This document shows positions 1 through 64,000 of a stretch of 64,000 nt of DNA, one piece after another. Both the position numbers and the translations under genes were made by a program. Each line of letters begins with the position of its first letter. The first letter of the stretch is position 1. The notes below the pieces were generated by a model. The model searched no databases. It was not told the origin of the DNA and worked only from the letters and a program-made list of their open reading frames with translations. This DNA comes from Thermodesulfovibrionia bacterium (lineage in GTDB: Bacteria > Nitrospirota > Thermodesulfovibrionia > UBA6902 > BMS3Bbin08): positions 59,577 to 123,576 of the forward strand of contig JAUXYI010000079.1 of NCBI GenBank assembly GCA_030694425.1, given 5' to 3'.

Positions 1-2
1 AA

Positions 3-824
3 GGAGCTATAAGAGAGGCTGTCAACCTCGCAAAAACATGTTCAAGCAAACTATTTGTCGTCTCAGTTATAGAGACCAATCCCGAGTACGAGTCCATTGC
101 CCCGCAGCTTATTGAGAAGGCAGAAAAAGAAACAAGGCAGCACCTTGAATTAGTGAAAAACAGGGCTGCAAAAGAGGGTGTTGACTGCGAGATAATAGCA
201 CGCCAGGGCGAAGACCCCTATAAATACATTGTTGATGAGGCAGCAAAACATCAGGTCAGTATGATAATAATGGGAAGACGCGGAAGAAAAGGACTTAAGA
301 GATTAATGATGGGGAGCGTAACTGCAAAGGTTATTGGGCACTCTCCATGTAATGTCCTTGTGGTGCCGCGTGCTGCAAGGCTTGAATTCAGAAAAATCCT
401 CATAGCAACTGACGGCTCAAAATATAGCAATGCAGCTGCTTCCGAGGCAATCGCCATTGCAAAACAATGCGGCGCCAGTCTCATCGCTGCCTCTGCTGTG
501 CCTTATGAATCAATATCACCTCTTGGCATCGTCCATTCAGAGATGCAGTGGGAGCTCATCACAGAAGAAGCCCGCAAGGCAGCAGAAAGTAATATCAAGG
601 GTGTAAAAGAAATTGCAGAAAAAGAAGAGGTCAAAATTGAAGAACTCATTCTTGAAGGCAGACCATATGAAGCTATAATAAATGCTGCAAAGGAAAAGAG
701 AGTTGACCTTATTATAGTCGGAAGCCACGGAAGGACAGGTCTTGACAGACTCCTCATGGGAAGTGTCACAGAAAGAGTCATCGGCCACGCAGAGTGCGCA
801 GTGCTGGTGGTGAAAGCGAAATAG
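3..824 (+). CDS. Tandem universal stress protein (two USP domains), 5' end outside window
   Basis: Two USP ATP-binding motifs (MGRRG..GSV and VGSHG..GSV); the frame is open from base 3 (GAIREAVNLAKTCSS...), so the ORF-track start at 153 is internal. Confidence 0.9.
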   Translation, partial: GAIREAVNLAKTCSSKLFVVSVIETNPEYESIAPQLIEKAEKETRQHLELVKNRAAKEGVDCEIIARQGEDPYKYIVDEAAKHQVSMIIMGRRGRKGLKRLMMGSVTAKVIGHSPCNVLVVPRAARLEFRKILIATDGSKYSNAAASEAIAIAKQCGASLIAASAVPYESISPLGIVHSEMQWELITEEARKAAESNIKGVKEIAEKEEVKIEELILEGRPYEAIINAAKEKRVDLIIVGSHGRTGLDRLLMGSVTERVIGHAECAVLVVKAK

Positions 825-1057
825 AAGGGTGGAAAACTGATTAATCTGTTTTCAGCCCGTACCTTTTAAGTTTCCTCCACAGTGACACCCTGTCAATTCC
901 CATTCTGAGGTATTTTTAGCCGCCCCAGAAATGCAAAGTTAATAAATCTTATAAACCTATAAGTTCAATTTTATTGATTTTATATATTTATGTTAATTTT
1001 TCGTATCCTTGCTAATCTTATCAGGAGTTGCATATAATTGAAGCAAAAGGAGCTGCA

Positions 1058-1423
1058 ATGTCTCTATTTTCAAAAGAAAAAAAAATATTATCAGATATAG
1101 CAGAGGCTTTATCACATGAGCCCTCGATTCTAAAGATTATTGCCTACGGCTCACGGGTAAGGGGAGATTTCCACGGAGATAGCGACCTTGATGTCTTTGT
1201 CTTAGTTGATAAAAAGACTCGTTATATTAAAGAGAAGATAATTGATATTTTTTACAAATATGAAATGAGCTATGATATATCGTTCTCTATCTCTATTTTT
1301 TCTAAAGATGAATTCGATTTTAATAATGCCATCGGTAGTCCCTTTATTAAAGCCATAAAAGCGGAAGGAGTCATAATATATGACGTTCGACTTAGAAGAG
1401 AAAAAGTCCCTCTCAAAGTATAG
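1058..1423 (+). CDS. Minimal nucleotidyltransferase (MNT) antitoxin
   Basis: YGSRVRGD..SDLDV Pol-beta NTase motif; AGGAG RBS before ATG 1058; overlaps HEPN gene. Confidence 0.85.
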   Translation: MSLFSKEKKILSDIAEALSHEPSILKIIAYGSRVRGDFHGDSDLDVFVLVDKKTRYIKEKIIDIFYKYEMSYDISFSISIFSKDEFDFNNAIGSPFIKAIKAEGVIIYDVRLRREKVPLKV

Positions 1424-1796
1424 GCTTGAAAAGGCTAAAAGGTTACTGGAGGACGCAAGACTCCTTTTAGAAAAAGAAAGATTTGAATCTTCTATTAACA
1501 GGAGTTATTATGCGGCATTAACAGCAGCAAAAGGGCTCTTGATACTTTTTGGTATAGACCCTAAAACCCATGAAGGGGTAAAGACCATGGTAGGAAAAAA
1601 ATTGATAATGGATGGCTATATGTCTAATGAATATGGAAAGTGGTTTAGGGGTCTGTTTTTTGAGAGGGAAGATGCTGATTACGCAGATTTTATAGTAGTG
1701 GATAAAAGTGATGCACAAGAAGCATATAAAAATGCTTTAGCATTTGTGGAAAAATCAATAGAAGTGGCAGATAGATTAGTAAAAGAACTTGAATAG
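1380..1796 (+). CDS. HEPN-domain protein (UPF0332-like), partner of MNT
   Basis: NRSYYA, KTHEG and REDADY motifs; adjacent to MNT. Confidence 0.85.
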   Translation: MTFDLEEKKSLSKYRLEKAKRLLEDARLLLEKERFESSINRSYYAALTAAKGLLILFGIDPKTHEGVKTMVGKKLIMDGYMSNEYGKWFRGLFFEREDADYADFIVVDKSDAQEAYKNALAFVEKSIEVADRLVKELE

Positions 1797-1797
1797 A

Positions 1798-3156
1798 CTA
1801 TTCTTCCAACCCATATTTTTTAAGTTTCCTCCAGAGCGATACCCTATCTATTCCCAATATCTGTGCTGCAAGGGTTTTATTGCTGCCGACTTCTTTCAAA
1901 ACCCACTTTATGTAAGACTCTTCCTGTTCCTCAAGGGATGGCATCTTGCCTTCTTTTTTTCTGAATGTCCTTATGCTTAATTCCCTTAAGTCCTCGGGAA
2001 GATGCGCTACTTCTATTGTATTCCCATTTGTAAGGGCAACTCCTCTTTCTATGATATTTTCAAGCTCCCTCACATTCCCGGGGAAGTCATAATTCATTAA
2101 TATAGCAATAACGTCATGCGATATCTCTGTAACATCTTTTTTCATGAGGGCTGTATATTTTTTCAAAAAATAATAACTCATAAGCGGTATATCATCCCGT
2201 CTTTCTGAAAGCGGAGGGACACGCAAAGAGACCACATTCAATCTGAAATAAAGGTCCTGCCTGAAATGCCCATCTTTTATTGCGTCCTGAATATTTCTAT
2301 TTGTTGATGCTATAAACCTGACATCTACTTTCACAGGCTCTGTGCCCCCGACCCGTAAAAGTTCTTTTTCCTGAATAACCCTTAAAAGCTTTACCTGCAT
2401 GGATGGGGGCATTTCTGTTATCTCATCTAAAAATAATGTTCCGCCTGATGCCATTTCTATCAAGCCTTTTTTCAAAGTGGTTGCACCAGTGAATGCGCCT
2501 TTTTCATGCCCGAATAGTTCATTACTCAAAAGTTCTTCTGTAAATGCCCCACAATTTATTGCAAAGAATGCTCCTTCCGAGCGTTTGCTGTTAAGGTGTA
2601 TGTATTTTGCTAAAAGTTCTTTACCTGTACCACTTTCGCCGCTTATAAGGACATTGCAGTCTGTGGGCGCAATCTGCCTTGCTGTATCAAGAATCCTCTG
2701 CATATTAAAATCCTGTGTGATTATCTTTACCCTGCCCTGATATTTCTCTAACTGCTCTCTCAATTGGGCGTTTTCTTTTTTAAGCCTTACCTTCTCTACT
2801 GCCTCTCTGACTACCTTTCTCACCTCATCAAGCTTAAAGGGTTTGGCTATGTAATGATAGGCGCCTTTTCTCATTGTCTCTACTGCTGAGGTGACAGTGG
2901 CATAAGCTGTAATCATGATAACCTCTGTATCAGGATAAAGCGACTTAGCCTTTTCAAGAACCTCAAGCCCATCTACCTTTTCCATCTTTAAATCTGTAAG
3001 CACCACGTCAAACTCATGTTCCTCAAGTATCCTTAACGCATTAGTGCCGCTTGTGGTGCCAACCACCTCATACCCCTCCTTTTTCATAACGTGCTCAAGG
3101 TTCCTGAGGGCGACCTTTTCATCCTCTACTATTAAAAGTTTTACCTTATTCTTCAT
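1798..3156 (-). CDS. Sigma54-dependent response regulator (NtrC/AtoC family)
   Basis: REC domain, GESGTGKE Walker A, GAFTGA, Fis-type HTH. Confidence 0.95.
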   Translation of the reverse strand: MKNKVKLLIVEDEKVALRNLEHVMKKEGYEVVGTTSGTNALRILEEHEFDVVLTDLKMEKVDGLEVLEKAKSLYPDTEVIMITAYATVTSAVETMRKGAYHYIAKPFKLDEVRKVVREAVEKVRLKKENAQLREQLEKYQGRVKIITQDFNMQRILDTARQIAPTDCNVLISGESGTGKELLAKYIHLNSKRSEGAFFAINCGAFTEELLSNELFGHEKGAFTGATTLKKGLIEMASGGTLFLDEITEMPPSMQVKLLRVIQEKELLRVGGTEPVKVDVRFIASTNRNIQDAIKDGHFRQDLYFRLNVVSLRVPPLSERRDDIPLMSYYFLKKYTALMKKDVTEISHDVIAILMNYDFPGNVRELENIIERGVALTNGNTIEVAHLPEDLRELSIRTFRKKEGKMPSLEEQEESYIKWVLKEVGSNKTLAAQILGIDRVSLWRKLKKYGLEE

Positions 3157-4570
3157 CTTTGCGCTCCTTTAAAGGCAGTCTAATCAAAAAAGTTGTTCCA
3201 TAACCTACCTGGCTTTCCACATCAATGGTGCCCCCATGTTTTTCTATGATATTATGCACAACAAAAAGGCCTAGGCCATAGCCTTTCTTTGTATCTTTTT
3301 TTGTAAAAAATGGTTCAAATATCTTTGAAACTATCTCTGGCTCCATACCAATACCTGTATCTCTAACCTCAATTTCAATTATATTACCTTTACCCTTTTT
3401 TGCTGAAATGAAAACCTTTCCCTCGCCTTCTATTGCCCCCATGCTGTTTTTAATAAGGTTCAGAAAAACCTGTTGAAGCTTCTGCTTATCTGCAAAGAGC
3501 ACAATATCATCGGGGACCTCCATGCGGATTTCTATCTTTGATGGAATCTCCCCTTTGATCAGCCTGAGAGACTCATTGACCGCATTTTTCAGATTAACAT
3601 TTTCCTTTTTACCTGCCCTTGAAAACTCAAGGACGGTTCTTACAATATCCTTTGCCCTGTCTGTTTCGGCTTCTATCTGCGAAAGAAGCTCTCTCTTATA
3701 TTCAATATCTGCTTCTTCTATTTCCTCCTTAAGTATCTGGCAGGAAGTAGAGATATTAGAAAGTGGATTATTAATCTCGTGGGCAACTCCAAAAAGCAAA
3801 GTGCCGATGGATGCTAATTTCTCTGACTGGACAAGATGCCTCTGCCGCATCTCCAGTTCAACGAGCATCGTATTGATTGCCTTACTAAGAGATAGCAATT
3901 CCTTATCACGAGATAACACAGGGATGAATGAAAATTCTCCATTGGCAATCTTTTGCATGCTCTCTTCTAACAGTTTAAGGGGTCTTATAACCATCCGCGT
4001 TAAATATTCAGCGATGAAAAAACCAGCAATAATAAGAAAGATACCTGAAAAAATAAGTATCCTCTGAGAACGCTCTATCAATGTCTGCATATATTTTCGT
4101 TCTGCTACGGAGATTGCCTCCGTGGATGTAACAATTTTTTTGCCAATCTCCCTTATTCTTTCTTCTAAGGTACGGGTTTCCATGGGAGCATGCCTTTTGT
4201 CCTGCTCAAAATATTTCTGCATGAGGGATTTGTATTCTCGGATATCAGTATCTAAGGCATAGACATCTGCCTTGATTGCAAGTTTTTCTATAGCTTCCTT
4301 ATTATTCTTTATAATGTCCTCTGACCTTTCTGTAAATCGTAAGTTTTCAGAATAATCCTCTTTATGCCCATAAAGAAAATAGTTCTTTTCAAACCTTCTC
4401 ATCTCAAGGGTTGTATCAAAAAGGTCAGAGACTATAAAGCTAAATTCGGCCTTTTTGTTTATTGTCATTAGATTAAGGTAATTCAAAATAGAGATACCGA
4501 CTACTATAATAATGCCAATGTAGTACGCGTAGTTAACCTTATTGCGAATACTTGATTGAAATCCGAGCAT
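3146..4570 (-). CDS. Sensor histidine kinase (2 TM, periplasmic helical domain, HAMP)
   Basis: AHEINNPL H-box, N/G boxes, RRFEKNYFLYG periplasmic motif. Confidence 0.93.
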   Translation of the reverse strand: MLGFQSSIRNKVNYAYYIGIIIVVGISILNYLNLMTINKKAEFSFIVSDLFDTTLEMRRFEKNYFLYGHKEDYSENLRFTERSEDIIKNNKEAIEKLAIKADVYALDTDIREYKSLMQKYFEQDKRHAPMETRTLEERIREIGKKIVTSTEAISVAERKYMQTLIERSQRILIFSGIFLIIAGFFIAEYLTRMVIRPLKLLEESMQKIANGEFSFIPVLSRDKELLSLSKAINTMLVELEMRQRHLVQSEKLASIGTLLFGVAHEINNPLSNISTSCQILKEEIEEADIEYKRELLSQIEAETDRAKDIVRTVLEFSRAGKKENVNLKNAVNESLRLIKGEIPSKIEIRMEVPDDIVLFADKQKLQQVFLNLIKNSMGAIEGEGKVFISAKKGKGNIIEIEVRDTGIGMEPEIVSKIFEPFFTKKDTKKGYGLGLFVVHNIIEKHGGTIDVESQVGYGTTFLIRLPLKERKDEE

Positions 4571-4592
4571 GGAACAATTGTAACATTAATTG

Positions 4593-4738
4593 TTGCAAAA
4601 TGCAATTTTGCTCGTAAGGATGCAACGGTTGTGCTAATGGGTTCATGTTGGAGGTTAAGAATTATAAGTTTCAAGCCTTCCCGGTTCAAGCCTCAGATGT
4701 TGTAATTCCTCCGCTCATGCCGTAATTGCAAAATGAAA
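4593..4738. promoter_or_regulatory. Candidate enhancer (UAS) pair for the sigma54 activator
   Basis: TTGCAAAATGCAA at 4593-4605 and TTGCAAAATGAAA at 4726-4738, upstream of a sigma54 promoter. Confidence 0.55.
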
Positions 4739-4816
4739 CAAATATGAAAAAATACGCCAAAAGGCTATTAAAGAAAAAACCTAATAAATTTAAACAGTTA
4801 GAAGGTTTTTACATCC

Positions 4817-4832
4817 TGGCATGAGATTTGAA
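4817..4832 (+). promoter_or_regulatory. Sigma54 -24/-12 promoter (GA variant at -12)
   Basis: TGGCAT-GAGAT-TTGAA about 35 bp before the 4866 start. Confidence 0.65.
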
Positions 4833-4865
4833 TAAGGGATAGTAAACGGATGAAGGGAGGCAAAA

Positions 4866-5057
4866 ATGCAAAAGAAGTTTTTAAAGAGATTAGAGGACAT
4901 ATTTACAGCGATTGCATTTGCAGAAGAAGGGGATGTTGAGACAGCGAGGGAAATACTTAAGGAAGAGAGATATCCACAGAAAAAGATCGCAGAGAGAAAA
5001 GCAGGAATTGCAAAACCGCTAACCCTTACACCAAGTGAAAAACCAAGCCATCTATAA
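4866..5057 (+). CDS. Small protein consisting mostly of a 'FAE(A/E)G(E/D)' motif
   Basis: GGGAGG RBS; LEDIFTAIAFAEEGDVETAREIL motif shared with ORFs 5079 and 11056. Confidence 0.75.
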   Translation: MQKKFLKRLEDIFTAIAFAEEGDVETAREILKEERYPQKKIAERKAGIAKPLTLTPSEKPSHL

Positions 5058-5078
5058 ATTTTTAGAAAGGAGGATAAA

Positions 5079-5552
5079 TTGAAAGAATTGTTTAAGAGAT
5101 TTGAAGACATGATGTCTGCTGTTACTTTTGCAGAGGCAGGGGAATTTGAAACTGCAAGAGAAATTGTAAAAGGAAGGCAAAAGGTATTGCTTACATTAAC
5201 AGGGAGGGAATCTGACAGAAAATCATTTAAATATGCACTTAACATCTGTAAGCGGATAGGTGCAGTGCTTGAAGTCCTGTATATATCAAAGGGAGAAGAT
5301 ATACTTCAGATGTTAAGACAATTTCAGGATGAACTCAGGAGAGAAGGAATTGCATATGAGATTTTTCAGAAGAGCGGATGTATAAAGGAGGCAATTATCC
5401 ATCACACAGAGAAAAGGAGTGATATTCAGTTTGTGGTTGTTGAATCGTCAGATGCCTTGAATATGGAGTGCAAAAAGGATGACAGAGAGCTTTCAAAAGC
5501 ATGGGAAGGACTAAAGTGCCCTCTGGTTCTGGTCTCAGAGGCAAGGACATAA
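5079..5552 (+). CDS. FAEAGE-motif protein fused to a degenerate USP-like domain
   Basis: AGGAGG RBS with TTG start; KVLL..YALNICKRIGA..LEVLY and CPLVLV resemble USP N- and C-termini. Confidence 0.75.
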   Translation: MKELFKRFEDMMSAVTFAEAGEFETAREIVKGRQKVLLTLTGRESDRKSFKYALNICKRIGAVLEVLYISKGEDILQMLRQFQDELRREGIAYEIFQKSGCIKEAIIHHTEKRSDIQFVVVESSDALNMECKKDDRELSKAWEGLKCPLVLVSEART

Positions 5553-5579
5553 GATTTAATAATTAAGGAGGAAAGTATA

Positions 5580-5828
5580 ATGGCTCAAAGCAGTAAAAAG
5601 AAACCATATGGAAAAATGATATTCATGGGAATTATTTCAGTTGTGCTTTATATAACATTGCTGCTAAAGCAGGATATAATCAATGAGTATTTTGCTCTTG
5701 GCGGTGTGTATGCTTTTTTGCCAATAGCAACAGCGTTTATCTTCTCATTTGTTCATGGTTTATTCACAGGAAATTTCTGGACCGTCCTGGGGATAGAGGC
5801 AGCAAAGAAGAGGAAGGAGGTAAAATAA
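5580..5828 (+). CDS. Small two-TM membrane protein linked to the TSUP transporter
   Basis: Two hydrophobic helices, FSFVHGxFTGNFW motif, AAGGAGG RBS. Confidence 0.75.
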   Translation: MAQSSKKKPYGKMIFMGIISVVLYITLLLKQDIINEYFALGGVYAFLPIATAFIFSFVHGLFTGNFWTVLGIEAAKKRKEVK

Positions 5829-5829
5829 C

Positions 5830-6918
5830 ATGCACGATATAGTTAAGGAAGCGGCTAATTTCATCAATCTTGATGTTATGAATATTGCTTACCTTTTTAT
5901 TGTTGGATTTATCGGAGGTCTTGTAAGCGGATTTATAGGCTCAGGCGGAGCTTTCGTGCTCACACCAGCCATGATGAGTCTCGGCGTGCCCGGTCTTGTG
6001 GCAGTGGCAAGCAACATGTGCCACAAATTCCCCAAGGCGCTTATAGGAGCGCTAAAACGCGCAAAATATGGACAGGTTGATGTAAAACTGGGGCTTGTTC
6101 TTGGAGTTTCTGCTGAAGCAGGTGTTCTTTATGGCGCACATATACAGGAAGGCATTAAAAAATCGTTTGGAGATGCAGGCTCCAACCTTTATGTAAGCGT
6201 TGCATTTGTTGTTATCCTCGCAATTGTAGGCGGTTTTGTTCTCAGGGATGCATGGAAGACGTATAAATCAGGGAATACAGATAAAGAAGAGAAAGTTACG
6301 AAGCTGGCGCGCTGGGTGCAATCCATTAACATACCCGGCACAATGGTCTATTTTAAAAGCCTGAATGCACGTATATCAGTGCTTTTTACCATACCATTAG
6401 GTTTTGCTACAGGAATGCTCGCTGCAACTATTGCTGTCGGCGGTTTTATCGGCGTCCCTTCCATGATTTATGTGCTTGGCGCACCAAGCCTGATGGCATC
6501 TGCAACCGAGTTAGTAATAGCATTTGTTATGGGGCTGGGCGGATCATTTAAATATGCCCTGCATGGTCTCGTTGATATCCGTCTTGCTATGATAATCCTT
6601 GCAGGTTCTCTCTTTGGTATTCAGCTTGGCGCTATTGGTACAACCTATGTCAAGGGGTATATGATAAAGCTCGTGATGGGTCTTATCATGGTTATAGTTC
6701 TTTTTAGTCGTGGTTTGATGATTCCTGTTTATATGTCACAGTTAGGCTTGATGCAGCCACTTGCCGAAGGAACTGTTAAGGTGCTAAAGAGCACCAGTTT
6801 TGCTATAATGATACTGGCTCTGATTATCGGTGCATTTATTGTCCTGAAGGCAATGTGGCAGGGAATAAGGGCAGAGCGAAAAATGGCCAAAGAAGTTCTG
6901 AAACACGGTGAGGTGTAG
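5830..6918 (+). CDS. TauE/SafE (TSUP) family transporter
   Basis: GFIGSGGAF and AVGGFIGVP glycine repeats; multiple TM segments. Confidence 0.88.
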   Translation: MHDIVKEAANFINLDVMNIAYLFIVGFIGGLVSGFIGSGGAFVLTPAMMSLGVPGLVAVASNMCHKFPKALIGALKRAKYGQVDVKLGLVLGVSAEAGVLYGAHIQEGIKKSFGDAGSNLYVSVAFVVILAIVGGFVLRDAWKTYKSGNTDKEEKVTKLARWVQSINIPGTMVYFKSLNARISVLFTIPLGFATGMLAATIAVGGFIGVPSMIYVLGAPSLMASATELVIAFVMGLGGSFKYALHGLVDIRLAMIILAGSLFGIQLGAIGTTYVKGYMIKLVMGLIMVIVLFSRGLMIPVYMSQLGLMQPLAEGTVKVLKSTSFAIMILALIIGAFIVLKAMWQGIRAERKMAKEVLKHGEV

Positions 6919-6920
6919 CT

Positions 6921-7775
6921 ATGGGAAGATATAGAAAGATACTGGTTGCAGTTGATGGTTCTGAGACGAGTCTTCATGCATTGAAGGAATCCTTCAAGCT
7001 TGCCATGAATGAGGGAAGCTGGATAACGGTTGTTTCAGTTGTGCCTCCCTACACAGGAGACCTTGATTTAGTTGCAGTAGGGAATATTATGGCATCCATG
7101 AGAAAGCCATGTGAAGAGGCACTTAGGAAAGCTCAGGATATAGCAAATGCAGAGAGGGCATCAATAAAGACTGCATGTGAAGAAGGCGAGCCGCATAGTG
7201 CAATAGTTGACCTTGCCCAAGCAGAAAATTTTGATTTAATAGTAATGGGGAGAAGAGGACTCAGGCGTCTTGAAAGGGTCCTTGTTGGAAGCGTGACTGC
7301 AAGGGTTATTGGCTATAGCCCCATAGATGTGCTCGTTGTTCCGAGGGATACAGAGGTTGGCTGGCAGAATGTCCTTCTTACAACTGATGGATCAAAATAC
7401 AGTGAGGCAGCCTCAAAGAAGGCAATAGACCTTGCAAAATCCTATGGAGGAGTATTAAAGATTCTTTCTGTAGTGGATGTTCCCCCGGAGTTTTATGCAG
7501 AATCTCCAAAGACTGTTGATGATATGATTAACAAGGCAAAGGGATATGTTGAGGTTGTAAAGAAACAAGCGGAGGCAGCAAGGGTTAAGGTAGAAACCTT
7601 TGTGAGAGAAGGAGAGGCTTATCAGGTAATAACCAATATCGCAAAAGAGCAAAATGCGGGTATTATTATAATGGGTTCACACGGAAGGACTGGATTAAAA
7701 AGACTCCTCATGGGAAGCGTCACTGAGAAGGTCATAGGACATTCCCCCTGCCCTGTGCTTGTAGTAAAATCCTGA
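6921..7775 (+). CDS. Tandem universal stress protein
   Basis: Two USP domains (ILVAVDGS..MGRRG..GSV; TDGS..MGSHG..GSV). Confidence 0.93.
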   Translation: MGRYRKILVAVDGSETSLHALKESFKLAMNEGSWITVVSVVPPYTGDLDLVAVGNIMASMRKPCEEALRKAQDIANAERASIKTACEEGEPHSAIVDLAQAENFDLIVMGRRGLRRLERVLVGSVTARVIGYSPIDVLVVPRDTEVGWQNVLLTTDGSKYSEAASKKAIDLAKSYGGVLKILSVVDVPPEFYAESPKTVDDMINKAKGYVEVVKKQAEAARVKVETFVREGEAYQVITNIAKEQNAGIIIMGSHGRTGLKRLLMGSVTEKVIGHSPCPVLVVKS

Positions 7776-7797
7776 TTCAAAATATTTTTAGATATAG

Positions 7798-7835
7798 AAA
7801 ATGCCACGGGAAAATTCTGTGGCATTTTTATTTTT
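7798..7835 (+). terminator. Rho-independent terminator
   Basis: AAAATGCCAC..GTGGCATTTT hairpin followed by a T-rich tail after the USP gene. Confidence 0.7.
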
Positions 7836-7862
7836 GGACGTTGGTGATATTATATTTTTGTT

Positions 7863-9491
7863 ATGTCCCTTAAGAAAAAAATAAGCCTCGGTTTCCTTAT
7901 AAGCTCAATAATCATAGCTATCCTTGTTATATTAGGCTATACCAACTTTATTGGGATAAGGAAAGAAATCCGCTATCTTGAGATGTCTGATACTGTGAGA
8001 AGTAAGTCCCTGCAGCTCAGAAGACATGAGAAAAACTTCCTTCTTTATGGAGATGCAAAAGAGATGCAAAACGTTCATACTTACATAAACGATTTAAAAG
8101 AAATCATTAAACAGGGCAGAACTGTTTACAGCACAGAAAAATTGCTTGAGCTTGAAAAGAAGATAGCTGAATATGAGCAGGGATTTAACAGGATTGAATC
8201 AACTGCCAGAGATTTTCAAAAAGAATTAAACAGATTAAAAATATTACTTCCGCATCATTCAGATCTCTTATATCTTAGTGAATCAACCTTCCTTGAAAGG
8301 CCTCTTGTAAATGCTGAAATTTTTAAAAAGACTTTCTCACTAAAAGCCGATGCCCCTGCTATTAAAAGTTTGGAGGACTTAAACACAGAAATCAACGAAC
8401 TCAGAAAAAACGGGGAAGAAATCCTGACAATCTCAAAAGAGCTTGATAAATCAGCGAGAGAAAATGTAGAAAAATATATAAGTTTTTCACAAACCGCAGC
8501 AATATTCTTGTTCCCGCTGTTTCTTTTTGTAGGGCTTGGGGTATTATTTGTCATCATCCATAGCGTTGTAAGGCGTCTGAAGATTTTAACTATGGCTGTA
8601 GAAAAGACAGGCAGAGGAGACTTTTCGTCTTTAATAACACCTTCAAAGGGTGATGAGGTCAGCATATTTATAAATGCATTTAACAAAATGGAACAAAACC
8701 TTATAATGAGAGACAATGAAATTAACAGGAAGAATAAGGAACTGCTTCAAAGCAGGAAGCTTGCCTCTCTTGGAACCCTTGCATCAGGTGTTGCCCATGA
8801 ACTTAATAACCCATTGAACAACATTTACACAACGGCTCAACGTCTTTTAAAGAAGACAGGTGAAGACTGTCCTGCTTTCATTAAGAAAGGAATAGATGAT
8901 ATATTTGGTCAGACTATGAGAGTGAAAAAGATTGTCGGCGACCTTCTTGTATTTGCACGAGGCCGAGAACCTCAATTCAGAGAAAGCGAACTTAACAGCC
9001 TCATTCAGCAGACTTACAAACAACTCAGTAACGCAATCAATACTGAAGATATACATTTTATGATTGAATCAGAGTCAGGTCATATCATGATTAATGCAGA
9101 CCCTGAGCAGCTTGAGCAAGTTTTCATCAACCTCTTTACAAATGCTGTAGAGGCAATGTCGGGTAAAGGTGAATTAAAGGTTATGGCTGTCATGCAAGAT
9201 AACACAGTGATGATAAGGGTCTCGGACTCCGGACGAGGAGTATCCAGAGAGAGTCTTGAGAATATATTTGAACCTTTTTTTACAACAAAGGACAGGGGAA
9301 CAGGGCTTGGACTTGCTATTGTCTTTAGTATTATCCAGAAACATAACGGAGAGATAACAGTTGAAAGCGAAGAAGGAAAAGGGACCACTTTCATCATTAC
9401 ATTACCGAAAAGGAATGTCATTGCGAGGAGCGATAACAACGAAGCAATCTCAAAAAGCGAGATTCCTCGCTGCGCTCGGGATGACAGTTAG
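7863..9491 (+). CDS. Sensor histidine kinase (paralog of 3146-4570); C-terminus derived from a repeat
   Basis: AHELNNPL H-box, RRHEKNFLLYG; the last ~25 aa (NVIARSD...RDDS) are encoded by the 9416-9486 palindrome. Confidence 0.93.
   Translation: MSLKKKISLGFLISSIIIAILVILGYTNFIGIRKEIRYLEMSDTVRSKSLQLRRHEKNFLLYGDAKEMQNVHTYINDLKEIIKQGRTVYSTEKLLELEKKIAEYEQGFNRIESTARDFQKELNRLKILLPHHSDLLYLSESTFLERPLVNAEIFKKTFSLKADAPAIKSLEDLNTEINELRKNGEEILTISKELDKSARENVEKYISFSQTAAIFLFPLFLFVGLGVLFVIIHSVVRRLKILTMAVEKTGRGDFSSLITPSKGDEVSIFINAFNKMEQNLIMRDNEINRKNKELLQSRKLASLGTLASGVAHELNNPLNNIYTTAQRLLKKTGEDCPAFIKKGIDDIFGQTMRVKKIVGDLLVFARGREPQFRESELNSLIQQTYKQLSNAINTEDIHFMIESESGHIMINADPEQLEQVFINLFTNAVEAMSGKGELKVMAVMQDNTVMIRVSDSGRGVSRESLENIFEPFFTTKDRGTGLGLAIVFSIIQKHNGEITVESEEGKGTTFIITLPKRNVIARSDNNEAISKSEIPRCARDDS
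9416..9486. repeat. TGTCATTGCGAG...ATGACA REP-like palindrome
   Basis: Same family as 19310-19407 and 44702-44778. Confidence 0.8.
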
Positions 9492-9511
9492 AGGACAGGG
9501 AAAAGACAGTT

Positions 9512-10843
9512 ATGACATTTAAGATTCTTTTAGCAGAAGATGAAGAGATCACGTTAAACAATATTGTAGATACCCTTCGTGAGGAGGGCTACGATGTTTC
9601 GGGCACAAAGGACGGCGTTGAAGCCCTAAAGATGATAGAAAGCGACAATTTTGACATCCTGATAACCGATATAAAGATGCCGGGCATGGATGGTATTACG
9701 CTTCTTGAAAAAGTAAAAGAGGAATCCCCAGGGATTGAGGTCATAATTATCACAGGGTTTGGAAGCATCAGGTCTGCCATAGATGCCGTAAAAAAGGGGG
9801 CATTTGATTATATTACAAAGCCGTTTGACCTTGATGAATTGGTACTGAGGATAAGGAGAATAGAGGAACAAAAACGTTTGCGGAATGAAAATATTGCCTT
9901 ACGGACCTTCGTCGGCATTGATAAAAAACACTCTATCATAGCCAAAAGTGAAGGGATGAGGCATGTACTCAGCATGGTTGAAGAGCTGAAAGACTCGGAT
10001 GTCAATGTGTTACTTACAGGAGAGACAGGTGTGGGGAAAAACCTTATTGCAAGGACCCTGCATTACACAAGCAAAAGACATGATAAGCCCTTCCTCTCAA
10101 TCAACTGTGCTACCCTCACCGAAGAGCTTCTTGCGAGCGAACTCTTTGGCCACGAAAAAGGTGCCTTCACAGGAGCTGTTATGACAAAACAGGGGCTTAT
10201 TGAGATTGCCGATACCGGCACCCTCTTCCTTGATGAAATAGCGGAACTCTCCACGAATCTTCAGGCAAAACTTCTCAAGGCAATAGAAGAAGGAGAATTC
10301 TACAGGGTCGGAGGCACAAGGCCTATCAAGGTAGATGTTAGGTTCATTGCCTCTACAAATCAGAATGTAAAAAAGCTTATTTCTGAAGGCAGGTTCAGGA
10401 AAGACCTGTATTACAGGCTGAATGTCATGGAAATCTACATACCTCCTTTAAGGGAGAGATTTGATGATATAAAACCCATCAGTCTGTTTTTCCTTCAAAA
10501 ACATCTTCCAAAGTCGGGAAAAAAGATCACAGGCTTTACAAAAGAGGCGATGGATATTCTTTTAAGCTATAGTTTTCCGGGTAATGTGAGGGAACTTGAG
10601 AACATTATTGAGAGGGCTATCATCCTTGAAAAGAGCAATCTTATCACGTCAGAAAGTCTGCCACAGGCGATACGTGTTCTCCAGATTGACACCATAGACC
10701 CGGATAAAATATTGACCATTAATGAACTTGTGAAAGATTATGTTGAAAGGGTTGTAAAGATGCTCGGAGGTAACCGCTCTAAAGCTGCCGAGGTGCTGGG
10801 CATATCACGCACAAGCCTTTGGAAGATTTTAAAACAAGATTAG
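9512..10843 (+). CDS. Sigma54-dependent response regulator (NtrC/AtoC family)
   Basis: REC domain, GETGVGKN, GAFTGA, HTH. Confidence 0.95.
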   Translation: MTFKILLAEDEEITLNNIVDTLREEGYDVSGTKDGVEALKMIESDNFDILITDIKMPGMDGITLLEKVKEESPGIEVIIITGFGSIRSAIDAVKKGAFDYITKPFDLDELVLRIRRIEEQKRLRNENIALRTFVGIDKKHSIIAKSEGMRHVLSMVEELKDSDVNVLLTGETGVGKNLIARTLHYTSKRHDKPFLSINCATLTEELLASELFGHEKGAFTGAVMTKQGLIEIADTGTLFLDEIAELSTNLQAKLLKAIEEGEFYRVGGTRPIKVDVRFIASTNQNVKKLISEGRFRKDLYYRLNVMEIYIPPLRERFDDIKPISLFFLQKHLPKSGKKITGFTKEAMDILLSYSFPGNVRELENIIERAIILEKSNLITSESLPQAIRVLQIDTIDPDKILTINELVKDYVERVVKMLGGNRSKAAEVLGISRTSLWKILKQD

Positions 10844-10852
10844 TGTTTACAG

Positions 10853-10964
10853 TGTTCATATTCTAAACACACCGCCTCGTTTCTTTTCTCTTCTGAAATA
10901 TCTTTATAATTTAACAAGTTATCTTCCTTTTTCTGCATTTCAGATGATGTTTATATTCTAAACA
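10853..10964. promoter_or_regulatory. Candidate enhancer (UAS) pair
   Basis: TGTTCATATTCTAAACA at 10853-10869 and TGTTTATATTCTAAACA at 10948-10964. Confidence 0.65.
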
Positions 10965-11013
10965 CAATTTCCTGCCACTTATTTTTTATCCTTACTTTTC
11001 AACATGTTATATC

Positions 11014-11029
11014 TGGCATTCATTTTGCT
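11014..11029 (+). promoter_or_regulatory. Sigma54 -24/-12 promoter
   Basis: TGGCAT-TCATT-TTGCT consensus match upstream of 11056. Confidence 0.8.
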
Positions 11030-11055
11030 TCAGACTTCATGAGGAGATAGCCACG

Positions 11056-11559
11056 GTGAAAAAACAACTCTTGTTTGTTACCTATCAGAACGAAGGACCT
11101 GACGAAGGGTTGTCATACGCCATAGACCTTGCAAAGACACTTGACGAGGGCATAACGATATTGCTGGTCAAGTTAAGAAAGTTTAGGCAGAGGCTTGAGG
11201 ATATTATGGCTGCGGTTGCCTTTGCTGAAGCAGGTGAACATGAGACAGCAAGAAAGATTGCAAGTGGAGACGAAAAAGATGGCTCTCAAGAAACAATCAG
11301 CATCTTGTTGGAAAAATGCAAAAACTCTGGTGTAGATGTAAGTGTGCACACGGTTTTGGATGAGCCTGTGTCAGCAATCAGTAACTTTCTCAAAAAGAAA
11401 AGCACTATTGACATGGTGATTCTGAGTCCAAGTGTAATGAGGAATGGGAATCTGTCTGCAAGAGAACTTAAGAGACTCGTGAGAATAGCATCACGACCTG
11501 TTGTGACCATGACAAAACAAGAATTGCAATATACAAAAAATAGTATGGGGGATGATTGA
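11056..11559 (+). CDS. Degenerate USP-like protein with an internal FAEAGE motif
   Basis: GAGGAG RBS with GTG start; YAIDLAK, LEDIMAAVAFAEAGEHETARKI, RPVVTM. Confidence 0.75.
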   Translation: MKKQLLFVTYQNEGPDEGLSYAIDLAKTLDEGITILLVKLRKFRQRLEDIMAAVAFAEAGEHETARKIASGDEKDGSQETISILLEKCKNSGVDVSVHTVLDEPVSAISNFLKKKSTIDMVILSPSVMRNGNLSARELKRLVRIASRPVVTMTKQELQYTKNSMGDD

Positions 11560-12477
11560 ATGTATTTTTATCTACCTGTAGCTTTAACAAGTATTAACAT
11601 TTTAATCCCTATCGGTCTCGGTCTTGCAGTTGGCCTTCTTTCAGGGCTTTTTGGTGTTGGAGGGGGGTTCTTGATGACGCCGCTTCTAATAATGCTTGGG
11701 ATTCCTGCAACAGTAGCGGCAGCCACAGATTCCAACCAGATTGTGGCGGCATCAACTTCCGGGACATATGCCCACTGGAAGGTCGGAAATGTGGACTTCA
11801 AGATGGGCTTTTATCTTCTCATCGGAGGCTTTACAGGCGGGCTCTTTGGGGTTCAGACAATTAAGATTCTGAGGGCAATGGGAAATGCGGACTTTGTAAT
11901 AAAAATGACATATGTGCTTATGCTCGGCATAGTGGGTACTTATATGTTTATTGAAAGCCTTCAGAGCATAAGGAAGAAAGAAGCCATCAAGGAAGAACAA
12001 AAGTGCGAATCGAAGACAGCCAAGCTACTAAAGTCTTTGCCGTTTCAGACGCATTTTGAGAAATCCGGCGTCACGCACTCTGCCATTCTGCCGATAATTT
12101 TCGGCGGGATCGTTGGCATACTGGCTGCCATAATGGGGGTGGGAGGAGGATTTCTTATGGTGCCCGTCATGATATATCTCCTAAGGATGCCAATGCATGT
12201 TGTTGTGGGTACCAGCCTTTTTCAGATACTCTTTACCTGTATAGAGGTTACATTTCTTCAAGCTTATACTAATCATACGGTGGATTTTATCTTGGCAGTC
12301 CTTCTTCTTGTAGGCTCTACTGTTGGTGCACAAATAGGGGCTGTTTTCGGAAGAAAGTTAAAAGGCGAACAATTAAAGATTCTTCTTGCGGTAATCGTCC
12401 TTGCAGTGACTGTAAAGATAATATTTGAGCTTACCCTCACCCCTTCATTACTCTTATCACAGGCTGGAGGACAGTGA
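11560..12477 (+). CDS. TauE/SafE (TSUP) family transporter
   Basis: GLFGVGGGFLMTP and IMGVGGGFLMVP repeats. Confidence 0.9.
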   Translation: MYFYLPVALTSINILIPIGLGLAVGLLSGLFGVGGGFLMTPLLIMLGIPATVAAATDSNQIVAASTSGTYAHWKVGNVDFKMGFYLLIGGFTGGLFGVQTIKILRAMGNADFVIKMTYVLMLGIVGTYMFIESLQSIRKKEAIKEEQKCESKTAKLLKSLPFQTHFEKSGVTHSAILPIIFGGIVGILAAIMGVGGGFLMVPVMIYLLRMPMHVVVGTSLFQILFTCIEVTFLQAYTNHTVDFILAVLLLVGSTVGAQIGAVFGRKLKGEQLKILLAVIVLAVTVKIIFELTLTPSLLLSQAGGQ

Positions 12478-13313
12478 TGAAAATAGTCAGGAGTCGAGAG
12501 TCGGTAGTCATGAGTCAGAAAACAGGATATAGAATCAGAACCCTTATTGTCCTTGCTTTAATATCTATGCTCTATACCGTCTCCCCTTTGCTCTTTGCAG
12601 ACAAGGCATCGGCAGAACTCACGCTGGATATCAATCACAGTCATATAAAGATAGATTTTCTCTATCATGGAAGCGAAGTCTCTGTAAAAGGCACTGCTGA
12701 CAGAGGGACAGACCTAATTATTAAAATAACATCGCCTAACGGACACGAAAGTCTCAGGAAAAAGGGTAAGATTGCTGGTATTCTATGGATGAATGTAGGA
12801 CAAATTAATTTTGAAAATGTGCCGGGCTTTTACAGCATTCACAGCACAAAAGACATTAAGAAAATGTTAGACCCTGCTGAAATGGATAAGTATGGGATTG
12901 GTTATTCCGCCCTTGAAAAAAATTCAGAGATAACAGGTATAAGCGAATCTGACAGGAAAAAATGGTTTGCTGAGTTTCTGAAATATAAGAAGGGGGCAAA
13001 GCTTTATTCAACATCTGTAGGAATGATAGAGATTTCCGAAAAAGAGGGTATTCTGTCGTATTATACAAAAGTGTCCTGGCCCTATCAAGCCAAGCCAGGC
13101 GAATATAAAGTAACTGTCTATGCTGTAAAGGATGGAAAGGTGATTGAGCAGTCAGAAAAAACCGTGCTTGTCGAGCAGGTAGGCATAGTCAAGACCCTTG
13201 CCGATATGGCAAAGCAAAGCGGTGCTTTATATGGAATTATATCTATTGTTATAGCGCTTGGGGCAGGATTCGGTGTGGGAATAATATTCAGGAAAGGCGG
13301 AGGTTCACACTAA
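12474..13313 (+). CDS. TIGR02186-like exported protein with C-terminal TM anchor (usual TSUP partner)
   Basis: Signal-like N-terminus, KGKIAGILWMN motif, C-terminal TM; follows the TSUP gene. Confidence 0.75.
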   Translation: MMKIVRSRESVVMSQKTGYRIRTLIVLALISMLYTVSPLLFADKASAELTLDINHSHIKIDFLYHGSEVSVKGTADRGTDLIIKITSPNGHESLRKKGKIAGILWMNVGQINFENVPGFYSIHSTKDIKKMLDPAEMDKYGIGYSALEKNSEITGISESDRKKWFAEFLKYKKGAKLYSTSVGMIEISEKEGILSYYTKVSWPYQAKPGEYKVTVYAVKDGKVIEQSEKTVLVEQVGIVKTLADMAKQSGALYGIISIVIALGAGFGVGIIFRKGGGSH

Positions 13314-13314
13314 T

Positions 13315-14172
13315 ATGTTTAAGAACATTATAGTTGGATTTGATGATTCTGAATACAGCAAGGCAGCCCTTGTAGAGGTCTCAAACTGGGTAAGGAGACA
13401 TGGGGGCAAGATTACCCTTGTTCATGCAGTTTATTTTGATGAAGAGGAATTTGCCACTATCCCTGAGCAGCTCGAAAAAAGATTTGAGGTGGGTAAAAAG
13501 GTATGTTATCAGGCAAAAGAAAGGTTTTCAGCGGAGTTCGGGGTTGAGATAGATTCCCTAATATGCGAAGGAGAAGCACCCAAAGTCATACTGGATGTTG
13601 CAAGAGACAAAGGGGCAGACCTCATAGCAATGGGCACATACGGAAGAAAAGGCATAAAGAGGCTCATAATGGGAAGCGTAACATCAGGGGTTATTATAGA
13701 TTCTCCCTGCGATGTCCTTGTAGTAAAAAGACCCTGCAGTGAATGCACCGGTGAATACAGGTCGATCCTTGTGCCGTTTGACGGCTCAGACAATAGCAAA
13801 ACAGCCCTCGGCAGGGCTTTTCCCCTATCGAAAATCGACTCTGCGAGTGTAACAGTCCTTTATGTCATTCCCAGATATGAGGAGATGGTAGAGTTTTTCA
13901 GGACTGTCTCAATACAGAAAAGACTTCTTGAAGAGGCCAAGAGAATTACCGATGTGGCCGAGAAAATAGCCTCTGAAAGCAGTATCCTTGTCAAGACGAT
14001 TGTTGAGGAAGGACACTCGGGAGAAAAGATTGTTGAGACGGCAAGAAGGCTTAAAAGCGACCTCATCATCATGGGGAGCCATGGCTGGAGGGGGATTGAC
14101 AAGGCAATAATCGGAAGCACTGCAGAGAGTGTTATCTCCAACGCCTCAGTTCCAGTGTTAGTGGTGAGATAA
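13315..14172 (+). CDS. Tandem universal stress protein with a CxxC linker
   Basis: Two USP domains joined by RPCSECTG. Confidence 0.92.
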   Translation: MFKNIIVGFDDSEYSKAALVEVSNWVRRHGGKITLVHAVYFDEEEFATIPEQLEKRFEVGKKVCYQAKERFSAEFGVEIDSLICEGEAPKVILDVARDKGADLIAMGTYGRKGIKRLIMGSVTSGVIIDSPCDVLVVKRPCSECTGEYRSILVPFDGSDNSKTALGRAFPLSKIDSASVTVLYVIPRYEEMVEFFRTVSIQKRLLEEAKRITDVAEKIASESSILVKTIVEEGHSGEKIVETARRLKSDLIIMGSHGWRGIDKAIIGSTAESVISNASVPVLVVR

Positions 14173-14178
14173 GACATT

Positions 14179-14592
14179 ATGAAGGGTTACAGAAAAGTTC
14201 TTATAGCAGTAAATGGCTCTAAAAATGTCCTTGTTCAGGGTTTACAGCTTGCCAATGATGAAAAATGCTGGATAACTGTTATAAAAGTAATCCCCCACTA
14301 TGAAGGAGATTTAAACTTAACGGGTATCAAAAATATTGAGGATGTATTGGATAGCGGGGGAGAAAAAGCTGTCTCTGAACTTAAAGACCTGGCAGAGTCT
14401 GAGGGCAGATACATAAAGGCGAGACTGGAAGAAGGAGATATACATAAGAAGATTGTAGAAGTTGCAAAAGAGGAAAATTGTGACCTTATTATAATGGGAG
14501 CAAAAAAGCGAAATGGCATTAAAAAACTTTTTGGCGATAATGTTGTAAAAAAAGTTATAGATAACTCCCCCTGCCCCGTGCTTGTAGTTTAG
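14179..14592 (+). CDS. Universal stress protein (single domain)
   Basis: VLIAVNGS..DLIIMG..SPCPVLVV. Confidence 0.9.
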   Translation: MKGYRKVLIAVNGSKNVLVQGLQLANDEKCWITVIKVIPHYEGDLNLTGIKNIEDVLDSGGEKAVSELKDLAESEGRYIKARLEEGDIHKKIVEVAKEENCDLIIMGAKKRNGIKKLFGDNVVKKVIDNSPCPVLVV

Positions 14593-14689
14593 ACCCCGAT
14601 AGAAAACAGCAGCAATTCTAAATTTATCCTTGTTAAACCCCTCTGCATTTACATATAATTTGTAAGATAACAAAGCACATATTTTTATT

Positions 14690-15838
14690 ATGCCTACTAT
14701 TGAATTACAGATAAGTTTAGTCCTGCTGTTTGCACTTGCAGGTTATCTGCTGTCTTCAAGGATTAACCAGTCCGCTGTAGTCGGAATAATAGTAGTCGGA
14801 ATAATAATTGGTCCGAGCCTTCTATCTATTGTAGAGTATAGCGATGCTATTAAGATGCTTGCACATCTTGGCGCTATAATGCTCTTATTTGCAATAGGCC
14901 TGGAATTCAAAATCAAAGATATCTATCAGATAAAATATATCTTCATTGCATTAATTGGAATCATCCTTCCATGGATAGCAGGTTATTTCCTGGGGGATTT
15001 ATTTGGCTATGGATTTAAAGAGTCAATGTTTATCGGCGTTTCATTAACCGCAACGAGTATCGCAATTACAGCAAGCGTATTAAAAGAGATGAAGAAACTA
15101 AATACCCCTGCGGCAAAGGCAATAATCGGGGCAGCGGTTATAGATGATGTTCTCGGTTTATTAGCATTGTCAATTGCCATACAATCAGCAAAAGGAGATA
15201 ATATTGCAATCGCAGAAATATTAACAATAGCAGCAAAGTCAACAGTCTTTTTGATTGCAGGAATCCTCGCTGCACCATATATAAAAAAGTTATTTATAAA
15301 ACTTGATGAAAAGGGAGTTGCCAAAGAATTTCCTGATTTTTTATTTATCATGTCAATAATGTTCTGTTTTTTGTACGCATCTGTCGCCGAGATAATCGGC
15401 CTTTCAGCAATTGTCGGCGCCTTTTTATCAGGGGCAGTACTGGAAGGTATAAAGTTTAAAAACAGTAAAGACCTAAAAGAAGGGGCAGAATATCTGCATA
15501 TAATCTTCGGCGCAATATTCTTCATTAGTCTGGGAATACTGGTAAATTTGAAAGAATTGACATTCAACATATTACCGTTTTTTGTGATATTGTTATTCGC
15601 CGCTATATTGACAAAAGTTATCGGGTGCGGCATTGCCTCAAGGTTAGCCAGTTACAGCAAAAATGAATCGCTGGTCATTGGATTTGGAATGTCTCCGAGA
15701 GGCGAGGTTGCAATGATAATTGCATTAATTGGATTGACCTCTAATATTATAAATCAGGATCTGTATGTTTCTATCGTGCTTATGTCTTTGATAACTACGA
15801 TAATTACTCCAATTGTCATAAGAAACTTGAAGTGGTAG
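14690..15838 (+). CDS. Cation:proton antiporter (CPA2 family)
   Basis: TATSIAIT, AAVIDD and PRGE motifs; highly hydrophobic. Confidence 0.9.
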   Translation: MPTIELQISLVLLFALAGYLLSSRINQSAVVGIIVVGIIIGPSLLSIVEYSDAIKMLAHLGAIMLLFAIGLEFKIKDIYQIKYIFIALIGIILPWIAGYFLGDLFGYGFKESMFIGVSLTATSIAITASVLKEMKKLNTPAAKAIIGAAVIDDVLGLLALSIAIQSAKGDNIAIAEILTIAAKSTVFLIAGILAAPYIKKLFIKLDEKGVAKEFPDFLFIMSIMFCFLYASVAEIIGLSAIVGAFLSGAVLEGIKFKNSKDLKEGAEYLHIIFGAIFFISLGILVNLKELTFNILPFFVILLFAAILTKVIGCGIASRLASYSKNESLVIGFGMSPRGEVAMIIALIGLTSNIINQDLYVSIVLMSLITTIITPIVIRNLKW

Positions 15839-15938
15839 AAACAAAATTTCAAAAATATTGTATCTTTAGAACTCCGAGACAATGGAAATATTTTAAAAAA
15901 TAAAAATAAAATATAATCCTGATATCTTCAGAAATTTA

Positions 15939-16344
15939 ATGAAATCTAAAAAATATCCAAGACAAAATGTCGCTTTTCTGCTATGGCTAATAATCTTTGT
16001 CGTCATTGTTCTTTCAACCCCCGTCATGGGCAACTCCTGATTATGCAGAAAAAACAGCACAGGGCTGTAAAATCTGCCACATAAATGAGAAAGGCGGCGA
16101 GCTTTCAACTAAAGGGCTTGAATATTCAGCTTCAGGTTATGTATGGCCGCCAAAAGGCGGCTACAGGGTTCTTGGGCCTATAAGAAAGTCTGTAAGGTTA
16201 CTTATCGGAGTCCTTCATATAGGTGCAGCATTCATGTGGTTAGGCACAATACTCTACGTCCATATAATCCTGAGACCAGGATATGCCTCCCGCGGACTTC
16301 CTAAGGGTGAAGTTATTCTGCGACTCGCGAGGATGAATTATTGA
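15939..16344 (+). pseudogene. Frameshifted, 3'-truncated CxxCH cytochrome c / membrane protein
   Basis: Signal peptide from ATG 15939 is out of frame with ATPDYAEKTAQGCKICH; removing one C from the C5 run at 16018-16022 joins them; the ORF ends shortly after its first TM segment. Confidence 0.7.
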
Positions 16345-16376
16345 CTTGCTGAAACATGTAAGCTATTCTTTATTAA

Positions 16377-16823
16377 ATGGAACAGGTTGTAAGTACTAAT
16401 AGAAAAGCCTATCACGATTATTTTATAGAGGAGACCTGCGAAGCGGGTATCACACTTCTTGGTACAGAGGTAAAATCCCTGAGGGAAGGAAAGGCCAATC
16501 TCAAAGACAGCTATGCCCTTATAAAGGGGAATGAGATTTTTCTTCTTAACTGTCATATCAGCCCCTACAGTCATGGCAACATTCAAAACCATGACCCCCT
16601 GCGAACGAGAAAACTGCTTCTCCACAGAAAGGAAATAAATAAACTGTGGGGAAAACTTACACAAAAAGGACTCACGCTAATTCCCCTTAAGATATATTTC
16701 ACTAAAAAAGGAAAGGCAAAAGTAGAGATAGGGCTCTGCAGAGGGAAAAGACAGTATGAAAAGAGAGAGGTTTTAAAAGAAAAGGAAGCGCGAAGGGAAA
16801 TAGAGCGGCATTTGAAAAAGTAA
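16377..16823 (+). CDS. smpB: SsrA-binding protein
   Basis: [20 protein letters not shown]. Confidence 0.97.
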
Positions 16824-16922
16824 AATCAAAATGTAAAATGCAAACATCAAAATTAAGGAATTTTATTATTAAATTATTTTCTTCCGAAATTTTAATTTTT
16901 GATTTTTAATTTTTGATTTTTT
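16822..16922. repeat. Period-7 A-rich/T-rich inverted-arm spacer element
   Basis: A-rich heptads then AAAATTAAGGAA...TTCC then T-rich heptads; same layout at 19.2, 34.1 and 61.4 kb. Confidence 0.7.
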
Positions 16923-16924
16923 GT

Positions 16925-18145
16925 TTACTTATCCGTAAGCGCTGCAAGACCTGGTAATTCCTTCCCTTCCAGGAGCTGAAGGGCTGCGCCGCCGCCTGTT
17001 GAAATAAATGACATGCTTTCAGAAACACCCGACCTGCTTACTGCAAGGTCTGTATCGCCTCCGCCGACTATTGTGAGAGCATACGCATCAGCAACCGCAT
17101 GTGCGACTGCGAAAGTCCCGCGAGAAAAGGCATCTACCTCAAATACCCCCATCGGGCCGTTCCACAATATGGTTTTTGCATTAGCTATTGCTGCTGTAAA
17201 GAGCTTAACTGAAGCGGGGCCAATGTCAAGAGCCTTCCAGTTGTTTGGTATTTCCTGCACAGGAACAATCTTGGTCTCAACGCCGTATTCAACGCTTTGT
17301 GCAATAACACAATCTACAGGAAGATAAAACTTTATCCCCTTTGAAATAAGTTTTTCCATTATATTTTTTGCAATGCCAATCATATCATCTTCAACAAGTG
17401 AGTCTCCAACAACATAGCCCATTGCCTTTAAAAAGGTATATGCCATGCCTCCGCCTATTATTACCTTATCAACCTTGTTTTCAATGTTGATAAGAACCCC
17501 TATTTTACCGGATACTTTTGCACCGCCTAAAATGGCAACAAAAGGTCTTACAGGGCTATCAACAGCGCCTTTAAGGTACTCTATCTCTCTCTGCAGGAGG
17601 AACCCCGCAGCGGCGGGGAGAAATTTTGTAATCCCGACTATAGAGGCATGCGTCCTGTGAGCAGCCCCAAAGGCATCGTTAATATAGTAATCTGCCAGCT
17701 TTGCCAGAGATTTACTGAATTCTTCATCATTTTCTTCTTCTTCTTTGTGAAATCTTAAGTTTTCAAGCAATATGATATCCCCTTCGGACATCTTGCTTAC
17801 TGCTTCCTCAACTTCCGGACCAATGCAATCAGGCAGAAAAATTACCTCTTTCTTAATCAGGCGCTGAAGCCTTTTTGCAACTGAGCCAATGCTGTAGCGT
17901 TTATCCACAGCGCCCTTGGGCCTTCCTAAATGCGAGGCTAATATTATCTTTGCACCTTCATCAACTGCATAATTTATAGTCGGCAGCGTAGAGCGAATCC
18001 TTTTATCATCTGTAATATTAAGGTTCTCATCTAAAGGGACGTTAAAATCAACCCGTATAAAAAGACGTTTCCCTTTAATGTTCAAATCTCTTAGAGAAAG
18101 CTTGTTTAAAACCCCTTTGATAGGTATTGAATAATTATTCCCCAT
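16925..18145 (-). CDS. pgk: Phosphoglycerate kinase
   Basis: RVDFNVP, SHLGRP, GGAKVS, STGGGA. Confidence 0.98.
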   Translation of the reverse strand: MGNNYSIPIKGVLNKLSLRDLNIKGKRLFIRVDFNVPLDENLNITDDKRIRSTLPTINYAVDEGAKIILASHLGRPKGAVDKRYSIGSVAKRLQRLIKKEVIFLPDCIGPEVEEAVSKMSEGDIILLENLRFHKEEEENDEEFSKSLAKLADYYINDAFGAAHRTHASIVGITKFLPAAAGFLLQREIEYLKGAVDSPVRPFVAILGGAKVSGKIGVLINIENKVDKVIIGGGMAYTFLKAMGYVVGDSLVEDDMIGIAKNIMEKLISKGIKFYLPVDCVIAQSVEYGVETKIVPVQEIPNNWKALDIGPASVKLFTAAIANAKTILWNGPMGVFEVDAFSRGTFAVAHAVADAYALTIVGGGDTDLAVSRSGVSESMSFISTGGGAALQLLEGKELPGLAALTDK

Positions 18146-18150
18146 AATTA

Positions 18151-19510
<1,360 letters not shown>

Positions 19511-19512
19511 GT

Positions 19513-20070
19513 TTATACTTCCATTAGTTCTTTTTCTTTATGAGAATTGATTTCGTCAGTCCTTTTTATATAGGAATCCGTTAGTTTTTGTATTTCTTCC
19601 AGCGTTTTTTTGGCGTCGTCTTCGCTCATCTTTTTTTCTTTTTCCAATTTTTTAACTTCATCATTGGAATCCCTACGAATGTTTCTTACAGCTATTTTTG
19701 CTTCCTCAACCCTTTTATGCACCTGCTTTATAATTTGTTTCCTTCGTTCTTCAGTAAGAGGAGGAATGGCTATTCTTATAATCTTCCCGTCATTAGAGGG
19801 ATTCAAGCCGAGGTCGGATTTTAAAATCGCTTTTTCTATTTCCGCAATAATTTTTGGATCCCAGGGTTGTATTATAATCAAGCGGCTTTCCGGGACAGAC
19901 ATTGTTGCTACCTGATTAATCGGGGTTGGCGTCCCATAATAGTCAACTGTTATCCCCTCAAAAATACCCAGTGATGCACGTCCGGTTCTGATGCCTGCAA
20001 TGTCCTTTTTAAGCGATTCAATTGCCTTGTCCATCCTGTCTACAAGCTGTTTTCTTACTTCCCCCTGCAT
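19513..20070 (-). CDS. frr: Ribosome recycling factor
   Basis: [20 protein letters not shown]. Confidence 0.97.
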
Positions 20071-20079
20071 CTCTATATT

Positions 20080-21415
<1,336 letters not shown>

Positions 21416-21433
21416 GCTGTCAGCTCCTCTCCT

Positions 21434-22195
21434 CTATGAGTCATTGACCATTTTTTCTTGCGCTATTTTTTCCTCTATAGCCTCTTTCTCAACAGATTCC
21501 TGAACAGTCTTATTAAAGATACTCCTGCCTTCAATAACTGCGTCAGCCATCTTAGACGTCAAAAGTTTTATTGCCCTTATTGCGTCATCATTGCCTGGTA
21601 TAACATGATCTATTTCATCAGGGTCGCAATTAGTATCAACAATTGCTACTATTGGAATCGACAGTTTTCTGGCTTCGGCAACTGCTATTCTTTCTTTCTT
21701 GGGGTCAACGATAAAAATAACTCCGGGAATAGTTGACATCTCCTTTATTCCGCTGAGGTTTTTATCAAGGCGCATTCTCTCACCCTCAAATTTAGCCACC
21801 TCTTTTTTAGTCAGAAGATTATAGGTGCCGTCTTCCTTCATTCTTTCAATCTTTTTCAATTTTTCTATGCTGCGCCTAATCGTTGAAAAATTCGTAAGCA
21901 CGCCTCCAAGCCAGCGTTGATTCACAAAATACGCCAGCGCTCTCTGCGCCTCTTCAGCAACTACATCCTGCGACTGTTTTTTTGTACCTATAAAAAGAAC
22001 CATCTCGCCCTTACTGGCAACATCCTTAATAAAATTATAAGCGTCATCAAGCATCTTAGTGGTTTTCTGAAGGTCAATTATATGGATGCCATTACGCTCT
22101 CCGAATATAAATCTCTTCATCTTCGGGTTCCATCTTTTTACCTGATGCCCGAAGTGAACTCCTGCTTCTAAAAGTTCTTTCATTGTTACTACCAT
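21434..22195 (-). CDS. rpsB: 30S ribosomal protein S2
   Basis: [24 protein letters not shown]. Confidence 0.98.
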
Positions 22196-22290
22196 GAATC
22201 CTCCTTAGTTTTTCCTCCGTCCTTTCTCTCCAAATCCCGATAGTTCGGGACACTAATAGAGAGAAGATTAGGTGGACGTGTGTTTTAACC
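22196..22290 (-). promoter_or_regulatory. rpsB 5' leader (probable S2 autoregulatory structure)
   Basis: Minus strand reads ACACACGTCC...stem...GGACGGAGG...AAGGAGG; position upstream of rpsB. Confidence 0.5.
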
Positions 22291-22521
22291 TGCAGGGAAG
22301 TAATATAATTTTCCAACTACCGGCAGTTATAGAGTATCACAGATAAGAAAATTATTGCAATAATTTTTTAATAAAGGTAGAATACGCTCATTACCATGGA
22401 ATAATTAAAGGTATCTATAAAAACATTTTCCCAGATACGATATGTGTCGGTATTTCTTACATAATGATTTTTTTCATATATCATATTAAATAATTTCTTT
22501 TAAAATTAGGGTGTTAAAAAC

Positions 22522-22537
22522 TGGCATGGGATTTGCT
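22522..22537 (+). promoter_or_regulatory. Sigma54 -24/-12 promoter
   Basis: TGGCAT-GGGAT-TTGCT just upstream of 22560. Confidence 0.75.
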
Positions 22538-22559
22538 TCTAAGTTAAAAGGGAAAGACA

Positions 22560-22991
22560 ATGCTCGAAAGTAAAAAAAGACTCGGTGTTATGCTCGTAGA
22601 AGCAGGAGTTATAAATGATATGCAGCGAGGCGCCGCTCTGGGAGAGCAAAAACGGTGGGGCGGAAAACTCGCCTCTTTACTCATATTTATGGGCTTTGCT
22701 GATGAAAGAACAGTTGCTGCTGTTCTTGAGAAACAGCTCGGGCAAAAATGCATTGCCCTCAAAGATAAAGAAATCTCATCAAACATTCTTTCCATGGTAA
22801 AACCCAGCATAGCCAAAAAATACAACATAATACCTATTGATTTTGATAAGAGAACCCTCTCTGTAGCTATATCAAACCCTAATGACCTAAGAGCACTTGA
22901 TGACCTTACCTTTGCTCTCGGCATAAAAGTCAAGCCTGTTCTTGCCCTTGAATACGGAATAAAAAACGCCTTAGGCAGATACTACGCCTAA
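22560..22991 (+). CDS. Standalone MshEN/GspE N-terminal domain protein
   Basis: RLGVMLVEAGVI...AL..Q MshEN-type motif followed by a GspE-N-like region; no ATPase domain. Confidence 0.8.
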   Translation: MLESKKRLGVMLVEAGVINDMQRGAALGEQKRWGGKLASLLIFMGFADERTVAAVLEKQLGQKCIALKDKEISSNILSMVKPSIAKKYNIIPIDFDKRTLSVAISNPNDLRALDDLTFALGIKVKPVLALEYGIKNALGRYYA

Positions 22992-23244
22992 AAACGACTC
23001 AAGCTCCTGAGCTTTCAAGATACAGAAATAACTCTTTCATTTCCTTAAAGTCCTATAAATTTCTCTACGAGTCTCCCGATATGTATCGGGACATTATTGT
23101 AAATCTACATCATGCACCAATATGCAGTATTTATACAAATAATATACCTAAAATATACAAATAATGCTTGACATATATCACTTTTTATGGTAGTAATATG
23201 CATGTAATGGCAAAATTGAAAAAATAGTGTGAAGGGAGGCAATA

Positions 23245-23373
23245 ATGGTCCTGTTTTTAATAGGATTCTTAATCGGCGGTTTTCTCGGCATACTACTTAT
23301 GGCGATTCTTGCTGTTAGTAAAAGAGAAGATGAGCTGATGGAGAATCTTGTTAGAAAAAATCTGATTACCTAA
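23245..23373 (+). CDS. 42-aa single-TM protein (DUF3789-like), missing from the ORF track
   Basis: GGGAGG RBS; MVLFLIGFLIGGFLGILLMAILAVSKREDE...; TTGACA at 23168. Confidence 0.65.
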   Translation: MVLFLIGFLIGGFLGILLMAILAVSKREDELMENLVRKNLIT

Positions 23374-23533
23374 GACCGAAACACTGACAACTCAGCGCTG
23401 ATTTTGCTCTGACATTATCCCGACTATTCGGGACCGTTATCTCTTTTGCGCGAGTAAATCCTCTTTTAACCTATAACCACTGTCAGGGCAAAAAAGAGAA
23501 TCAGAGCTTAAAGGATTCGAAGATATTTATTAA

Positions 23534-23740
23534 ATGGCAAAACAAATAGGAGACATAAAATTATATTCTGTTAGAGACCTGAATAAAGACCTGGGTGTCA
23601 ATGAACGAACGCTTAGAAACTGGTTTAATAAAAGAAAACTTAATGGTGTCAAAATAGGAATAGAATGGCATATCACAGAGGAAAATCTCAAAAAGTTTCT
23701 CAATGCAGAAGATGCTGGAAAGACAAAAGATTTGGAATGA
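23534..23740 (+). CDS. Excisionase-like helix-turn-helix protein (HTH_17/MerR-like)
   Basis: LYSVRDL...LGVNERTLRNW...GVKIG.EWHI pattern. Confidence 0.75.
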   Translation: MAKQIGDIKLYSVRDLNKDLGVNERTLRNWFNKRKLNGVKIGIEWHITEENLKKFLNAEDAGKTKDLE

Positions 23741-23846
23741 CAAAGTATAGAATCGCTCAACTTAGGTTATAAGTAAAATCCGTTAGAAAATCCCGCCATT
23801 TTCAATAAAAAAGGACTCACGGCAAACCGTAAGTCCTTGATTTGTA

Positions 23847-23886
23847 TTGGTAGCGGGGAGAGGATTTGAACCTCTGACCTTCGGGT
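23847..23886 (-). mobile_element. att-like duplication of the tRNA-fMet 3' half
   Basis: 40-bp exact direct repeat of 24639-24678, ending at the anticodon loop. Confidence 0.85.
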
Positions 23887-23911
23887 GGGGAAAATATATC
23901 TGACAATATTA

Positions 23912-24271
23912 TTAATTCTTTTTAAGATTTTTTGCTCTATTTTTAAGCTCAGATATAAGGTTTTTTAAAAACTTATTTTCATGCTCATCCATTTGGATAA
24001 ATTTTATATTTACTTCATAGATAGGAACAGCAGCATCATTTACACTCTGTGTTTCCCTTAGAAAAGAACTGACTACCTCAGCTGTCGGCTTTATCTTTTC
24101 ATTATTACCAGAAACCATCTCTATTCTATAAAGGCTGTTAGTCATAAGCCGCTCTGATGTTAGCAAACGCATTTCACTAACACTCAATATTTTTATTCTA
24201 AATTGTTTTCTTAAGATAAGGGTTACTAATTTTTTGCCATTTACTAAACATTCAGCCGCATCGTTTATCAT
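23912..24271 (-). CDS. Hypothetical protein, possibly a degenerate PilZ domain
   Basis: ILSVSEMRL..AEVV..YEVNIKF..LKNLI resembles the PilZ barrel pattern; RxxxR motif absent. Confidence 0.45.
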   Translation of the reverse strand: MINDAAECLVNGKKLVTLILRKQFRIKILSVSEMRLLTSERLMTNSLYRIEMVSGNNEKIKPTAEVVSSFLRETQSVNDAAVPIYEVNIKFIQMDEHENKFLKNLISELKNRAKNLKKN

Positions 24272-24639
24272 CTATTTCCCCATTAGTAACGATATATATT
24301 TATTTGCTCTTGATATCTCCAATTCTTACCTTCACATTTAGTTTCAGAAGCCAAACGTACATAACAAAATAATAACTTACAAATAGAGGAAATTATTGTG
24401 ATGCAAATCACAAAATGTAAGAGGATATTGAGAAGATAAATTTTTAGTTACAGAAAAAATTTGCGCCGAAGATTACACCCACTATGTAGATTATCAATCC
24501 TTAAACAATAATCTATCAACATCCATATTTGAATAGTTATGCAAATATCAGACTAACAATTACGTAAGGAATCATTTAATTAAATATAAAGCCCATTTCG
24601 TCTCAATTTATAGAGACTCAATGGGCTGTGCATTTTATT

Positions 24640-24716
<77 letters not shown>

Positions 24717-24801
24717 ATCCATTATTACATTACTGTAAAACTGTCTTAAAAGTCAACCCGGGACCAAATCTCCCTGTAATCAAATTTAATCACAAAGTTT
24801 T

Positions 24802-25977
24802 TTAATTAATTATTACAAACGACTGGATACCTTCTTTTTGCCGAATGACTCTGGAAAGGTTCAATGCCTCGTTTTTATTCTTAAACTTCCCCACCAAAAC
24901 CCTGTAAACAGATCTATTGTCAGCCCTTAACTCTTTTATAACAAACACTTCGTAACCTTTCTTTTCTAATTTATCAACAAACAAAACAGCATTTTTTTCA
25001 TTTTCATAAACACTTACTTGAACTGAATAACCTGTCTTCTTAAAAAATTCTGATTTTTTAGGGGGTATTTTTTTCTTTCCCTGTACTATGTTAGTCGTAT
25101 CTGTCTCTGCGGCAGGGGCGACCGACTCTTCCGGTCTATCAATAACTACCGAAGGAAAAACCTTTTTTGTCTCTATCTTATCTGCTGGAAGTGTTTCTGC
25201 GGTTATATCTTTTTGAACAGACTTTTTTTCTCCAGGGGTTTCTTCTAAAAAAGCGCTTATGAGTTTTTCGCCTGTATCTGTAAAAAACAATACCGCCACG
25301 CTAAATCCAGCAAAGATTAATAAAGCCGCATAAATCGGAAGACGTTTTTTGACAAGACTCTTTTTTATTCCCCTATAAGATTCATAGTCCCCTTTAAACA
25401 AATCCTTATCTACCTCTTTATCAGCATAATTCTTTTTTTGTTCAACCGTCTCATCCTCCAATAATTCACTCGGGGCTTTAATTGATTCCGCTTTGGTTGC
25501 CTCCAGAACATTTGATTGTTCATCAAGGGGAAACATTCTAACTTCTTTTTCAACAAGAGGCTCGCGAGGTATTGCGTACCTCGCAGATGATACGGCACCT
25601 CTACCCAAAACATCCATGGTTTTAGAAACAAGCTCATCGGTATTTAAAGGTTTTACAAGAACATCAACAACTCCCAAGGTTGCGGCATACCGGGGATCCA
25701 GTTCGCCAGGGTAAGAAATCAACATAATAACTGGTACTTCTTTTAAATTTTTAATAGAGTGAATTGATTTGCAGACCCTTACACCCTCAGAGCCAAATGA
25801 AAGAAAACTTATAAAAATAAGGTCGGGGTCTATTTGCTTAGCCTTCTCAACAGCATTTTCTGGGTCTGAGATAATAATCACTTCCAGGCCTTTTGCTTCA
25901 AGTTCCCGCAAAATTAGTTTGCACGTACCATGGTCATCATCTATTACAATTACTTTTTCTTCTTGCCTTTCACTCAT
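24802..25977 (-). CDS. Pseudo-receiver - TM - SPOR domain protein
   Basis: REC fold with DLIFISF (Ser at the phospho-Asp position), one TM, C-terminal YSVQV..YRVLVG SPOR domain. Confidence 0.8.
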   Translation of the reverse strand: MSERQEEKVIVIDDDHGTCKLILRELEAKGLEVIIISDPENAVEKAKQIDPDLIFISFLSFGSEGVRVCKSIHSIKNLKEVPVIMLISYPGELDPRYAATLGVVDVLVKPLNTDELVSKTMDVLGRGAVSSARYAIPREPLVEKEVRMFPLDEQSNVLEATKAESIKAPSELLEDETVEQKKNYADKEVDKDLFKGDYESYRGIKKSLVKKRLPIYAALLIFAGFSVAVLFFTDTGEKLISAFLEETPGEKKSVQKDITAETLPADKIETKKVFPSVVIDRPEESVAPAAETDTTNIVQGKKKIPPKKSEFFKKTGYSVQVSVYENEKNAVLFVDKLEKKGYEVFVIKELRADNRSVYRVLVGKFKNKNEALNLSRVIRQKEGIQSFVIIN

Positions 25978-26041
25978 AAAATTTATTGAAAATTTATCTT
26001 CTTAATTATACAGGATAAGAGATAAATATTTTCTTAGCCTT

Positions 26042-29000
26042 TCATTCTTTTATTACTTTTACCATTATATCCCCAAACCCTGGCATTCCGCTGAAACTGG
26101 AGATATTTGAAGGATCAAAGAGCTCATTAATATTTGGAGTATATTCTGCTATGCTATTCATAAACCCGATTCCAGAGGCATTTTGACCTCCGGGACCAAA
26201 GGCGGTTTTGATAACACCAGGCATCACTTCTTCTGTTAAAAATGCTTTACCTTTAATAGATTTTTTTAATGGGTTTTCCAGAATTACAATGTCCCCGGTT
26301 TTTATACCAAGCTTTTCTGCCTCATTCTCGTTAAATGCAAAAACAGGGATTGAGATGCTCCCCGCATTAAAAGATACCTCTTCATTATCAGGAAAACTGT
26401 ATTTGTTAGGAATGTCTTTGAGTTCGGGCATGGTGTATTTAAAATCATTGTTTAATGGCTGCATGCACTCTGTTTTTGTTTCTGCAAGATACGAACAGAT
26501 TGTTGTCATTGTCATTGCATAATGAACCCTTCCGCTTATTAATTGAAACGGATACTTCTTGCTGATATCCTTATAAGAAAGATTTTTTGGATTCCATTTA
26601 CACTCTGACCAGTAAAAAGTAATTGGAAAATCTGTTCTAAATTTTTTATTAATATTTTCAAGATAACTGAATTTAAATTCAAACTTTTTTGAGTTAGTTT
26701 TTGGATATATGCCAGATGGAGAGCCGCCTGATTTTTTATACCTGTAATAACTTGCAGGCCATATTGCCACGCCGTGATGTTTTCTTAACCAGTCAACCGT
26801 AAGGTATTCTCCCTGTTTTATCACTTTTTCATCCAATATTGCTGTTGGATTATCCGGTGTTCCTATTATCAAAGCGCCCTCTGGAAACTCAGGATATGGA
26901 AGAGGTTTGCCGATATTGTAAAATCCTGGGGCTTCACTCAGTATCTCATTTATAAAATCTTCCTCATTTTTATATCTTTTATTAAAATCCTCTGTCTTGA
27001 TGTCTGAATCGCCATTTTTTATAAGCGCATCAGACAGAGCAATCATAATCTCAAAAGGTGTTTTAGATTCATAAAGAGGCTTTATAACCTGATCCCTGAT
27101 GGCTACTTCAGGGCTCATTGTATAGACATCGCTCAACCCCATTCTTTCAAGAAAACCTGCTTCAGGAAGCACGATGTCTGCATATTTGCCTGTCACGGTT
27201 ATATGTGTATCTATGAATACGATTAATTCTAATTTGTACTCCGAAAATACTCCTAAATACCCCTCACCCTTGCCCTCTCCCACAAGGGGAGAGGGGACTT
27301 CATCTTTTATCTCCCCTCCCTTGACAGGAGAGGATGTAGGGGAGAGTGAGAGGGGATTATTTTTATTGTTATTCTTGTATTTCATAGTTAATGCATCTAT
27401 CCAGTCAGATGTATTGCCTGCGGTTACAACAGGATTTCCTGCCCTTGTTATAAAGGCCCTGACAGGATAGTTATAGCCTTTAAACGATCCGTATTTTAAT
27501 TTTATTCCCTGCCTTATTTTCTCGGGCAAATCAGACAACACGCCTTTCACTGTAGAAGGATAATCTCCGTAGGTGTCTTTGTTAAGCTCTGAAATTTTTC
27601 CTGAAACATCATTCCCGTTTATTTTTCTGATGACCATTTTTTCAAGAAATTCTTTCCCTATTGTCTTATTCCCCTTTTTTACCTTTTGAGATTCTATGAA
27701 TACAAGCCCGCCAGGGTTATCTATATTGCCTGTTAAAAGACAGAGCGCTGTCATGAGTATTGACGTAACATCTCCATCTGTATGATGAGATGCACCGTGC
27801 ATTCCGATTTCAATTGCTGCCGGTTTTGTAATCCCGAACAAGTGCGATACTTTTTTTATGTCATTTATGGAGATACCTGTTTTTTCTTCTGCCCACTCAG
27901 GCGTAAAAAAGAATAGATTATTAGATGGGTCTTTTCTTTCTGTGTACGAGAGGAATGCCTCTTTAAATTCTTTCCAGCCTGTTGTGTATTTTTCAAGAAA
28001 ATCATGGTCAATATATTTTGTCGAAGCGACTCTCCGCGAAGACTCGTTCCGAGCTGAAGGATTATCAGGCGAGTCATTTTTAATAATGTAATAAAGCATT
28101 GCTGCAAGCAGCGCTGCATCTGTTCCCGGTCTTATCGGGAGCCATATATCTGCATGGGCAGCGGAATTTGTATAAGCAGGGTCAGCTACAATATACATAC
28201 ATCCATTTTCATTTTTTGCCCCGACAATGCCATATGACATATAGTTAAATCTTGTTGCAACAAAAGGATTAACTCCTATGTTTAAAACAAGTCTTGCATC
28301 ATGCCTGGTTTTAAGATATGCCTCTCCTGAATCATTTCTCATAAGAACAGGCCTTTGGATATCAGGAAGAGGTCTCTCATCTCCCATCATAATGCCCTGC
28401 CCCCATCTGCGGTTAGAGTCGCAGATACTGCCGTGGTGATAAATATTAGGGGTGCCAAATGCGTGGAACAGCCTGTAATAAGCCTCTCTGTCGGTAACAT
28501 CACCTAAATCAAGAAATACTGCCTCGGGACCGAATTCTTTTTTGATTTTTAATAACTTTTTTGCAATGTACTGAGCAGCCTCATCCCACGTAATGGGCTT
28601 CCATTTATCTTCGCCTCGTTGTCCTGTTCTCATCAAAGGCGTCTTAATCCTGTGAGGTGAATATGTTAACTGAAGCCCTGAGGCGCCCTTTGCACAGAAT
28701 GCGCCGTTATTTATCAGTGTATGGGAATTCCCGTATATTTTTTTTGCAATGCCGTTTTCTACAAGCACCGAAATGCCGCATTCAGAAGGACACATGACAT
28801 CAGAGGTATAGATTAATACACCCTCCCCCTCACCCCCTCCCATCAAGGGAGGGGGGAATTTAAAGACATCCTCCTCACCTTGGTGGAAAGGTCTTTTACC
28901 ATCTACCCTCTCCCCTTGCGGGAGAGGGTCAGGGTGAGGGGAGGCACTGGTTATCTCATAATTTTTTAATAGGGAACTGCTAACATCGCCTTTAAATACA

Positions 29001-29542
29001 TAAAAAACTACAGGATATGTTCCGAGTTCAGGACTGAGCGTCTTTATCTGGCTTTTTTTAAGGGCAATTGCTATCTCGCTCTTTGCATCATTAATATCGC
29101 CAAACATAATCGCCTTTCCCATACAACTCTGCACGCAAACCGGTGACAGCCCTTTTATTATCCGGTTATAGCAAAAATCGCATTTCTCAGCCTGTCCTGT
29201 GAATCGGTCTATTTCAATTGCATTGTATGGGCACTTTTCATAGCATATCCCGCAGCCTGTGCATTTATTATTGTTTATTATGACAACGCCATCCTGATTT
29301 TTAAAAAGGGCTTTTTCTTCACATGATTCGATACACGGGGCATTATCACAATGATTGCAGAGCCTCGGAAGGAAAAATTTCTTGACAGCAGGGTATTTGC
29401 CTGATTGATATGTTTCAACTCGGCATCTGAAAGTTCCGAATGGAATGTCATATTCTGCCTTGCATGTTACCTGACACGCATAACACCCGATACATCGGTT
29501 AAGGTTAATCAACATCCCATATCTTTTTTGATAATTTGTCAT
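26042..29542 (-). CDS. Molybdopterin (DMSO reductase family) oxidoreductase with N-terminal 4x[4Fe-4S] ferredoxin domain
   Basis: DmsB/NrfC-type Cys clusters, FCAKG..PHRIKTPL, HGSICD, ADIVLP, C-terminal dinucleotide-binding region. Confidence 0.88.
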   Translation of the reverse strand: MTNYQKRYGMLINLNRCIGCYACQVTCKAEYDIPFGTFRCRVETYQSGKYPAVKKFFLPRLCNHCDNAPCIESCEEKALFKNQDGVVIINNNKCTGCGICYEKCPYNAIEIDRFTGQAEKCDFCYNRIIKGLSPVCVQSCMGKAIMFGDINDAKSEIAIALKKSQIKTLSPELGTYPVVFYVFKGDVSSSLLKNYEITSASPHPDPLPQGERVDGKRPFHQGEEDVFKFPPPLMGGGEGEGVLIYTSDVMCPSECGISVLVENGIAKKIYGNSHTLINNGAFCAKGASGLQLTYSPHRIKTPLMRTGQRGEDKWKPITWDEAAQYIAKKLLKIKKEFGPEAVFLDLGDVTDREAYYRLFHAFGTPNIYHHGSICDSNRRWGQGIMMGDERPLPDIQRPVLMRNDSGEAYLKTRHDARLVLNIGVNPFVATRFNYMSYGIVGAKNENGCMYIVADPAYTNSAAHADIWLPIRPGTDAALLAAMLYYIIKNDSPDNPSARNESSRRVASTKYIDHDFLEKYTTGWKEFKEAFLSYTERKDPSNNLFFFTPEWAEEKTGISINDIKKVSHLFGITKPAAIEIGMHGASHHTDGDVTSILMTALCLLTGNIDNPGGLVFIESQKVKKGNKTIGKEFLEKMVIRKINGNDVSGKISELNKDTYGDYPSTVKGVLSDLPEKIRQGIKLKYGSFKGYNYPVRAFITRAGNPVVTAGNTSDWIDALTMKYKNNNKNNPLSLSPTSSPVKGGEIKDEVPSPLVGEGKGEGYLGVFSEYKLELIVFIDTHITVTGKYADIVLPEAGFLERMGLSDVYTMSPEVAIRDQVIKPLYESKTPFEIMIALSDALIKNGDSDIKTEDFNKRYKNEEDFINEILSEAPGFYNIGKPLPYPEFPEGALIIGTPDNPTAILDEKVIKQGEYLTVDWLRKHHGVAIWPASYYRYKKSGGSPSGIYPKTNSKKFEFKFSYLENINKKFRTDFPITFYWSECKWNPKNLSYKDISKKYPFQLISGRVHYAMTMTTICSYLAETKTECMQPLNNDFKYTMPELKDIPNKYSFPDNEEVSFNAGSISIPVFAFNENEAEKLGIKTGDIVILENPLKKSIKGKAFLTEEVMPGVIKTAFGPGGQNASGIGFMNSIAEYTPNINELFDPSNISSFSGMPGFGDIMVKVIKE
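27258..27365. repeat. GC-rich palindromic element in frame in the molybdoenzyme
   Basis: CCCTCACCC..CCCTCTCCC..GGGAGAGG hairpins; translates as NNPLSLSPTSSPVKGGE..PSPLVGEGKGEG. Confidence 0.8.
28819..28943. repeat. GC-rich palindromic element in frame at the ferredoxin/catalytic junction
   Basis: CCCTCCC..GGGAGGG and CCCTCTCCC..GGGAGAGGG hairpins; SPHPDPLPQGER..PPPLMGGGEGEG. Confidence 0.8.
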
Positions 29543-29627
29543 GTTAATAGTTTAACGCATTTTAATTAAAGATGAATAAAGAAAATCAATTCTTTTTACA
29601 AGCTGAGATATATCATAACGCGGAAAT

Positions 29628-29663
29628 ACGCTGCTCCGCCCTTTCAGTTACATTTCAGTAACC
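29628..29663 (-). promoter_or_regulatory. Possible ops/JUMPstart-like element
   Basis: Minus strand GGTTAC-TGAAAT-GTAACT hairpin then GGGCGGAGCAGCGT, just downstream of a NusG paralog. Confidence 0.4.
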
Positions 29664-29760
29664 TACAGGGCTTATATCGTAATGCGTAAACAGTGAAAAA
29701 ATTCTTTTAATCTATTTGTCCATTACTCATTACGCTGTACGCATCACGCGCGCATTACGT

Positions 29761-30279
29761 TTAAATTTTCTCCACATCTGCAGCATCTATTGTAAGGGCT
29801 ACTCCTTGGCGTAAAACATCTACGGAAAGCACAAGCAAGTGTTTATCAAGTTTTTCAACAAGTATCCCTTCAACTCCCTTGAGAGGCCCGCCTTTAATTC
29901 TTACCCTTTGTCCTTTGTCAATATATGGATAAGGGTCAAGGGCTTCTTTGTTTTCCATAAGTCTTTTTAGTGAATTTATCTGTTCGTCAGGAATGGGGTC
30001 CGGGTCTTCCGGTAAAGAGCTTAGAAGCCTGACAACTCCTTTTATTTTCAGGACACTCAACCTTTCCTGTGCGCTTTTAGATATGCGAACAAACAGATAA
30101 CCAGGGAAAAGAGGGAATGTAATTAATTTTTTCCTGTCTTTCCATCTCCTGAGTCTTTCCACAATCGGCAGAAAGGCCTCAATTTGTTTCTTATTAAGCC
30201 TTTCATAGACCTGAAACTCATGTCTTGATTTTACATATACTGCATACCATTTATGTTCTAATGTTTCTACCTGTTCCAT
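29761..30279 (-). CDS. NusG paralog, UpxY/RfaH-type antiterminator
   Basis: WYAVYVKSRHE, PLFPGYLFV NGN domain, KOW (GQRVRIKGGPLKG). Confidence 0.9.
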   Translation of the reverse strand: MEQVETLEHKWYAVYVKSRHEFQVYERLNKKQIEAFLPIVERLRRWKDRKKLITFPLFPGYLFVRISKSAQERLSVLKIKGVVRLLSSLPEDPDPIPDEQINSLKRLMENKEALDPYPYIDKGQRVRIKGGPLKGVEGILVEKLDKHLLVLSVDVLRQGVALTIDAADVEKI

Positions 30280-30304
30280 TTACCTCCCTCTACGAGTCAT
30301 TGAC

Positions 30305-30895
30305 TCAGAGTGAATGAATCTTATCCATATCAGCGCCAAGGTTTTTCATTCTCTGTTTTTCTTTTTCAGTATTAAAAGAAGTAAGTAATATTGCATCGTA
30401 ATTTAAAGCAGGAAAGTCCTCAAATGAATATACATCATGCCCAAAAAATCCTTTTTCTACCCTTTTGCTGTCAACAATGCCAACAAGCTTAAGCGGCAAA
30501 CCGCGCATAGAGACATAAGATAATTCTGCAACCTCTCCATCGCCCCAGATAATGATGTTTTCTACTCCGGAGGAAATCATTTTCTTATAAATATCATCAA
30601 TTCTCTCACGTATATCCTTGAAATAGTTCATTGAATATTGCATATATTCATAAGTAAGCCGTACTTTTTCAGTAAAGCCTTTTGGAGTGAGGATATATTT
30701 AGCCCTGTTCTTAGGTATAGTGGTAATTTTTATGAATCCCTTTTTTGTTAAACGTTTTATATATGCATTTATCAGACCAAGTGCAACGTCGAGTTTGCTG
30801 GAAAGGGTTCGCTGTGTAACTGAGGACTCTTTGCTTATCTCATCAAGAATCCTCAATGTAATGTCATTATGCCTGTTTGTCTCAAGCTTGTTCAT
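30305..30895 (-). CDS. MarR-type winged-helix regulator (EPS-associated type) with C-terminal Rossmann-like domain
   Basis: TQRTLS..LGLIN..YILTPKG; IIIWGDGEVAE. Confidence 0.8.
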   Translation of the reverse strand: MNKLETNRHNDITLRILDEISKESSVTQRTLSSKLDVALGLINAYIKRLTKKGFIKITTIPKNRAKYILTPKGFTEKVRLTYEYMQYSMNYFKDIRERIDDIYKKMISSGVENIIIWGDGEVAELSYVSMRGLPLKLVGIVDSKRVEKGFFGHDVYSFEDFPALNYDAILLTSFNTEKEKQRMKNLGADMDKIHSL

Positions 30896-30996
30896 ATTAT
30901 GAACATCATAGTAAGTTTAGATTTTTTTGTCAAGGTTTTAAAAAAAATTGTAATATAATAAAATATAACCGTAATTAACTTGGATAAAAAATAATC

Positions 30997-31779
30997 ATGA
31001 ACCCTTCTACAAAAATTAAAATCATTCAATACCGTAATGGCTTATCTTCTGAAACATCAGACGATGTTGCTTCAGAAAAAAGGCTGAAACTCTTTTCAAA
31101 TAATAAGGAAGTCCTCAGTTTGCTGTGCACCCCAACAATGGTAAAGGAACTAATTGTAGGCTTTAGCCTTTCAGAAGGGCTTCTTAGACATGATAACGGT
31201 GAACTGCAATCAGCGTGGTGTTCAGAAAGGATGGAAATCCTGTGGAAAGATGAAGAGATAGAGGTGCACCTGCCTATAGATATACCAGAAACAACCGCAA
31301 CTCTGACATCAGGCTGTGCAAAAGGCGTGACTTTTATGATGAATAAAGAAATGCCTATACTCCGGGATGATTTTAAAATCAGCATTAGCGCAATTTTTGA
31401 ACTCTATAGAGAGTTCCAGAAGATGTCAGAGCTTTTCAGGGCAACAGGCGGGGTTCACAGTGCAGCGCTCTGTGATGAAAAAGAGATACTCGCCTTTGCA
31501 GAAGACATCGGAAGACATAATGCTGCGGACAAAATAATAGGCTATGCCTTTCTTGAAAACATACCAATGCAGGATAAAATGCTGCTTTTAAGCGGAAGGC
31601 TTTCTTCAGAAATAGTTAATAAGGCAGTAAGAGCACAGGTACCGATGCTTATCAGCCGAGCAGCCCCTACTGACATGGCAGTAGAGATTGCAAATAAATA
31701 CAGGGTTACTCTGATTGGCTTCCTGCGAGGGCATCAGCTGAACATCTATACCAATCCGGAAAGAGTCAAAACAGATTAA
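30997..31779 (+). CDS. fdhD: Formate dehydrogenase accessory sulfurtransferase
   Basis: TSGC, FRATGGVH, EDIGRHNA, SGRLS. Confidence 0.92.
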   Translation: MNPSTKIKIIQYRNGLSSETSDDVASEKRLKLFSNNKEVLSLLCTPTMVKELIVGFSLSEGLLRHDNGELQSAWCSERMEILWKDEEIEVHLPIDIPETTATLTSGCAKGVTFMMNKEMPILRDDFKISISAIFELYREFQKMSELFRATGGVHSAALCDEKEILAFAEDIGRHNAADKIIGYAFLENIPMQDKMLLLSGRLSSEIVNKAVRAQVPMLISRAAPTDMAVEIANKYRVTLIGFLRGHQLNIYTNPERVKTD

Positions 31780-32414
31780 GCAGACCTTACGAACTCTATC
31801 TTATACATCTCCCGTACCTTTTTAAAAATGTCCAGATACTCCTGCGTTCTAAAGTCGGGATAAGTATAGGGTAAAGTTTGATAATTCTTGCCCGAGTAGA
31901 TAAGTGTCACCTCTCCATAGATGCCGTTGCCGAGATAAATCCTGTGGGAGAAATCTTTTGTTGATACTAAAACTATCTTTGCTGAATCTAAATAGCCGGG
32001 GTCAAGATTAATCCTTCTTCTTCCTTTTTCCCCTATAAATTCCCTTCTGCCTCCTTCTTTCAAATCCCCCCTTCCCCCCTTTTCTAAAGGGGGGTGAGGG
32101 AAGGTTATTGGGTGGATGGGGGGATTATTTTCATTGAGATATTGTCTTTCAAATTCATTTGTTTTTAATTTTATTTCAGCAATTGACTCAGGATTTATTA
32201 ATTTCTGGAAAAAGACAAACTGTCTTTTTAATCCTGAACCCATTTCCTTTGAATAATAATCAGTATGATTCCACTCCCAGACAGGGCTTTCCATATCTGA
32301 AGGACCAAAGATACCTTCAATATCGCCCTTAAGTTTTTCAAAGAGAGAAATATCGTTTGAAAGCATCCCGACGAATAGCTTGACTGGATGGGGATTATCG
32401 CATCTTTCATTCAT
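31776..32414 (-). CDS. DUF4416 family protein with an in-frame repeat insertion
   Basis: HTDYYSKEMG, RRINLDPGY, KDFSHRIYL, YPDF. Confidence 0.85.
   Translation of the reverse strand: MNERCDNPHPVKLFVGMLSNDISLFEKLKGDIEGIFGPSDMESPVWEWNHTDYYSKEMGSGLKRQFVFFQKLINPESIAEIKLKTNEFERQYLNENNPPIHPITFPHPPLEKGGRGDLKEGGRREFIGEKGRRRINLDPGYLDSAKIVLVSTKDFSHRIYLGNGIYGEVTLIYSGKNYQTLPYTYPDFRTQEYLDIFKKVREMYKIEFVRSA
32038..32135. repeat. GC-rich palindromic element in frame in the DUF4416 gene
   Basis: CCCCCCTT..AAGGGGGG hairpin; NENNPPIHP..PPLEKGGRGD. Confidence 0.8.
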
Positions 32415-32475
32415 AAATTAAAAATCAAATATTAAAAATCAAAAATACATATCAAAATGTAAAATTAGATAATTA

Positions 32476-32613
32476 TTGACTCCTGCATAAATAATGTCCG
32501 CTGTTATGTCATTCCGTGCTTGACACGGAATCCAGTTTTTTCCTCTGGATTCCTGCTTCCGCAGGAATGACGACGATACTGTGAACGTAGGACATTAATA
32601 TTACAGGTATCAA
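32476..32613. mobile_element. MITE-like element with TA flanks (IS630-like) and REP cargo
   Basis: TTGACTCCTGCATAAATAATGTCC...GGACATTAATATTACAGGTATCAA imperfect inverted ends, TA on both sides, internal GTCATTCC..CTGGATTCC..GAATGAC. Confidence 0.65.
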
Positions 32614-32720
32614 TAGTTGTCAGGGGTCGGTTTTCAGTTGTTAGTTAATAACTGAACACTGGTCCCTGACCACTGATAACTATCTTTGAGTTTTGATTTG
32701 TCATTTTGCATTTTTATTTT

Positions 32721-33539
32721 TTACTTTTGATATTGCTTTTCTGGCTGGCATACCTTAACGCAAAGACCGCATATGTACTGGCCTACATTATGCGCTTTTG
32801 CAAAATATTTTAATTTCTCAAGACAGGCTGCTTTATCCCATTCCCTATAATTTTCTTTAATTGCAGACACAGGGCAGATTTCTATGCATTTGGTGCAACT
32901 GCCGCAGCCATTCTCTCTTATTAATTCTTTGGCACCCACCTTAATCAATTTACTATTAAGGTCGTTAGTAAAGTCAGATGGAACACCCTCCCTTTCATCC
33001 CCTCCCGTTAAGGGAGGGGGGATTAAATAACCCTCTCCCCCTGCTGGAGAGGGCAGGGGTGAGGGGGGATTGTTTGTTTTAAGAGGCATATCTGTAAGAA
33101 CTGTTGCAAGCCTTATTTTGGAGCCGAATTCAGGATGCACCAGCAGGTTGTTCCTTCCAATCCATCCAATACCCGCCCTCAATGCAATCATCTTATGCGA
33201 GAGATGGGCAGTCTGTTTTTCCCAGTCAATAATTTGGCTCGCTGGTATTGGAAGCGCATTATATCCCCTTTCCTGGATGGCAAGTGTAAGTTTTAATGCG
33301 GTCTGGTCAAGAAGTAAATTAAGCATTTTGTAATGGTGCAGGTAATGGCGTGTAGGACCAACTATGACACCTCTTAGAACAGAATCAGAAACCCTTACAC
33401 CAATTGAAATTCCATGGGATAAGCCCTCTGTCTGCTCTAAAGAAAGAGCATCAAAATGATTTCTTAAATCATCTATCCTGCCTGCGCCAAATGCAGAAGC
33501 CCCCGATGAAAGAGCTATCTCCTTCAATTCATCATACAT
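32721..33539 (-). CDS. QueG/reductive dehalogenase-like 2x[4Fe-4S] protein with an in-frame insertion
   Basis: SHK..AGIGWIGRNNL..PEFGS.IRL, CGSCTKCIEICP, CGLCVKVC. Confidence 0.8.
   Translation of the reverse strand: MYDELKEIALSSGASAFGAGRIDDLRNHFDALSLEQTEGLSHGISIGVRVSDSVLRGVIVGPTRHYLHHYKMLNLLLDQTALKLTLAIQERGYNALPIPASQIIDWEKQTAHLSHKMIALRAGIGWIGRNNLLVHPEFGSKIRLATVLTDMPLKTNNPPSPLPSPAGGEGYLIPPPLTGGDEREGVPSDFTNDLNSKLIKVGAKELIRENGCGSCTKCIEICPVSAIKENYREWDKAACLEKLKYFAKAHNVGQYICGLCVKVCQPEKQYQK
32985..33075. repeat. GC-rich palindromic element in frame in the QueG-like gene
   Basis: CCCTCCC..GGGAGGG and CCCTCTCC..GGAGAGGG; NNPPSPLPSPAGGEG..PPPLTGGDEREG. Confidence 0.8.
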
Positions 33540-33584
33540 ACGTTACTTATGCCTCTGTGCCTTTGTGCCTTCCTTATGCTTCCT

Positions 33585-34100
33585 TTACAGCCACTTTTCA
33601 ATTAAAGCCATTGCTTCAGGGGCATCCCAATCTCTTGGTCCGACTATCTTCTCTCTTATGATACCGTTTTTGTCTATTATAAAAGTCTCTGGAACGCCTG
33701 TTATGCCGTATTGACCTGCAACTTCATTGTCATTGCCTATAAGTGTAGGATAACTGACCTTTTGCCGCTGAAAATAGGAAATCAGGTTGTTGGGATTATC
33801 CCGGAAGAGTATTCCGAGCATCTGTAATGGCTTGTCCTGCACTTTCATATACAGATTTTCTAATGAACGCTTTTCTGATTTACATACTGAACACCAGGTA
33901 GCCCAGAAATTTACAAGGACAACTTTTCCCTTAAGGTCAGAAAGTTTCCAGAGATTCCCATCAGCATCTTTTAGTTCAAACGCTGGTGCAGGCACACCAA
34001 CAGAAGCAATCTTTTTATATGTTCTCTTTTCAGGAAGAAATAACAGCAGAGCAACTGCAATAGCTATCAGGACTACCATAATAAGACCCTTATATTTCAT
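33585..34100 (-). CDS. TlpA/ResA-family thiol-disulfide oxidoreductase
   Basis: N-terminal TM, NFWATWCSVC, GVPET. Confidence 0.9.
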   Translation of the reverse strand: MKYKGLIMVVLIAIAVALLLFLPEKRTYKKIASVGVPAPAFELKDADGNLWKLSDLKGKVVLVNFWATWCSVCKSEKRSLENLYMKVQDKPLQMLGILFRDNPNNLISYFQRQKVSYPTLIGNDNEVAGQYGITGVPETFIIDKNGIIREKIVGPRDWDAPEAMALIEKWL

Positions 34101-34111
34101 TCAAACCTCCA

Positions 34112-34286
34112 AAAAATTCAAAAATCAAAAACTGTGGAGTAAATAACTCAAAACTCAAATGTCAAAAGTCATCCCGATTGTTCGGGACAAAACCATAAAG
34201 CTTTAAGTTTTAAGGTTGTAGTTTTGAGCTTTGCGTTTTGAACTTTAAGCTATTAAAATAATTCCTTAATTTTGCATTTTAACTTT
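34112..34286. repeat. Period-7 spacer element (inverted homolog of 19170-19510) carrying a mini-hairpin
   Basis: 31-bp identity and a second matching block with the 19.2-kb copy; TCCCGA-TTGT-TCGGGA at 34172-34187. Confidence 0.8.
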
Positions 34287-34330
34287 GTCTATAATCATTT
34301 TAACCCAAACAACATTTTTTGTGGATATTG

Positions 34331-34801
34331 TTACAGGGGTTTCAACAGGCATACTGCCTGCGCTGCCATGCCTTCACCGTTTCCGATAAAACCCATTTTT
34401 TCATTAGTCTTGGCTTTTATATTAATCAAATTTAATGGTATCCCTGTTTTTGAAAGGTTTTCCTTTATTTTATTTATGAATGGTTCAAGTTTTGGTTTCT
34501 CCGCTATAATTGTTGTATCAATCCATAATATTTCAAAGTTATTTTTTCTAATCAGTTCCACAGTTTTTGAAAGAAGCTCAATGCTTGATGCATCCTTCCA
34601 CTTTGCATCTGTGTCAGGAAAATGTTTTCCTATATCACCTAAGCCAAGCGCCCCTATTATCGCATCTATTATTGCATGGCACAGTACGTCAGCATCAGAA
34701 TGTCCCGTCAGTCCTTTCTCAAAAGGAATTTCCACGCCGCCGAGTATAAGCTTTCTTCCTTCAACAAGCCTGTGTGAATCATAACCAAGCCCGATTCTCA
34801 T
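34331..34801 (-). CDS. ispF: 2-C-methyl-D-erythritol 2,4-cyclodiphosphate synthase
   Basis: [22 protein letters not shown]. Confidence 0.97.
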
Positions 34802-34845
34802 AATCTTCTCATTTTCCTCTTTCTACCTGAAAATACCTTTTTATA

Positions 34846-34954
34846 ACACACCCCCAAACCCCTCTTAATAGAGGGGAGTTCTAATGTTTCCCCTATGACC
34901 TTATAGGGAAGTCCTTATGTATCCCCTCTAAAAAGAGGGGATTAAGGGGTGTGT
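34846..34954. repeat. Intergenic GC-rich palindromic element
   Basis: ACACACCCC...GGGGTGTGT ends enclosing CCCCTCT..AGAGGGG hairpins. Confidence 0.8.
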
Positions 34955-34973
34955 ATTCCTTTGTGTTGACTTG

Positions 34974-35744
34974 TCAGCATGATTGTTTCATTTTTACAGT
35001 AAGTAAATATTCCATTAAATCCATATCCTCTGGTGTGGTAATTTTTATATTAAAAGGACTGCCTGCGATAATTTTTATCTTACCCCCTATTCTCTCAACA
35101 AGGGCTGCATCATCTGTTGCATAGAAGCCGTCTTTATATGCCCTGTCATAAGCTTTCTTGATTATTTTATATTGAAAAACCTGCGGTGTTTGAATCGCCC
35201 AGTATTTTTCCCTTTTTACAGTTGAAAGCACATATCCTCTATTATTAATTTCCTTTAAAGTTTCTTTCACGGGCAGTCCCGGAATAACACCGTTCACCCC
35301 TTTTATCTCATTCAACAGTCTTTTAACTAACTCTGCGGAAACAAGAGGTCTTACTCCATCATGGATTAAAATCAAGCATCCATTTTGCTTTTTCCCTTTT
35401 TTACAATCCCCCCTTAACCCCCCTTTATCAAATGGGTGGACGGGGGGATTATTTTCAATTAAGCATAATGCATTATAGACTGAATCCTGCCTTTCCTGAC
35501 CACCGCGGGCAATTTGTTTTACCTTGTTAATGTTATATGATTTAATGAGCTTAAGCCCCTTCCTGAAATCTTCTTCTCTCAGTACAGGGATAATTTCTGT
35601 AATAGACTTTATTCCCTGAAGCCTTTTTAATGTATAGATGAAAACTGGTATGCCTGCAATATGAGCAAAAGTTTTTCTTACAGAAGGGTTAAATCTTTTT
35701 CCAAGTCCGGCAGCCGGGACAATGGCAATTACATTTGTTTTCAT
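34974..35744 (-). CDS. ispD: 2-C-methyl-D-erythritol 4-phosphate cytidylyltransferase with an in-frame insertion
   Basis: AAGLGKR, GGQERQDS, IHDGVRP, QTPQ, NIKITT. Confidence 0.95.
   Translation of the reverse strand: MKTNVIAIVPAAGLGKRFNPSVRKTFAHIAGIPVFIYTLKRLQGIKSITEIIPVLREEDFRKGLKLIKSYNINKVKQIARGGQERQDSVYNALCLIENNPPVHPFDKGGLRGDCKKGKKQNGCLILIHDGVRPLVSAELVKRLLNEIKGVNGVIPGLPVKETLKEINNRGYVLSTVKREKYWAIQTPQVFQYKIIKKAYDRAYKDGFYATDDAALVERIGGKIKIIAGSPFNIKITTPEDMDLMEYLLTVKMKQSC
35405..35458. repeat. GC-rich palindromic element in frame in ispD
   Basis: ENNPPVHPFDKGGLRGD; shares GGGTGGAYGGGGGGATTATTTTCA with the DUF4416 insert. Confidence 0.8.
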
Positions 35745-36748
35745 CAGTGTCTTGCCATCTTTAGTTCTTCCCTCTCTGCCTCTTCCTTAAGCTTCGTAAA
35801 TATCATTCTGCCGGCGGTTGTCTGCAGCACACTTGTTACAACCACATCAGCATTTTTATTTATAAGCCTTCTTGCATTATCAACAACCACCATTGTGCCG
35901 TCTTCAAGATAAGCAACGCCCTGGTTAGATTCCTTGCCCTCTTTAATTATAAAGACATTCATAGTCTCTCCGGGCAAGACCACAGGCTTAAGCGCACTTG
36001 CAAGTTCGTTAATGTTGAGCACTGAAACTCCCTGCAGCTCAGCTACTTTATTAAGATTAAAATCATTGGTTATTATTTTGGCGCTGATCATCTTGGCTAA
36101 AGCAACTAATTTGGCATCTACTTCTTTTATTTTCGGAAAATCTTCATCTATAATTTTTACTGTAATATTCTGCATCTTCTGGATTTTGTGCAAAACATCC
36201 AGCCCCCGCCTTCCCCTTCCCCTTTTTAATGAGTCAGCAGAGTCTGCTATATGCTGAAGCTCCTGCAAAATGAACTGCGGCAGTATGAATGTTCCCTCTA
36301 AAAATCCCGCCTCGCATACATCAGCTATCCTGCCATCTATTATGACGCTGGTATCAATTATATTGGGATTTTCCGCTCCCCCCCTGCCCTTAACGGCTCT
36401 AAATAAGTCTGACAACTCAAGTCCCCGCCCTTTTTTCATTCCTAAAAACAAGCCTGTGTAGCCAAATAGCGTATTGAGTATAACAGGGATGTAAAAGCTG
36501 TCTATGTTGTTAAAAAGAGCCTTTACAGGATAATAAATCAATTTTGAGAACAAGAGACCTATAGCCAGTCCTAACAACCCGCCAAAAATCGTACCCGCAT
36601 TTATCCTGCTGAACAGAAATTCCAAAATAAGTCCGAGCACGCCGATTCCCGCACCTAATACAGCTCCAGGATAAAGCATGCCCTCTTTCATACCTATTAA
36701 AGAACCGCCCACTGCGAATATTAATAAAAAAATAAGCCTCGGAATCAT
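35744..36748 (-). CDS. PIN/TRAM domain membrane protein (YacL-like)
   Basis: TM N-terminus, DTSVIIDGRI, TNDFNL, GVAYLEDGTMVV. Confidence 0.92.
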   Translation of the reverse strand: MIPRLIFLLIFAVGGSLIGMKEGMLYPGAVLGAGIGVLGLILEFLFSRINAGTIFGGLLGLAIGLLFSKLIYYPVKALFNNIDSFYIPVILNTLFGYTGLFLGMKKGRGLELSDLFRAVKGRGGAENPNIIDTSVIIDGRIADVCEAGFLEGTFILPQFILQELQHIADSADSLKRGRGRRGLDVLHKIQKMQNITVKIIDEDFPKIKEVDAKLVALAKMISAKIITNDFNLNKVAELQGVSVLNINELASALKPVVLPGETMNVFIIKEGKESNQGVAYLEDGTMVVVDNARRLINKNADVVVTSVLQTTAGRMIFTKLKEEAEREELKMARH

Positions 36749-36766
36749 TATTCTTTATTCCCCTTT

Positions 36767-38233
36767 CTAAGAATGCGCCTTAAGGGCAGCATAAAATTTT
36801 CTTTCACCCCGATTAATAAATAAAAGTATAGAATCCCCTTCTTTTGCGCGGGAAACTATATTATTAAAATCTCTTAAATTAGTTACTGTTTTTTTATTTA
36901 TTTCCTGAATTACATCGCCTTTTTTAAGTCCCGCCTCCTCTGCCGCGCTGTCAGATTCAACCTTGATTATGACAACTCCTTTCTCATCCCGTGAAAGCCC
37001 GAGCTGTTTTGCTATTTCCTGGGAGAGGGCAATTACAGTAAAACCCGCAAACACATTTTCTTCGTCCATTTCTTTCTCTGATTTTTCAATAGATGTCTCT
37101 TGCATCTCCTTGGGGAGTTCTGAAACTTTTGCGGTAAGAGAAATGGGTTTGCCTTCCCTTATGATTTTTATTGTTATACGGCTCCCTACCTCACTCTGAG
37201 CTACTATGTTTCTAAGCGATTCAGCATCATTTACTGTCTTACCGTTAACCTCAAGGATTACATCACCCCTTCTCAAGCCTGCTTTCTCAGCAGGGCTTCC
37301 TTTCAGGATATCACTGACAACCGCTCCTTTGCCGTTTTTAAGCCCGAACTCTTTAGCAAGGTCAGGAGTAATACTCTGAATCGTTACGCCAAGCCATCCC
37401 CTCGTAACCTTCCCCCCTTTCACAAGCTGTTTCATCACTGATTCAGCCATATTGCTCGGAACCGCAAAACCTATGCCCTGATAGCCGCCTGTTCTTGAGA
37501 AAATTGCTGTGTTTATTCCGATAAGTTCTCCTTTTATATTGACCAGAGGTCCTCCTGAGTTGCCGGGGTTTATAGCTGCATCAGTTTGGATAAAGTCCTC
37601 GTAATCAGCAATACCTACATTTGCCCTTCCGACCGCGCTTACTATCCCCATGGTAACTGTGTGGCTAAAACCATAGGGATTGCCGAAAGCGAGCACAAAT
37701 TCGCCGACCTGAAGGTTATCTGAATTCCCCCACTTTACTGCAGGAAGGTCTTTAGCGGAAATTTTTATGATTGCTATGTCTGTCTTCGGGTCTGAACCAA
37801 TAATTTTACCCTTGTAATCCTGTTTATCGTATAGAGTAACTTTTATTTCATCCGCTTTTTCCACCACATGGTAGTTTGTAATTATATAGCCGTCGGAAGA
37901 AACTATAACCCCTGAACCAAGACTGCGTTCTTTCCATTTTTTCGGTATACGAAACTGCTCAAAAAAATCTTCAAATGGGTCAAAGGGATGTGAAAAAGGT
38001 GAAATATCCCTCCTTATTGTTTTTGTAGTTGATATATTTACAACAGTTGGACCAACAGCCTTGACTATGTCGGAAAAAGCCGCGCTTTCACCTGTGACCG
38101 ACCGAGGGACCTGAGGGATATAAGCTGGCGGATAGAAACTTGATTTAGGTGAAAAAATTTCCAGATTGCTTCCAATCAAATAGCCAGCGAATATAGAAAC
38201 TACGATTATAAATATAATTGTTTTTTTGCTCAT
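36767..38233 (-). CDS. DegP/DegQ (HtrA) serine protease with two PDZ domains
   Basis: TNYHV, QTDAAINPGNSGG. Confidence 0.95.
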   Translation of the reverse strand: MSKKTIIFIIVVSIFAGYLIGSNLEIFSPKSSFYPPAYIPQVPRSVTGESAAFSDIVKAVGPTVVNISTTKTIRRDISPFSHPFDPFEDFFEQFRIPKKWKERSLGSGVIVSSDGYIITNYHVVEKADEIKVTLYDKQDYKGKIIGSDPKTDIAIIKISAKDLPAVKWGNSDNLQVGEFVLAFGNPYGFSHTVTMGIVSAVGRANVGIADYEDFIQTDAAINPGNSGGPLVNIKGELIGINTAIFSRTGGYQGIGFAVPSNMAESVMKQLVKGGKVTRGWLGVTIQSITPDLAKEFGLKNGKGAVVSDILKGSPAEKAGLRRGDVILEVNGKTVNDAESLRNIVAQSEVGSRITIKIIREGKPISLTAKVSELPKEMQETSIEKSEKEMDEENVFAGFTVIALSQEIAKQLGLSRDEKGVVIIKVESDSAAEEAGLKKGDVIQEINKKTVTNLRDFNNIVSRAKEGDSILLFINRGERKFYAALKAHS

Positions 38234-38371
38234 CTAATAATTATAACTCTGAAAGTTTAACCTTGTAAAGCCTCGCATTGAATTAGGAGCAGTCCCGATG
38301 GGTCGGGATTAGTAGGAAGCAAAGGATAGCAGAGTAAAATAATTGAATGTTGAGAAAGGCTTCACTGCAAC

Positions 38372-39040
38372 TCAAGAAATAAACTCTTTATTTCTGGTTA
38401 TTTTCATCTGGCGTTTAAGTCCTTCCACATAAGCCTTTATTGCTAATTCCCTTTTTGCATATAAGAGAAAACCGTATAACTGCCCTTTATCTCCTTTTAT
38501 TGAATTAAGGATATTTAATTCATCTGTTGTAAGGTCAGCGGTCTCGGCAATCAGCAAGCGCATTTTATTAAGCAGCAGCTCGTTTTTAATTGCATTTTCA
38601 TACATTGCCGGATTCATGCGGTTTAATTTCAACCTTCTTACATAAATCTCTTTATTAAAGACCCCATCCGTCTGGAAGGCAGGCTCATTCATTATTGCTT
38701 CCTGCAGTTCCTTTTCAGTGACTGTCAGACCTGCTTTTTTTGCAGCTGACATGAGGACTATATTGTCAATAAGTTCATCAAGGACTTTCATCTTAAGATT
38801 CATCTTCTTTATTTCTTCTTCGTTCTGATACATTTCCCATGCACGGCGATAAGCAGCAGCATAAGCCCTTTCATACTCTTCAGGAGTTATTATTTCTTTA
38901 CCTACCTGTGCAATTATTGATTTTGAGGGATTGGTCTGCGGTCCTATGCCGTAAAAAACAAAGGCAATAGTTATCATAATCGTTATAGCGCCGAGAATGA
39001 AAACTGTAAAGAATTTATGACTGCGCATTATTCTTAGCAT
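38372..39040 (-). CDS. SurA N-terminal domain protein (PpiD-like, no PPIase domain)
   Basis: MLRIMR N-terminus with TM, AQVGKEII, PAFQTDGVFN. Confidence 0.8.
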   Translation of the reverse strand: MLRIMRSHKFFTVFILGAITIMITIAFVFYGIGPQTNPSKSIIAQVGKEIITPEEYERAYAAAYRRAWEMYQNEEEIKKMNLKMKVLDELIDNIVLMSAAKKAGLTVTEKELQEAIMNEPAFQTDGVFNKEIYVRRLKLNRMNPAMYENAIKNELLLNKMRLLIAETADLTTDELNILNSIKGDKGQLYGFLLYAKRELAIKAYVEGLKRQMKITRNKEFIS

Positions 39041-39140
39041 GGGATTAATATATCCCAAAGGCAGCTAAAAGGGCAAGGTATTATGAACCCCGGGTATCAA
39101 TTTTTGCTATAATGTAACAAATTATGCAAAAACCAGAAAA

Positions 39141-41264
39141 ATGAGCTACGAGTTAAAACACGGAACTAATAAAAAACTCTCAGCAGGCAGGTTTTATCCG
39201 CTGGGCGCTGCTTTGTATGAAGATGGCGTTAATTTTGCCATCTATTCCCAGCATGCCAGTGAGGTTTTCCTTCTCCTGTTTGACAGGACTGACGGAGCGC
39301 CGACAGATATTATAAAACTTGAAAATCAGACAAGATTTGTATGGCACACGTTTGTCCATGGACTAAAGGCAGGACAATTATATGGATATAAAATCAGGGG
39401 CGCTTACAACCCAATATACGGAATGAGATTTAATGAAAACAAGCTTCTTATTGACCCGTATGCAAAAGCCCTGACCGGAAAATTCAGGAATACGGATAAC
39501 CTGCTCCTTGCATACGACCCGAATTCTCCTTTTAAAGACCTTTCTATTAACAGATTTGACAATACCCTTATTGTGCCAAAATCAATTGTAGTTGATGATA
39601 ATTTTGACTGGCAGGGTGACGTGCCTCCAGATATACACCTCGAGCAAACTATTATTTATGAAGCCCATGTCAGAGGGTTTACTGCACACAAATCATCAGG
39701 CGTAAAATATCCGGGAACATATCAGGGCTTTATTGAAAAAATCCCGTACCTCAAAGGATTAGGCATAACTGCTGTTGAATTTCTTCCTCTGCATGAGTTT
39801 TACGTTGAGGATCTTCTTCTGGAAAAAGGACTAACCAACTATTGGGGGTATAACACCATAGGCTTTTTTGCGCCGGAGTCATCGTACAGCACAAAAAATT
39901 CTCCAGGCTGTCAGGTAAATGAATTCAAGACACTGGTGCGCGAGCTTCATAAGGCAGGCATTGAGGTGATAATGGATGTTGTTTACAACCACTCAGGAGA
40001 GGGGAGTGAACTCGGACCAACAATATGCTTTAAAGGGATAGATAATCCAACGTATTACTGCCTTACAGGGTCGGCTATGGAACGATTCCGTTATTACGTA
40101 AATTATACAGGCTGCGGCAATACCTTAAATCTTGCAAATCCTCATGTTATAAGATTAGTCATGGACTCCCTTCGTTACTGGGTTGAAACTATGCATGTTG
40201 ACGGCTTCAGATTTGACCTGGCATCAGTTTTGGGCAGAGAGAACGGAATGTTTGAAAAGTCAGCATCTTTTTTTGATGCAATTTCGCAAGACCCTGTTTT
40301 AAACAGAATCAAATTAATTGCAGAGCCGTGGGACATTGGAACATATCAGGTTGGAAATTTCCCTGTTGACTGGTCTGAATGGAACGGAAAATTCAGAGAT
40401 ACAATAAGAAAATTTTGTAAAGGAGACAGCGGACAGTTAACTGACCTTGGCTACAGGTTAACAGGCTCAGCAGACCTCTACGGCGAAGACGGACGGTCCG
40501 CATATAACAGCATCAATTTCATAACATGCCATGATGGTTTTACCCTGTATGACCTTGTTTCATACAATTACAAGCATAATGAGGCAAATCTTGAAAATAA
40601 CGGTGACGGCGCAAATGATAATAACTCGTGGAACTGTGGTTTTGAGGGAGAAACTAATGACCAGAATATTATCAACCTGAGAAAACAACTCATTAAGAAT
40701 TTTGCCTGTTATCTCCTCTTTTCATCAGGCACTCCCATGATACTCGGGGGCGATGAGTTCATGAGGACGCAGAGAGGAAATAACAATGCATACTGCCATG
40801 ACAACGAGATAAGCTGGTTTAACTGGGAATATGCAAAGAAAAACCCGGATATTTTAAATTTTTATAAAAAGGCTATTGAGTTTACAAAAACTCATAAAAT
40901 TTTCCAGAGGAGAAAATTTTTACTTGGCAGGGATTTGGATGCTAACGGCGTTCCTGATATTAGATGGTTCGGGAAGGACACTGAAAAACCTTCATGGGAT
41001 GACCCTGAACTCCGTACTGTATGCTATCAGCTTGACGAAGAAGAGGGACATGATCATTTTTTCTTTATTATTTTAAATGCTGATTATAATATGCAGTACA
41101 TCAGAATCCCTAAGCTTATTCATCAGAAAAAGTGGTACAGGGTTGTTGATACATCCATTGAAAGCGGAGAAGATTTTCTTGATTCAGGCAAAGAGGTGCT
41201 GCTTGACCCTCCTGATTATTATCTCGTTAATCCAAGAAGCACCGTGGTGCTTATCGGGAAGTAA
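39141..41264 (+). CDS. glgX: Glycogen debranching enzyme
   Basis: NYWGYN, DVVYNH, DGFRFDL, AEPWD, CHDGFTL. Confidence 0.96.
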   Translation: MSYELKHGTNKKLSAGRFYPLGAALYEDGVNFAIYSQHASEVFLLLFDRTDGAPTDIIKLENQTRFVWHTFVHGLKAGQLYGYKIRGAYNPIYGMRFNENKLLIDPYAKALTGKFRNTDNLLLAYDPNSPFKDLSINRFDNTLIVPKSIVVDDNFDWQGDVPPDIHLEQTIIYEAHVRGFTAHKSSGVKYPGTYQGFIEKIPYLKGLGITAVEFLPLHEFYVEDLLLEKGLTNYWGYNTIGFFAPESSYSTKNSPGCQVNEFKTLVRELHKAGIEVIMDVVYNHSGEGSELGPTICFKGIDNPTYYCLTGSAMERFRYYVNYTGCGNTLNLANPHVIRLVMDSLRYWVETMHVDGFRFDLASVLGRENGMFEKSASFFDAISQDPVLNRIKLIAEPWDIGTYQVGNFPVDWSEWNGKFRDTIRKFCKGDSGQLTDLGYRLTGSADLYGEDGRSAYNSINFITCHDGFTLYDLVSYNYKHNEANLENNGDGANDNNSWNCGFEGETNDQNIINLRKQLIKNFACYLLFSSGTPMILGGDEFMRTQRGNNNAYCHDNEISWFNWEYAKKNPDILNFYKKAIEFTKTHKIFQRRKFLLGRDLDANGVPDIRWFGKDTEKPSWDDPELRTVCYQLDEEEGHDHFFFIILNADYNMQYIRIPKLIHQKKWYRVVDTSIESGEDFLDSGKEVLLDPPDYYLVNPRSTVVLIGK

Positions 41265-41266
41265 AG

Positions 41267-43558
41267 TCAGGCTGTGACTGCTGCCTGTTCACTGCTAACA
41301 GGCTGTAATTCTTCCTTATAACCGCAGTCTTTTTTAATGCATGCAAGGACTTCTTCTTTTTTTGTTCTTTTTTCAACCAAAATGCTTACCCCGCACTTTG
41401 GACAACTTTTAGCAATAGGCTTGTACCATGTTGCAAATTTACATTTGGGATAATTGCCGCAGCTAAAAAATACTTTACCCCTTTTAGTCCTTTTCTCAAC
41501 TATCTCTCCGCCGTCCTCAGGACATTTAATTCCCATCCCTATTGGTTTTGTTGTCTTGCATTCTGGATATTTACTGCATGCCAGAAACTTCCCGAATCTG
41601 CCTGATTTCAACACCATTGGAGAACCGCATTTTGGACACTTCTCATCTGTCTGTTGTATTTCTGTTTCTGACTGCTGACCGCCGGCTCCTGATTCCTGAC
41701 TCGCAAGAGGTTTTGCATTTTTACATTCAGGATACCCTGAGCACGCCATAAACCTTCCATGCCTGCCCCATTTGATAACCATAGGCTTGCCGCATTTTTC
41801 ACATTTCTCATCAGTAGGAATATCCTCAGGCTTCACCTTGCCGAGGAGTTTCGTTGCCTCTTTGAGGTCTTTATCAAAGGGCGTATAGAAATCCTTTACA
41901 ACCTTAGCCCATTTGGATAAGCCTTCTTCTATCTTATCAAGATTGTCTTCCATCTTTGCAGTAAAACCAATATCCATCAATTCGGGAAATCTTTCAACGA
42001 GCAAATCATTAACTACTACACCAAGCTCTGTTGGTTTAAACTTGCCTTCAATCTTCTCTGTATATTCTCTCTGCTGTATTGTTGAAAGGATTGAGGCATA
42101 AGTGCTCGGCCTTCCGATGCCTTTAGTCTCCAGTTCTTTAACAAGGGTTGCCTCCGTGTATCTTGGCGGCGGCTGGGTAAAATGCTGTTTTGGCGTTATG
42201 GTGATTATCTTTAACACATCTCCTTCGTTTAGAATAGGGAGAGTTTCATCCTCTTCCGCAGCAGCATCAGCGCTTTCTATATATAACGACATGAAGCCCG
42301 GAAATTTAACAACCGTGCCTGTTGCCCTGAACATATATTTCTCTGCCTCCCCAATGTCTCGGGACTTAGCAGCTATATCAATTGAGGTCTGTTCAAGAAG
42401 AGCAGGGCTCATCTGGCTTGCAATGAAGCGGTTCCAGGCAAGGCTGTAAAGCTGGTATTGGTCCTTTGTAAGATAATTTTTAATGCTCTGCGGAGTTCTA
42501 ATGACCGATGTCGGTCTTATTGCCTCATGTGCTTCCTGCGCTGATTTTTTGCTCTTATAAACAGGCGGTTTTTGCGGCGCATAGTCGTTTCCGAATTGTT
42601 TAATGATAAAATCTTTTGCTTCTTGCTGTGCTTCAGACGCAACCCTGACTGAGTCGGTCCTCATGTATGTTATGAGACCGACAGAGCCCTCGTCGCCGAC
42701 CTCAAGACCTTCATAAAGATTTTGTGCAATGAGCATTGTTTTTTTGGCATTAAACCGTAATTTTCTTGAAGCCTCCTGCTGAAGAGTGCTTGTAATAAAA
42801 GGCGGGGCTGGAGAACGTTTTTTCTTACTTATCTCAATCTTTTTTACAAGAAAGGTGTTTCCTTCTAAATTTTTTACAATGCCAGCGGCTTCTGATTCCT
42901 TCCTAATATCTGCCTTCTGGCCGTTTATCTGTGAAAGTTTTGCATTAAAAGGAGGCGGTTCTTTACCCTCAAGGGCTGCTGTTATACTCCAGTATTCCTC
43001 GGATTTGAACGCCCCGATTTCCCGCTCTCTGTCTACAACAAGCCTGAGCGCAACAGATTGAACCCTGCCTGCGCTAAGACCGCGCTGCACCTTCTTCCAC
43101 AATAGCGGCGACAATTTATACCCCACAAGCCTGTCCAGAACCCTTCTTGCCTGCTGGGCATCAACAAGGCTCTTATTTATTTTTCTTGGATGTTTGATGG
43201 CTTCTGTTACCGCCCTTTCAGTGATTTCATTAAACTCAACTCTTAGAATCTTATCTGAATCACCGCTTAATTCCTCTGCAATGTGCCATGCAATAGCTTC
43301 TCCCTCCCTGTCAGGGTCAGGACCGAGAAAAATCCTATCAACATCTTTTGCTGCCTTTTTTAGTTCTTTTAAAACCTTTTCTTTTCCTTCAATTGCAATA
43401 TATGTAGGCGTAAAATTATTCTCAACATCAACGCCAAGCTCTTTTCTGGGAAGGTCTTTTACATGCCCTATAGACGCCTTTATAGTAAAATCCTTTCCAA
43501 GAAATTTACTGAGTGTTTTTACCTTTGCCGGAGACTCAACAATTAAAAGTGATTTCAT
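41267..43558 (-). CDS. topA: DNA topoisomerase I
   Basis: IVESPAK, DPDREGE, ITYMRTD, C-terminal Zn fingers. Confidence 0.98.
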   Translation of the reverse strand: MKSLLIVESPAKVKTLSKFLGKDFTIKASIGHVKDLPRKELGVDVENNFTPTYIAIEGKEKVLKELKKAAKDVDRIFLGPDPDREGEAIAWHIAEELSGDSDKILRVEFNEITERAVTEAIKHPRKINKSLVDAQQARRVLDRLVGYKLSPLLWKKVQRGLSAGRVQSVALRLVVDREREIGAFKSEEYWSITAALEGKEPPPFNAKLSQINGQKADIRKESEAAGIVKNLEGNTFLVKKIEISKKKRSPAPPFITSTLQQEASRKLRFNAKKTMLIAQNLYEGLEVGDEGSVGLITYMRTDSVRVASEAQQEAKDFIIKQFGNDYAPQKPPVYKSKKSAQEAHEAIRPTSVIRTPQSIKNYLTKDQYQLYSLAWNRFIASQMSPALLEQTSIDIAAKSRDIGEAEKYMFRATGTVVKFPGFMSLYIESADAAAEEDETLPILNEGDVLKIITITPKQHFTQPPPRYTEATLVKELETKGIGRPSTYASILSTIQQREYTEKIEGKFKPTELGVVVNDLLVERFPELMDIGFTAKMEDNLDKIEEGLSKWAKVVKDFYTPFDKDLKEATKLLGKVKPEDIPTDEKCEKCGKPMVIKWGRHGRFMACSGYPECKNAKPLASQESGAGGQQSETEIQQTDEKCPKCGSPMVLKSGRFGKFLACSKYPECKTTKPIGMGIKCPEDGGEIVEKRTKRGKVFFSCGNYPKCKFATWYKPIAKSCPKCGVSILVEKRTKKEEVLACIKKDCGYKEELQPVSSEQAAVTA

Positions 43559-43570
43559 ATCTTTTATTCT

Positions 43571-44668
43571 TCAGTTAACAGAAAAACGTTTCCCGTCTGC
43601 CTGTGTCACTACCCCTTTCAGTTCAAGATTCAGCAATACTGACAATGCCCTGCTGCTGGACATCTTAGTTTCCCTGATAATTGCATCAATATGCTTTGGT
43701 TCATTGTCCAGGCAACCATAAAGCGCCTTTTCATCATCAGTCATCTCAGGCAGTGTTTTCTTAGAAACCAATTTCTGCTCTTTGAGAATGCCTTTTATCT
43801 GCGGCCTGAGTTCATCAATAATCTCCTCGGAGCTCTCAATGAGCTTTGCACCGTTTTTAATGAGATTATTTGTGCCTTTGGAGTTTCTTGATGTAATATT
43901 GCCAGGCACTGCAAAAATCTCTTTGCCCTGCTCAAGTGCATAATTTACTGTAATAAGCGAGCCGCTGTCAACTGCTGCCTCTATTACAACCACTCCGAGC
44001 GACAGAGCGCTGATGATTCTGTTCCTCCTGGGAAAATTCTCTTTATTCGGTTTAGTGCCAAGAGGAAATTCGCTTATAACTGCTCCTGAAGATGCGATTG
44101 CATTCATCAGCCCCTTGTTTTCAGGCGGATAAGGGACATCTATTCCGGAGCCAAGCACTGCTATTGTCCTGCCTTTAGTTTTTAATGCGCCTTTATGCGA
44201 AATTGCATCTATTCCCCTTGCCATACCGCTGACAATGGTTAATCCATAAGAAGATAATTTATGACTTATTTCATCTGCCGTCTTAATGCCATATGCAGTC
44301 GGGGTCCTTGAGCCAACAATTGCAATCGCATATTTGTCATCATCTTTTAAATCGCCTTTGACATAAAGAACCATCGGGGCATCGGGGATGCGTTTCAACC
44401 CTTCAGGATATGTCTTATCATCAAGAGCAATTACCCGTGCATTATTTTTTAAAGTATTTTCTGCCTCTGCCTGAACCTTATCCCAGCGCTTAAAATTGGC
44501 AACGCTCTTTGCCCTGTTTTCTCCGATATTTTCAACTCTTCTGAGTTCGTTTATTGAAGCCCGAAAGATATTTTCAGGGCTTCCAAAAATAGATATAAGT
44601 CTTCTTGCAATAAGCGGACCTATATCAGGCAAAAAATTCAGGGCAAGCCAGTATATCGGGTCAGACAT
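43571..44668 (-). CDS. dprA: DNA-processing protein DprA
   Basis: VGSR, SGMARGID, FPRRNRII. Confidence 0.96.
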   Translation of the reverse strand: MSDPIYWLALNFLPDIGPLIARRLISIFGSPENIFRASINELRRVENIGENRAKSVANFKRWDKVQAEAENTLKNNARVIALDDKTYPEGLKRIPDAPMVLYVKGDLKDDDKYAIAIVGSRTPTAYGIKTADEISHKLSSYGLTIVSGMARGIDAISHKGALKTKGRTIAVLGSGIDVPYPPENKGLMNAIASSGAVISEFPLGTKPNKENFPRRNRIISALSLGVVVIEAAVDSGSLITVNYALEQGKEIFAVPGNITSRNSKGTNNLIKNGAKLIESSEEIIDELRPQIKGILKEQKLVSKKTLPEMTDDEKALYGCLDNEPKHIDAIIRETKMSSSRALSVLLNLELKGVVTQADGKRFSVN

Positions 44669-44701
44669 AATTAAAAATGTAAATTATAGAGTTTCATCGA
44701 T

Positions 44702-44778
44702 TGTCATTGCGAGGGGCAAAGCCCCGAAGCAATCTAAATATCTATAAATGAGATTCCTCGCTTATGCTCGGAATGACA
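44702..44778. repeat. TGTCATTGCGAG...GAATGACA REP-like palindrome
   Basis: Same family as 9416-9486. Confidence 0.8.
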
Positions 44779-44797
44779 GCCTAAACATCTTAGTGCT

Positions 44798-45991
44798 TTA
44801 ATTTTTAATTTTTCTTATCTTCAGTCTCAATGCATTAAGTTTTATAAAACCTTCTGCATCCTTTTGGTTGTAAACTCTCTCAGCCTCAAATGTAGCAAGG
44901 TCAGGCTTATATAAGGACACTGGTGATTTTCTGCCAACCACCATACAGTTCCCTTTATAAAGCTTCAGTCTTACAATGCCTGTCACGCCATTCTGTGATT
45001 TATCTATAAATTCCTGCAGAACCTGCCTTTCAGGGGAAAACCAATAACCATAATATATAAATTCAGCATATTTTGGGATTAATGAATCTCTGAGATGCAT
45101 AACCTCTCTGTCAAGAGTAATTGATTCTATTGCTCTGTGGGCAATATGAAGAATTGTACCGCCGGGCGTCTCATAGACGCCTCTTGATTTTATTCCTACA
45201 AATCTGTTTTCCACTATATCTAATCTTCCGATTCCATTTTCCCCACCGATAGAATTAAGGCTTTTTAAAAGGGAGGTGGGAGAAAGTTTTTTCCTATTCA
45301 GAGATACCGGATTACCATCTTTATACCCTATTTCTAAATAAGCTGGTTTTGACGGAGCTTTTTCAGGTGATACCGTTAATGTGAACATATCTTCCGGCGG
45401 CTCTGCCCACGGGTCTTCTAAAATTCCGCCCTCATAACTTACATGAAACAGATTTTTGTCAGTGCTGTAAGGTTTTTGTTTTGTCACAGTTACGGGTATC
45501 CCGTGTTTTTTTGCATATCTGATTAATGACTCTCTTGAATCAAATGACCACTCCCTCCACGGCGCAATAACCTTTATGTCGGGTTTTAATGCATAATAAG
45601 TTAACTCAAACCTCACCTGATCATTGCCCTTGCCGGTAGCGCCATGCGCAACTGCATCTGCATTTTCTTTTTCTGCTATTTCAATCTGCTTTTTGGCTAT
45701 AAGCGGTCGTGCTATTGAAGTGCCCATAAGATAAGCGCCTTCATAAACAGCATTAGCCCTGAGCATAGGGAATATATAATCTCTTACAAATTCTTCCCTT
45801 AAGTCAGTTACATAGACTTTTGAGGCGCCTGTCTTTACTGCTTTGTTTTTTATAGCCCTAATATCTTCATCCTGCCCGAGGTCTGCACAAAAGGCAATGA
45901 CCTCACAGTCATAAGTATCCTTCAGCCACTTTATTGCTACGGATGTATCAAGACCACCGGAATATGCAAGCACAACCTTCTTAATTCTCAT
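44798..45991 (-). CDS. argG: Argininosuccinate synthase
   Basis: [21 protein letters not shown]; AAGGAGG RBS supports a start at 45991. Confidence 0.97.
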
Positions 45992-46087
45992 TTTTACCTC
46001 CTTCAAGTTTATAAAACATATCACAAAGTTTCTAAAAATGTAAAATGTGTATGCAATGGAATATACTTAAAACAGATAGAAAAGGAA

Positions 46088-46199
46088 CTGGATGCCCGAT
46101 TAAAAACTTCGGGCATGACAGTTATTTGGTCGTCATTCCCGCAGTCAGTTATTTGGTCGTCATTCCCGTCCCGATACTTCGGGATAAGCGGGAATCCAG
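46088..46199. repeat. CTGGA..ATGAC / GTCAT..TCCAG REP-like pair with an internal duplication and a mini-hairpin
   Basis: 23-bp direct repeat at 46119-46141 and 46146-46168; TCCCGA-TACT-TCGGGA at 46169-46184. Confidence 0.8.
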
Positions 46200-46364
46200 A
46201 AAGGTAAAATTATGTTGTTTCACGTAGGATTCAGGTTTATCTCTTACTCATAAAGGTTAAAAGTTGACTTATTCAACCATTATTTAATACCATAAATTAA
46301 GTTATAAAATAAGCCTGTAGCAAATTCCGGGAAATTATTAAAACGCATCTGCGGTTTGGTTCTT

Positions 46365-46949
46365 ATGAAAGAAAAAATCCTTAAAGCCTTTGAAGAAAGC
46401 GTATCCGTCAAACAAGACTTTATCAAAGAAAATATTGAAAGGGTTATTGAGGTGTCTAAACTCCTGTCCGACGCTTTTAATAACGGAAACAAACTTATCA
46501 TCTTCGGTAATGGAGGAAGCGCTGCAGATGCATCTCATATTGCAGCTGAGTTCGTTAACAGATTTAAGAAAGAACGCCCCGGTCTTCCTGCCATAGCCCT
46601 TAATACTGATACCGCTGTTCTGACATCCATTGCAAATGACTACGATTTTTCAGAGGTTTTTGCACGGCAGATTAAAGCCCTTGCACAGGAGGGTGATGTT
46701 GTGATTGCGATAAGTACAAGCGGAAATTCACCTAATATTCTAAAGGCTGTTGACACAGCCAAAAAGAAAAAATTGAAGATAATAGTGTTTACAGGCACAA
46801 AGGGTGATAAATTAGCAGCAAATGCTGACTATGCCTTTACCATTCCTTCCAGTAATACACCGCGAATACAGGAGACCTATATTACTCTTGGACATGTTCT
46901 CTGTCAGATGGTAGAGGAAATACTTTTTGAAGCTCCAAGAAAAAAATGA
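46365..46949 (+). CDS. gmhA: Phosphoheptose isomerase
   Basis: GNGGSAADA, IANDY, STSGNS, RIQE. Confidence 0.95.
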   Translation: MKEKILKAFEESVSVKQDFIKENIERVIEVSKLLSDAFNNGNKLIIFGNGGSAADASHIAAEFVNRFKKERPGLPAIALNTDTAVLTSIANDYDFSEVFARQIKALAQEGDVVIAISTSGNSPNILKAVDTAKKKKLKIIVFTGTKGDKLAANADYAFTIPSSNTPRIQETYITLGHVLCQMVEEILFEAPRKK

Positions 46950-47043
46950 GCGCGGCTCTCCGCAAGTCATAGAGCGGAATTGAAATAACATCTCTAAAAG
47001 CATTATTATAAAAATATGACTAAATCAATAAGGAAATTTTGAC

Positions 47044-48423
47044 ATGAAATTCTGCGCTGTTATTCTTGCGGCAGGCCGCGGTAAACGCATGAACTCTCTT
47101 AAGCCGAAGGTTCTCCACGAAGTTTTAGGCAGACCTATACTCCAATATACTCTTGATGCTATAAAAACCTTAAATCCGGCAAAAATTGTAATAGTTATTG
47201 GCAGCGGCGCTGAAGAGGTAAGAAAACGAATAAACGATGAAGCCATATCCTTTGTTATTCAGGAAAAACTCCTCGGCACCGGTAATGCGCTTGCAGAGGC
47301 AAAAAATGCGTTGATAGACATTGGAGATTCTACAATTGTTGCGCTTAACGGCGATTCTCCTCTTATAACTGCAGAAACATTAGAAGGGCTTTTAAAAAAA
47401 CATAAAAACGATAAAAATTATTTCTCTTTTCTTTCTTTCATTGATGATTATGTATCTGGTTACGGCAGGGTCTTGCGCAATAAAAATGGCAAGGTTATAA
47501 GTATTGTTGAGGATAAACATACGACATCAGAAAATAGGAGCATTAAGGAATTAAACGGCGGGGTCTATGCTATGGAACCCGAGATATTGAATTGTCTCAA
47601 CAGGTTAAAAAAGCACGGCTCTTCAGGTGAATATTATATTACTGATCTTGTTGACATTGCATCAAAACTGGGTAAAAGGGTAAATGCTTATAATTGTCCG
47701 TCCAGAGAAATTAGAGGAATAAATACAAGGGCGGAATTACATCAGGTTTCTGAGATTTTAAACAGCAAAATTATCTATGAATGGATGGAAAAGGGTGTTA
47801 CATTCATTTCTCCGGCAGCAACACTTGTACACCCTTCGGTATCTATAGGAAAAGACACTATTATCTATCCAAATACTTACCTTGAGGGCAATACCTCAAT
47901 AGGTGAAAACTGCATTATATATCCCGGGGCAAGGATATGTGACAGCGTTCTTGGCAACGGCGTCCTGGTTAAGGATTGCACAGTGATAGAAAACAGCAAA
48001 ATCGAGGATATGTCAACTATCGGCCCTTTCGCACATCTCAGGCCTCACAGCACGTTGGGCCGCAATGTAAAAATCGGAAATTTTGTTGAGCTTAAAAAAA
48101 CTGTTATAGGAGATAACACCAGGGCATCACACCTCAGTTATTTAGGAGACGCCATAGTTGGAGAAAATGTAAATATAGGCGCAGGAACTATTACCTGCAA
48201 TTATGATGGGCAAAAAAAACACATTACTAAGATTGATTCCGATGTTTTTGTGGGAAGCGATAGCCAGCTTGTTGCTCCTGTGACAATAGGTAAAGGAGCC
48301 TATGTTGCAGCAGGTGCAACTGTTACAAAAAATGTACCTCCAGGGGCGCTGGCAATAAGCAGGGTTAAACAGCGTAATATAGAAAACTGGGCAGCCAGAA
48401 AAAAATTGAAAAAGCAAAATTGA
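47044..48423 (+). CDS. glmU: Bifunctional UDP-GlcNAc pyrophosphorylase / glucosamine-1-P acetyltransferase
   Basis: LAAGRGKRM, EYYITD, hexapeptide repeats, HLSYLGD. Confidence 0.97.
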   Translation: MKFCAVILAAGRGKRMNSLKPKVLHEVLGRPILQYTLDAIKTLNPAKIVIVIGSGAEEVRKRINDEAISFVIQEKLLGTGNALAEAKNALIDIGDSTIVALNGDSPLITAETLEGLLKKHKNDKNYFSFLSFIDDYVSGYGRVLRNKNGKVISIVEDKHTTSENRSIKELNGGVYAMEPEILNCLNRLKKHGSSGEYYITDLVDIASKLGKRVNAYNCPSREIRGINTRAELHQVSEILNSKIIYEWMEKGVTFISPAATLVHPSVSIGKDTIIYPNTYLEGNTSIGENCIIYPGARICDSVLGNGVLVKDCTVIENSKIEDMSTIGPFAHLRPHSTLGRNVKIGNFVELKKTVIGDNTRASHLSYLGDAIVGENVNIGAGTITCNYDGQKKHITKIDSDVFVGSDSQLVAPVTIGKGAYVAAGATVTKNVPPGALAISRVKQRNIENWAARKKLKKQN

Positions 48424-48453
48424 AAATGCAAAAATAAAAATTACAATTCAAAA

Positions 48454-48606
48454 GAGCCTCGTGCAAAAGTATCGAGGAAATTGCTTTTGCTGTCATACCC
48501 GCGAAGGCGGGTATCCAGAAGTCTTTGGTTTTAAAGAATACTGGATTCCCGATAATCCCGAAACATCGGGACGGGAATGACGAATAAAGACTTTTGCAAG
48601 AGCCTC
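48454..48606. mobile_element. MITE-like element with IS5-like ends and REP cargo
   Basis: GAGCCTCGTGCAAAAGT...ACTTTTGCAAGAGCCTC inverted ends (2 mismatches), AAAA on both sides. Confidence 0.7.
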
Positions 48607-48681
48607 AAAATTTAAAATTATTTTTTACTCGATAATTTTGTCCCGACTATTCGGGATGATATTTAATTTTTGGATTTAATT

Positions 48682-50511
48682 ATGTGCGGAATTATTGGAT
48701 ACATAGGAAAACAAAATGCTATTCCAATACTTATTGAAGGTCTCAAAAGACTGGAATACAGAGGATATGATTCTGCGGGCATTGCGCTGTTTAATAAAGG
48801 AAAGATAGAGGTAAGACGCTGCGCCGGCAAGATAAGAGAGTTAGAGAATTCAATAAAGGGCGATGACCTTAAGAGTTTTGCGGGAATAGGCCATACGAGA
48901 TGGGCTACTCATGGAAGACCTTCTGAGGAAAATGCTCATCCGCACAAAGCCGGCAACGTTGTACTTGTGCATAACGGGATCATTGAAAATTACCTTGAAC
49001 TCAAAACAGAACTTAAGGAAAAAGGGCATGTTTTTACTTCTGAGACTGACACGGAAGTCATATGCCATCTTATAAGCAGCTACACTCAAAAAGGCCACAA
49101 CATAAAAGAAGCAACGCAGAAAGCCATTAAGCATCTAAAAGGGGCATATGCACTCGGAATTATATGCGAAGACGAGCCTGATAAAATTGTGGCAGTAAGA
49201 AAGGATAGTCCTCTTGTTGTAGGGCTTGGTGATAAAGAATTTTTTATTGCCTCTGATATCCCTGCATTTCTCAGCCACACAAAGGATGTAATAATCCTTG
49301 ACAACGGCGAAATGGCAGTGATTACGCATAATGGCGTTTCAATTTTTGATATTAGCGGCAAGCCATTAAAGAAAAAAATTACTAATATTGCATGGAACCC
49401 TGCACTGGCTGAAAAAGGCGGTTACAACCACTTTATGTTAAAAGAGATATATGAACAGCCAAGGGCGATTATGGATACAATCAGAGGAAGATTTTCTGTG
49501 GAGACAGGAGACGTAAATCTTGAGGAATTCTCAATGAAGGAAAGCGAGCTTAAAAAACTGAATAAAATATTTCTCATTGCATGCGGTACTTCATGGCATG
49601 CCGCGCTCGTCGGCAAATACATGATTGAAGATATAGCCAAGATACCCTCAGAGGTTGACATTGCATCTGAATTCAGATACAGAAACCCCATTATTCCAAA
49701 AGGCAGCCTTGCGATAGTCATTACTCAATCAGGAGAAACCGCAGATACACTGGCTGCCCAGAGGGAGGCGCAAAAATGCGGGGCCAAGGTTCTCAGTATC
49801 TGTAATGTGGTAGGCAGCACATCTTCAAGAGAGGCTGACAGCGTATTTTTTACACATTCAGGGCCTGAAATAGGAGTTGCATCTACTAAGGCATTCACAA
49901 CACAGCTCGTTGCCCTTTATCTGTTCTCAATAGCAGCGGCTAAGGCAAGAGGGGTTCTTGATGCAAAGGCAGCGAAGGAACTTCTTAACGATTTATTGTT
50001 ATTGCCCGAAAAAGTTGAAGAGGCGCTTAAACTCAACGACTCTATCTTGAAAATAGCCAAAGAGTTTTTCCAGGTAAAAGATTTCCTTTATATGGGCAGA
50101 GGGATAAACTATCCGATAGCTCTTGAGGGTGCGTTAAAATTAAAAGAGATATCTTACATTCATGCAGAGGGCTATCCCGCAGGCGAGATGAAACACGGTC
50201 CAATAGCGCTTATTGATGATGATATGCCTGTTCTTGTTCTGGCAGCCAGAGACAAGGTACATGAAAAAATACTTTCCAATATTGAGGAAGTAAAAAGCCG
50301 CGGCGGTAAAGTTATTGCCTTTGCAGTGGAAGGGGATAAGGGCATCTCATCACTTGTACCGCATACAATATTTGTTCCTAAAATAAATCAATATCTTACA
50401 ACGGTTCTTTTCAGTGTCCCGATACATCTTCTTGCTTACCACATAGCTGTTTTAAGAGGATGTGATATTGACCAGCCGCGAAATCTTGCAAAGAGCGTAA
50501 CAGTAGAATAA
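48682..50511 (+). CDS. glmS: Glutamine--fructose-6-phosphate aminotransferase
   Basis: MCGIIG N-terminus (start 48682), HTRWATHG, PRNLAKSVTVE. Confidence 0.98.
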   Translation: MCGIIGYIGKQNAIPILIEGLKRLEYRGYDSAGIALFNKGKIEVRRCAGKIRELENSIKGDDLKSFAGIGHTRWATHGRPSEENAHPHKAGNVVLVHNGIIENYLELKTELKEKGHVFTSETDTEVICHLISSYTQKGHNIKEATQKAIKHLKGAYALGIICEDEPDKIVAVRKDSPLVVGLGDKEFFIASDIPAFLSHTKDVIILDNGEMAVITHNGVSIFDISGKPLKKKITNIAWNPALAEKGGYNHFMLKEIYEQPRAIMDTIRGRFSVETGDVNLEEFSMKESELKKLNKIFLIACGTSWHAALVGKYMIEDIAKIPSEVDIASEFRYRNPIIPKGSLAIVITQSGETADTLAAQREAQKCGAKVLSICNVVGSTSSREADSVFFTHSGPEIGVASTKAFTTQLVALYLFSIAAAKARGVLDAKAAKELLNDLLLLPEKVEEALKLNDSILKIAKEFFQVKDFLYMGRGINYPIALEGALKLKEISYIHAEGYPAGEMKHGPIALIDDDMPVLVLAARDKVHEKILSNIEEVKSRGGKVIAFAVEGDKGISSLVPHTIFVPKINQYLTTVLFSVPIHLLAYHIAVLRGCDIDQPRNLAKSVTVE

Positions 50512-50657
50512 AAAAAACAATAATAGAATAAAAAAAAGAATATACTTTTTTCCGGAAGAATCTGTTAAAATAATTTCTACAAACAGTATAAACCTATGGG
50601 AGCAGGCTTCGTTGTGACGATAGAATTAATCTCCCGTCTTGTTTTTATATACGCTGA

Positions 50658-52778
50658 ATGAGTAAACACTCAATATTATTAAAAGACCTCAACCCGCAGC
50701 AAAGAGACGCTGTTCTTCACACCGAAGGACCGTTACTCGTGCTTGCAGGCGCAGGAAGCGGTAAAACAAAGGTAATCACATACAGGTTTGCCTACATCGG
50801 CACCGCACTTAAGGTTCCTCCGACTTCTATACTTACCATGACTTTTACCAATAAAGCCGCTGAAGAGATGAAGCAAAGGATAGAGAGCCTTATAAATAAA
50901 AGCGTTAAAGGATTGTGGATTGGCACCTTTCATTCCATGTGCAACAGGATTTTGAGGAGGGAGATTGAAAAATTAGGTTTTAAAAGAGATTTTACAATTT
51001 ATGATGAAAACGACTCGTGCAGTCTCATCCGTTCTATTTTAAAGGAATTCAGAATTCATGAAGCGCTTTATAAAGGGATTTCCTCAAAAATAACTTCTCT
51101 TAAGGCATCTTTAACCGGGCCCAAAGAATTCCTTGTTATGACCAATAATGATGCAGATAATTATGGTTTTGACGAAAAATTTGCAAGGGTCTATGTAAGG
51201 TATCAGGAAGATTTGAAAAAAAATAATGCCCTTGATTTTGACGACCTCATAATGCATACAGTTAAACTTTTTGAGGGGAATCCCGCTGTTCTTAAAAAAT
51301 ATCACGATGAATTCGTATATATGATGCTCGATGAATTTCAGGACACAAACGCAGCCCAGTACAGGCTTTCCAGACTTCTTGCAGGTACACGCAACAATAT
51401 CTGCGTTGTTGGAGACGACGACCAGAGCATTTACAGGTTCAGGGGCGCTGATGTTAAAAACATACTGAACTTTGAAAAAGATTTTCCAAAGACGAAAATA
51501 GTCAGACTCGAGCAGAACTACAGGTCCACGCAGAATATCCTTGATGCTGCAGGCGGCATTATTTCACAGAATCCCTTGAGAAAACCCAAGAAGCTCTGGA
51601 GCGAAAAGGGCGAAGGCGAGAAAATTTTCTATTGCAATACTGATGATGAGAAAGAAGAAGCAAGATATATTGCAAAATCCATAAGAGGGCTCTTTCTTAA
51701 GGGAAAACATACATATAGCGATTTTGCAGTCCTTTACAGGGTAAATCTCCAGTCAAGAGGTTTAGAAGAGGCGATGAGAGAGTTCAGCTTGCCTTATAAA
51801 GTGTTTGGTGGAATCAGCTTTTACCAAAGAAAAGAAATAAAAGATATTATCTCTTATCTAAAGGTTGTTACCAACACGCATGATTCTATAAGTCTCAAAA
51901 GGGTCATTAACTGTCCGCCAAGGGGAATTGGCGCCGCCACCCTTACCCGGATAGAGAATGAAGCCAGGAAAAAAGACAAAAGCCTTTTCGAGACAATGAA
52001 ACAGATAGCAAACGGCAATGGAACAGCTACAGGAGCAAAGGGTAAAGTCAGCGGTTTTGTCAGGCTTATAGAAGAATTGGCAAACAGTAAAAGCGCCGAT
52101 GCTGCCAGCCTCTTAAAACAGATTATTGAAAAGACCGAATATCTGAAGTGGATTGGAGAAGATAGGGCCGACAACGTTATGGAACTTATTGACTCTGCTG
52201 AAGGGAAGGACTTACAGAGTTTTATTGACACAGCGGCCCTCTATAGCAATATGGATGAGCCCCAAAAAGGCGATTTTATTTCTCTTATGACGCTTCATAG
52301 TGCAAAAGGTCTTGAATTCCCGGTAGTATTTATTACAGGAGTTGAGGACGGGCTGCTTCCCCATTTCCACGCAGCTAAAAATCCTGAAGAGCTTCAGGAA
52401 GAGCGCAGACTTTTCTATGTAGGCATGACAAGGGCAAAAGATTTGCTTGTTCTTTCAGCGGCAAGAAAAAGAAAACTTTATTCCTTAATACAAAAACAAG
52501 AGCCGTCAAGGTTTCTTAGTGAGATACCAGAAGGGTGTTGCTATTACATCGAGAAAAGACCAATAAGAGAAATGATCCCCTCTCCTGTAAAGATGCCAAT
52601 GCCTGTTGTTGATTCTGACTTTTTTTCTACAGGCTCAAGGGTAAAACATCCTAAATGGGGAATGGGCGTCGTGCGCGACTGTTACGGTGAAACCGACGAC
52701 TTAAAGGTTATGGTAAACTTCCCGTCTATAGGCATAAAAAGGCTTTCGCTGAAACTCGCCCACTTAGAGAAACTATAA
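50658..52778 (+). CDS. pcrA: UvrD/PcrA SF1 helicase
   Basis: AGAGSGKT, DEFQD, GDDDQS, EERRLFYVGMTRA, C-terminal Tudor-like domain. Confidence 0.92.
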   Translation: MSKHSILLKDLNPQQRDAVLHTEGPLLVLAGAGSGKTKVITYRFAYIGTALKVPPTSILTMTFTNKAAEEMKQRIESLINKSVKGLWIGTFHSMCNRILRREIEKLGFKRDFTIYDENDSCSLIRSILKEFRIHEALYKGISSKITSLKASLTGPKEFLVMTNNDADNYGFDEKFARVYVRYQEDLKKNNALDFDDLIMHTVKLFEGNPAVLKKYHDEFVYMMLDEFQDTNAAQYRLSRLLAGTRNNICVVGDDDQSIYRFRGADVKNILNFEKDFPKTKIVRLEQNYRSTQNILDAAGGIISQNPLRKPKKLWSEKGEGEKIFYCNTDDEKEEARYIAKSIRGLFLKGKHTYSDFAVLYRVNLQSRGLEEAMREFSLPYKVFGGISFYQRKEIKDIISYLKVVTNTHDSISLKRVINCPPRGIGAATLTRIENEARKKDKSLFETMKQIANGNGTATGAKGKVSGFVRLIEELANSKSADAASLLKQIIEKTEYLKWIGEDRADNVMELIDSAEGKDLQSFIDTAALYSNMDEPQKGDFISLMTLHSAKGLEFPVVFITGVEDGLLPHFHAAKNPEELQEERRLFYVGMTRAKDLLVLSAARKRKLYSLIQKQEPSRFLSEIPEGCCYYIEKRPIREMIPSPVKMPMPVVDSDFFSTGSRVKHPKWGMGVVRDCYGETDDLKVMVNFPSIGIKRLSLKLAHLEKL

Positions 52779-53051
52779 ATGAAAATAGACCATATCGCAA
52801 TGCTTGCAAGACTTGAACTTACAAACGAAGAAAAAGAAATTTTTTCTAAACAGTTAAGCAGCATTATAGAATACATAGACAAACTGAATGAATTAGATAC
52901 GACCAGTATTGACCCCACTGCCCACGTCCTCCCCATTAAAAATATTTTCAGGGACGATAAGCTAAAACCATCTCTGCCCAAAGACAAAGCCCTCCAGAAT
53001 GCTCCCGGCAGGACAGATGATTTTTACAGAGTGCCGAAGATAATAGAATGA
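52779..53051 (+). CDS. gatC: Asp/Glu-tRNA amidotransferase subunit C
   Basis: HIAMLARL, FRDD, NAP..FYRVPKIIE. Confidence 0.93.
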   Translation: MKIDHIAMLARLELTNEEKEIFSKQLSSIIEYIDKLNELDTTSIDPTAHVLPIKNIFRDDKLKPSLPKDKALQNAPGRTDDFYRVPKIIE

Positions 53052-53054
53052 CAG

Positions 53055-53152
53055 AAGTTAAGAGTTTGGAGTTAAGAGTTAAGAGTTATAAGAGAGAACT
53101 TAAAAGTATTTTCAAACTATTCACTATTCACTATTCACTGCTTGCTATTCAC
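53055..53152. repeat. Period-7 tandem repeats (GAGTTAA then CTATTCA units)
   Basis: Direct reading of heptad arrays between gatC and panD. Confidence 0.7.
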
Positions 53153-53163
53153 TGGTGGTTTTT

Positions 53164-53511
53164 ATGTTAAGGTGCATGCTCAGGGCAAAGATACACATGG
53201 CTACAGTTACGGATTCCAACATCAATTACGAGGGAAGCTTGACCGTTGATGAGACAATACTCAATGCCGTCGGCATCAAGCCCTATGAGCAGGTTATGGT
53301 CAGCAACCTTAATAATGGAGAGCGGTTTGAGACCTATGTAATCCCAGGAGAAAAAAATTCTGGAATTATCTGTCTTAACGGTCCTACTGCAAGAAAAGGC
53401 GCAATAGGGGATAAGATTATAATTTTCTGCTATGAATATTATACAGAAGATGAATTAAAGGACTTTTCTCCCCGGATTGTCAAACTTGACGAGAGAAATA
53501 GGATTGTTTAG
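53164..53511 (+). CDS. panD: Aspartate 1-decarboxylase
   Basis: KIH, YEGS autocleavage site, RFETY, CLNG. Confidence 0.96.
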   Translation: MLRCMLRAKIHMATVTDSNINYEGSLTVDETILNAVGIKPYEQVMVSNLNNGERFETYVIPGEKNSGIICLNGPTARKGAIGDKIIIFCYEYYTEDELKDFSPRIVKLDERNRIV

Positions 53512-53726
53512 TTAACAATTTCAGACAGTGGTTCTACCTTAATAAAAAGAATCTCAGAATCTCCTAAAATCAACATTTCTCAAATATTTTTCTTGCATCA
53601 TAGTAAATATTGCTATAAATTTTAGCTTTATATCGTAAAATTTACAGGACACGCTCTGGTCTTGAACTTGACTTGCTTTTAGGTACTGAAAAATGTTTTA
53701 TAGGGGGAAAAGGCAAGAGGGGATTA

Positions 53727-53755
53727 TTGACTATTGGTAACGTTTGTGTTACTAT
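53727..53755 (+). promoter_or_regulatory. Sigma70 promoter with palindromic operator for the TA operon
   Basis: TTGACT-17 bp-TACTAT with GTAAC-N6-GTTAC between the boxes; ATG about 10 bp downstream. Confidence 0.7.
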
Positions 53756-53764
53756 TAATTTGTA

Positions 53765-54097
53765 ATGGAAAAAATTAAGATAGTTGAGTATTTGAAAGAT
53801 GGGGTATCTATTTTTGAAAAATGGTTTAACAGTCTGGATGCCCGTACAGCAGCCAAGGCAACCACGGCTTTATACAGACTGCAGCAAGGTAATTTTTCAA
53901 ATGTAAAATCTGTCGGGAAAGGTGTCTCCGAATACAAGATTGATTTTGGTCCAGGCTATAGGATTTATTTTGGTCAAGAAGGCTCTTATCTGATTATCTT
54001 GCTTGGAGGAGGCTCAAAGAAAACACAGAGCAAAGATATTAGAAAAGCCCATTTGCTTTGGGCGCAATACAAGATGGATAAGAAATTAAAAAAATAA
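53765..54097 (+). CDS. RelE/HigB-like type II toxin (addiction module killer)
   Basis: GNF..VK.VG.GV.E.KIDFGPGYRIYF, LLGGG.K..Q..DI. Confidence 0.9.
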   Translation: MEKIKIVEYLKDGVSIFEKWFNSLDARTAAKATTALYRLQQGNFSNVKSVGKGVSEYKIDFGPGYRIYFGQEGSYLIILLGGGSKKTQSKDIRKAHLLWAQYKMDKKLKK

Positions 54098-54106
54098 GGA
54101 GGTAAT

Positions 54107-54433
54107 ATGCCTGTTACACGTAAATTTCGTAAAACAATTTTAAGCCGTGCTGAGCGTGACGCTGAATTCAGAAGACATATGTTAACAGAGGCGGTCAACG
54201 AGCTGCTCTCAGGAGACCTTGATGCCGGCAAAGCGATTCTCCGGGATTATATTAACGCAACCATCACATTTCAGGGTCTCGCCAAAAAACTTGATAAATC
54301 AAGCAAAAGCATCCATCGTATGCTCGGGCCGACTGGAAATCCGAGAGCTGAGAATATTCTTGAGATAATTAAGATTCTTCAGGCGTACGAACACGTAAAA
54401 CTGCATGTTAAGGCAAACAAACTGGCTGCTTAA
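54107..54433 (+). CDS. HTH antitoxin of the adjacent toxin
   Basis: LRDYINAT..SIHRML...GNP motif; follows the toxin. Confidence 0.85.
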   Translation: MPVTRKFRKTILSRAERDAEFRRHMLTEAVNELLSGDLDAGKAILRDYINATITFQGLAKKLDKSSKSIHRMLGPTGNPRAENILEIIKILQAYEHVKLHVKANKLAA

Positions 54434-54468
54434 TAGCAAAAATTCTTACCATTTTATGCTGCTGGATT

Positions 54469-54532
54469 TTTGCTCTTTTGGACTTTGGCACTGTGGCACT
54501 TCTGCACTTCTGCGCTATTGCACTTTTGCCCT
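54469..54532. repeat. Period-8 degenerate tandem repeat, 8 units
   Basis: tttgctct tttggact ttggcact gtggcact tctgcact tctgcgct attgcact tttgccct. Confidence 0.75.
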
Positions 54533-54842
54533 TATCGTGTGGGCTTCTGGCCTGGATTTTAGCTTAACCAATTGCATTTAGGGGATAATTAATCACTCCA
54601 AATTTGCATATAATTGCCTGATTTCTGCTCATTCGGATGTTTTATGTTATGAGTAACTAAGTATGGTGTCCCCAGAACTTCAGGTAAAACTGATAACTGT
54701 TTTTTTGCATCCTGATATTTTTTGCTACAAATCTAAAAGTATTTTGTTCCTCCCGAAGTTTTCAAAATTAAAATATGCTATTCTATTTTAAATTACTCTA
54801 TGTTAATTAGTGATGATATATCTAAAATAAAGGAAAATTATT

Positions 54843-57239
54843 TTGATAACCAATCAACAGTTCACTTTTAAAACTTTATCGTTGTCTGCAAGACCGGCAC
54901 GAGTTGTTGTACTTATTAACAATGATGACAAAGACTGGCAAGATATAATTCTTCACGTTATTGAATGGAACAGTAATTGTTGGGGAGGAGCTTATCATTT
55001 AATTGTGCCAACAGACGGCAATAAAATAGACGAAGAGTTTTGGTTATTAATGCAGAGATTTGACCCGGATTATATTTATTACTATAAAAAAACTATGATG
55101 GATTTTAAACTTTTAGCCCCACGTGAATATAAAGACTCGTTGCAAAATAATACTGATGAGTTTATTAAGGAGAATCCTGAATCAGACCCTAAACAAGTCA
55201 AGGATGATATAGATAAGCAAGCTGAATCCATCAATATTGACAAATTTCATATTTCCCAAGACCTTGAATTGGAATTAAAAAATAGATTAAATCCATTTGA
55301 AGAACCTATTCATCAGATAGGAGCTATAAGTGGTGTAAGTTTTCCACTTACAGCATTGAGTACTGCATTTAAAGGAATAACCATTCGCCAAAGTATTTTA
55401 TCTCCTTACATAGAGGCATCAAAAGAATTAGCTTTATGTCTTTACAGTATTGTGGGCAAAGTAGATAAATTATTTAGAGGTGAAACAATTTTGCTTTCTG
55501 AATATGATATTACTCCTCATTTCTGGAATGCAGATAATATACATGAATTTATTCAAAGTGCATTGAAGAAAAAAGAAGATTATTGGAAGATGCCCTTCCC
55601 AAAGACAATGGTAGGAATGGCTTTTTATTCTTCTAACTTTGATTCTCAAATAAAGCCAGTAATAATTCTTGGAGATACCATTAAAGATTTTTGTCTATAC
55701 TATAACCTTTCAAGGTTGAATCTCAATACTTACTGGTTACCAAAGAAATTACTAGAAGCATACGTTAAAGAATCATCTAAAAAAAATATAAAAGTATTGT
55801 TTGAGGGTGAAACTTCGTATGTTTATTGGTTAAAAGATTTAATTGAAAATGTCCTCAGGTCGAAATCAGAAAAGAAATTTTATCTTTATAGCACTTCTTC
55901 TGAAGATGCAGATTTTGATTTAGTAAAAAGAGCATTCAATGAAGCAACTCTTATCATAAGTGATAAACCTATAAGTGATTATATTGAAATTCAAACTGAT
56001 ATTGAGAAGCTACTTCAGGGACGAGTAAAAGTTTTAGAGGAGGATGTACCAAAAAAAAATTACGTTGAACAGTTTTACCAAGGAGAAAGTATCAATGTTC
56101 TAAATACTCCGATACCTAAAAAGTTTCCTAAAATTCCTCCGCATAATCATAATTGGATTGCTGACGTCTTAATTGAGAATTATCTGCCACCTCAGATAAA
56201 AAGTCTTGGAGCAAAAGCAATTATTCATAAAAATTATAATAACGATGTAATACGAGTAAGTTCAGAAGGTTTTTCTTATTTTTGTCCGCATTTTGCTTAT
56301 TTCTCAGGCTGGGGAGGAATTGAAAATATCCTTGTAAGACCTAAGTTGAGGTTATTTGAAGATTTTATAATTATTGAAGAGCTTTTTAAAGAAAAGAATT
56401 ATCATGTTAAATACTCGGATAAAGGTGATTATCATAGGGAAATGTGTTTAAAATTTGGAGGCTTTGATAAGTTATCAGATTTCTTAAATGAGGGAAAAAA
56501 GAGAACCTTGCTTTTGAAGTATTGCGATGGAAACGAAAGCAAAGAAGGGGAAGGCACTTTTTTACAGAATGAGCGGAGAAGATATTTGTGGTTTGATGAG
56601 ATAGAAAAAATACTTCAAGCAGATACAAGAAACACAATAGATTACCTACTGGAGAGGGAAATACTTTACAGGGGATTTATTTTTAAATGTCAAAAATGTA
56701 GATATGATGCTTGGTATCCAATAGAAGAAGTAACAAGTAAATTTAGATGTTCGAGGTGTAGGACAGAACAGATTTTTAAGCCTGAACATTGGAAAATACC
56801 ACATAACGAGCCACGATGGTACTACAAATTAGATGAAGTGGTGTTTCAAGGGATAAGACATAATAATTATATTCCTATCCTTACAATAAGAAAATTGAAA
56901 AAATTATCTAAATATGGATTTCACTATGTTCCCGAGATTGAAATAAGAAAAGACCCAATGACTGAAAAACCCGACCTTGAAATAGATTTTGTAGTTATTA
57001 TTGATGGTAAAATTTATTTTGGTGAAGCCACAAAAGAAGATAAATTAGAAAAAGATACTTCCAAGGAGCAAGAAAAGCTTACTAAACTAAAGAATATTGC
57101 TATAGCGGTTCAAGCAAAAAAGATAATTTTGGCAACTTTCTCTGATGAATGGAGTGAAGGGACAAAAAACAATATAGAAAAAACATTTGGCCAAACAGTT
57201 TGTTTGCCGCTAACTTTTGCTAGGGGAGATTTGCTTTAA
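54843..57239 (+). CDS. 798-aa hypothetical protein with C4 Zn ribbon and C-terminal PD-(D/E)xK-like nuclease motif
   Basis: CQKC..CSRC; EIDFVVIIDGKIYFGEATK; visibly more AT-rich than the core genes. Confidence 0.7.
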   Translation: MITNQQFTFKTLSLSARPARVVVLINNDDKDWQDIILHVIEWNSNCWGGAYHLIVPTDGNKIDEEFWLLMQRFDPDYIYYYKKTMMDFKLLAPREYKDSLQNNTDEFIKENPESDPKQVKDDIDKQAESINIDKFHISQDLELELKNRLNPFEEPIHQIGAISGVSFPLTALSTAFKGITIRQSILSPYIEASKELALCLYSIVGKVDKLFRGETILLSEYDITPHFWNADNIHEFIQSALKKKEDYWKMPFPKTMVGMAFYSSNFDSQIKPVIILGDTIKDFCLYYNLSRLNLNTYWLPKKLLEAYVKESSKKNIKVLFEGETSYVYWLKDLIENVLRSKSEKKFYLYSTSSEDADFDLVKRAFNEATLIISDKPISDYIEIQTDIEKLLQGRVKVLEEDVPKKNYVEQFYQGESINVLNTPIPKKFPKIPPHNHNWIADVLIENYLPPQIKSLGAKAIIHKNYNNDVIRVSSEGFSYFCPHFAYFSGWGGIENILVRPKLRLFEDFIIIEELFKEKNYHVKYSDKGDYHREMCLKFGGFDKLSDFLNEGKKRTLLLKYCDGNESKEGEGTFLQNERRRYLWFDEIEKILQADTRNTIDYLLEREILYRGFIFKCQKCRYDAWYPIEEVTSKFRCSRCRTEQIFKPEHWKIPHNEPRWYYKLDEVVFQGIRHNNYIPILTIRKLKKLSKYGFHYVPEIEIRKDPMTEKPDLEIDFVVIIDGKIYFGEATKEDKLEKDTSKEQEKLTKLKNIAIAVQAKKIILATFSDEWSEGTKNNIEKTFGQTVCLPLTFARGDLL

Positions 57240-57303
57240 TTAACATTTCAGGAAAGGCAGAGGGACACTTACCATATTTTCTTCCCCGGCAATCCTCCAA
57301 ATC

Positions 57304-57587
57304 TTAAGCCTTCTTGGGTTCAAGTTTTATGACAATCTGTGCGTCAAGGGCATTGGCAATCTTCTTAAGAGTGGAAAGTTTGGGCAATCCGTGGGTGAGT
57401 CTTCGATTCTGGAAATGGTGGATTGCGGCATTCCTGCTTTTTTGGCTACTTCCTCCTGAGTCATCTTTTTCTTTAACCTCTGTTCAATGATGCTCTTGGC
57501 AAGCTTGTATTCAGGAATGAGTTTTTCATATTCTTCCTTGACTCTTTTATCCTTCAAAAGCTCCTTTCTATGTTCCCTGTAAGTCAT
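57304..57587 (-). pseudogene. XRE/HigA-like HTH antitoxin with a 1-bp frameshift
   Basis: QEEVAKKAGMPQSTISRIE; adding one G near 57401 restores GLTHGLPKLSTLKKIANALDA...KA* ending at 57304. Confidence 0.75.
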
Positions 57588-57591
57588 TTTG

Positions 57592-57780
57592 TTACCTCCG
57601 TCTTGAAAGATAATCGTTCATCCTTTTTAAAGCAGTCTCTATCTCCCCTCTGGGAGTTTTTTCGGTCTTTTTTGTGAAGCCATGCAATAAGACAAACTTT
57701 CTGCCTGTGAATGTAAAATAAAGAATTCTATGAATATTTGTTTTGTCCTTAATCCTTATCTCAAAAAGTTTCTTTGTCCC
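57592..57780 (-). pseudogene. C-terminal half of a Gp49/RelE-like toxin
   Basis: LFEIRI..HRILYF..FVLLHGFTKKT.KTP..EI..A..RM; no start codon; abuts a TATAGCA-N4-TGCTATA operator. Confidence 0.8.
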
Positions 57781-57962
57781 TATATAGCATTATTGCTATA
57801 AAATCAATATAAAAAACAGCGACTATTTTGTGATGGTCTCACGATTTTTTACTCGCAGAGAAACAAAAAATTACCCCTGCCTTTGATAACTTCACAAAAC
57901 ACGTTTTTGAAAGTCTTGAAGCCCCTTGCAGTAAGACAAACTTTATAGTATCCTAAACACTA

Positions 57963-58904
57963 ATGGCGTTTTTTAATTATACAGCAAAGGAAATAACCCT
58001 CAAGGTTGTATATTACGGACCTGGCTTTTCCGGCAAGACAACAAACCTGCAGCAGCTCCACTCTATTTTGCCATCCGACAAAAGGGGAAAACTCATTTCC
58101 CTGGCAACAGAGGCTGACAGAACCCTTTTCTTTGATTTCCTTCCGGTAGACTTCGGAAAGATTAGAGATTTTAACATAAGATTTCAGCTTTATACTGTCC
58201 CCGGACAGGTAAGATACAATGCAACAAGACGCCTTGTGCTTAAAGGCGCTGATGCAGTAGTTTTTGTGGCCGATTCTCAAAGGGAGATGAAAGAGCAGAA
58301 TATTGAGAGTTTTAATAATATGATGGGAAACCTCATTGCAAATGATTTAGACCCGGAAGATACGCCATTTGTACTTCAATACAATAAAAGGGACCTTCAA
58401 AATATCATGAGCGCAGAAGAACTTAATGCTGATTTAAATAAAAACAACGTTCCTTTTTTTGAGGCAATTGCTGCAGAAGCTAAAGGGGTTCAAGAGACTT
58501 TTAAAAAAATAACAACTAATTTGCTTAAGCACATGGAACAAAAACATAAATTAGATATAGAATACCCTGCAGTAGAACCAGCGCAACCTGTTTTTGAGAA
58601 GCCTATGTCCAAGCCTTCTGTTTTTGAGTCTCACAGGCTGGACATCTCTCCCCCCCCTATCAGGATTTCTCAGCCTGTAAAACGCACTAAGGCTGAAGAG
58701 CCATTTACACGAGCCTCTTATTCCGAAGACCTCTCAGGGCTTGTGCAGGCAATCTTTGGCTTAAAAAATGTTATGTCAGAGATAAACAGCACACTCAAAG
58801 AAATGCAGAGAAAACAGGATGGAATCCAGAAGGAACTATTTGAATTCAGACAGATATTCTCAGAAGAAAAAAAGAAAAAAAGGATAAGAAGGTTTTTCTC
58901 ATAG
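57963..58904 (+). CDS. MglA-family small GTPase with a long C-terminal extension
   Basis: YYGPGFSGKTTNL, RTLFFDF, TVPGQV, NKRD. Confidence 0.88.
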   Translation: MAFFNYTAKEITLKVVYYGPGFSGKTTNLQQLHSILPSDKRGKLISLATEADRTLFFDFLPVDFGKIRDFNIRFQLYTVPGQVRYNATRRLVLKGADAVVFVADSQREMKEQNIESFNNMMGNLIANDLDPEDTPFVLQYNKRDLQNIMSAEELNADLNKNNVPFFEAIAAEAKGVQETFKKITTNLLKHMEQKHKLDIEYPAVEPAQPVFEKPMSKPSVFESHRLDISPPPIRISQPVKRTKAEEPFTRASYSEDLSGLVQAIFGLKNVMSEINSTLKEMQRKQDGIQKELFEFRQIFSEEKKKKRIRRFFS

Positions 58905-58907
58905 CTA

Positions 58908-60392
58908 TCACAACATTTCAAGTGTTTTTATAAGTGCCTCTGCTTTTTTCAAGGTCTCAAAATATTCCTTTTCCGGCTCAGAATCTGCAACAATTCCTGC
59001 CCCTGCCTGCACATAAGCAATGCCATTTTTTACAACAAATGTCCTTATGATAATATTTAAATCCATTGCTCCTGCGAAACTAATATAACCGAGAGATCCC
59101 GTGTACGGCCCTCTTGCTACAGGTTCAAGTTCATCAATTATCTCCATACACCTTACTTTTGGAACGCCTGTTATTGTACCGCCGGGGAAAGCAGCCCTTA
59201 TTGCATCAAAACGGGTTTTATTTTTCGCAACCCTGCCTTTAATATTTGACACAATATGAATGACATGAGAATAATCCTCTGTTATCATGAATTCATCAAC
59301 AAATACGGACCCGTAGTCAGAGATTTTACCAAGGTCATTCCGCTCAAGGTCTATCAACATCAAGTGTTCAGCCCGCTCCTTTTCATTAAGCAGCAAATCT
59401 TCTCTCATTTCCTTATCGCCCCTGGCATCCATACCCCTCGGCCTCGTTCCTGCGATTGGTCTTGTTTCTACTGTGTCTCCGGTAAACAGCAATAATCTTT
59501 CAGGAGAAGAACTCACGATTTGATAATCTCCCATATCCAGATATGCTGCAAAAGGAGAAGGATTTATCATGCTTAATGTTTTATAAATCTCCCATTGCTC
59601 TGTATTCCCGATGCTGGCAGAGACCCTCTGAGAAAGGTTTGCCTGAAATATATCGCCTGCTTTTATGTATTCCTTTGTCCTTTTAACGATATTCATATAT
59701 TCATCTTTACTCATCTCCTGCTGTATCCTGACCGGCCTTTTAAATCCTGCGGAATTTTTTGTATTTTTTTGACTTTTTGAATTTATCTTCATGAAAAGCT
59801 CTTTAATTTTTTCACATGCATTATCATAATAGATGCCATAGTCTTTTTCAGGCAGCCGCGCAGTAAAATCCCCTTCGCTTATACCGGGGCAGGAAATAAT
59901 AAATGTTTTTTTGTTTTTATGGTCAAATGCGATAAAAGTATCAACCAGCAGAAAATGTGCATCAGGTATCTGAAGGTCATCAATGACTGTTCTTGGCAGC
60001 CGTTCAAGGTAATGGACAAAATCATAACTGATAATGCCCACGGCGCCGCCTAAAAAAGGCGGGAGATTTTCTAACGGTTTTATTTTATAGGATGCAAGCA
60101 GTTCGTTTAATCTTTTTAAAGGCGCTGCAGAGGAAAGAATCTTTTTGCCATTAGATTCTAATTCAACAGTGTTGTTCTTTACCTTTAAGATTGAAAATGG
60201 TTTTGCCCCTGCAAATGAATATCTTGCGATTTTTTCAGGACCCTTTATACTCTCAAGAAGGAAACTATAAGGGCATTTTATTAATTCATAAATTTGCTGA
60301 GGAGAGGCAAACGGCAATTCTGTATAGACTGGATATATGTTACCTTTTTTTGCGTCTTCTATGAAATTATCTCTGGAGGGATGTATAACCAT
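58908..60392 (-). CDS. Anthranilate synthase component I / PabB family protein
   Basis: LLES, SSPE, PIAGTRPR, EHLMLIDLERND, GAGIVADS. Confidence 0.92.
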   Translation of the reverse strand: MVIHPSRDNFIEDAKKGNIYPVYTELPFASPQQIYELIKCPYSFLLESIKGPEKIARYSFAGAKPFSILKVKNNTVELESNGKKILSSAAPLKRLNELLASYKIKPLENLPPFLGGAVGIISYDFVHYLERLPRTVIDDLQIPDAHFLLVDTFIAFDHKNKKTFIISCPGISEGDFTARLPEKDYGIYYDNACEKIKELFMKINSKSQKNTKNSAGFKRPVRIQQEMSKDEYMNIVKRTKEYIKAGDIFQANLSQRVSASIGNTEQWEIYKTLSMINPSPFAAYLDMGDYQIVSSSPERLLLFTGDTVETRPIAGTRPRGMDARGDKEMREDLLLNEKERAEHLMLIDLERNDLGKISDYGSVFVDEFMITEDYSHVIHIVSNIKGRVAKNKTRFDAIRAAFPGGTITGVPKVRCMEIIDELEPVARGPYTGSLGYISFAGAMDLNIIIRTFVVKNGIAYVQAGAGIVADSEPEKEYFETLKKAEALIKTLEML

Positions 60393-60426
60393 AAGAGAGA
60401 AGTTAAAGGTTATAAGTTAAAAGTTA

Positions 60427-60594
60427 CTAAGAAGACCATAAGTAAGAGCACATTGCTTTTTCCGTCATTCCCGCAGTCCTTAAGCGGGAATCCAGTATTT
60501 TCTTTGGTTTTCCTGGATTCCTGCTGGAGTTTATCCCGTGCTTCATACGGGGCAGGAATGACCGCTTATGAGGTTTTACTAATGGACTCATTAG
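60427..60594. mobile_element. MITE-like element with TA flanks and REP cargo
   Basis: CTAAGAAGACCATAAGTAAGA vs reverse complement CTAATGAGTCCATTAGTAAAA (16/21); internal GTCATTCCCGC..CTGGATTCC..GGAATGAC. Confidence 0.55.
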
Positions 60595-60613
60595 TAAGAA
60601 AAGAATTTTTTTC

Positions 60614-61342
60614 TCACTTTTCACTTTTCACTCTTAACTCTTTTATAATACGTTCCAGCGATTTAATCGGGTTAGGCTGAGACATTACTGCCCTGCCTAT
60701 TACAAAGTAGTCAGCCCCTTTTCTTAAAGCTTCTCCGGGTGTCATTGTCCTCTTCTGGTCATCTTCTTGAGTCCATGATGGTCTAATTCCAGGTGTAACT
60801 ATCAAAAAACCATTACCGCAGTGTGCCCTGATAATTTCTATTTCATGCGGTGATGCAACTACCCCGTCAAGTCCTGCTTTTAAGGCGAGCCCACTGAGAT
60901 GTTTAACCTGCGTATTCATGCTCTGTCCTATGCCAAGCTCATCTTTCAGGGTAACCTGGTCTATGCTTGTCAATATTGTCACGCCGAGCAATACAGGTCT
61001 TTTAATATTCCTTTTTAGAGAAACATCAACGAGTGTCTGGGCTGTTTTCCTCATCATCTCAAAACCGCCGAGTGTATGCACATTAAACATAAATACTCCG
61101 AGTTCTGCTGCCGCTATGGCAGTTCTGGACACTGTATTAGGGATGTCGTGATATTTCAGGTCAAGAAAAACTTTTTTGCCTTTTGCATGGATTTTTTCTA
61201 TTATCCTGGGACCAACGGAGGTAAACAACTCGGAGCCGACTTTAAAGATATCAATATGCTCTCTGAATTTTTCAATTATTTCTACAGCTTCCTCATAATC
61301 AGCTACGTCAAGGGCAAGGATTATACGTTCTTTAGTTTCCAT
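60614..61342 (-). CDS. pyrF: Orotidine-5'-phosphate decarboxylase
   Basis: FLDLKYHDIPNT, TPGIRP, VIGR. Confidence 0.97.
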   Translation of the reverse strand: METKERIILALDVADYEEAVEIIEKFREHIDIFKVGSELFTSVGPRIIEKIHAKGKKVFLDLKYHDIPNTVSRTAIAAAELGVFMFNVHTLGGFEMMRKTAQTLVDVSLKRNIKRPVLLGVTILTSIDQVTLKDELGIGQSMNTQVKHLSGLALKAGLDGVVASPHEIEIIRAHCGNGFLIVTPGIRPSWTQEDDQKRTMTPGEALRKGADYFVIGRAVMSQPNPIKSLERIIKELRVKSEK

Positions 61343-61345
61343 AAT

Positions 61346-61447
61346 AAATCAAATATTAAAAATCAAAAATGAAAATTAAGGAAGATGTTTTTAAATAATT
61401 TTTCCATTCCACAATTTTGCATTTTGATTTTTCATTTTTAAATTTTT
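61346..61447. repeat. Period-7 inverted-arm spacer element
   Basis: Heptads then AAAATTAAGGAA...TTCCACAATTTT then heptads. Confidence 0.7.
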
Positions 61448-61986
61448 GGCAATGTTATCCCCTTCTGAGCCTGATATTTGCCTGTTTTATCTGCATAGGA
61501 AGTCATACAGATTTCCTCTGCGCCCAAAAATATGAGTTGGGCAATGCCCTCGTTTGCATAAATTCTGGCTGGCAGGGGAGTTGTGTTTGAAATCTCAATT
61601 GTTACATGCCCTTCCCATTCAGGTTCAAGCGGGGTCACATTTACCGCTATGCCGCAGCGTGCATAAGTGGATTTGCCGAGACATATCACTATTACATCTC
61701 TCGGGATTCTAAAATATTCTACAGAAGCAGCAAGGACAAATGAATTCGGCGGTATTACACAAACATCTCCCTTGAAGTCAATAAAACTCTGCGGGTCAAA
61801 TTTTTTAGGATCAACTATTGTATTGTTTATGTTGGTAAAAATCTTAAATTTATCTGATATTCTCATATCATAGCCATAAGAACTTACACCATAGGAGATT
61901 ACTCCTGATTTTACCTGCTTTTCAGTAAAGGGCTTTATCATGCCTTTTTTAGCTTTTTCTCTAATCCAGCGGTCATTTTTTACCAT
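61438..61986 (-). CDS. dcd: dCTP deaminase
   Basis: [28 protein letters not shown]. Confidence 0.97.
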
Positions 61987-62026
61987 GCTTCTCCTCTATG
62001 GATAACAGGATGCTTTCAACTACAGT

Positions 62027-62503
62027 TTAGACTGATTTAATAATACTTTTTTTAATGGACTTTTTGGCAAGCAAATCAGCTTCCTTATTTAATTCACGAG
62101 GCACATGGGTCATTCTATAATTGTCAAATTCTCCAAGCATATTTTTTGATTTCTGCCATAACGGTTTTAAATTGGCGCTGCTTATTCTATAAACCCCTTT
62201 TATCTGCCTTACGAGAAGTTCAGAATCAAGGAAAATCTCTATTTTTTTAAGCCCTAATGACTTTGCCTCTTCAAGACCCCTTATTAAAGCAGAATATTCT
62301 GCAACATTATTGGTCGCTATACCTATATACTCAGATATTTTATAATCTTTGTGTAAATGCCCTCTAACCTGAATTACGACTCCTATCCCTGCACGGCCTG
62401 GATTTCCGCTCGAGGCTCCGTCACAATAAATTTTTGCTTCGGATATGAAACCATTGTCTTCCTTTTTAACCTCTTCTCTACGGGTCATCAATAAAAAGTC
62501 CAA
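62027..62503 (-). CDS. rnhA: Ribonuclease HI
   Basis: DGASSGNPG, TNNVAEY, DSELL, NKEAD; exact start uncertain. Confidence 0.9.
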   Translation of the reverse strand: MDFLLMTRREEVKKEDNGFISEAKIYCDGASSGNPGRAGIGVVIQVRGHLHKDYKISEYIGIATNNVAEYSALIRGLEEAKSLGLKKIEIFLDSELLVRQIKGVYRISSANLKPLWQKSKNMLGEFDNYRMTHVPRELNKEADLLAKKSIKKSIIKSV

Positions 62504-63211
62504 TCATTTTTCTTTATAAAACAAAAACCTGTTACAGTAACAACAGGTAAAAATATCTTTATTATCTTTTATATCATTGTATAACTGAGGAGGGATATTA
62601 GTATTACAGCCAAGACAAACCTCATTCACAGTCTGAACCACTGCTATTCCGCCAGCGCTTTTTGCGAGATCCATGTATTGTTCGTAAATCTCTCCGTCTA
62701 TCTTTCTGACGATATCCTTTCTTCTTATCTTGTACATTTCCATTTCAGAGTGCAATCTATTCTTTTCCGCCTCCAGCGCTTTTTCTTCCTGCCTGAAATC
62801 TTCCTCTGCCTTTTTTAATTTTGGCTCTTGTTTTTTCATGTCCTTTGCTAAGTTATCAAGGGCTTCCATTATTGAAAGTATTTCTTCTTCAATTTGATAT
62901 TTCTTATCCTCGAAAGTTTTTACTTCTTTAAGATGCGCCTCATATTCCTTATTAGTCTTGATTTCTGAACTCTTAGCTTTCAACTTGTTAATTTTTTCCT
63001 GTGTTTCTTCTAATTCACCATCTTTTTGTTTCTTCTTTTTTTCCATTTTTTCATATTCTGCCTTAATTCTCTCAAAAGAAGCGCTTGCTTCTTTCAACTG
63101 TGCTTTAGCTTTCCCTAATTTATCAGGAAGGGTTTCTATCTCTTCTGCAATAGAAAGTATGGCAGTGTCTATTTCTTGAAGGTCTATTAAAAGTTTCAAT
63201 TGTTCATTCAA
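62504..63211 (-). CDS. Coiled-coil / C4 zinc-ribbon protein (DUF164-like)
   Basis: Long coiled coil then CLGC..CYCNR. Confidence 0.9.
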   Translation of the reverse strand: MNEQLKLLIDLQEIDTAILSIAEEIETLPDKLGKAKAQLKEASASFERIKAEYEKMEKKKKQKDGELEETQEKINKLKAKSSEIKTNKEYEAHLKEVKTFEDKKYQIEEEILSIMEALDNLAKDMKKQEPKLKKAEEDFRQEEKALEAEKNRLHSEMEMYKIRRKDIVRKIDGEIYEQYMDLAKSAGGIAVVQTVNEVCLGCNTNIPPQLYNDIKDNKDIFTCCYCNRFLFYKEK

Positions 63212-63349
63212 CTCTGTCTCTCCAAAAAAGCAATGAGTTAAGGATTTAAAAATTAAGAGTTAAAAGTTATCCCGAATAGTCGGGACACTTTTAACTTTAA
63301 ACTCTTAATTCAGATTTTACCTCTCTACGAGTCATCGACCGGCAAAATC

Positions 63350-63425
63350 TGGTGGGCCCACCAGGACTCGAACCTGGGACCAACCGGTTATGAGCCGGTA
63401 GCTCTTCCAGCTGAGCTATGGGCCC
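63350..63425 (-). tRNA. tRNA with CAT anticodon, probably tRNA-Ile2 (lysidine)
   Basis: GGGCCCA...TGGGCCCACCA cloverleaf with paired 1-72; position after rpoD is typical of ileX. Confidence 0.88.
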
Positions 63426-63563
63426 TGAGATAACAAATTTAAAATTTAAAACGCAAAAATCATCCCGAATAGTCGGGATACATTTTGCATTTTGAATTTT
63501 ATTTAAGATTCAGTTGTGTCTATTTTATGGAAAATAAAAGGAAAAGTAAATCAATGTAATTCT

Positions 63564-64000
63564 TTATACAAAGCTCTTAAGTAATTTGCTTCTTTTAGGA
63601 TGTCTCAATTTTTTCAAAACCTTTCCCTCTATCTGTCTTATCCTTTCCCTTGTCACCTTAAATTCACTCCCCACTTCTTCAAGTGTCCGTGAAGGTCCGT
63701 CTCCTATCCCGAATCTCATCTGTATTATACCTGCCTCTTTTTTCGTAAGCGTCTCCATGACTTTCTGCACATGCCTCTGTAAATCATTCTGTATCGCTAA
63801 GTCTAACGGTGAACTCGATGCCTTGTCCTCTATGAAATCCCTTAAATGACTGTCCTCTTCCCTGCCTATCGGTGTCTCTAATGATATAGGCTCCCGGCAT
63901 GTCTTTAATACTGCCCTAACCCTCCACACAGGCAAACCAGCCATCTTCGCTATCTCCTCTGCAGAAGGCTCTCTCCCAAGTTCCTGCACAAGCCTCTGCG
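63564..64000 (-). CDS. rpoD: Primary sigma70 factor, C-terminal part (5' end outside window)
   Basis: QELGREP, PISLETPIG, RTLEEVG..F.VTRERIRQIE. Confidence 0.85.
   Translation of the reverse strand, partial: QRLVQELGREPSAEEIAKMAGLPVWRVRAVLKTCREPISLETPIGREEDSHLRDFIEDKASSSPLDLAIQNDLQRHVQKVMETLTKKEAGIIQMRFGIGDGPSRTLEEVGSEFKVTRERIRQIEGKVLKKLRHPKRSKLLKSFV

What the first reader, a model, noticed from the sequence alone, without database searches (positions are those of the whole stretch)
27234..35458. GC-rich palindromic elements inserted in frame in several proteins, four with the same 'NNP' entry
Seen: related hairpin elements lie inside the molybdoenzyme (about 27258-27365 and 28819-28943), the DUF4416 gene (32038-32135), the QueG-like gene (32985-33075) and the essential gene ispD (35405-35458). 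A free relative lies between ispD and ispF (34846-34954). All preserve the reading frame. Four begin with AAYAAT-CCCC on the coding strand in the same frame (KNNPL, ENNPP, TNNPP, ENNPP) and give Pro/Gly-rich peptides such as PSPLVGEGKGEG and PPLEKGGRGD. The 27.3-kb insert is bounded by TTGTA repeats 141 bp (47 codons) apart. Known: Rickettsia palindromic elements behave similarly. Inference: a distinct family adds loops to proteins here, or is removed at the RNA level.
Basis: partly seen in the sequence, partly recalled or inferred. Interest (0 to 1): 0.75.

Follow-up and report, generated by a model that had tools for sequence, protein, structure and literature searches.

The report
Hairpin repeats translated inside working genes
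Small GC-rich hairpin repeats, some nearly identical to the BoxC "triplex" repeats of E. coli, sit in frame inside many intact genes of this groundwater bacterium and appear to be translated as floppy extra loops.

Summary
All six elements are at the stated places, and the five inside genes keep their frames open. Most orthologs lack the inserts: 10 of 11 for ispD, 10 of 13 for DUF4416, 11 of 13 for the QueG-like gene.

They belong to a genome-wide superfamily: 217 perfect C-arm/G-arm hairpins in 172 clusters, against 0 per Mb in a control. 82 clusters lie inside long open frames. None of 14 candidate flanking-ORF pairs is a split gene.

The "NNP entry" is the element end AAT-CCCC read in one frame. 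It occurs in 10 of 82 in-frame clusters.

Two units match the published TM_ECO/BoxC consensus and are about 90% identical to E. coli copies. The 44-nt C6/G6 subfamily occurs in 70 of 301 Nitrospirota genomes and in other phyla. In this genome 75% of its copies lie inside genes; 64% is expected at random.

Relatives carry different subfamilies at the same loops.

Small DUF559 endonuclease genes are bracketed by these hairpins (28 of 30 loci). That makes DUF559 a candidate partner enzyme.

Removal at the RNA level is unsupported. No RNA data exist.

This scan has noted the phenomenon before, on this genome and others.

The parts
26042..29542 (-). Host gene 1. A fused Fe-S subunit and molybdopterin oxidoreductase, 1166 aa, carrying three in-frame inserts.
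   Evidence: ORF and translation. Pfam finds Fer4_11 at 54-149, Molybdop_Fe4S4 at 250-295 and Molybdopterin at 298-631. NCBIfam matches (PhsA-like, TtrB-like) all fall below their cut-offs.
27258..27365 (-). Element E1. Two hairpin units in inverted order, read as NNPLSLSPTSSPVKGGEIKDEVPSPLVGEGKGEG. The unit at 27261-27295 matches the TM_ECO/BoxC consensus.
   Evidence: Sequence; TM_ECO regex hit. The net insert is 42 codons against the two insert-free same-family orthologs. Six of nine orthologs carry other elements at this site.
28020..28052 (-). A 33-nt (11-codon) in-frame insert, read as SARNESSRRVA.
   Evidence: Contigs of all 4 runs laid skip it. It is absent in 9 of 9 orthologs, and two other copies exist in the genome. 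Its fold is no better than shuffles.
28816..28943 (-). Element E2. A composite of two hairpin units with terminal inverted repeats and a 50-nt spacer. It lies in the linker between the Fe-S and molybdopterin parts. The unit starting at 28906 matches the TM_ECO/BoxC consensus.
   Evidence: It is 88-99% identical to copies in 4981 of 5426 E. coli genomes. The linker is about 20 residues longer than in the 9 orthologs aligned.
31776..32414 (-). Host gene 2, a DUF4416 protein of 212 aa.
   Evidence: Pfam PF14385, E 2.3e-57, matched in two stretches.
32025..32126 (-). The 102-nt (34-codon) insert in DUF4416. The nested palindrome AATCCCCCC...GGGGGGATT is at 32063-32126. The other 39 nt (32025-32063 side) are not palindromic.
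   Evidence: Contigs of runs X2 and X3 join 32024 to 32127. 10 of 13 orthologs have no insert; G012 and G014 carry their own C6/G6 elements at the same site.
32721..33539 (-). Host gene 3, an Fe-S protein of 272 aa, only weakly QueG-like.
   Evidence: Pfam Fer4_16. NCBIfam QueG scores 59 bits against a cut-off of 200.
32983..33072 (-). A 90-nt composite element read as NNPPSPLPSPAGGEGYLIPPPLTGGDEREG. It sits inside a net insert of about 49 codons, just before the first Cys motif.
   Evidence: Ortholog matches break at residues 158 and 209. 11 of 13 orthologs have no insert; G012 and G014 have their own.
34846..34954 (.). Intergenic copy between ispD and ispF. Outer inverted repeats ACACACCCC/GGGGTGTGT enclose three hairpins.
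   Evidence: Fold z-score -6.2. Other copies of this subfamily exist in the genome.
34974..35744 (-). Host gene 4, ispD, 256 aa.
   Evidence: NCBIfam TIGR00453 scores 200.8 bits against a cut-off of 181.3. Matches solved IspD structures.
35405..35453 (-). A decayed C6/G6 element in ispD (AATCCCCCC...GGGGGGATT, with part of the inner left arm lost). It is read as NNPPVHPFDKGGLRGD.
   Evidence: There are about 23 extra residues against solved IspD. The insert is absent in 10 of 11 orthologs. The model shows coil with pLDDT 43-45. Contigs of related strains span it without a gap.

Best explanation
The inserts are copies of a superfamily of short GC-rich hairpin repeats. Each unit has a C-rich box, 3 nt, then a hairpin with a C-rich arm and a G-rich arm. 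This is the layout of the BoxC / PIT / 'intrastrand triplex motif' (TM) repeats known from E. coli and many other bacteria.

Units occur in three forms: alone, as inverted pairs, and as a 44-nt nested palindrome (AAT-C6-N2-3-C6T3-N3-A3G6-N2-3-G6-ATT).

The units come and go in the genome. Copies that land inside genes persist only if three conditions hold: the added length keeps the frame, the frame read has no stop, and the site is a loop or linker that tolerates about 15-50 extra Pro/Gly/Ser-rich disordered residues. Such copies are transcribed and translated with the gene. 'NNP' is simply the element end AAT-CCCC behind an A-rich host codon.

Shown here: family membership, insertion relative to orthologs, presence/absence between strains, reuse of the same loops, and the absence of disrupted genes.

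Inferred: that the inserts are translated, and that they spread with the help of small DUF559 (Vsr-like) endonuclease genes. Those genes are bracketed by these hairpins, and each DUF559 clade has its own hairpin type.
For: Family and abundance:
- 217 perfect hairpins in 172 clusters, against 0 per Mb in the control.
- 45 exact matches to the published TM_ECO consensus, and 0 when the pattern is read backwards. Two of the matches are in the window, in E1 and E2 (consensus from passages of PMC4666352).
- The E2 unit matches 4981 of 5426 E. coli genomes at 80-99% identity.

These are insertions, not old protein segments:
- ispD: 10 of 11 orthologs lack the insert.
- DUF4416: 10 of 13 lack it. QueG-like: 11 of 13 lack it.
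- Molybdoenzyme site E1: the 2 full-length same-family orthologs lack it.

Turnover:
- Contigs of related strains join across the DUF4416 insert (2 of 4 runs) and across the 33-nt insert (4 of 4 runs). They span the ispD insert without a gap (2 runs).

Repeated hits at the same loops:
- Other hairpin subfamilies sit at the same loops in relatives: ispD in 1, DUF4416 in 2, QueG-like in 2, molybdoenzyme E1 in 6.

Frame use:
- 82 of 172 clusters lie in open frames of at least 150 codons, in 71 host frames.
- The C6/G6 hairpin is read as PPLxKGG in 33 clusters, PPFxKGG in 17 and SPxxKGG in 8. From the codons, the third frame mostly holds TAG, TAA or TGA.
- Of the 90 clusters outside long frames, 14 have same-strand open frames on both sides. 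13 pairs were scanned with Pfam: 0 are halves of one family and 2 had no hits. The 14th pair is ispF/ispD.

Loop position:
- In the IspD model (mean pLDDT 76) the insert, residues 98-122, is coil at pLDDT 43-45 between helix 85-97 and strand 124-127.
- E2 and the QueG-like insert lie between Pfam domains.

Partner enzyme:
- 3 of 3 DUF559 genes in this genome have such a hairpin within 200 nt. Two have one on both sides.
- Of 30 DUF559 loci in 16 genomes, 20 have hairpins on both sides and 28 on at least one side.
- That is 52 hairpins in 12,000 nt near the genes, against 3 in 68,981 nt further away in the same loci.
- In a tree of 22 DUF559 proteins, the clades match the hairpin types.
Against: - No RNA or protein data exist, so translation of the inserts is inferred.
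- No target-site duplication and no fixed insert length were found. The C-to-G core is 37-41 nt, yet all gene copies are in frame, so the insertion chemistry is unknown.
- The DUF4416 and QueG-like inserts include 39 nt and about 55 nt of non-palindromic DNA that the model does not explain.
- DUF559 is not needed for the repeats to be present. G012 and G014 carry many such inserts but gave no DUF559 match at E<=1e-10. The E. coli control genome did not ring for PF04480 although E. coli carries the repeats. No DUF559 gene of this genome is flanked by the C6/G6 subfamily.
- The match between DUF559 clades and hairpin types could reflect shared descent of whole cassettes, not recognition.
- The C6/G6 subfamily is not depleted in genes: 80 of 107 copies against 63.6% of random windows. 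Pure purifying selection on random insertions does not predict this.
Confidence: 0.75

Rival explanations
1. The elements are removed from the transcript by some splicing-like or processing step, so the proteins are made without the extra segments.
For: The elements form strong hairpins, and hairpin inserts in ribosomal RNA are known to be cut out (recalled). No RNA run was available to exclude this directly.
Against: If the inserts were removed, frame and stop codons inside them would not matter. Yet all gene copies found are in frame and stop-free, and no gene interrupted by an out-of-frame or stop-bearing copy was found: 0 of 13 pairs scanned, 2 without hits. No Rfam family reaches its threshold, introns included; there are only weak miRNA-like hairpin matches. 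From general knowledge, cutting a bacterial mRNA hairpin leaves two pieces that are not rejoined.
Confidence: 0.03
2. The inserts are kept because they are useful. They might act as translation pause sites (a strong mRNA hairpin plus Pro-Pro motifs) at domain boundaries, as flexible linkers, or as DNA sites for a nuclease or recombination system. They would then not be merely tolerated selfish DNA.
For: The C6/G6 subfamily lies in genes at or above the random share: 80 of 107 against 63.6%, while other subfamilies show 32 of 111. The same loops are hit again and again in relatives. E2 and the QueG-like insert lie between domains. The 44-nt sequence is kept almost unchanged across phyla.
Against: Most orthologs, including same-family ones, work without any insert. 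Related strains lack the DUF4416 insert. Two different reading frames of the same DNA are used, so no single peptide is conserved. In four other genomes the share in genes is 10 of 16, about the random level.
Confidence: 0.12
3. The segments are old, lineage-specific protein loops that only look palindromic, or they are assembly artefacts of a metagenome bin.
For: The genome is a 101-contig assembly, and repeats can mislead assemblers.
Against: Near-identical DNA copies occur between genes and in unrelated genes. Orthologs lack the segments. Contigs from runs of other studies carry the ispD insert and reach into E1 and E2. Only 5 of 172 clusters lie within 150 nt of a contig end.
Confidence: 0.02

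Closest known systems
BoxC / PIT elements / TM_ECO intrastrand triplex motifs (Holder et al. 2015, PMC4666352; I read the abstract, passages, and sections 15 and 20)
   Same: The three-block layout is the same. Units in E1 and E2 fit the published consensus CCCTCNCCC-N3-6-GGGNGAGGG-N3-GGGNGAGGG, with 45 matches in the genome. They are about 90% identical to E. coli copies. Palindromic pairs, wide spread across bacteria and local instability are also reported in the paper.
   Different: In E. coli K-12 the 23 copies are stated to be always intergenic, and no partner gene is named; 'endonuclease' does not occur in the main text. Here about half of the clusters are in frame inside genes, several diverged subfamilies coexist, and DUF559 genes are bracketed by them.
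Rickettsia palindromic elements (RPE; Ogata et al. 2000, seen only as described in the review PMC10969869, passages)
   Same: These are palindromic repeats inserted in frame into many unrelated, still working genes, adding peptide segments judged compatible with the fold.
   Different: The sequence is unrelated and the units are much shorter (36-48 nt against about 150 bp). There is no CGTC end tag. The host is free-living and the elements spread across phyla.
Intragenic REPs, GTAG- and CGTC-tagged, with RAYT/TIRYT transposases (Di Nocera et al. 2013, PMC3733652, passages)
   Same: These are small palindromes, often as inverted dimers, found inside genes in several species and encoding 20-30 residues. 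The paper also reports different REPs at about the same site of recB in two Xanthomonas species.
   Different: Our elements carry no terminal GTAG or CGTC tag. The 7 Y1-transposase genes of this genome are not flanked by these hairpins.
NTS/SRM hairpins with the Ssn GIY-YIG nuclease (Chenal et al. 2025, PMC11893778; abstract and sections 6, 7, 17)
   Same: The design is the same: a small nuclease gene bracketed by its own dispersed hairpin repeat. It is the best working analogy for the DUF559 cassettes.
   Different: The motif differs: 0 of the 6 elements match the SRM pattern. The nuclease family differs too. The small GIY-YIG genes here are flanked by ATTCCTGC...GCAGGAAT hairpins, not by the GC-rich elements.

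Membership tests
BoxC / PIT / TM_ECO triplex-motif repeats | Three-block consensus CCCTCNCCC-N3-6-GGGNGAGGG-N3-GGGNGAGGG | tested here: met
   45 matches in the genome and 0 for the pattern read backwards. In the window, one unit of E1 and one of E2 match. The DUF4416, ispD, QueG-like and intergenic elements do not match exactly and count as diverged subfamilies with the same layout.
BoxC / PIT / TM_ECO triplex-motif repeats | Sequence likeness to the E. coli copies | tested here: met
   The 47-nt E2 unit matches 4981 of 5426 E. coli genomes, with a median of 5 places per genome and 80-99% identity. No annotated feature lies under the matches.
BoxC / PIT / TM_ECO triplex-motif repeats | Intergenic location (stated as 'always' for E. 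coli K-12) | tested here: not met
   82 of 172 clusters lie inside long open frames. This is a difference in habit, not in sequence.
BoxC / PIT / TM_ECO triplex-motif repeats | Folds into an intrastrand triplex as single-stranded DNA | not testable with these tools
   Only hairpin folding could be computed.
Rickettsia palindromic elements | Palindromic repeat inserted in frame in unrelated functional genes | tested here: met
Rickettsia palindromic elements | CGTC tag at one end (RPE-4/6, per PMC3733652) | tested here: not met
   Of the 6 elements, one has CGTC and it is internal (ispD). None has it at an end. Likeness to RPE sequences was not tested, because no RPE sequence was on hand.
REP / REPIN with RAYT | GTAG tag at one end, and a Y1 transposase gene flanked by the repeats | tested here: not met
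   GTAG occurs only internally, in E1 and E2. 0 of the 7 Y1_Tnp genes have such a hairpin within 600 nt.
SRM / Ssn (GIY-YIG) | SRM degenerate pattern, and a GIY-YIG gene flanked by the repeat | tested here: not met
   0 of the 6 elements match the SRM pattern. The flanks of the 8 small GIY-YIG genes showed other hairpins or none.
MITE (classical) | Terminal inverted repeats plus a target-site duplication and a parent IS with a transposase | tested here: inconclusive
   Inverted ends are present: AAT...ATT in 28-30 of 30 copies. No duplication was found beyond a shared AT, which may be part of the ends. No parent IS was found. Instead, DUF559 cassettes carry the half-units.
Self-splicing introns or other known RNA families | Match to an Rfam model at its gathering score | tested here: not met
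   There are 6 weak hairpin-type matches, all far below gathering score.

The most novel reading that the evidence does not exclude
The BoxC/triplex-motif repeats have been known for thirty years without a partner or a function. They may be the non-autonomous offspring of small 'hairpin - DUF559 endonuclease - hairpin' cassettes, with each nuclease clade matched to its own hairpin. One derived form, the 44-nt C6/G6 nested palindrome, would have become an element that lives mainly inside protein-coding genes across several phyla. Its features fit that habit: two of three frames are open in either orientation, it encodes a disordered Pro/Gly loop, and it lands repeatedly in the same permissive loops.
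Probability: 0.4. Interest if true: 0.7.

Novelty: new variant of a known kind. Interest (0 to 1): 0.5.

Why it matters
In-frame selfish repeats are usually treated as a peculiarity of Rickettsia. Here a free-living groundwater bacterium carries them in at least 71 open frames, including the essential gene ispD. At least part of the family is the same repeat as E. coli BoxC.

This ties three separate literatures together: RPE, intragenic REPs and triplex motifs.

It also offers a natural map of loops that tolerate insertions in conserved enzymes.

Finally, it points to a testable partner enzyme, DUF559, for a widespread repeat class whose origin is unexplained. Gene callers and ortholog-based annotation will mis-measure such genes if the inserts are not recognised.

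Tried and rejected
- RNA evidence: no RNA holder is listed for this DNA, so expression and retention of the inserts could not be tested.
- Structure of the QueG-like protein: the model has mean pLDDT 45.6 and is unusable. Nothing is read from it.
- Fuzzy regex scan for decayed C6/G6 copies: it timed out and was replaced by an nhmmer profile.
- Y1 transposases (RAYT/TIRYT) as the mobiliser: 7 genes exist, but none has a GC hairpin nearby.
- Ssn/GIY-YIG as the mobiliser: the small GIY-YIG genes are flanked by a different hairpin.
- Search for an autonomous copy between distant AATCCCCC and GGGGGATT ends in this genome: 13 pairs lie 151-4000 nt apart. They were not examined further and nothing convincing emerged.
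- Target-site duplication: none found; TTGTA is within chance.
- Literature by sequence strings (AATCCCCCC, GGGGGGATT, PLPQGEG, PPFSKGG, PPLTKGG, GGGAGAGGG): the three peptide strings had no occurrence among the 20 papers listed, and the DNA-string hits were unrelated.
- Literature on Nitrospirota with palindromic repeats, MITEs or intragenic elements: nothing on this phylum.
- 'DUF559': 25 papers hold the term. None of the 22 listed (titles and abstract starts) deals with these repeats. Supplements of the papers were not opened. The ITxF tables of PMC4666352 may list intragenic copies that I did not see.
- A words look-up in earlier findings failed on a word limit and was not repeated.

Full report
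**What is there.** The window lies on contig 51 of a 2.42-Mb, 101-contig, 39% GC assembly. Earlier notes of this scan call it an uncultured groundwater Nitrospirota of the class Thermodesulfovibrionia. I did not check the name directly. It agrees with the record titles of look-alike elements and with the groundwater runs that hold the DNA.

The four host frames are intact on the minus strand:
- a fused Fe-S/molybdopterin oxidoreductase, 26042-29542;
- a DUF4416 protein, 31776-32414;
- an Fe-S protein that is only weakly QueG-like, at 59 bits against a cut-off of 200, 32721-33539;
- ispD, above its NCBIfam cut-off, 34974-35744.

The quoted peptides are correct.

**More than chance, and genome-wide.** A scan for perfect hairpins of at least 7 bp with a pyrimidine arm and a purine arm found 217 in the genome. 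A Markov control gave none per Mb. The hairpins group into 172 clusters.

Every unit has the same layout: a C-rich box, about 3 nt, then the hairpin. Units occur alone, as inverted pairs with the boxes outermost (E1, E2, the QueG-like element, the intergenic copy), or as a nested palindrome.

The commonest nested form is AAT-C6-N2-3-C6T3-N3-A3G6-N2-3-G6-ATT. In 30 clean copies the C-to-G core is 38 nt in 19. AAT and ATT flank 28-30 of the 30. The DUF4416 and ispD elements belong to this form, and ispD's copy has lost part of its inner left arm.

**They are insertions.**
- ispD: 10 of 11 orthologs from related genomes lack the segment. Solved IspD structures align on both sides of a gap of about 23 residues.
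- DUF4416: 10 of 13 orthologs lack it.
- QueG-like: 11 of 13 lack it.
- Molybdoenzyme site E1: the two full-length orthologs of the same family have 9 residues where this genome has 51.

The orthologs that do have extra residues at these sites carry other palindromic elements, of different subfamilies. These are G012 in ispD, G012 and G014 in DUF4416 and in the QueG-like gene, and six genomes at E1. So the same few loops have been hit independently. This points to very few permissive sites, to a target preference for the A-rich codons there, or to both. Di Nocera et al. report a similar coincidence for recB in Xanthomonas (passages).

**Turnover between strains.** No RNA run holds this DNA. 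Contigs of four DNA runs from four studies were laid on 26000-37000.
- Depth rises 10- to 100-fold over the elements, so they are common in those communities.
- Contigs of two runs span the ispD insert without a gap.
- Contigs reach into E1 and E2.
- Contigs of two runs join 32024 to 32127. That is a form without the 102-nt DUF4416 insert, whose right edge is exactly the outer end of ATT. The tool marks 'between: not known', so some caution is due.
- All four runs skip 28020-28052.

It is absent in 9 of 9 orthologs and has two other copies in the genome.

**Frames.** 82 of 172 clusters lie inside open frames of at least 150 codons with at least 30 codons on each side. They fall in 71 distinct frames, 11 of which hold two or more clusters.

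The C6/G6 hairpin is read as PPLxKGG in 33 clusters, PPFxKGG in 17 and SPxxKGG in 8. From the codons, the third frame usually runs into TAG, TAA or TGA in the loop. Another subfamily is read as PLPQGEG in 11 clusters, although by my reading four of its six frames are open. So something beyond stop avoidance also shapes frame use.

'NNP' occurs in 10 of 82 clusters and 'xNP' in 40 of 82. It is AAT-CCC of the element end behind an A-rich codon. In DUF4416 the first N belongs to the host and the second to the element. On the coding strand the 10 nt upstream are 46% A, and A-runs upstream outnumber T-runs downstream 23 to 9. Selection against a terminator-like U-run, or against hydrophobic codons, would explain this. 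It is only a modest asymmetry.

**No broken genes.** Of the 90 clusters outside long frames, 14 have same-strand open frames abutting both sides. Thirteen pairs were scanned against Pfam. None is two halves of one family, 11 are clearly neighbouring genes with complete domains, and 2 gave no hits. The fourteenth pair is ispF/ispD. This argues against removal at the RNA level, which would leave out-of-frame and stop-bearing copies harmless and therefore common. Rfam gives nothing above threshold.

**Where the inserts sit in the proteins.** In the IspD model (12 sequences, mean pLDDT 76) the insert is coil with pLDDT 43-45, between helix 85-97 and strand 124-127. By inference from the fold, this is the face away from the HDGxRP active-site end of that strand. 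E2 lies between the Fe-S and molybdopterin parts, and the QueG-like insert lies just before the Fe-S domain. The QueG-like model was too poor to use.

**What family this is.** I tested both leads.

The published TM_ECO consensus (PMC4666352, passages) matches 45 places in this genome and none when read backwards. One unit each of E1 and E2 is among the matches. The E2 unit finds 4981 of 5426 E. coli genomes at 80-99% identity, with no annotated feature under the matches. So part of the family is literally BoxC. The other elements share the layout with changed blocks. In E. coli K-12 the paper states that the copies are always intergenic and names no partner. The intragenic habit here is the difference.

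The elements do not fit three other families:
- the SRM pattern of the Ssn nucleases;
- GTAG- or CGTC-tagged REPs;
- repeats flanking the genome's GIY-YIG or Y1-transposase genes.

**A candidate partner.** All three DUF559 (PF04480) genes of this genome have such hairpins close by. Two of them have one on both sides.

In this genome and 30 relatives, 30 DUF559 loci from 16 genomes were examined. These are all the loci returned; 7 further matches came without a locus. Twenty have a perfect hairpin within 200 nt on both sides, and 28 on at least one side. That is 52 hairpins in 12,000 nt near the genes, against 3 in 68,981 nt further out in the same loci.

In gene orientation the cassette is hairpin + G-box, then the gene, then C-box + hairpin. 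In a tree of 22 of these proteins the clades coincide with hairpin types. One clade is flanked by the C6T3 hairpin of the 44-nt element.

Relatives are not independent, and cassettes may simply be inherited whole. G012 and G014 have inserts but no DUF559 match. The E. coli control genome has none. No DUF559 gene here carries the C6/G6 type. I therefore treat the enzyme link as a lead at about even odds. Searches of the held library found no paper linking DUF559 to these repeats (listings only).

**Spread, and a habit that is unusual.** The C6/G6 pattern occurs in 70 of 301 sampled genomes of the phylum, with none for the reversed control. The full 44-nt pattern occurs in records titled Nitrospinota, Methylomirabilota, Thermodesulfobacteriota/Deltaproteobacteria, Alpha-, Beta- and Gammaproteobacteria, Dehalococcoidia and an anammox planctomycete.

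In this genome an nhmmer profile finds 107 copies, of which 80 (75%) meet the in-gene criterion. The same criterion is met by 63.6% of 4000 random 45-nt windows. Among the perfect clusters the figure is 50 of 61 for this subfamily, against 32 of 111 for the others. Contig ends do not explain it: 2 of 108 loci lie near an end. In four other genomes 10 of 16 sampled copies are in long frames.

So this subfamily is at least not excluded from genes. That is unlike repeats named for being extragenic, and simple purifying selection on random insertions does not predict it.

**Left unexplained.**
- No target duplication and no fixed insert length.
- The extra non-palindromic DNA inside the DUF4416 insert (39 nt) and the QueG-like insert (about 55 nt).
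- The strong frame preference of the PLPQGEG subfamily.

**Verdict.** The kind is known: RPE, intragenic REPs, BoxC. This scan has reported it before, on this genome and on others. New here:
- the link of the in-frame inserts to BoxC;
- the population-level presence and absence of inserts;
- the repeated use of the same loops by different subfamilies;
- the gene-dwelling habit of the 44-nt form;
- a tested association with DUF559.

Noticed in passing
window 28020-28052: A 33-nt in-frame insert in the molybdoenzyme gene, read as SARNESSRRVA. It belongs to a third small repeat family with two other genomic copies. It is absent in 9 of 9 orthologs and skipped by contigs of all four runs laid.
   Followed up: yes
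window 32458-32681: The spacer between DUF4416 and the QueG-like gene holds a pair of GTCATTCC...GGAATCCAG / CTGGATTCC...GGAATGACG hairpins. By eye they resemble the NTS/dRS3 type, but the SRM regex did not match. Depth there is over 1000, and contigs of related strains skip about 220-233 nt.
   Followed up: partly
window 16815-16925, 19166-19520, 32414-32480, 34121-34290, 48401-48452, 61338-61448, 63241-63292: AT-rich repeats built of 7-nt units (AAAATCA / AAAATGC types) occur as inverted blocks around AAGGAA in many intergenic spacers.
   Followed up: no
own genome outside the window: contig 51:10884-11738 and 29754-30686, contig 37:10919-11860, contig 14:31382-32323, contig 67:264-1112, contig 21:2893-3741: Six of the seven Y1-transposase genes (282-313 aa) are bracketed by GGGGTCAGGTCT / AGACCTGACCCC inverted repeats. 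This fits the GGGGWSAS motif of 'TIRYT' genes in PMC3733652. Most also have 7-nt tandem arrays directly downstream, which suggests a link between these genes and the heptamer arrays seen in coding regions.
   Followed up: partly
window 32025-32062 and about 32925-32982: Next to the palindromes, the DUF4416 and QueG-like inserts contain 39 nt and about 55 nt of non-palindromic extra coding DNA, read as LKEGGRREFIGEK and VPSDFTNDLNSKLIKVGAKELI. Their origin is unknown. The first resembles the adjacent host codons (KGRRR).
   Followed up: no
L018 (ortholog of the molybdoenzyme in G030), E1 site: A different short palindrome, GGGCGGGTTTGAAACCCGCCC, read as GGFETRPY, sits at the same loop. It is another repeat family translated in frame.
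   Followed up: no
own genome, e.g. contig 101:7690-7800, contig 48:69740-69813 and 144260-144337: Several C6/G6 elements inside genes are directly preceded by (CAGAACA)n-type heptamer arrays, read as QNTEHRT. The two repeat kinds therefore often insert or travel together.
   Followed up: no
window 26042-29542: The molybdoenzyme is a single-chain fusion of a TtrB/DsrO-like Fe-S subunit (residues 4-186) and a PhsA-like catalytic subunit (from residue 250). The fusion is conserved in the relatives, whose open frames run about 1090-1130 aa.
   Followed up: partly
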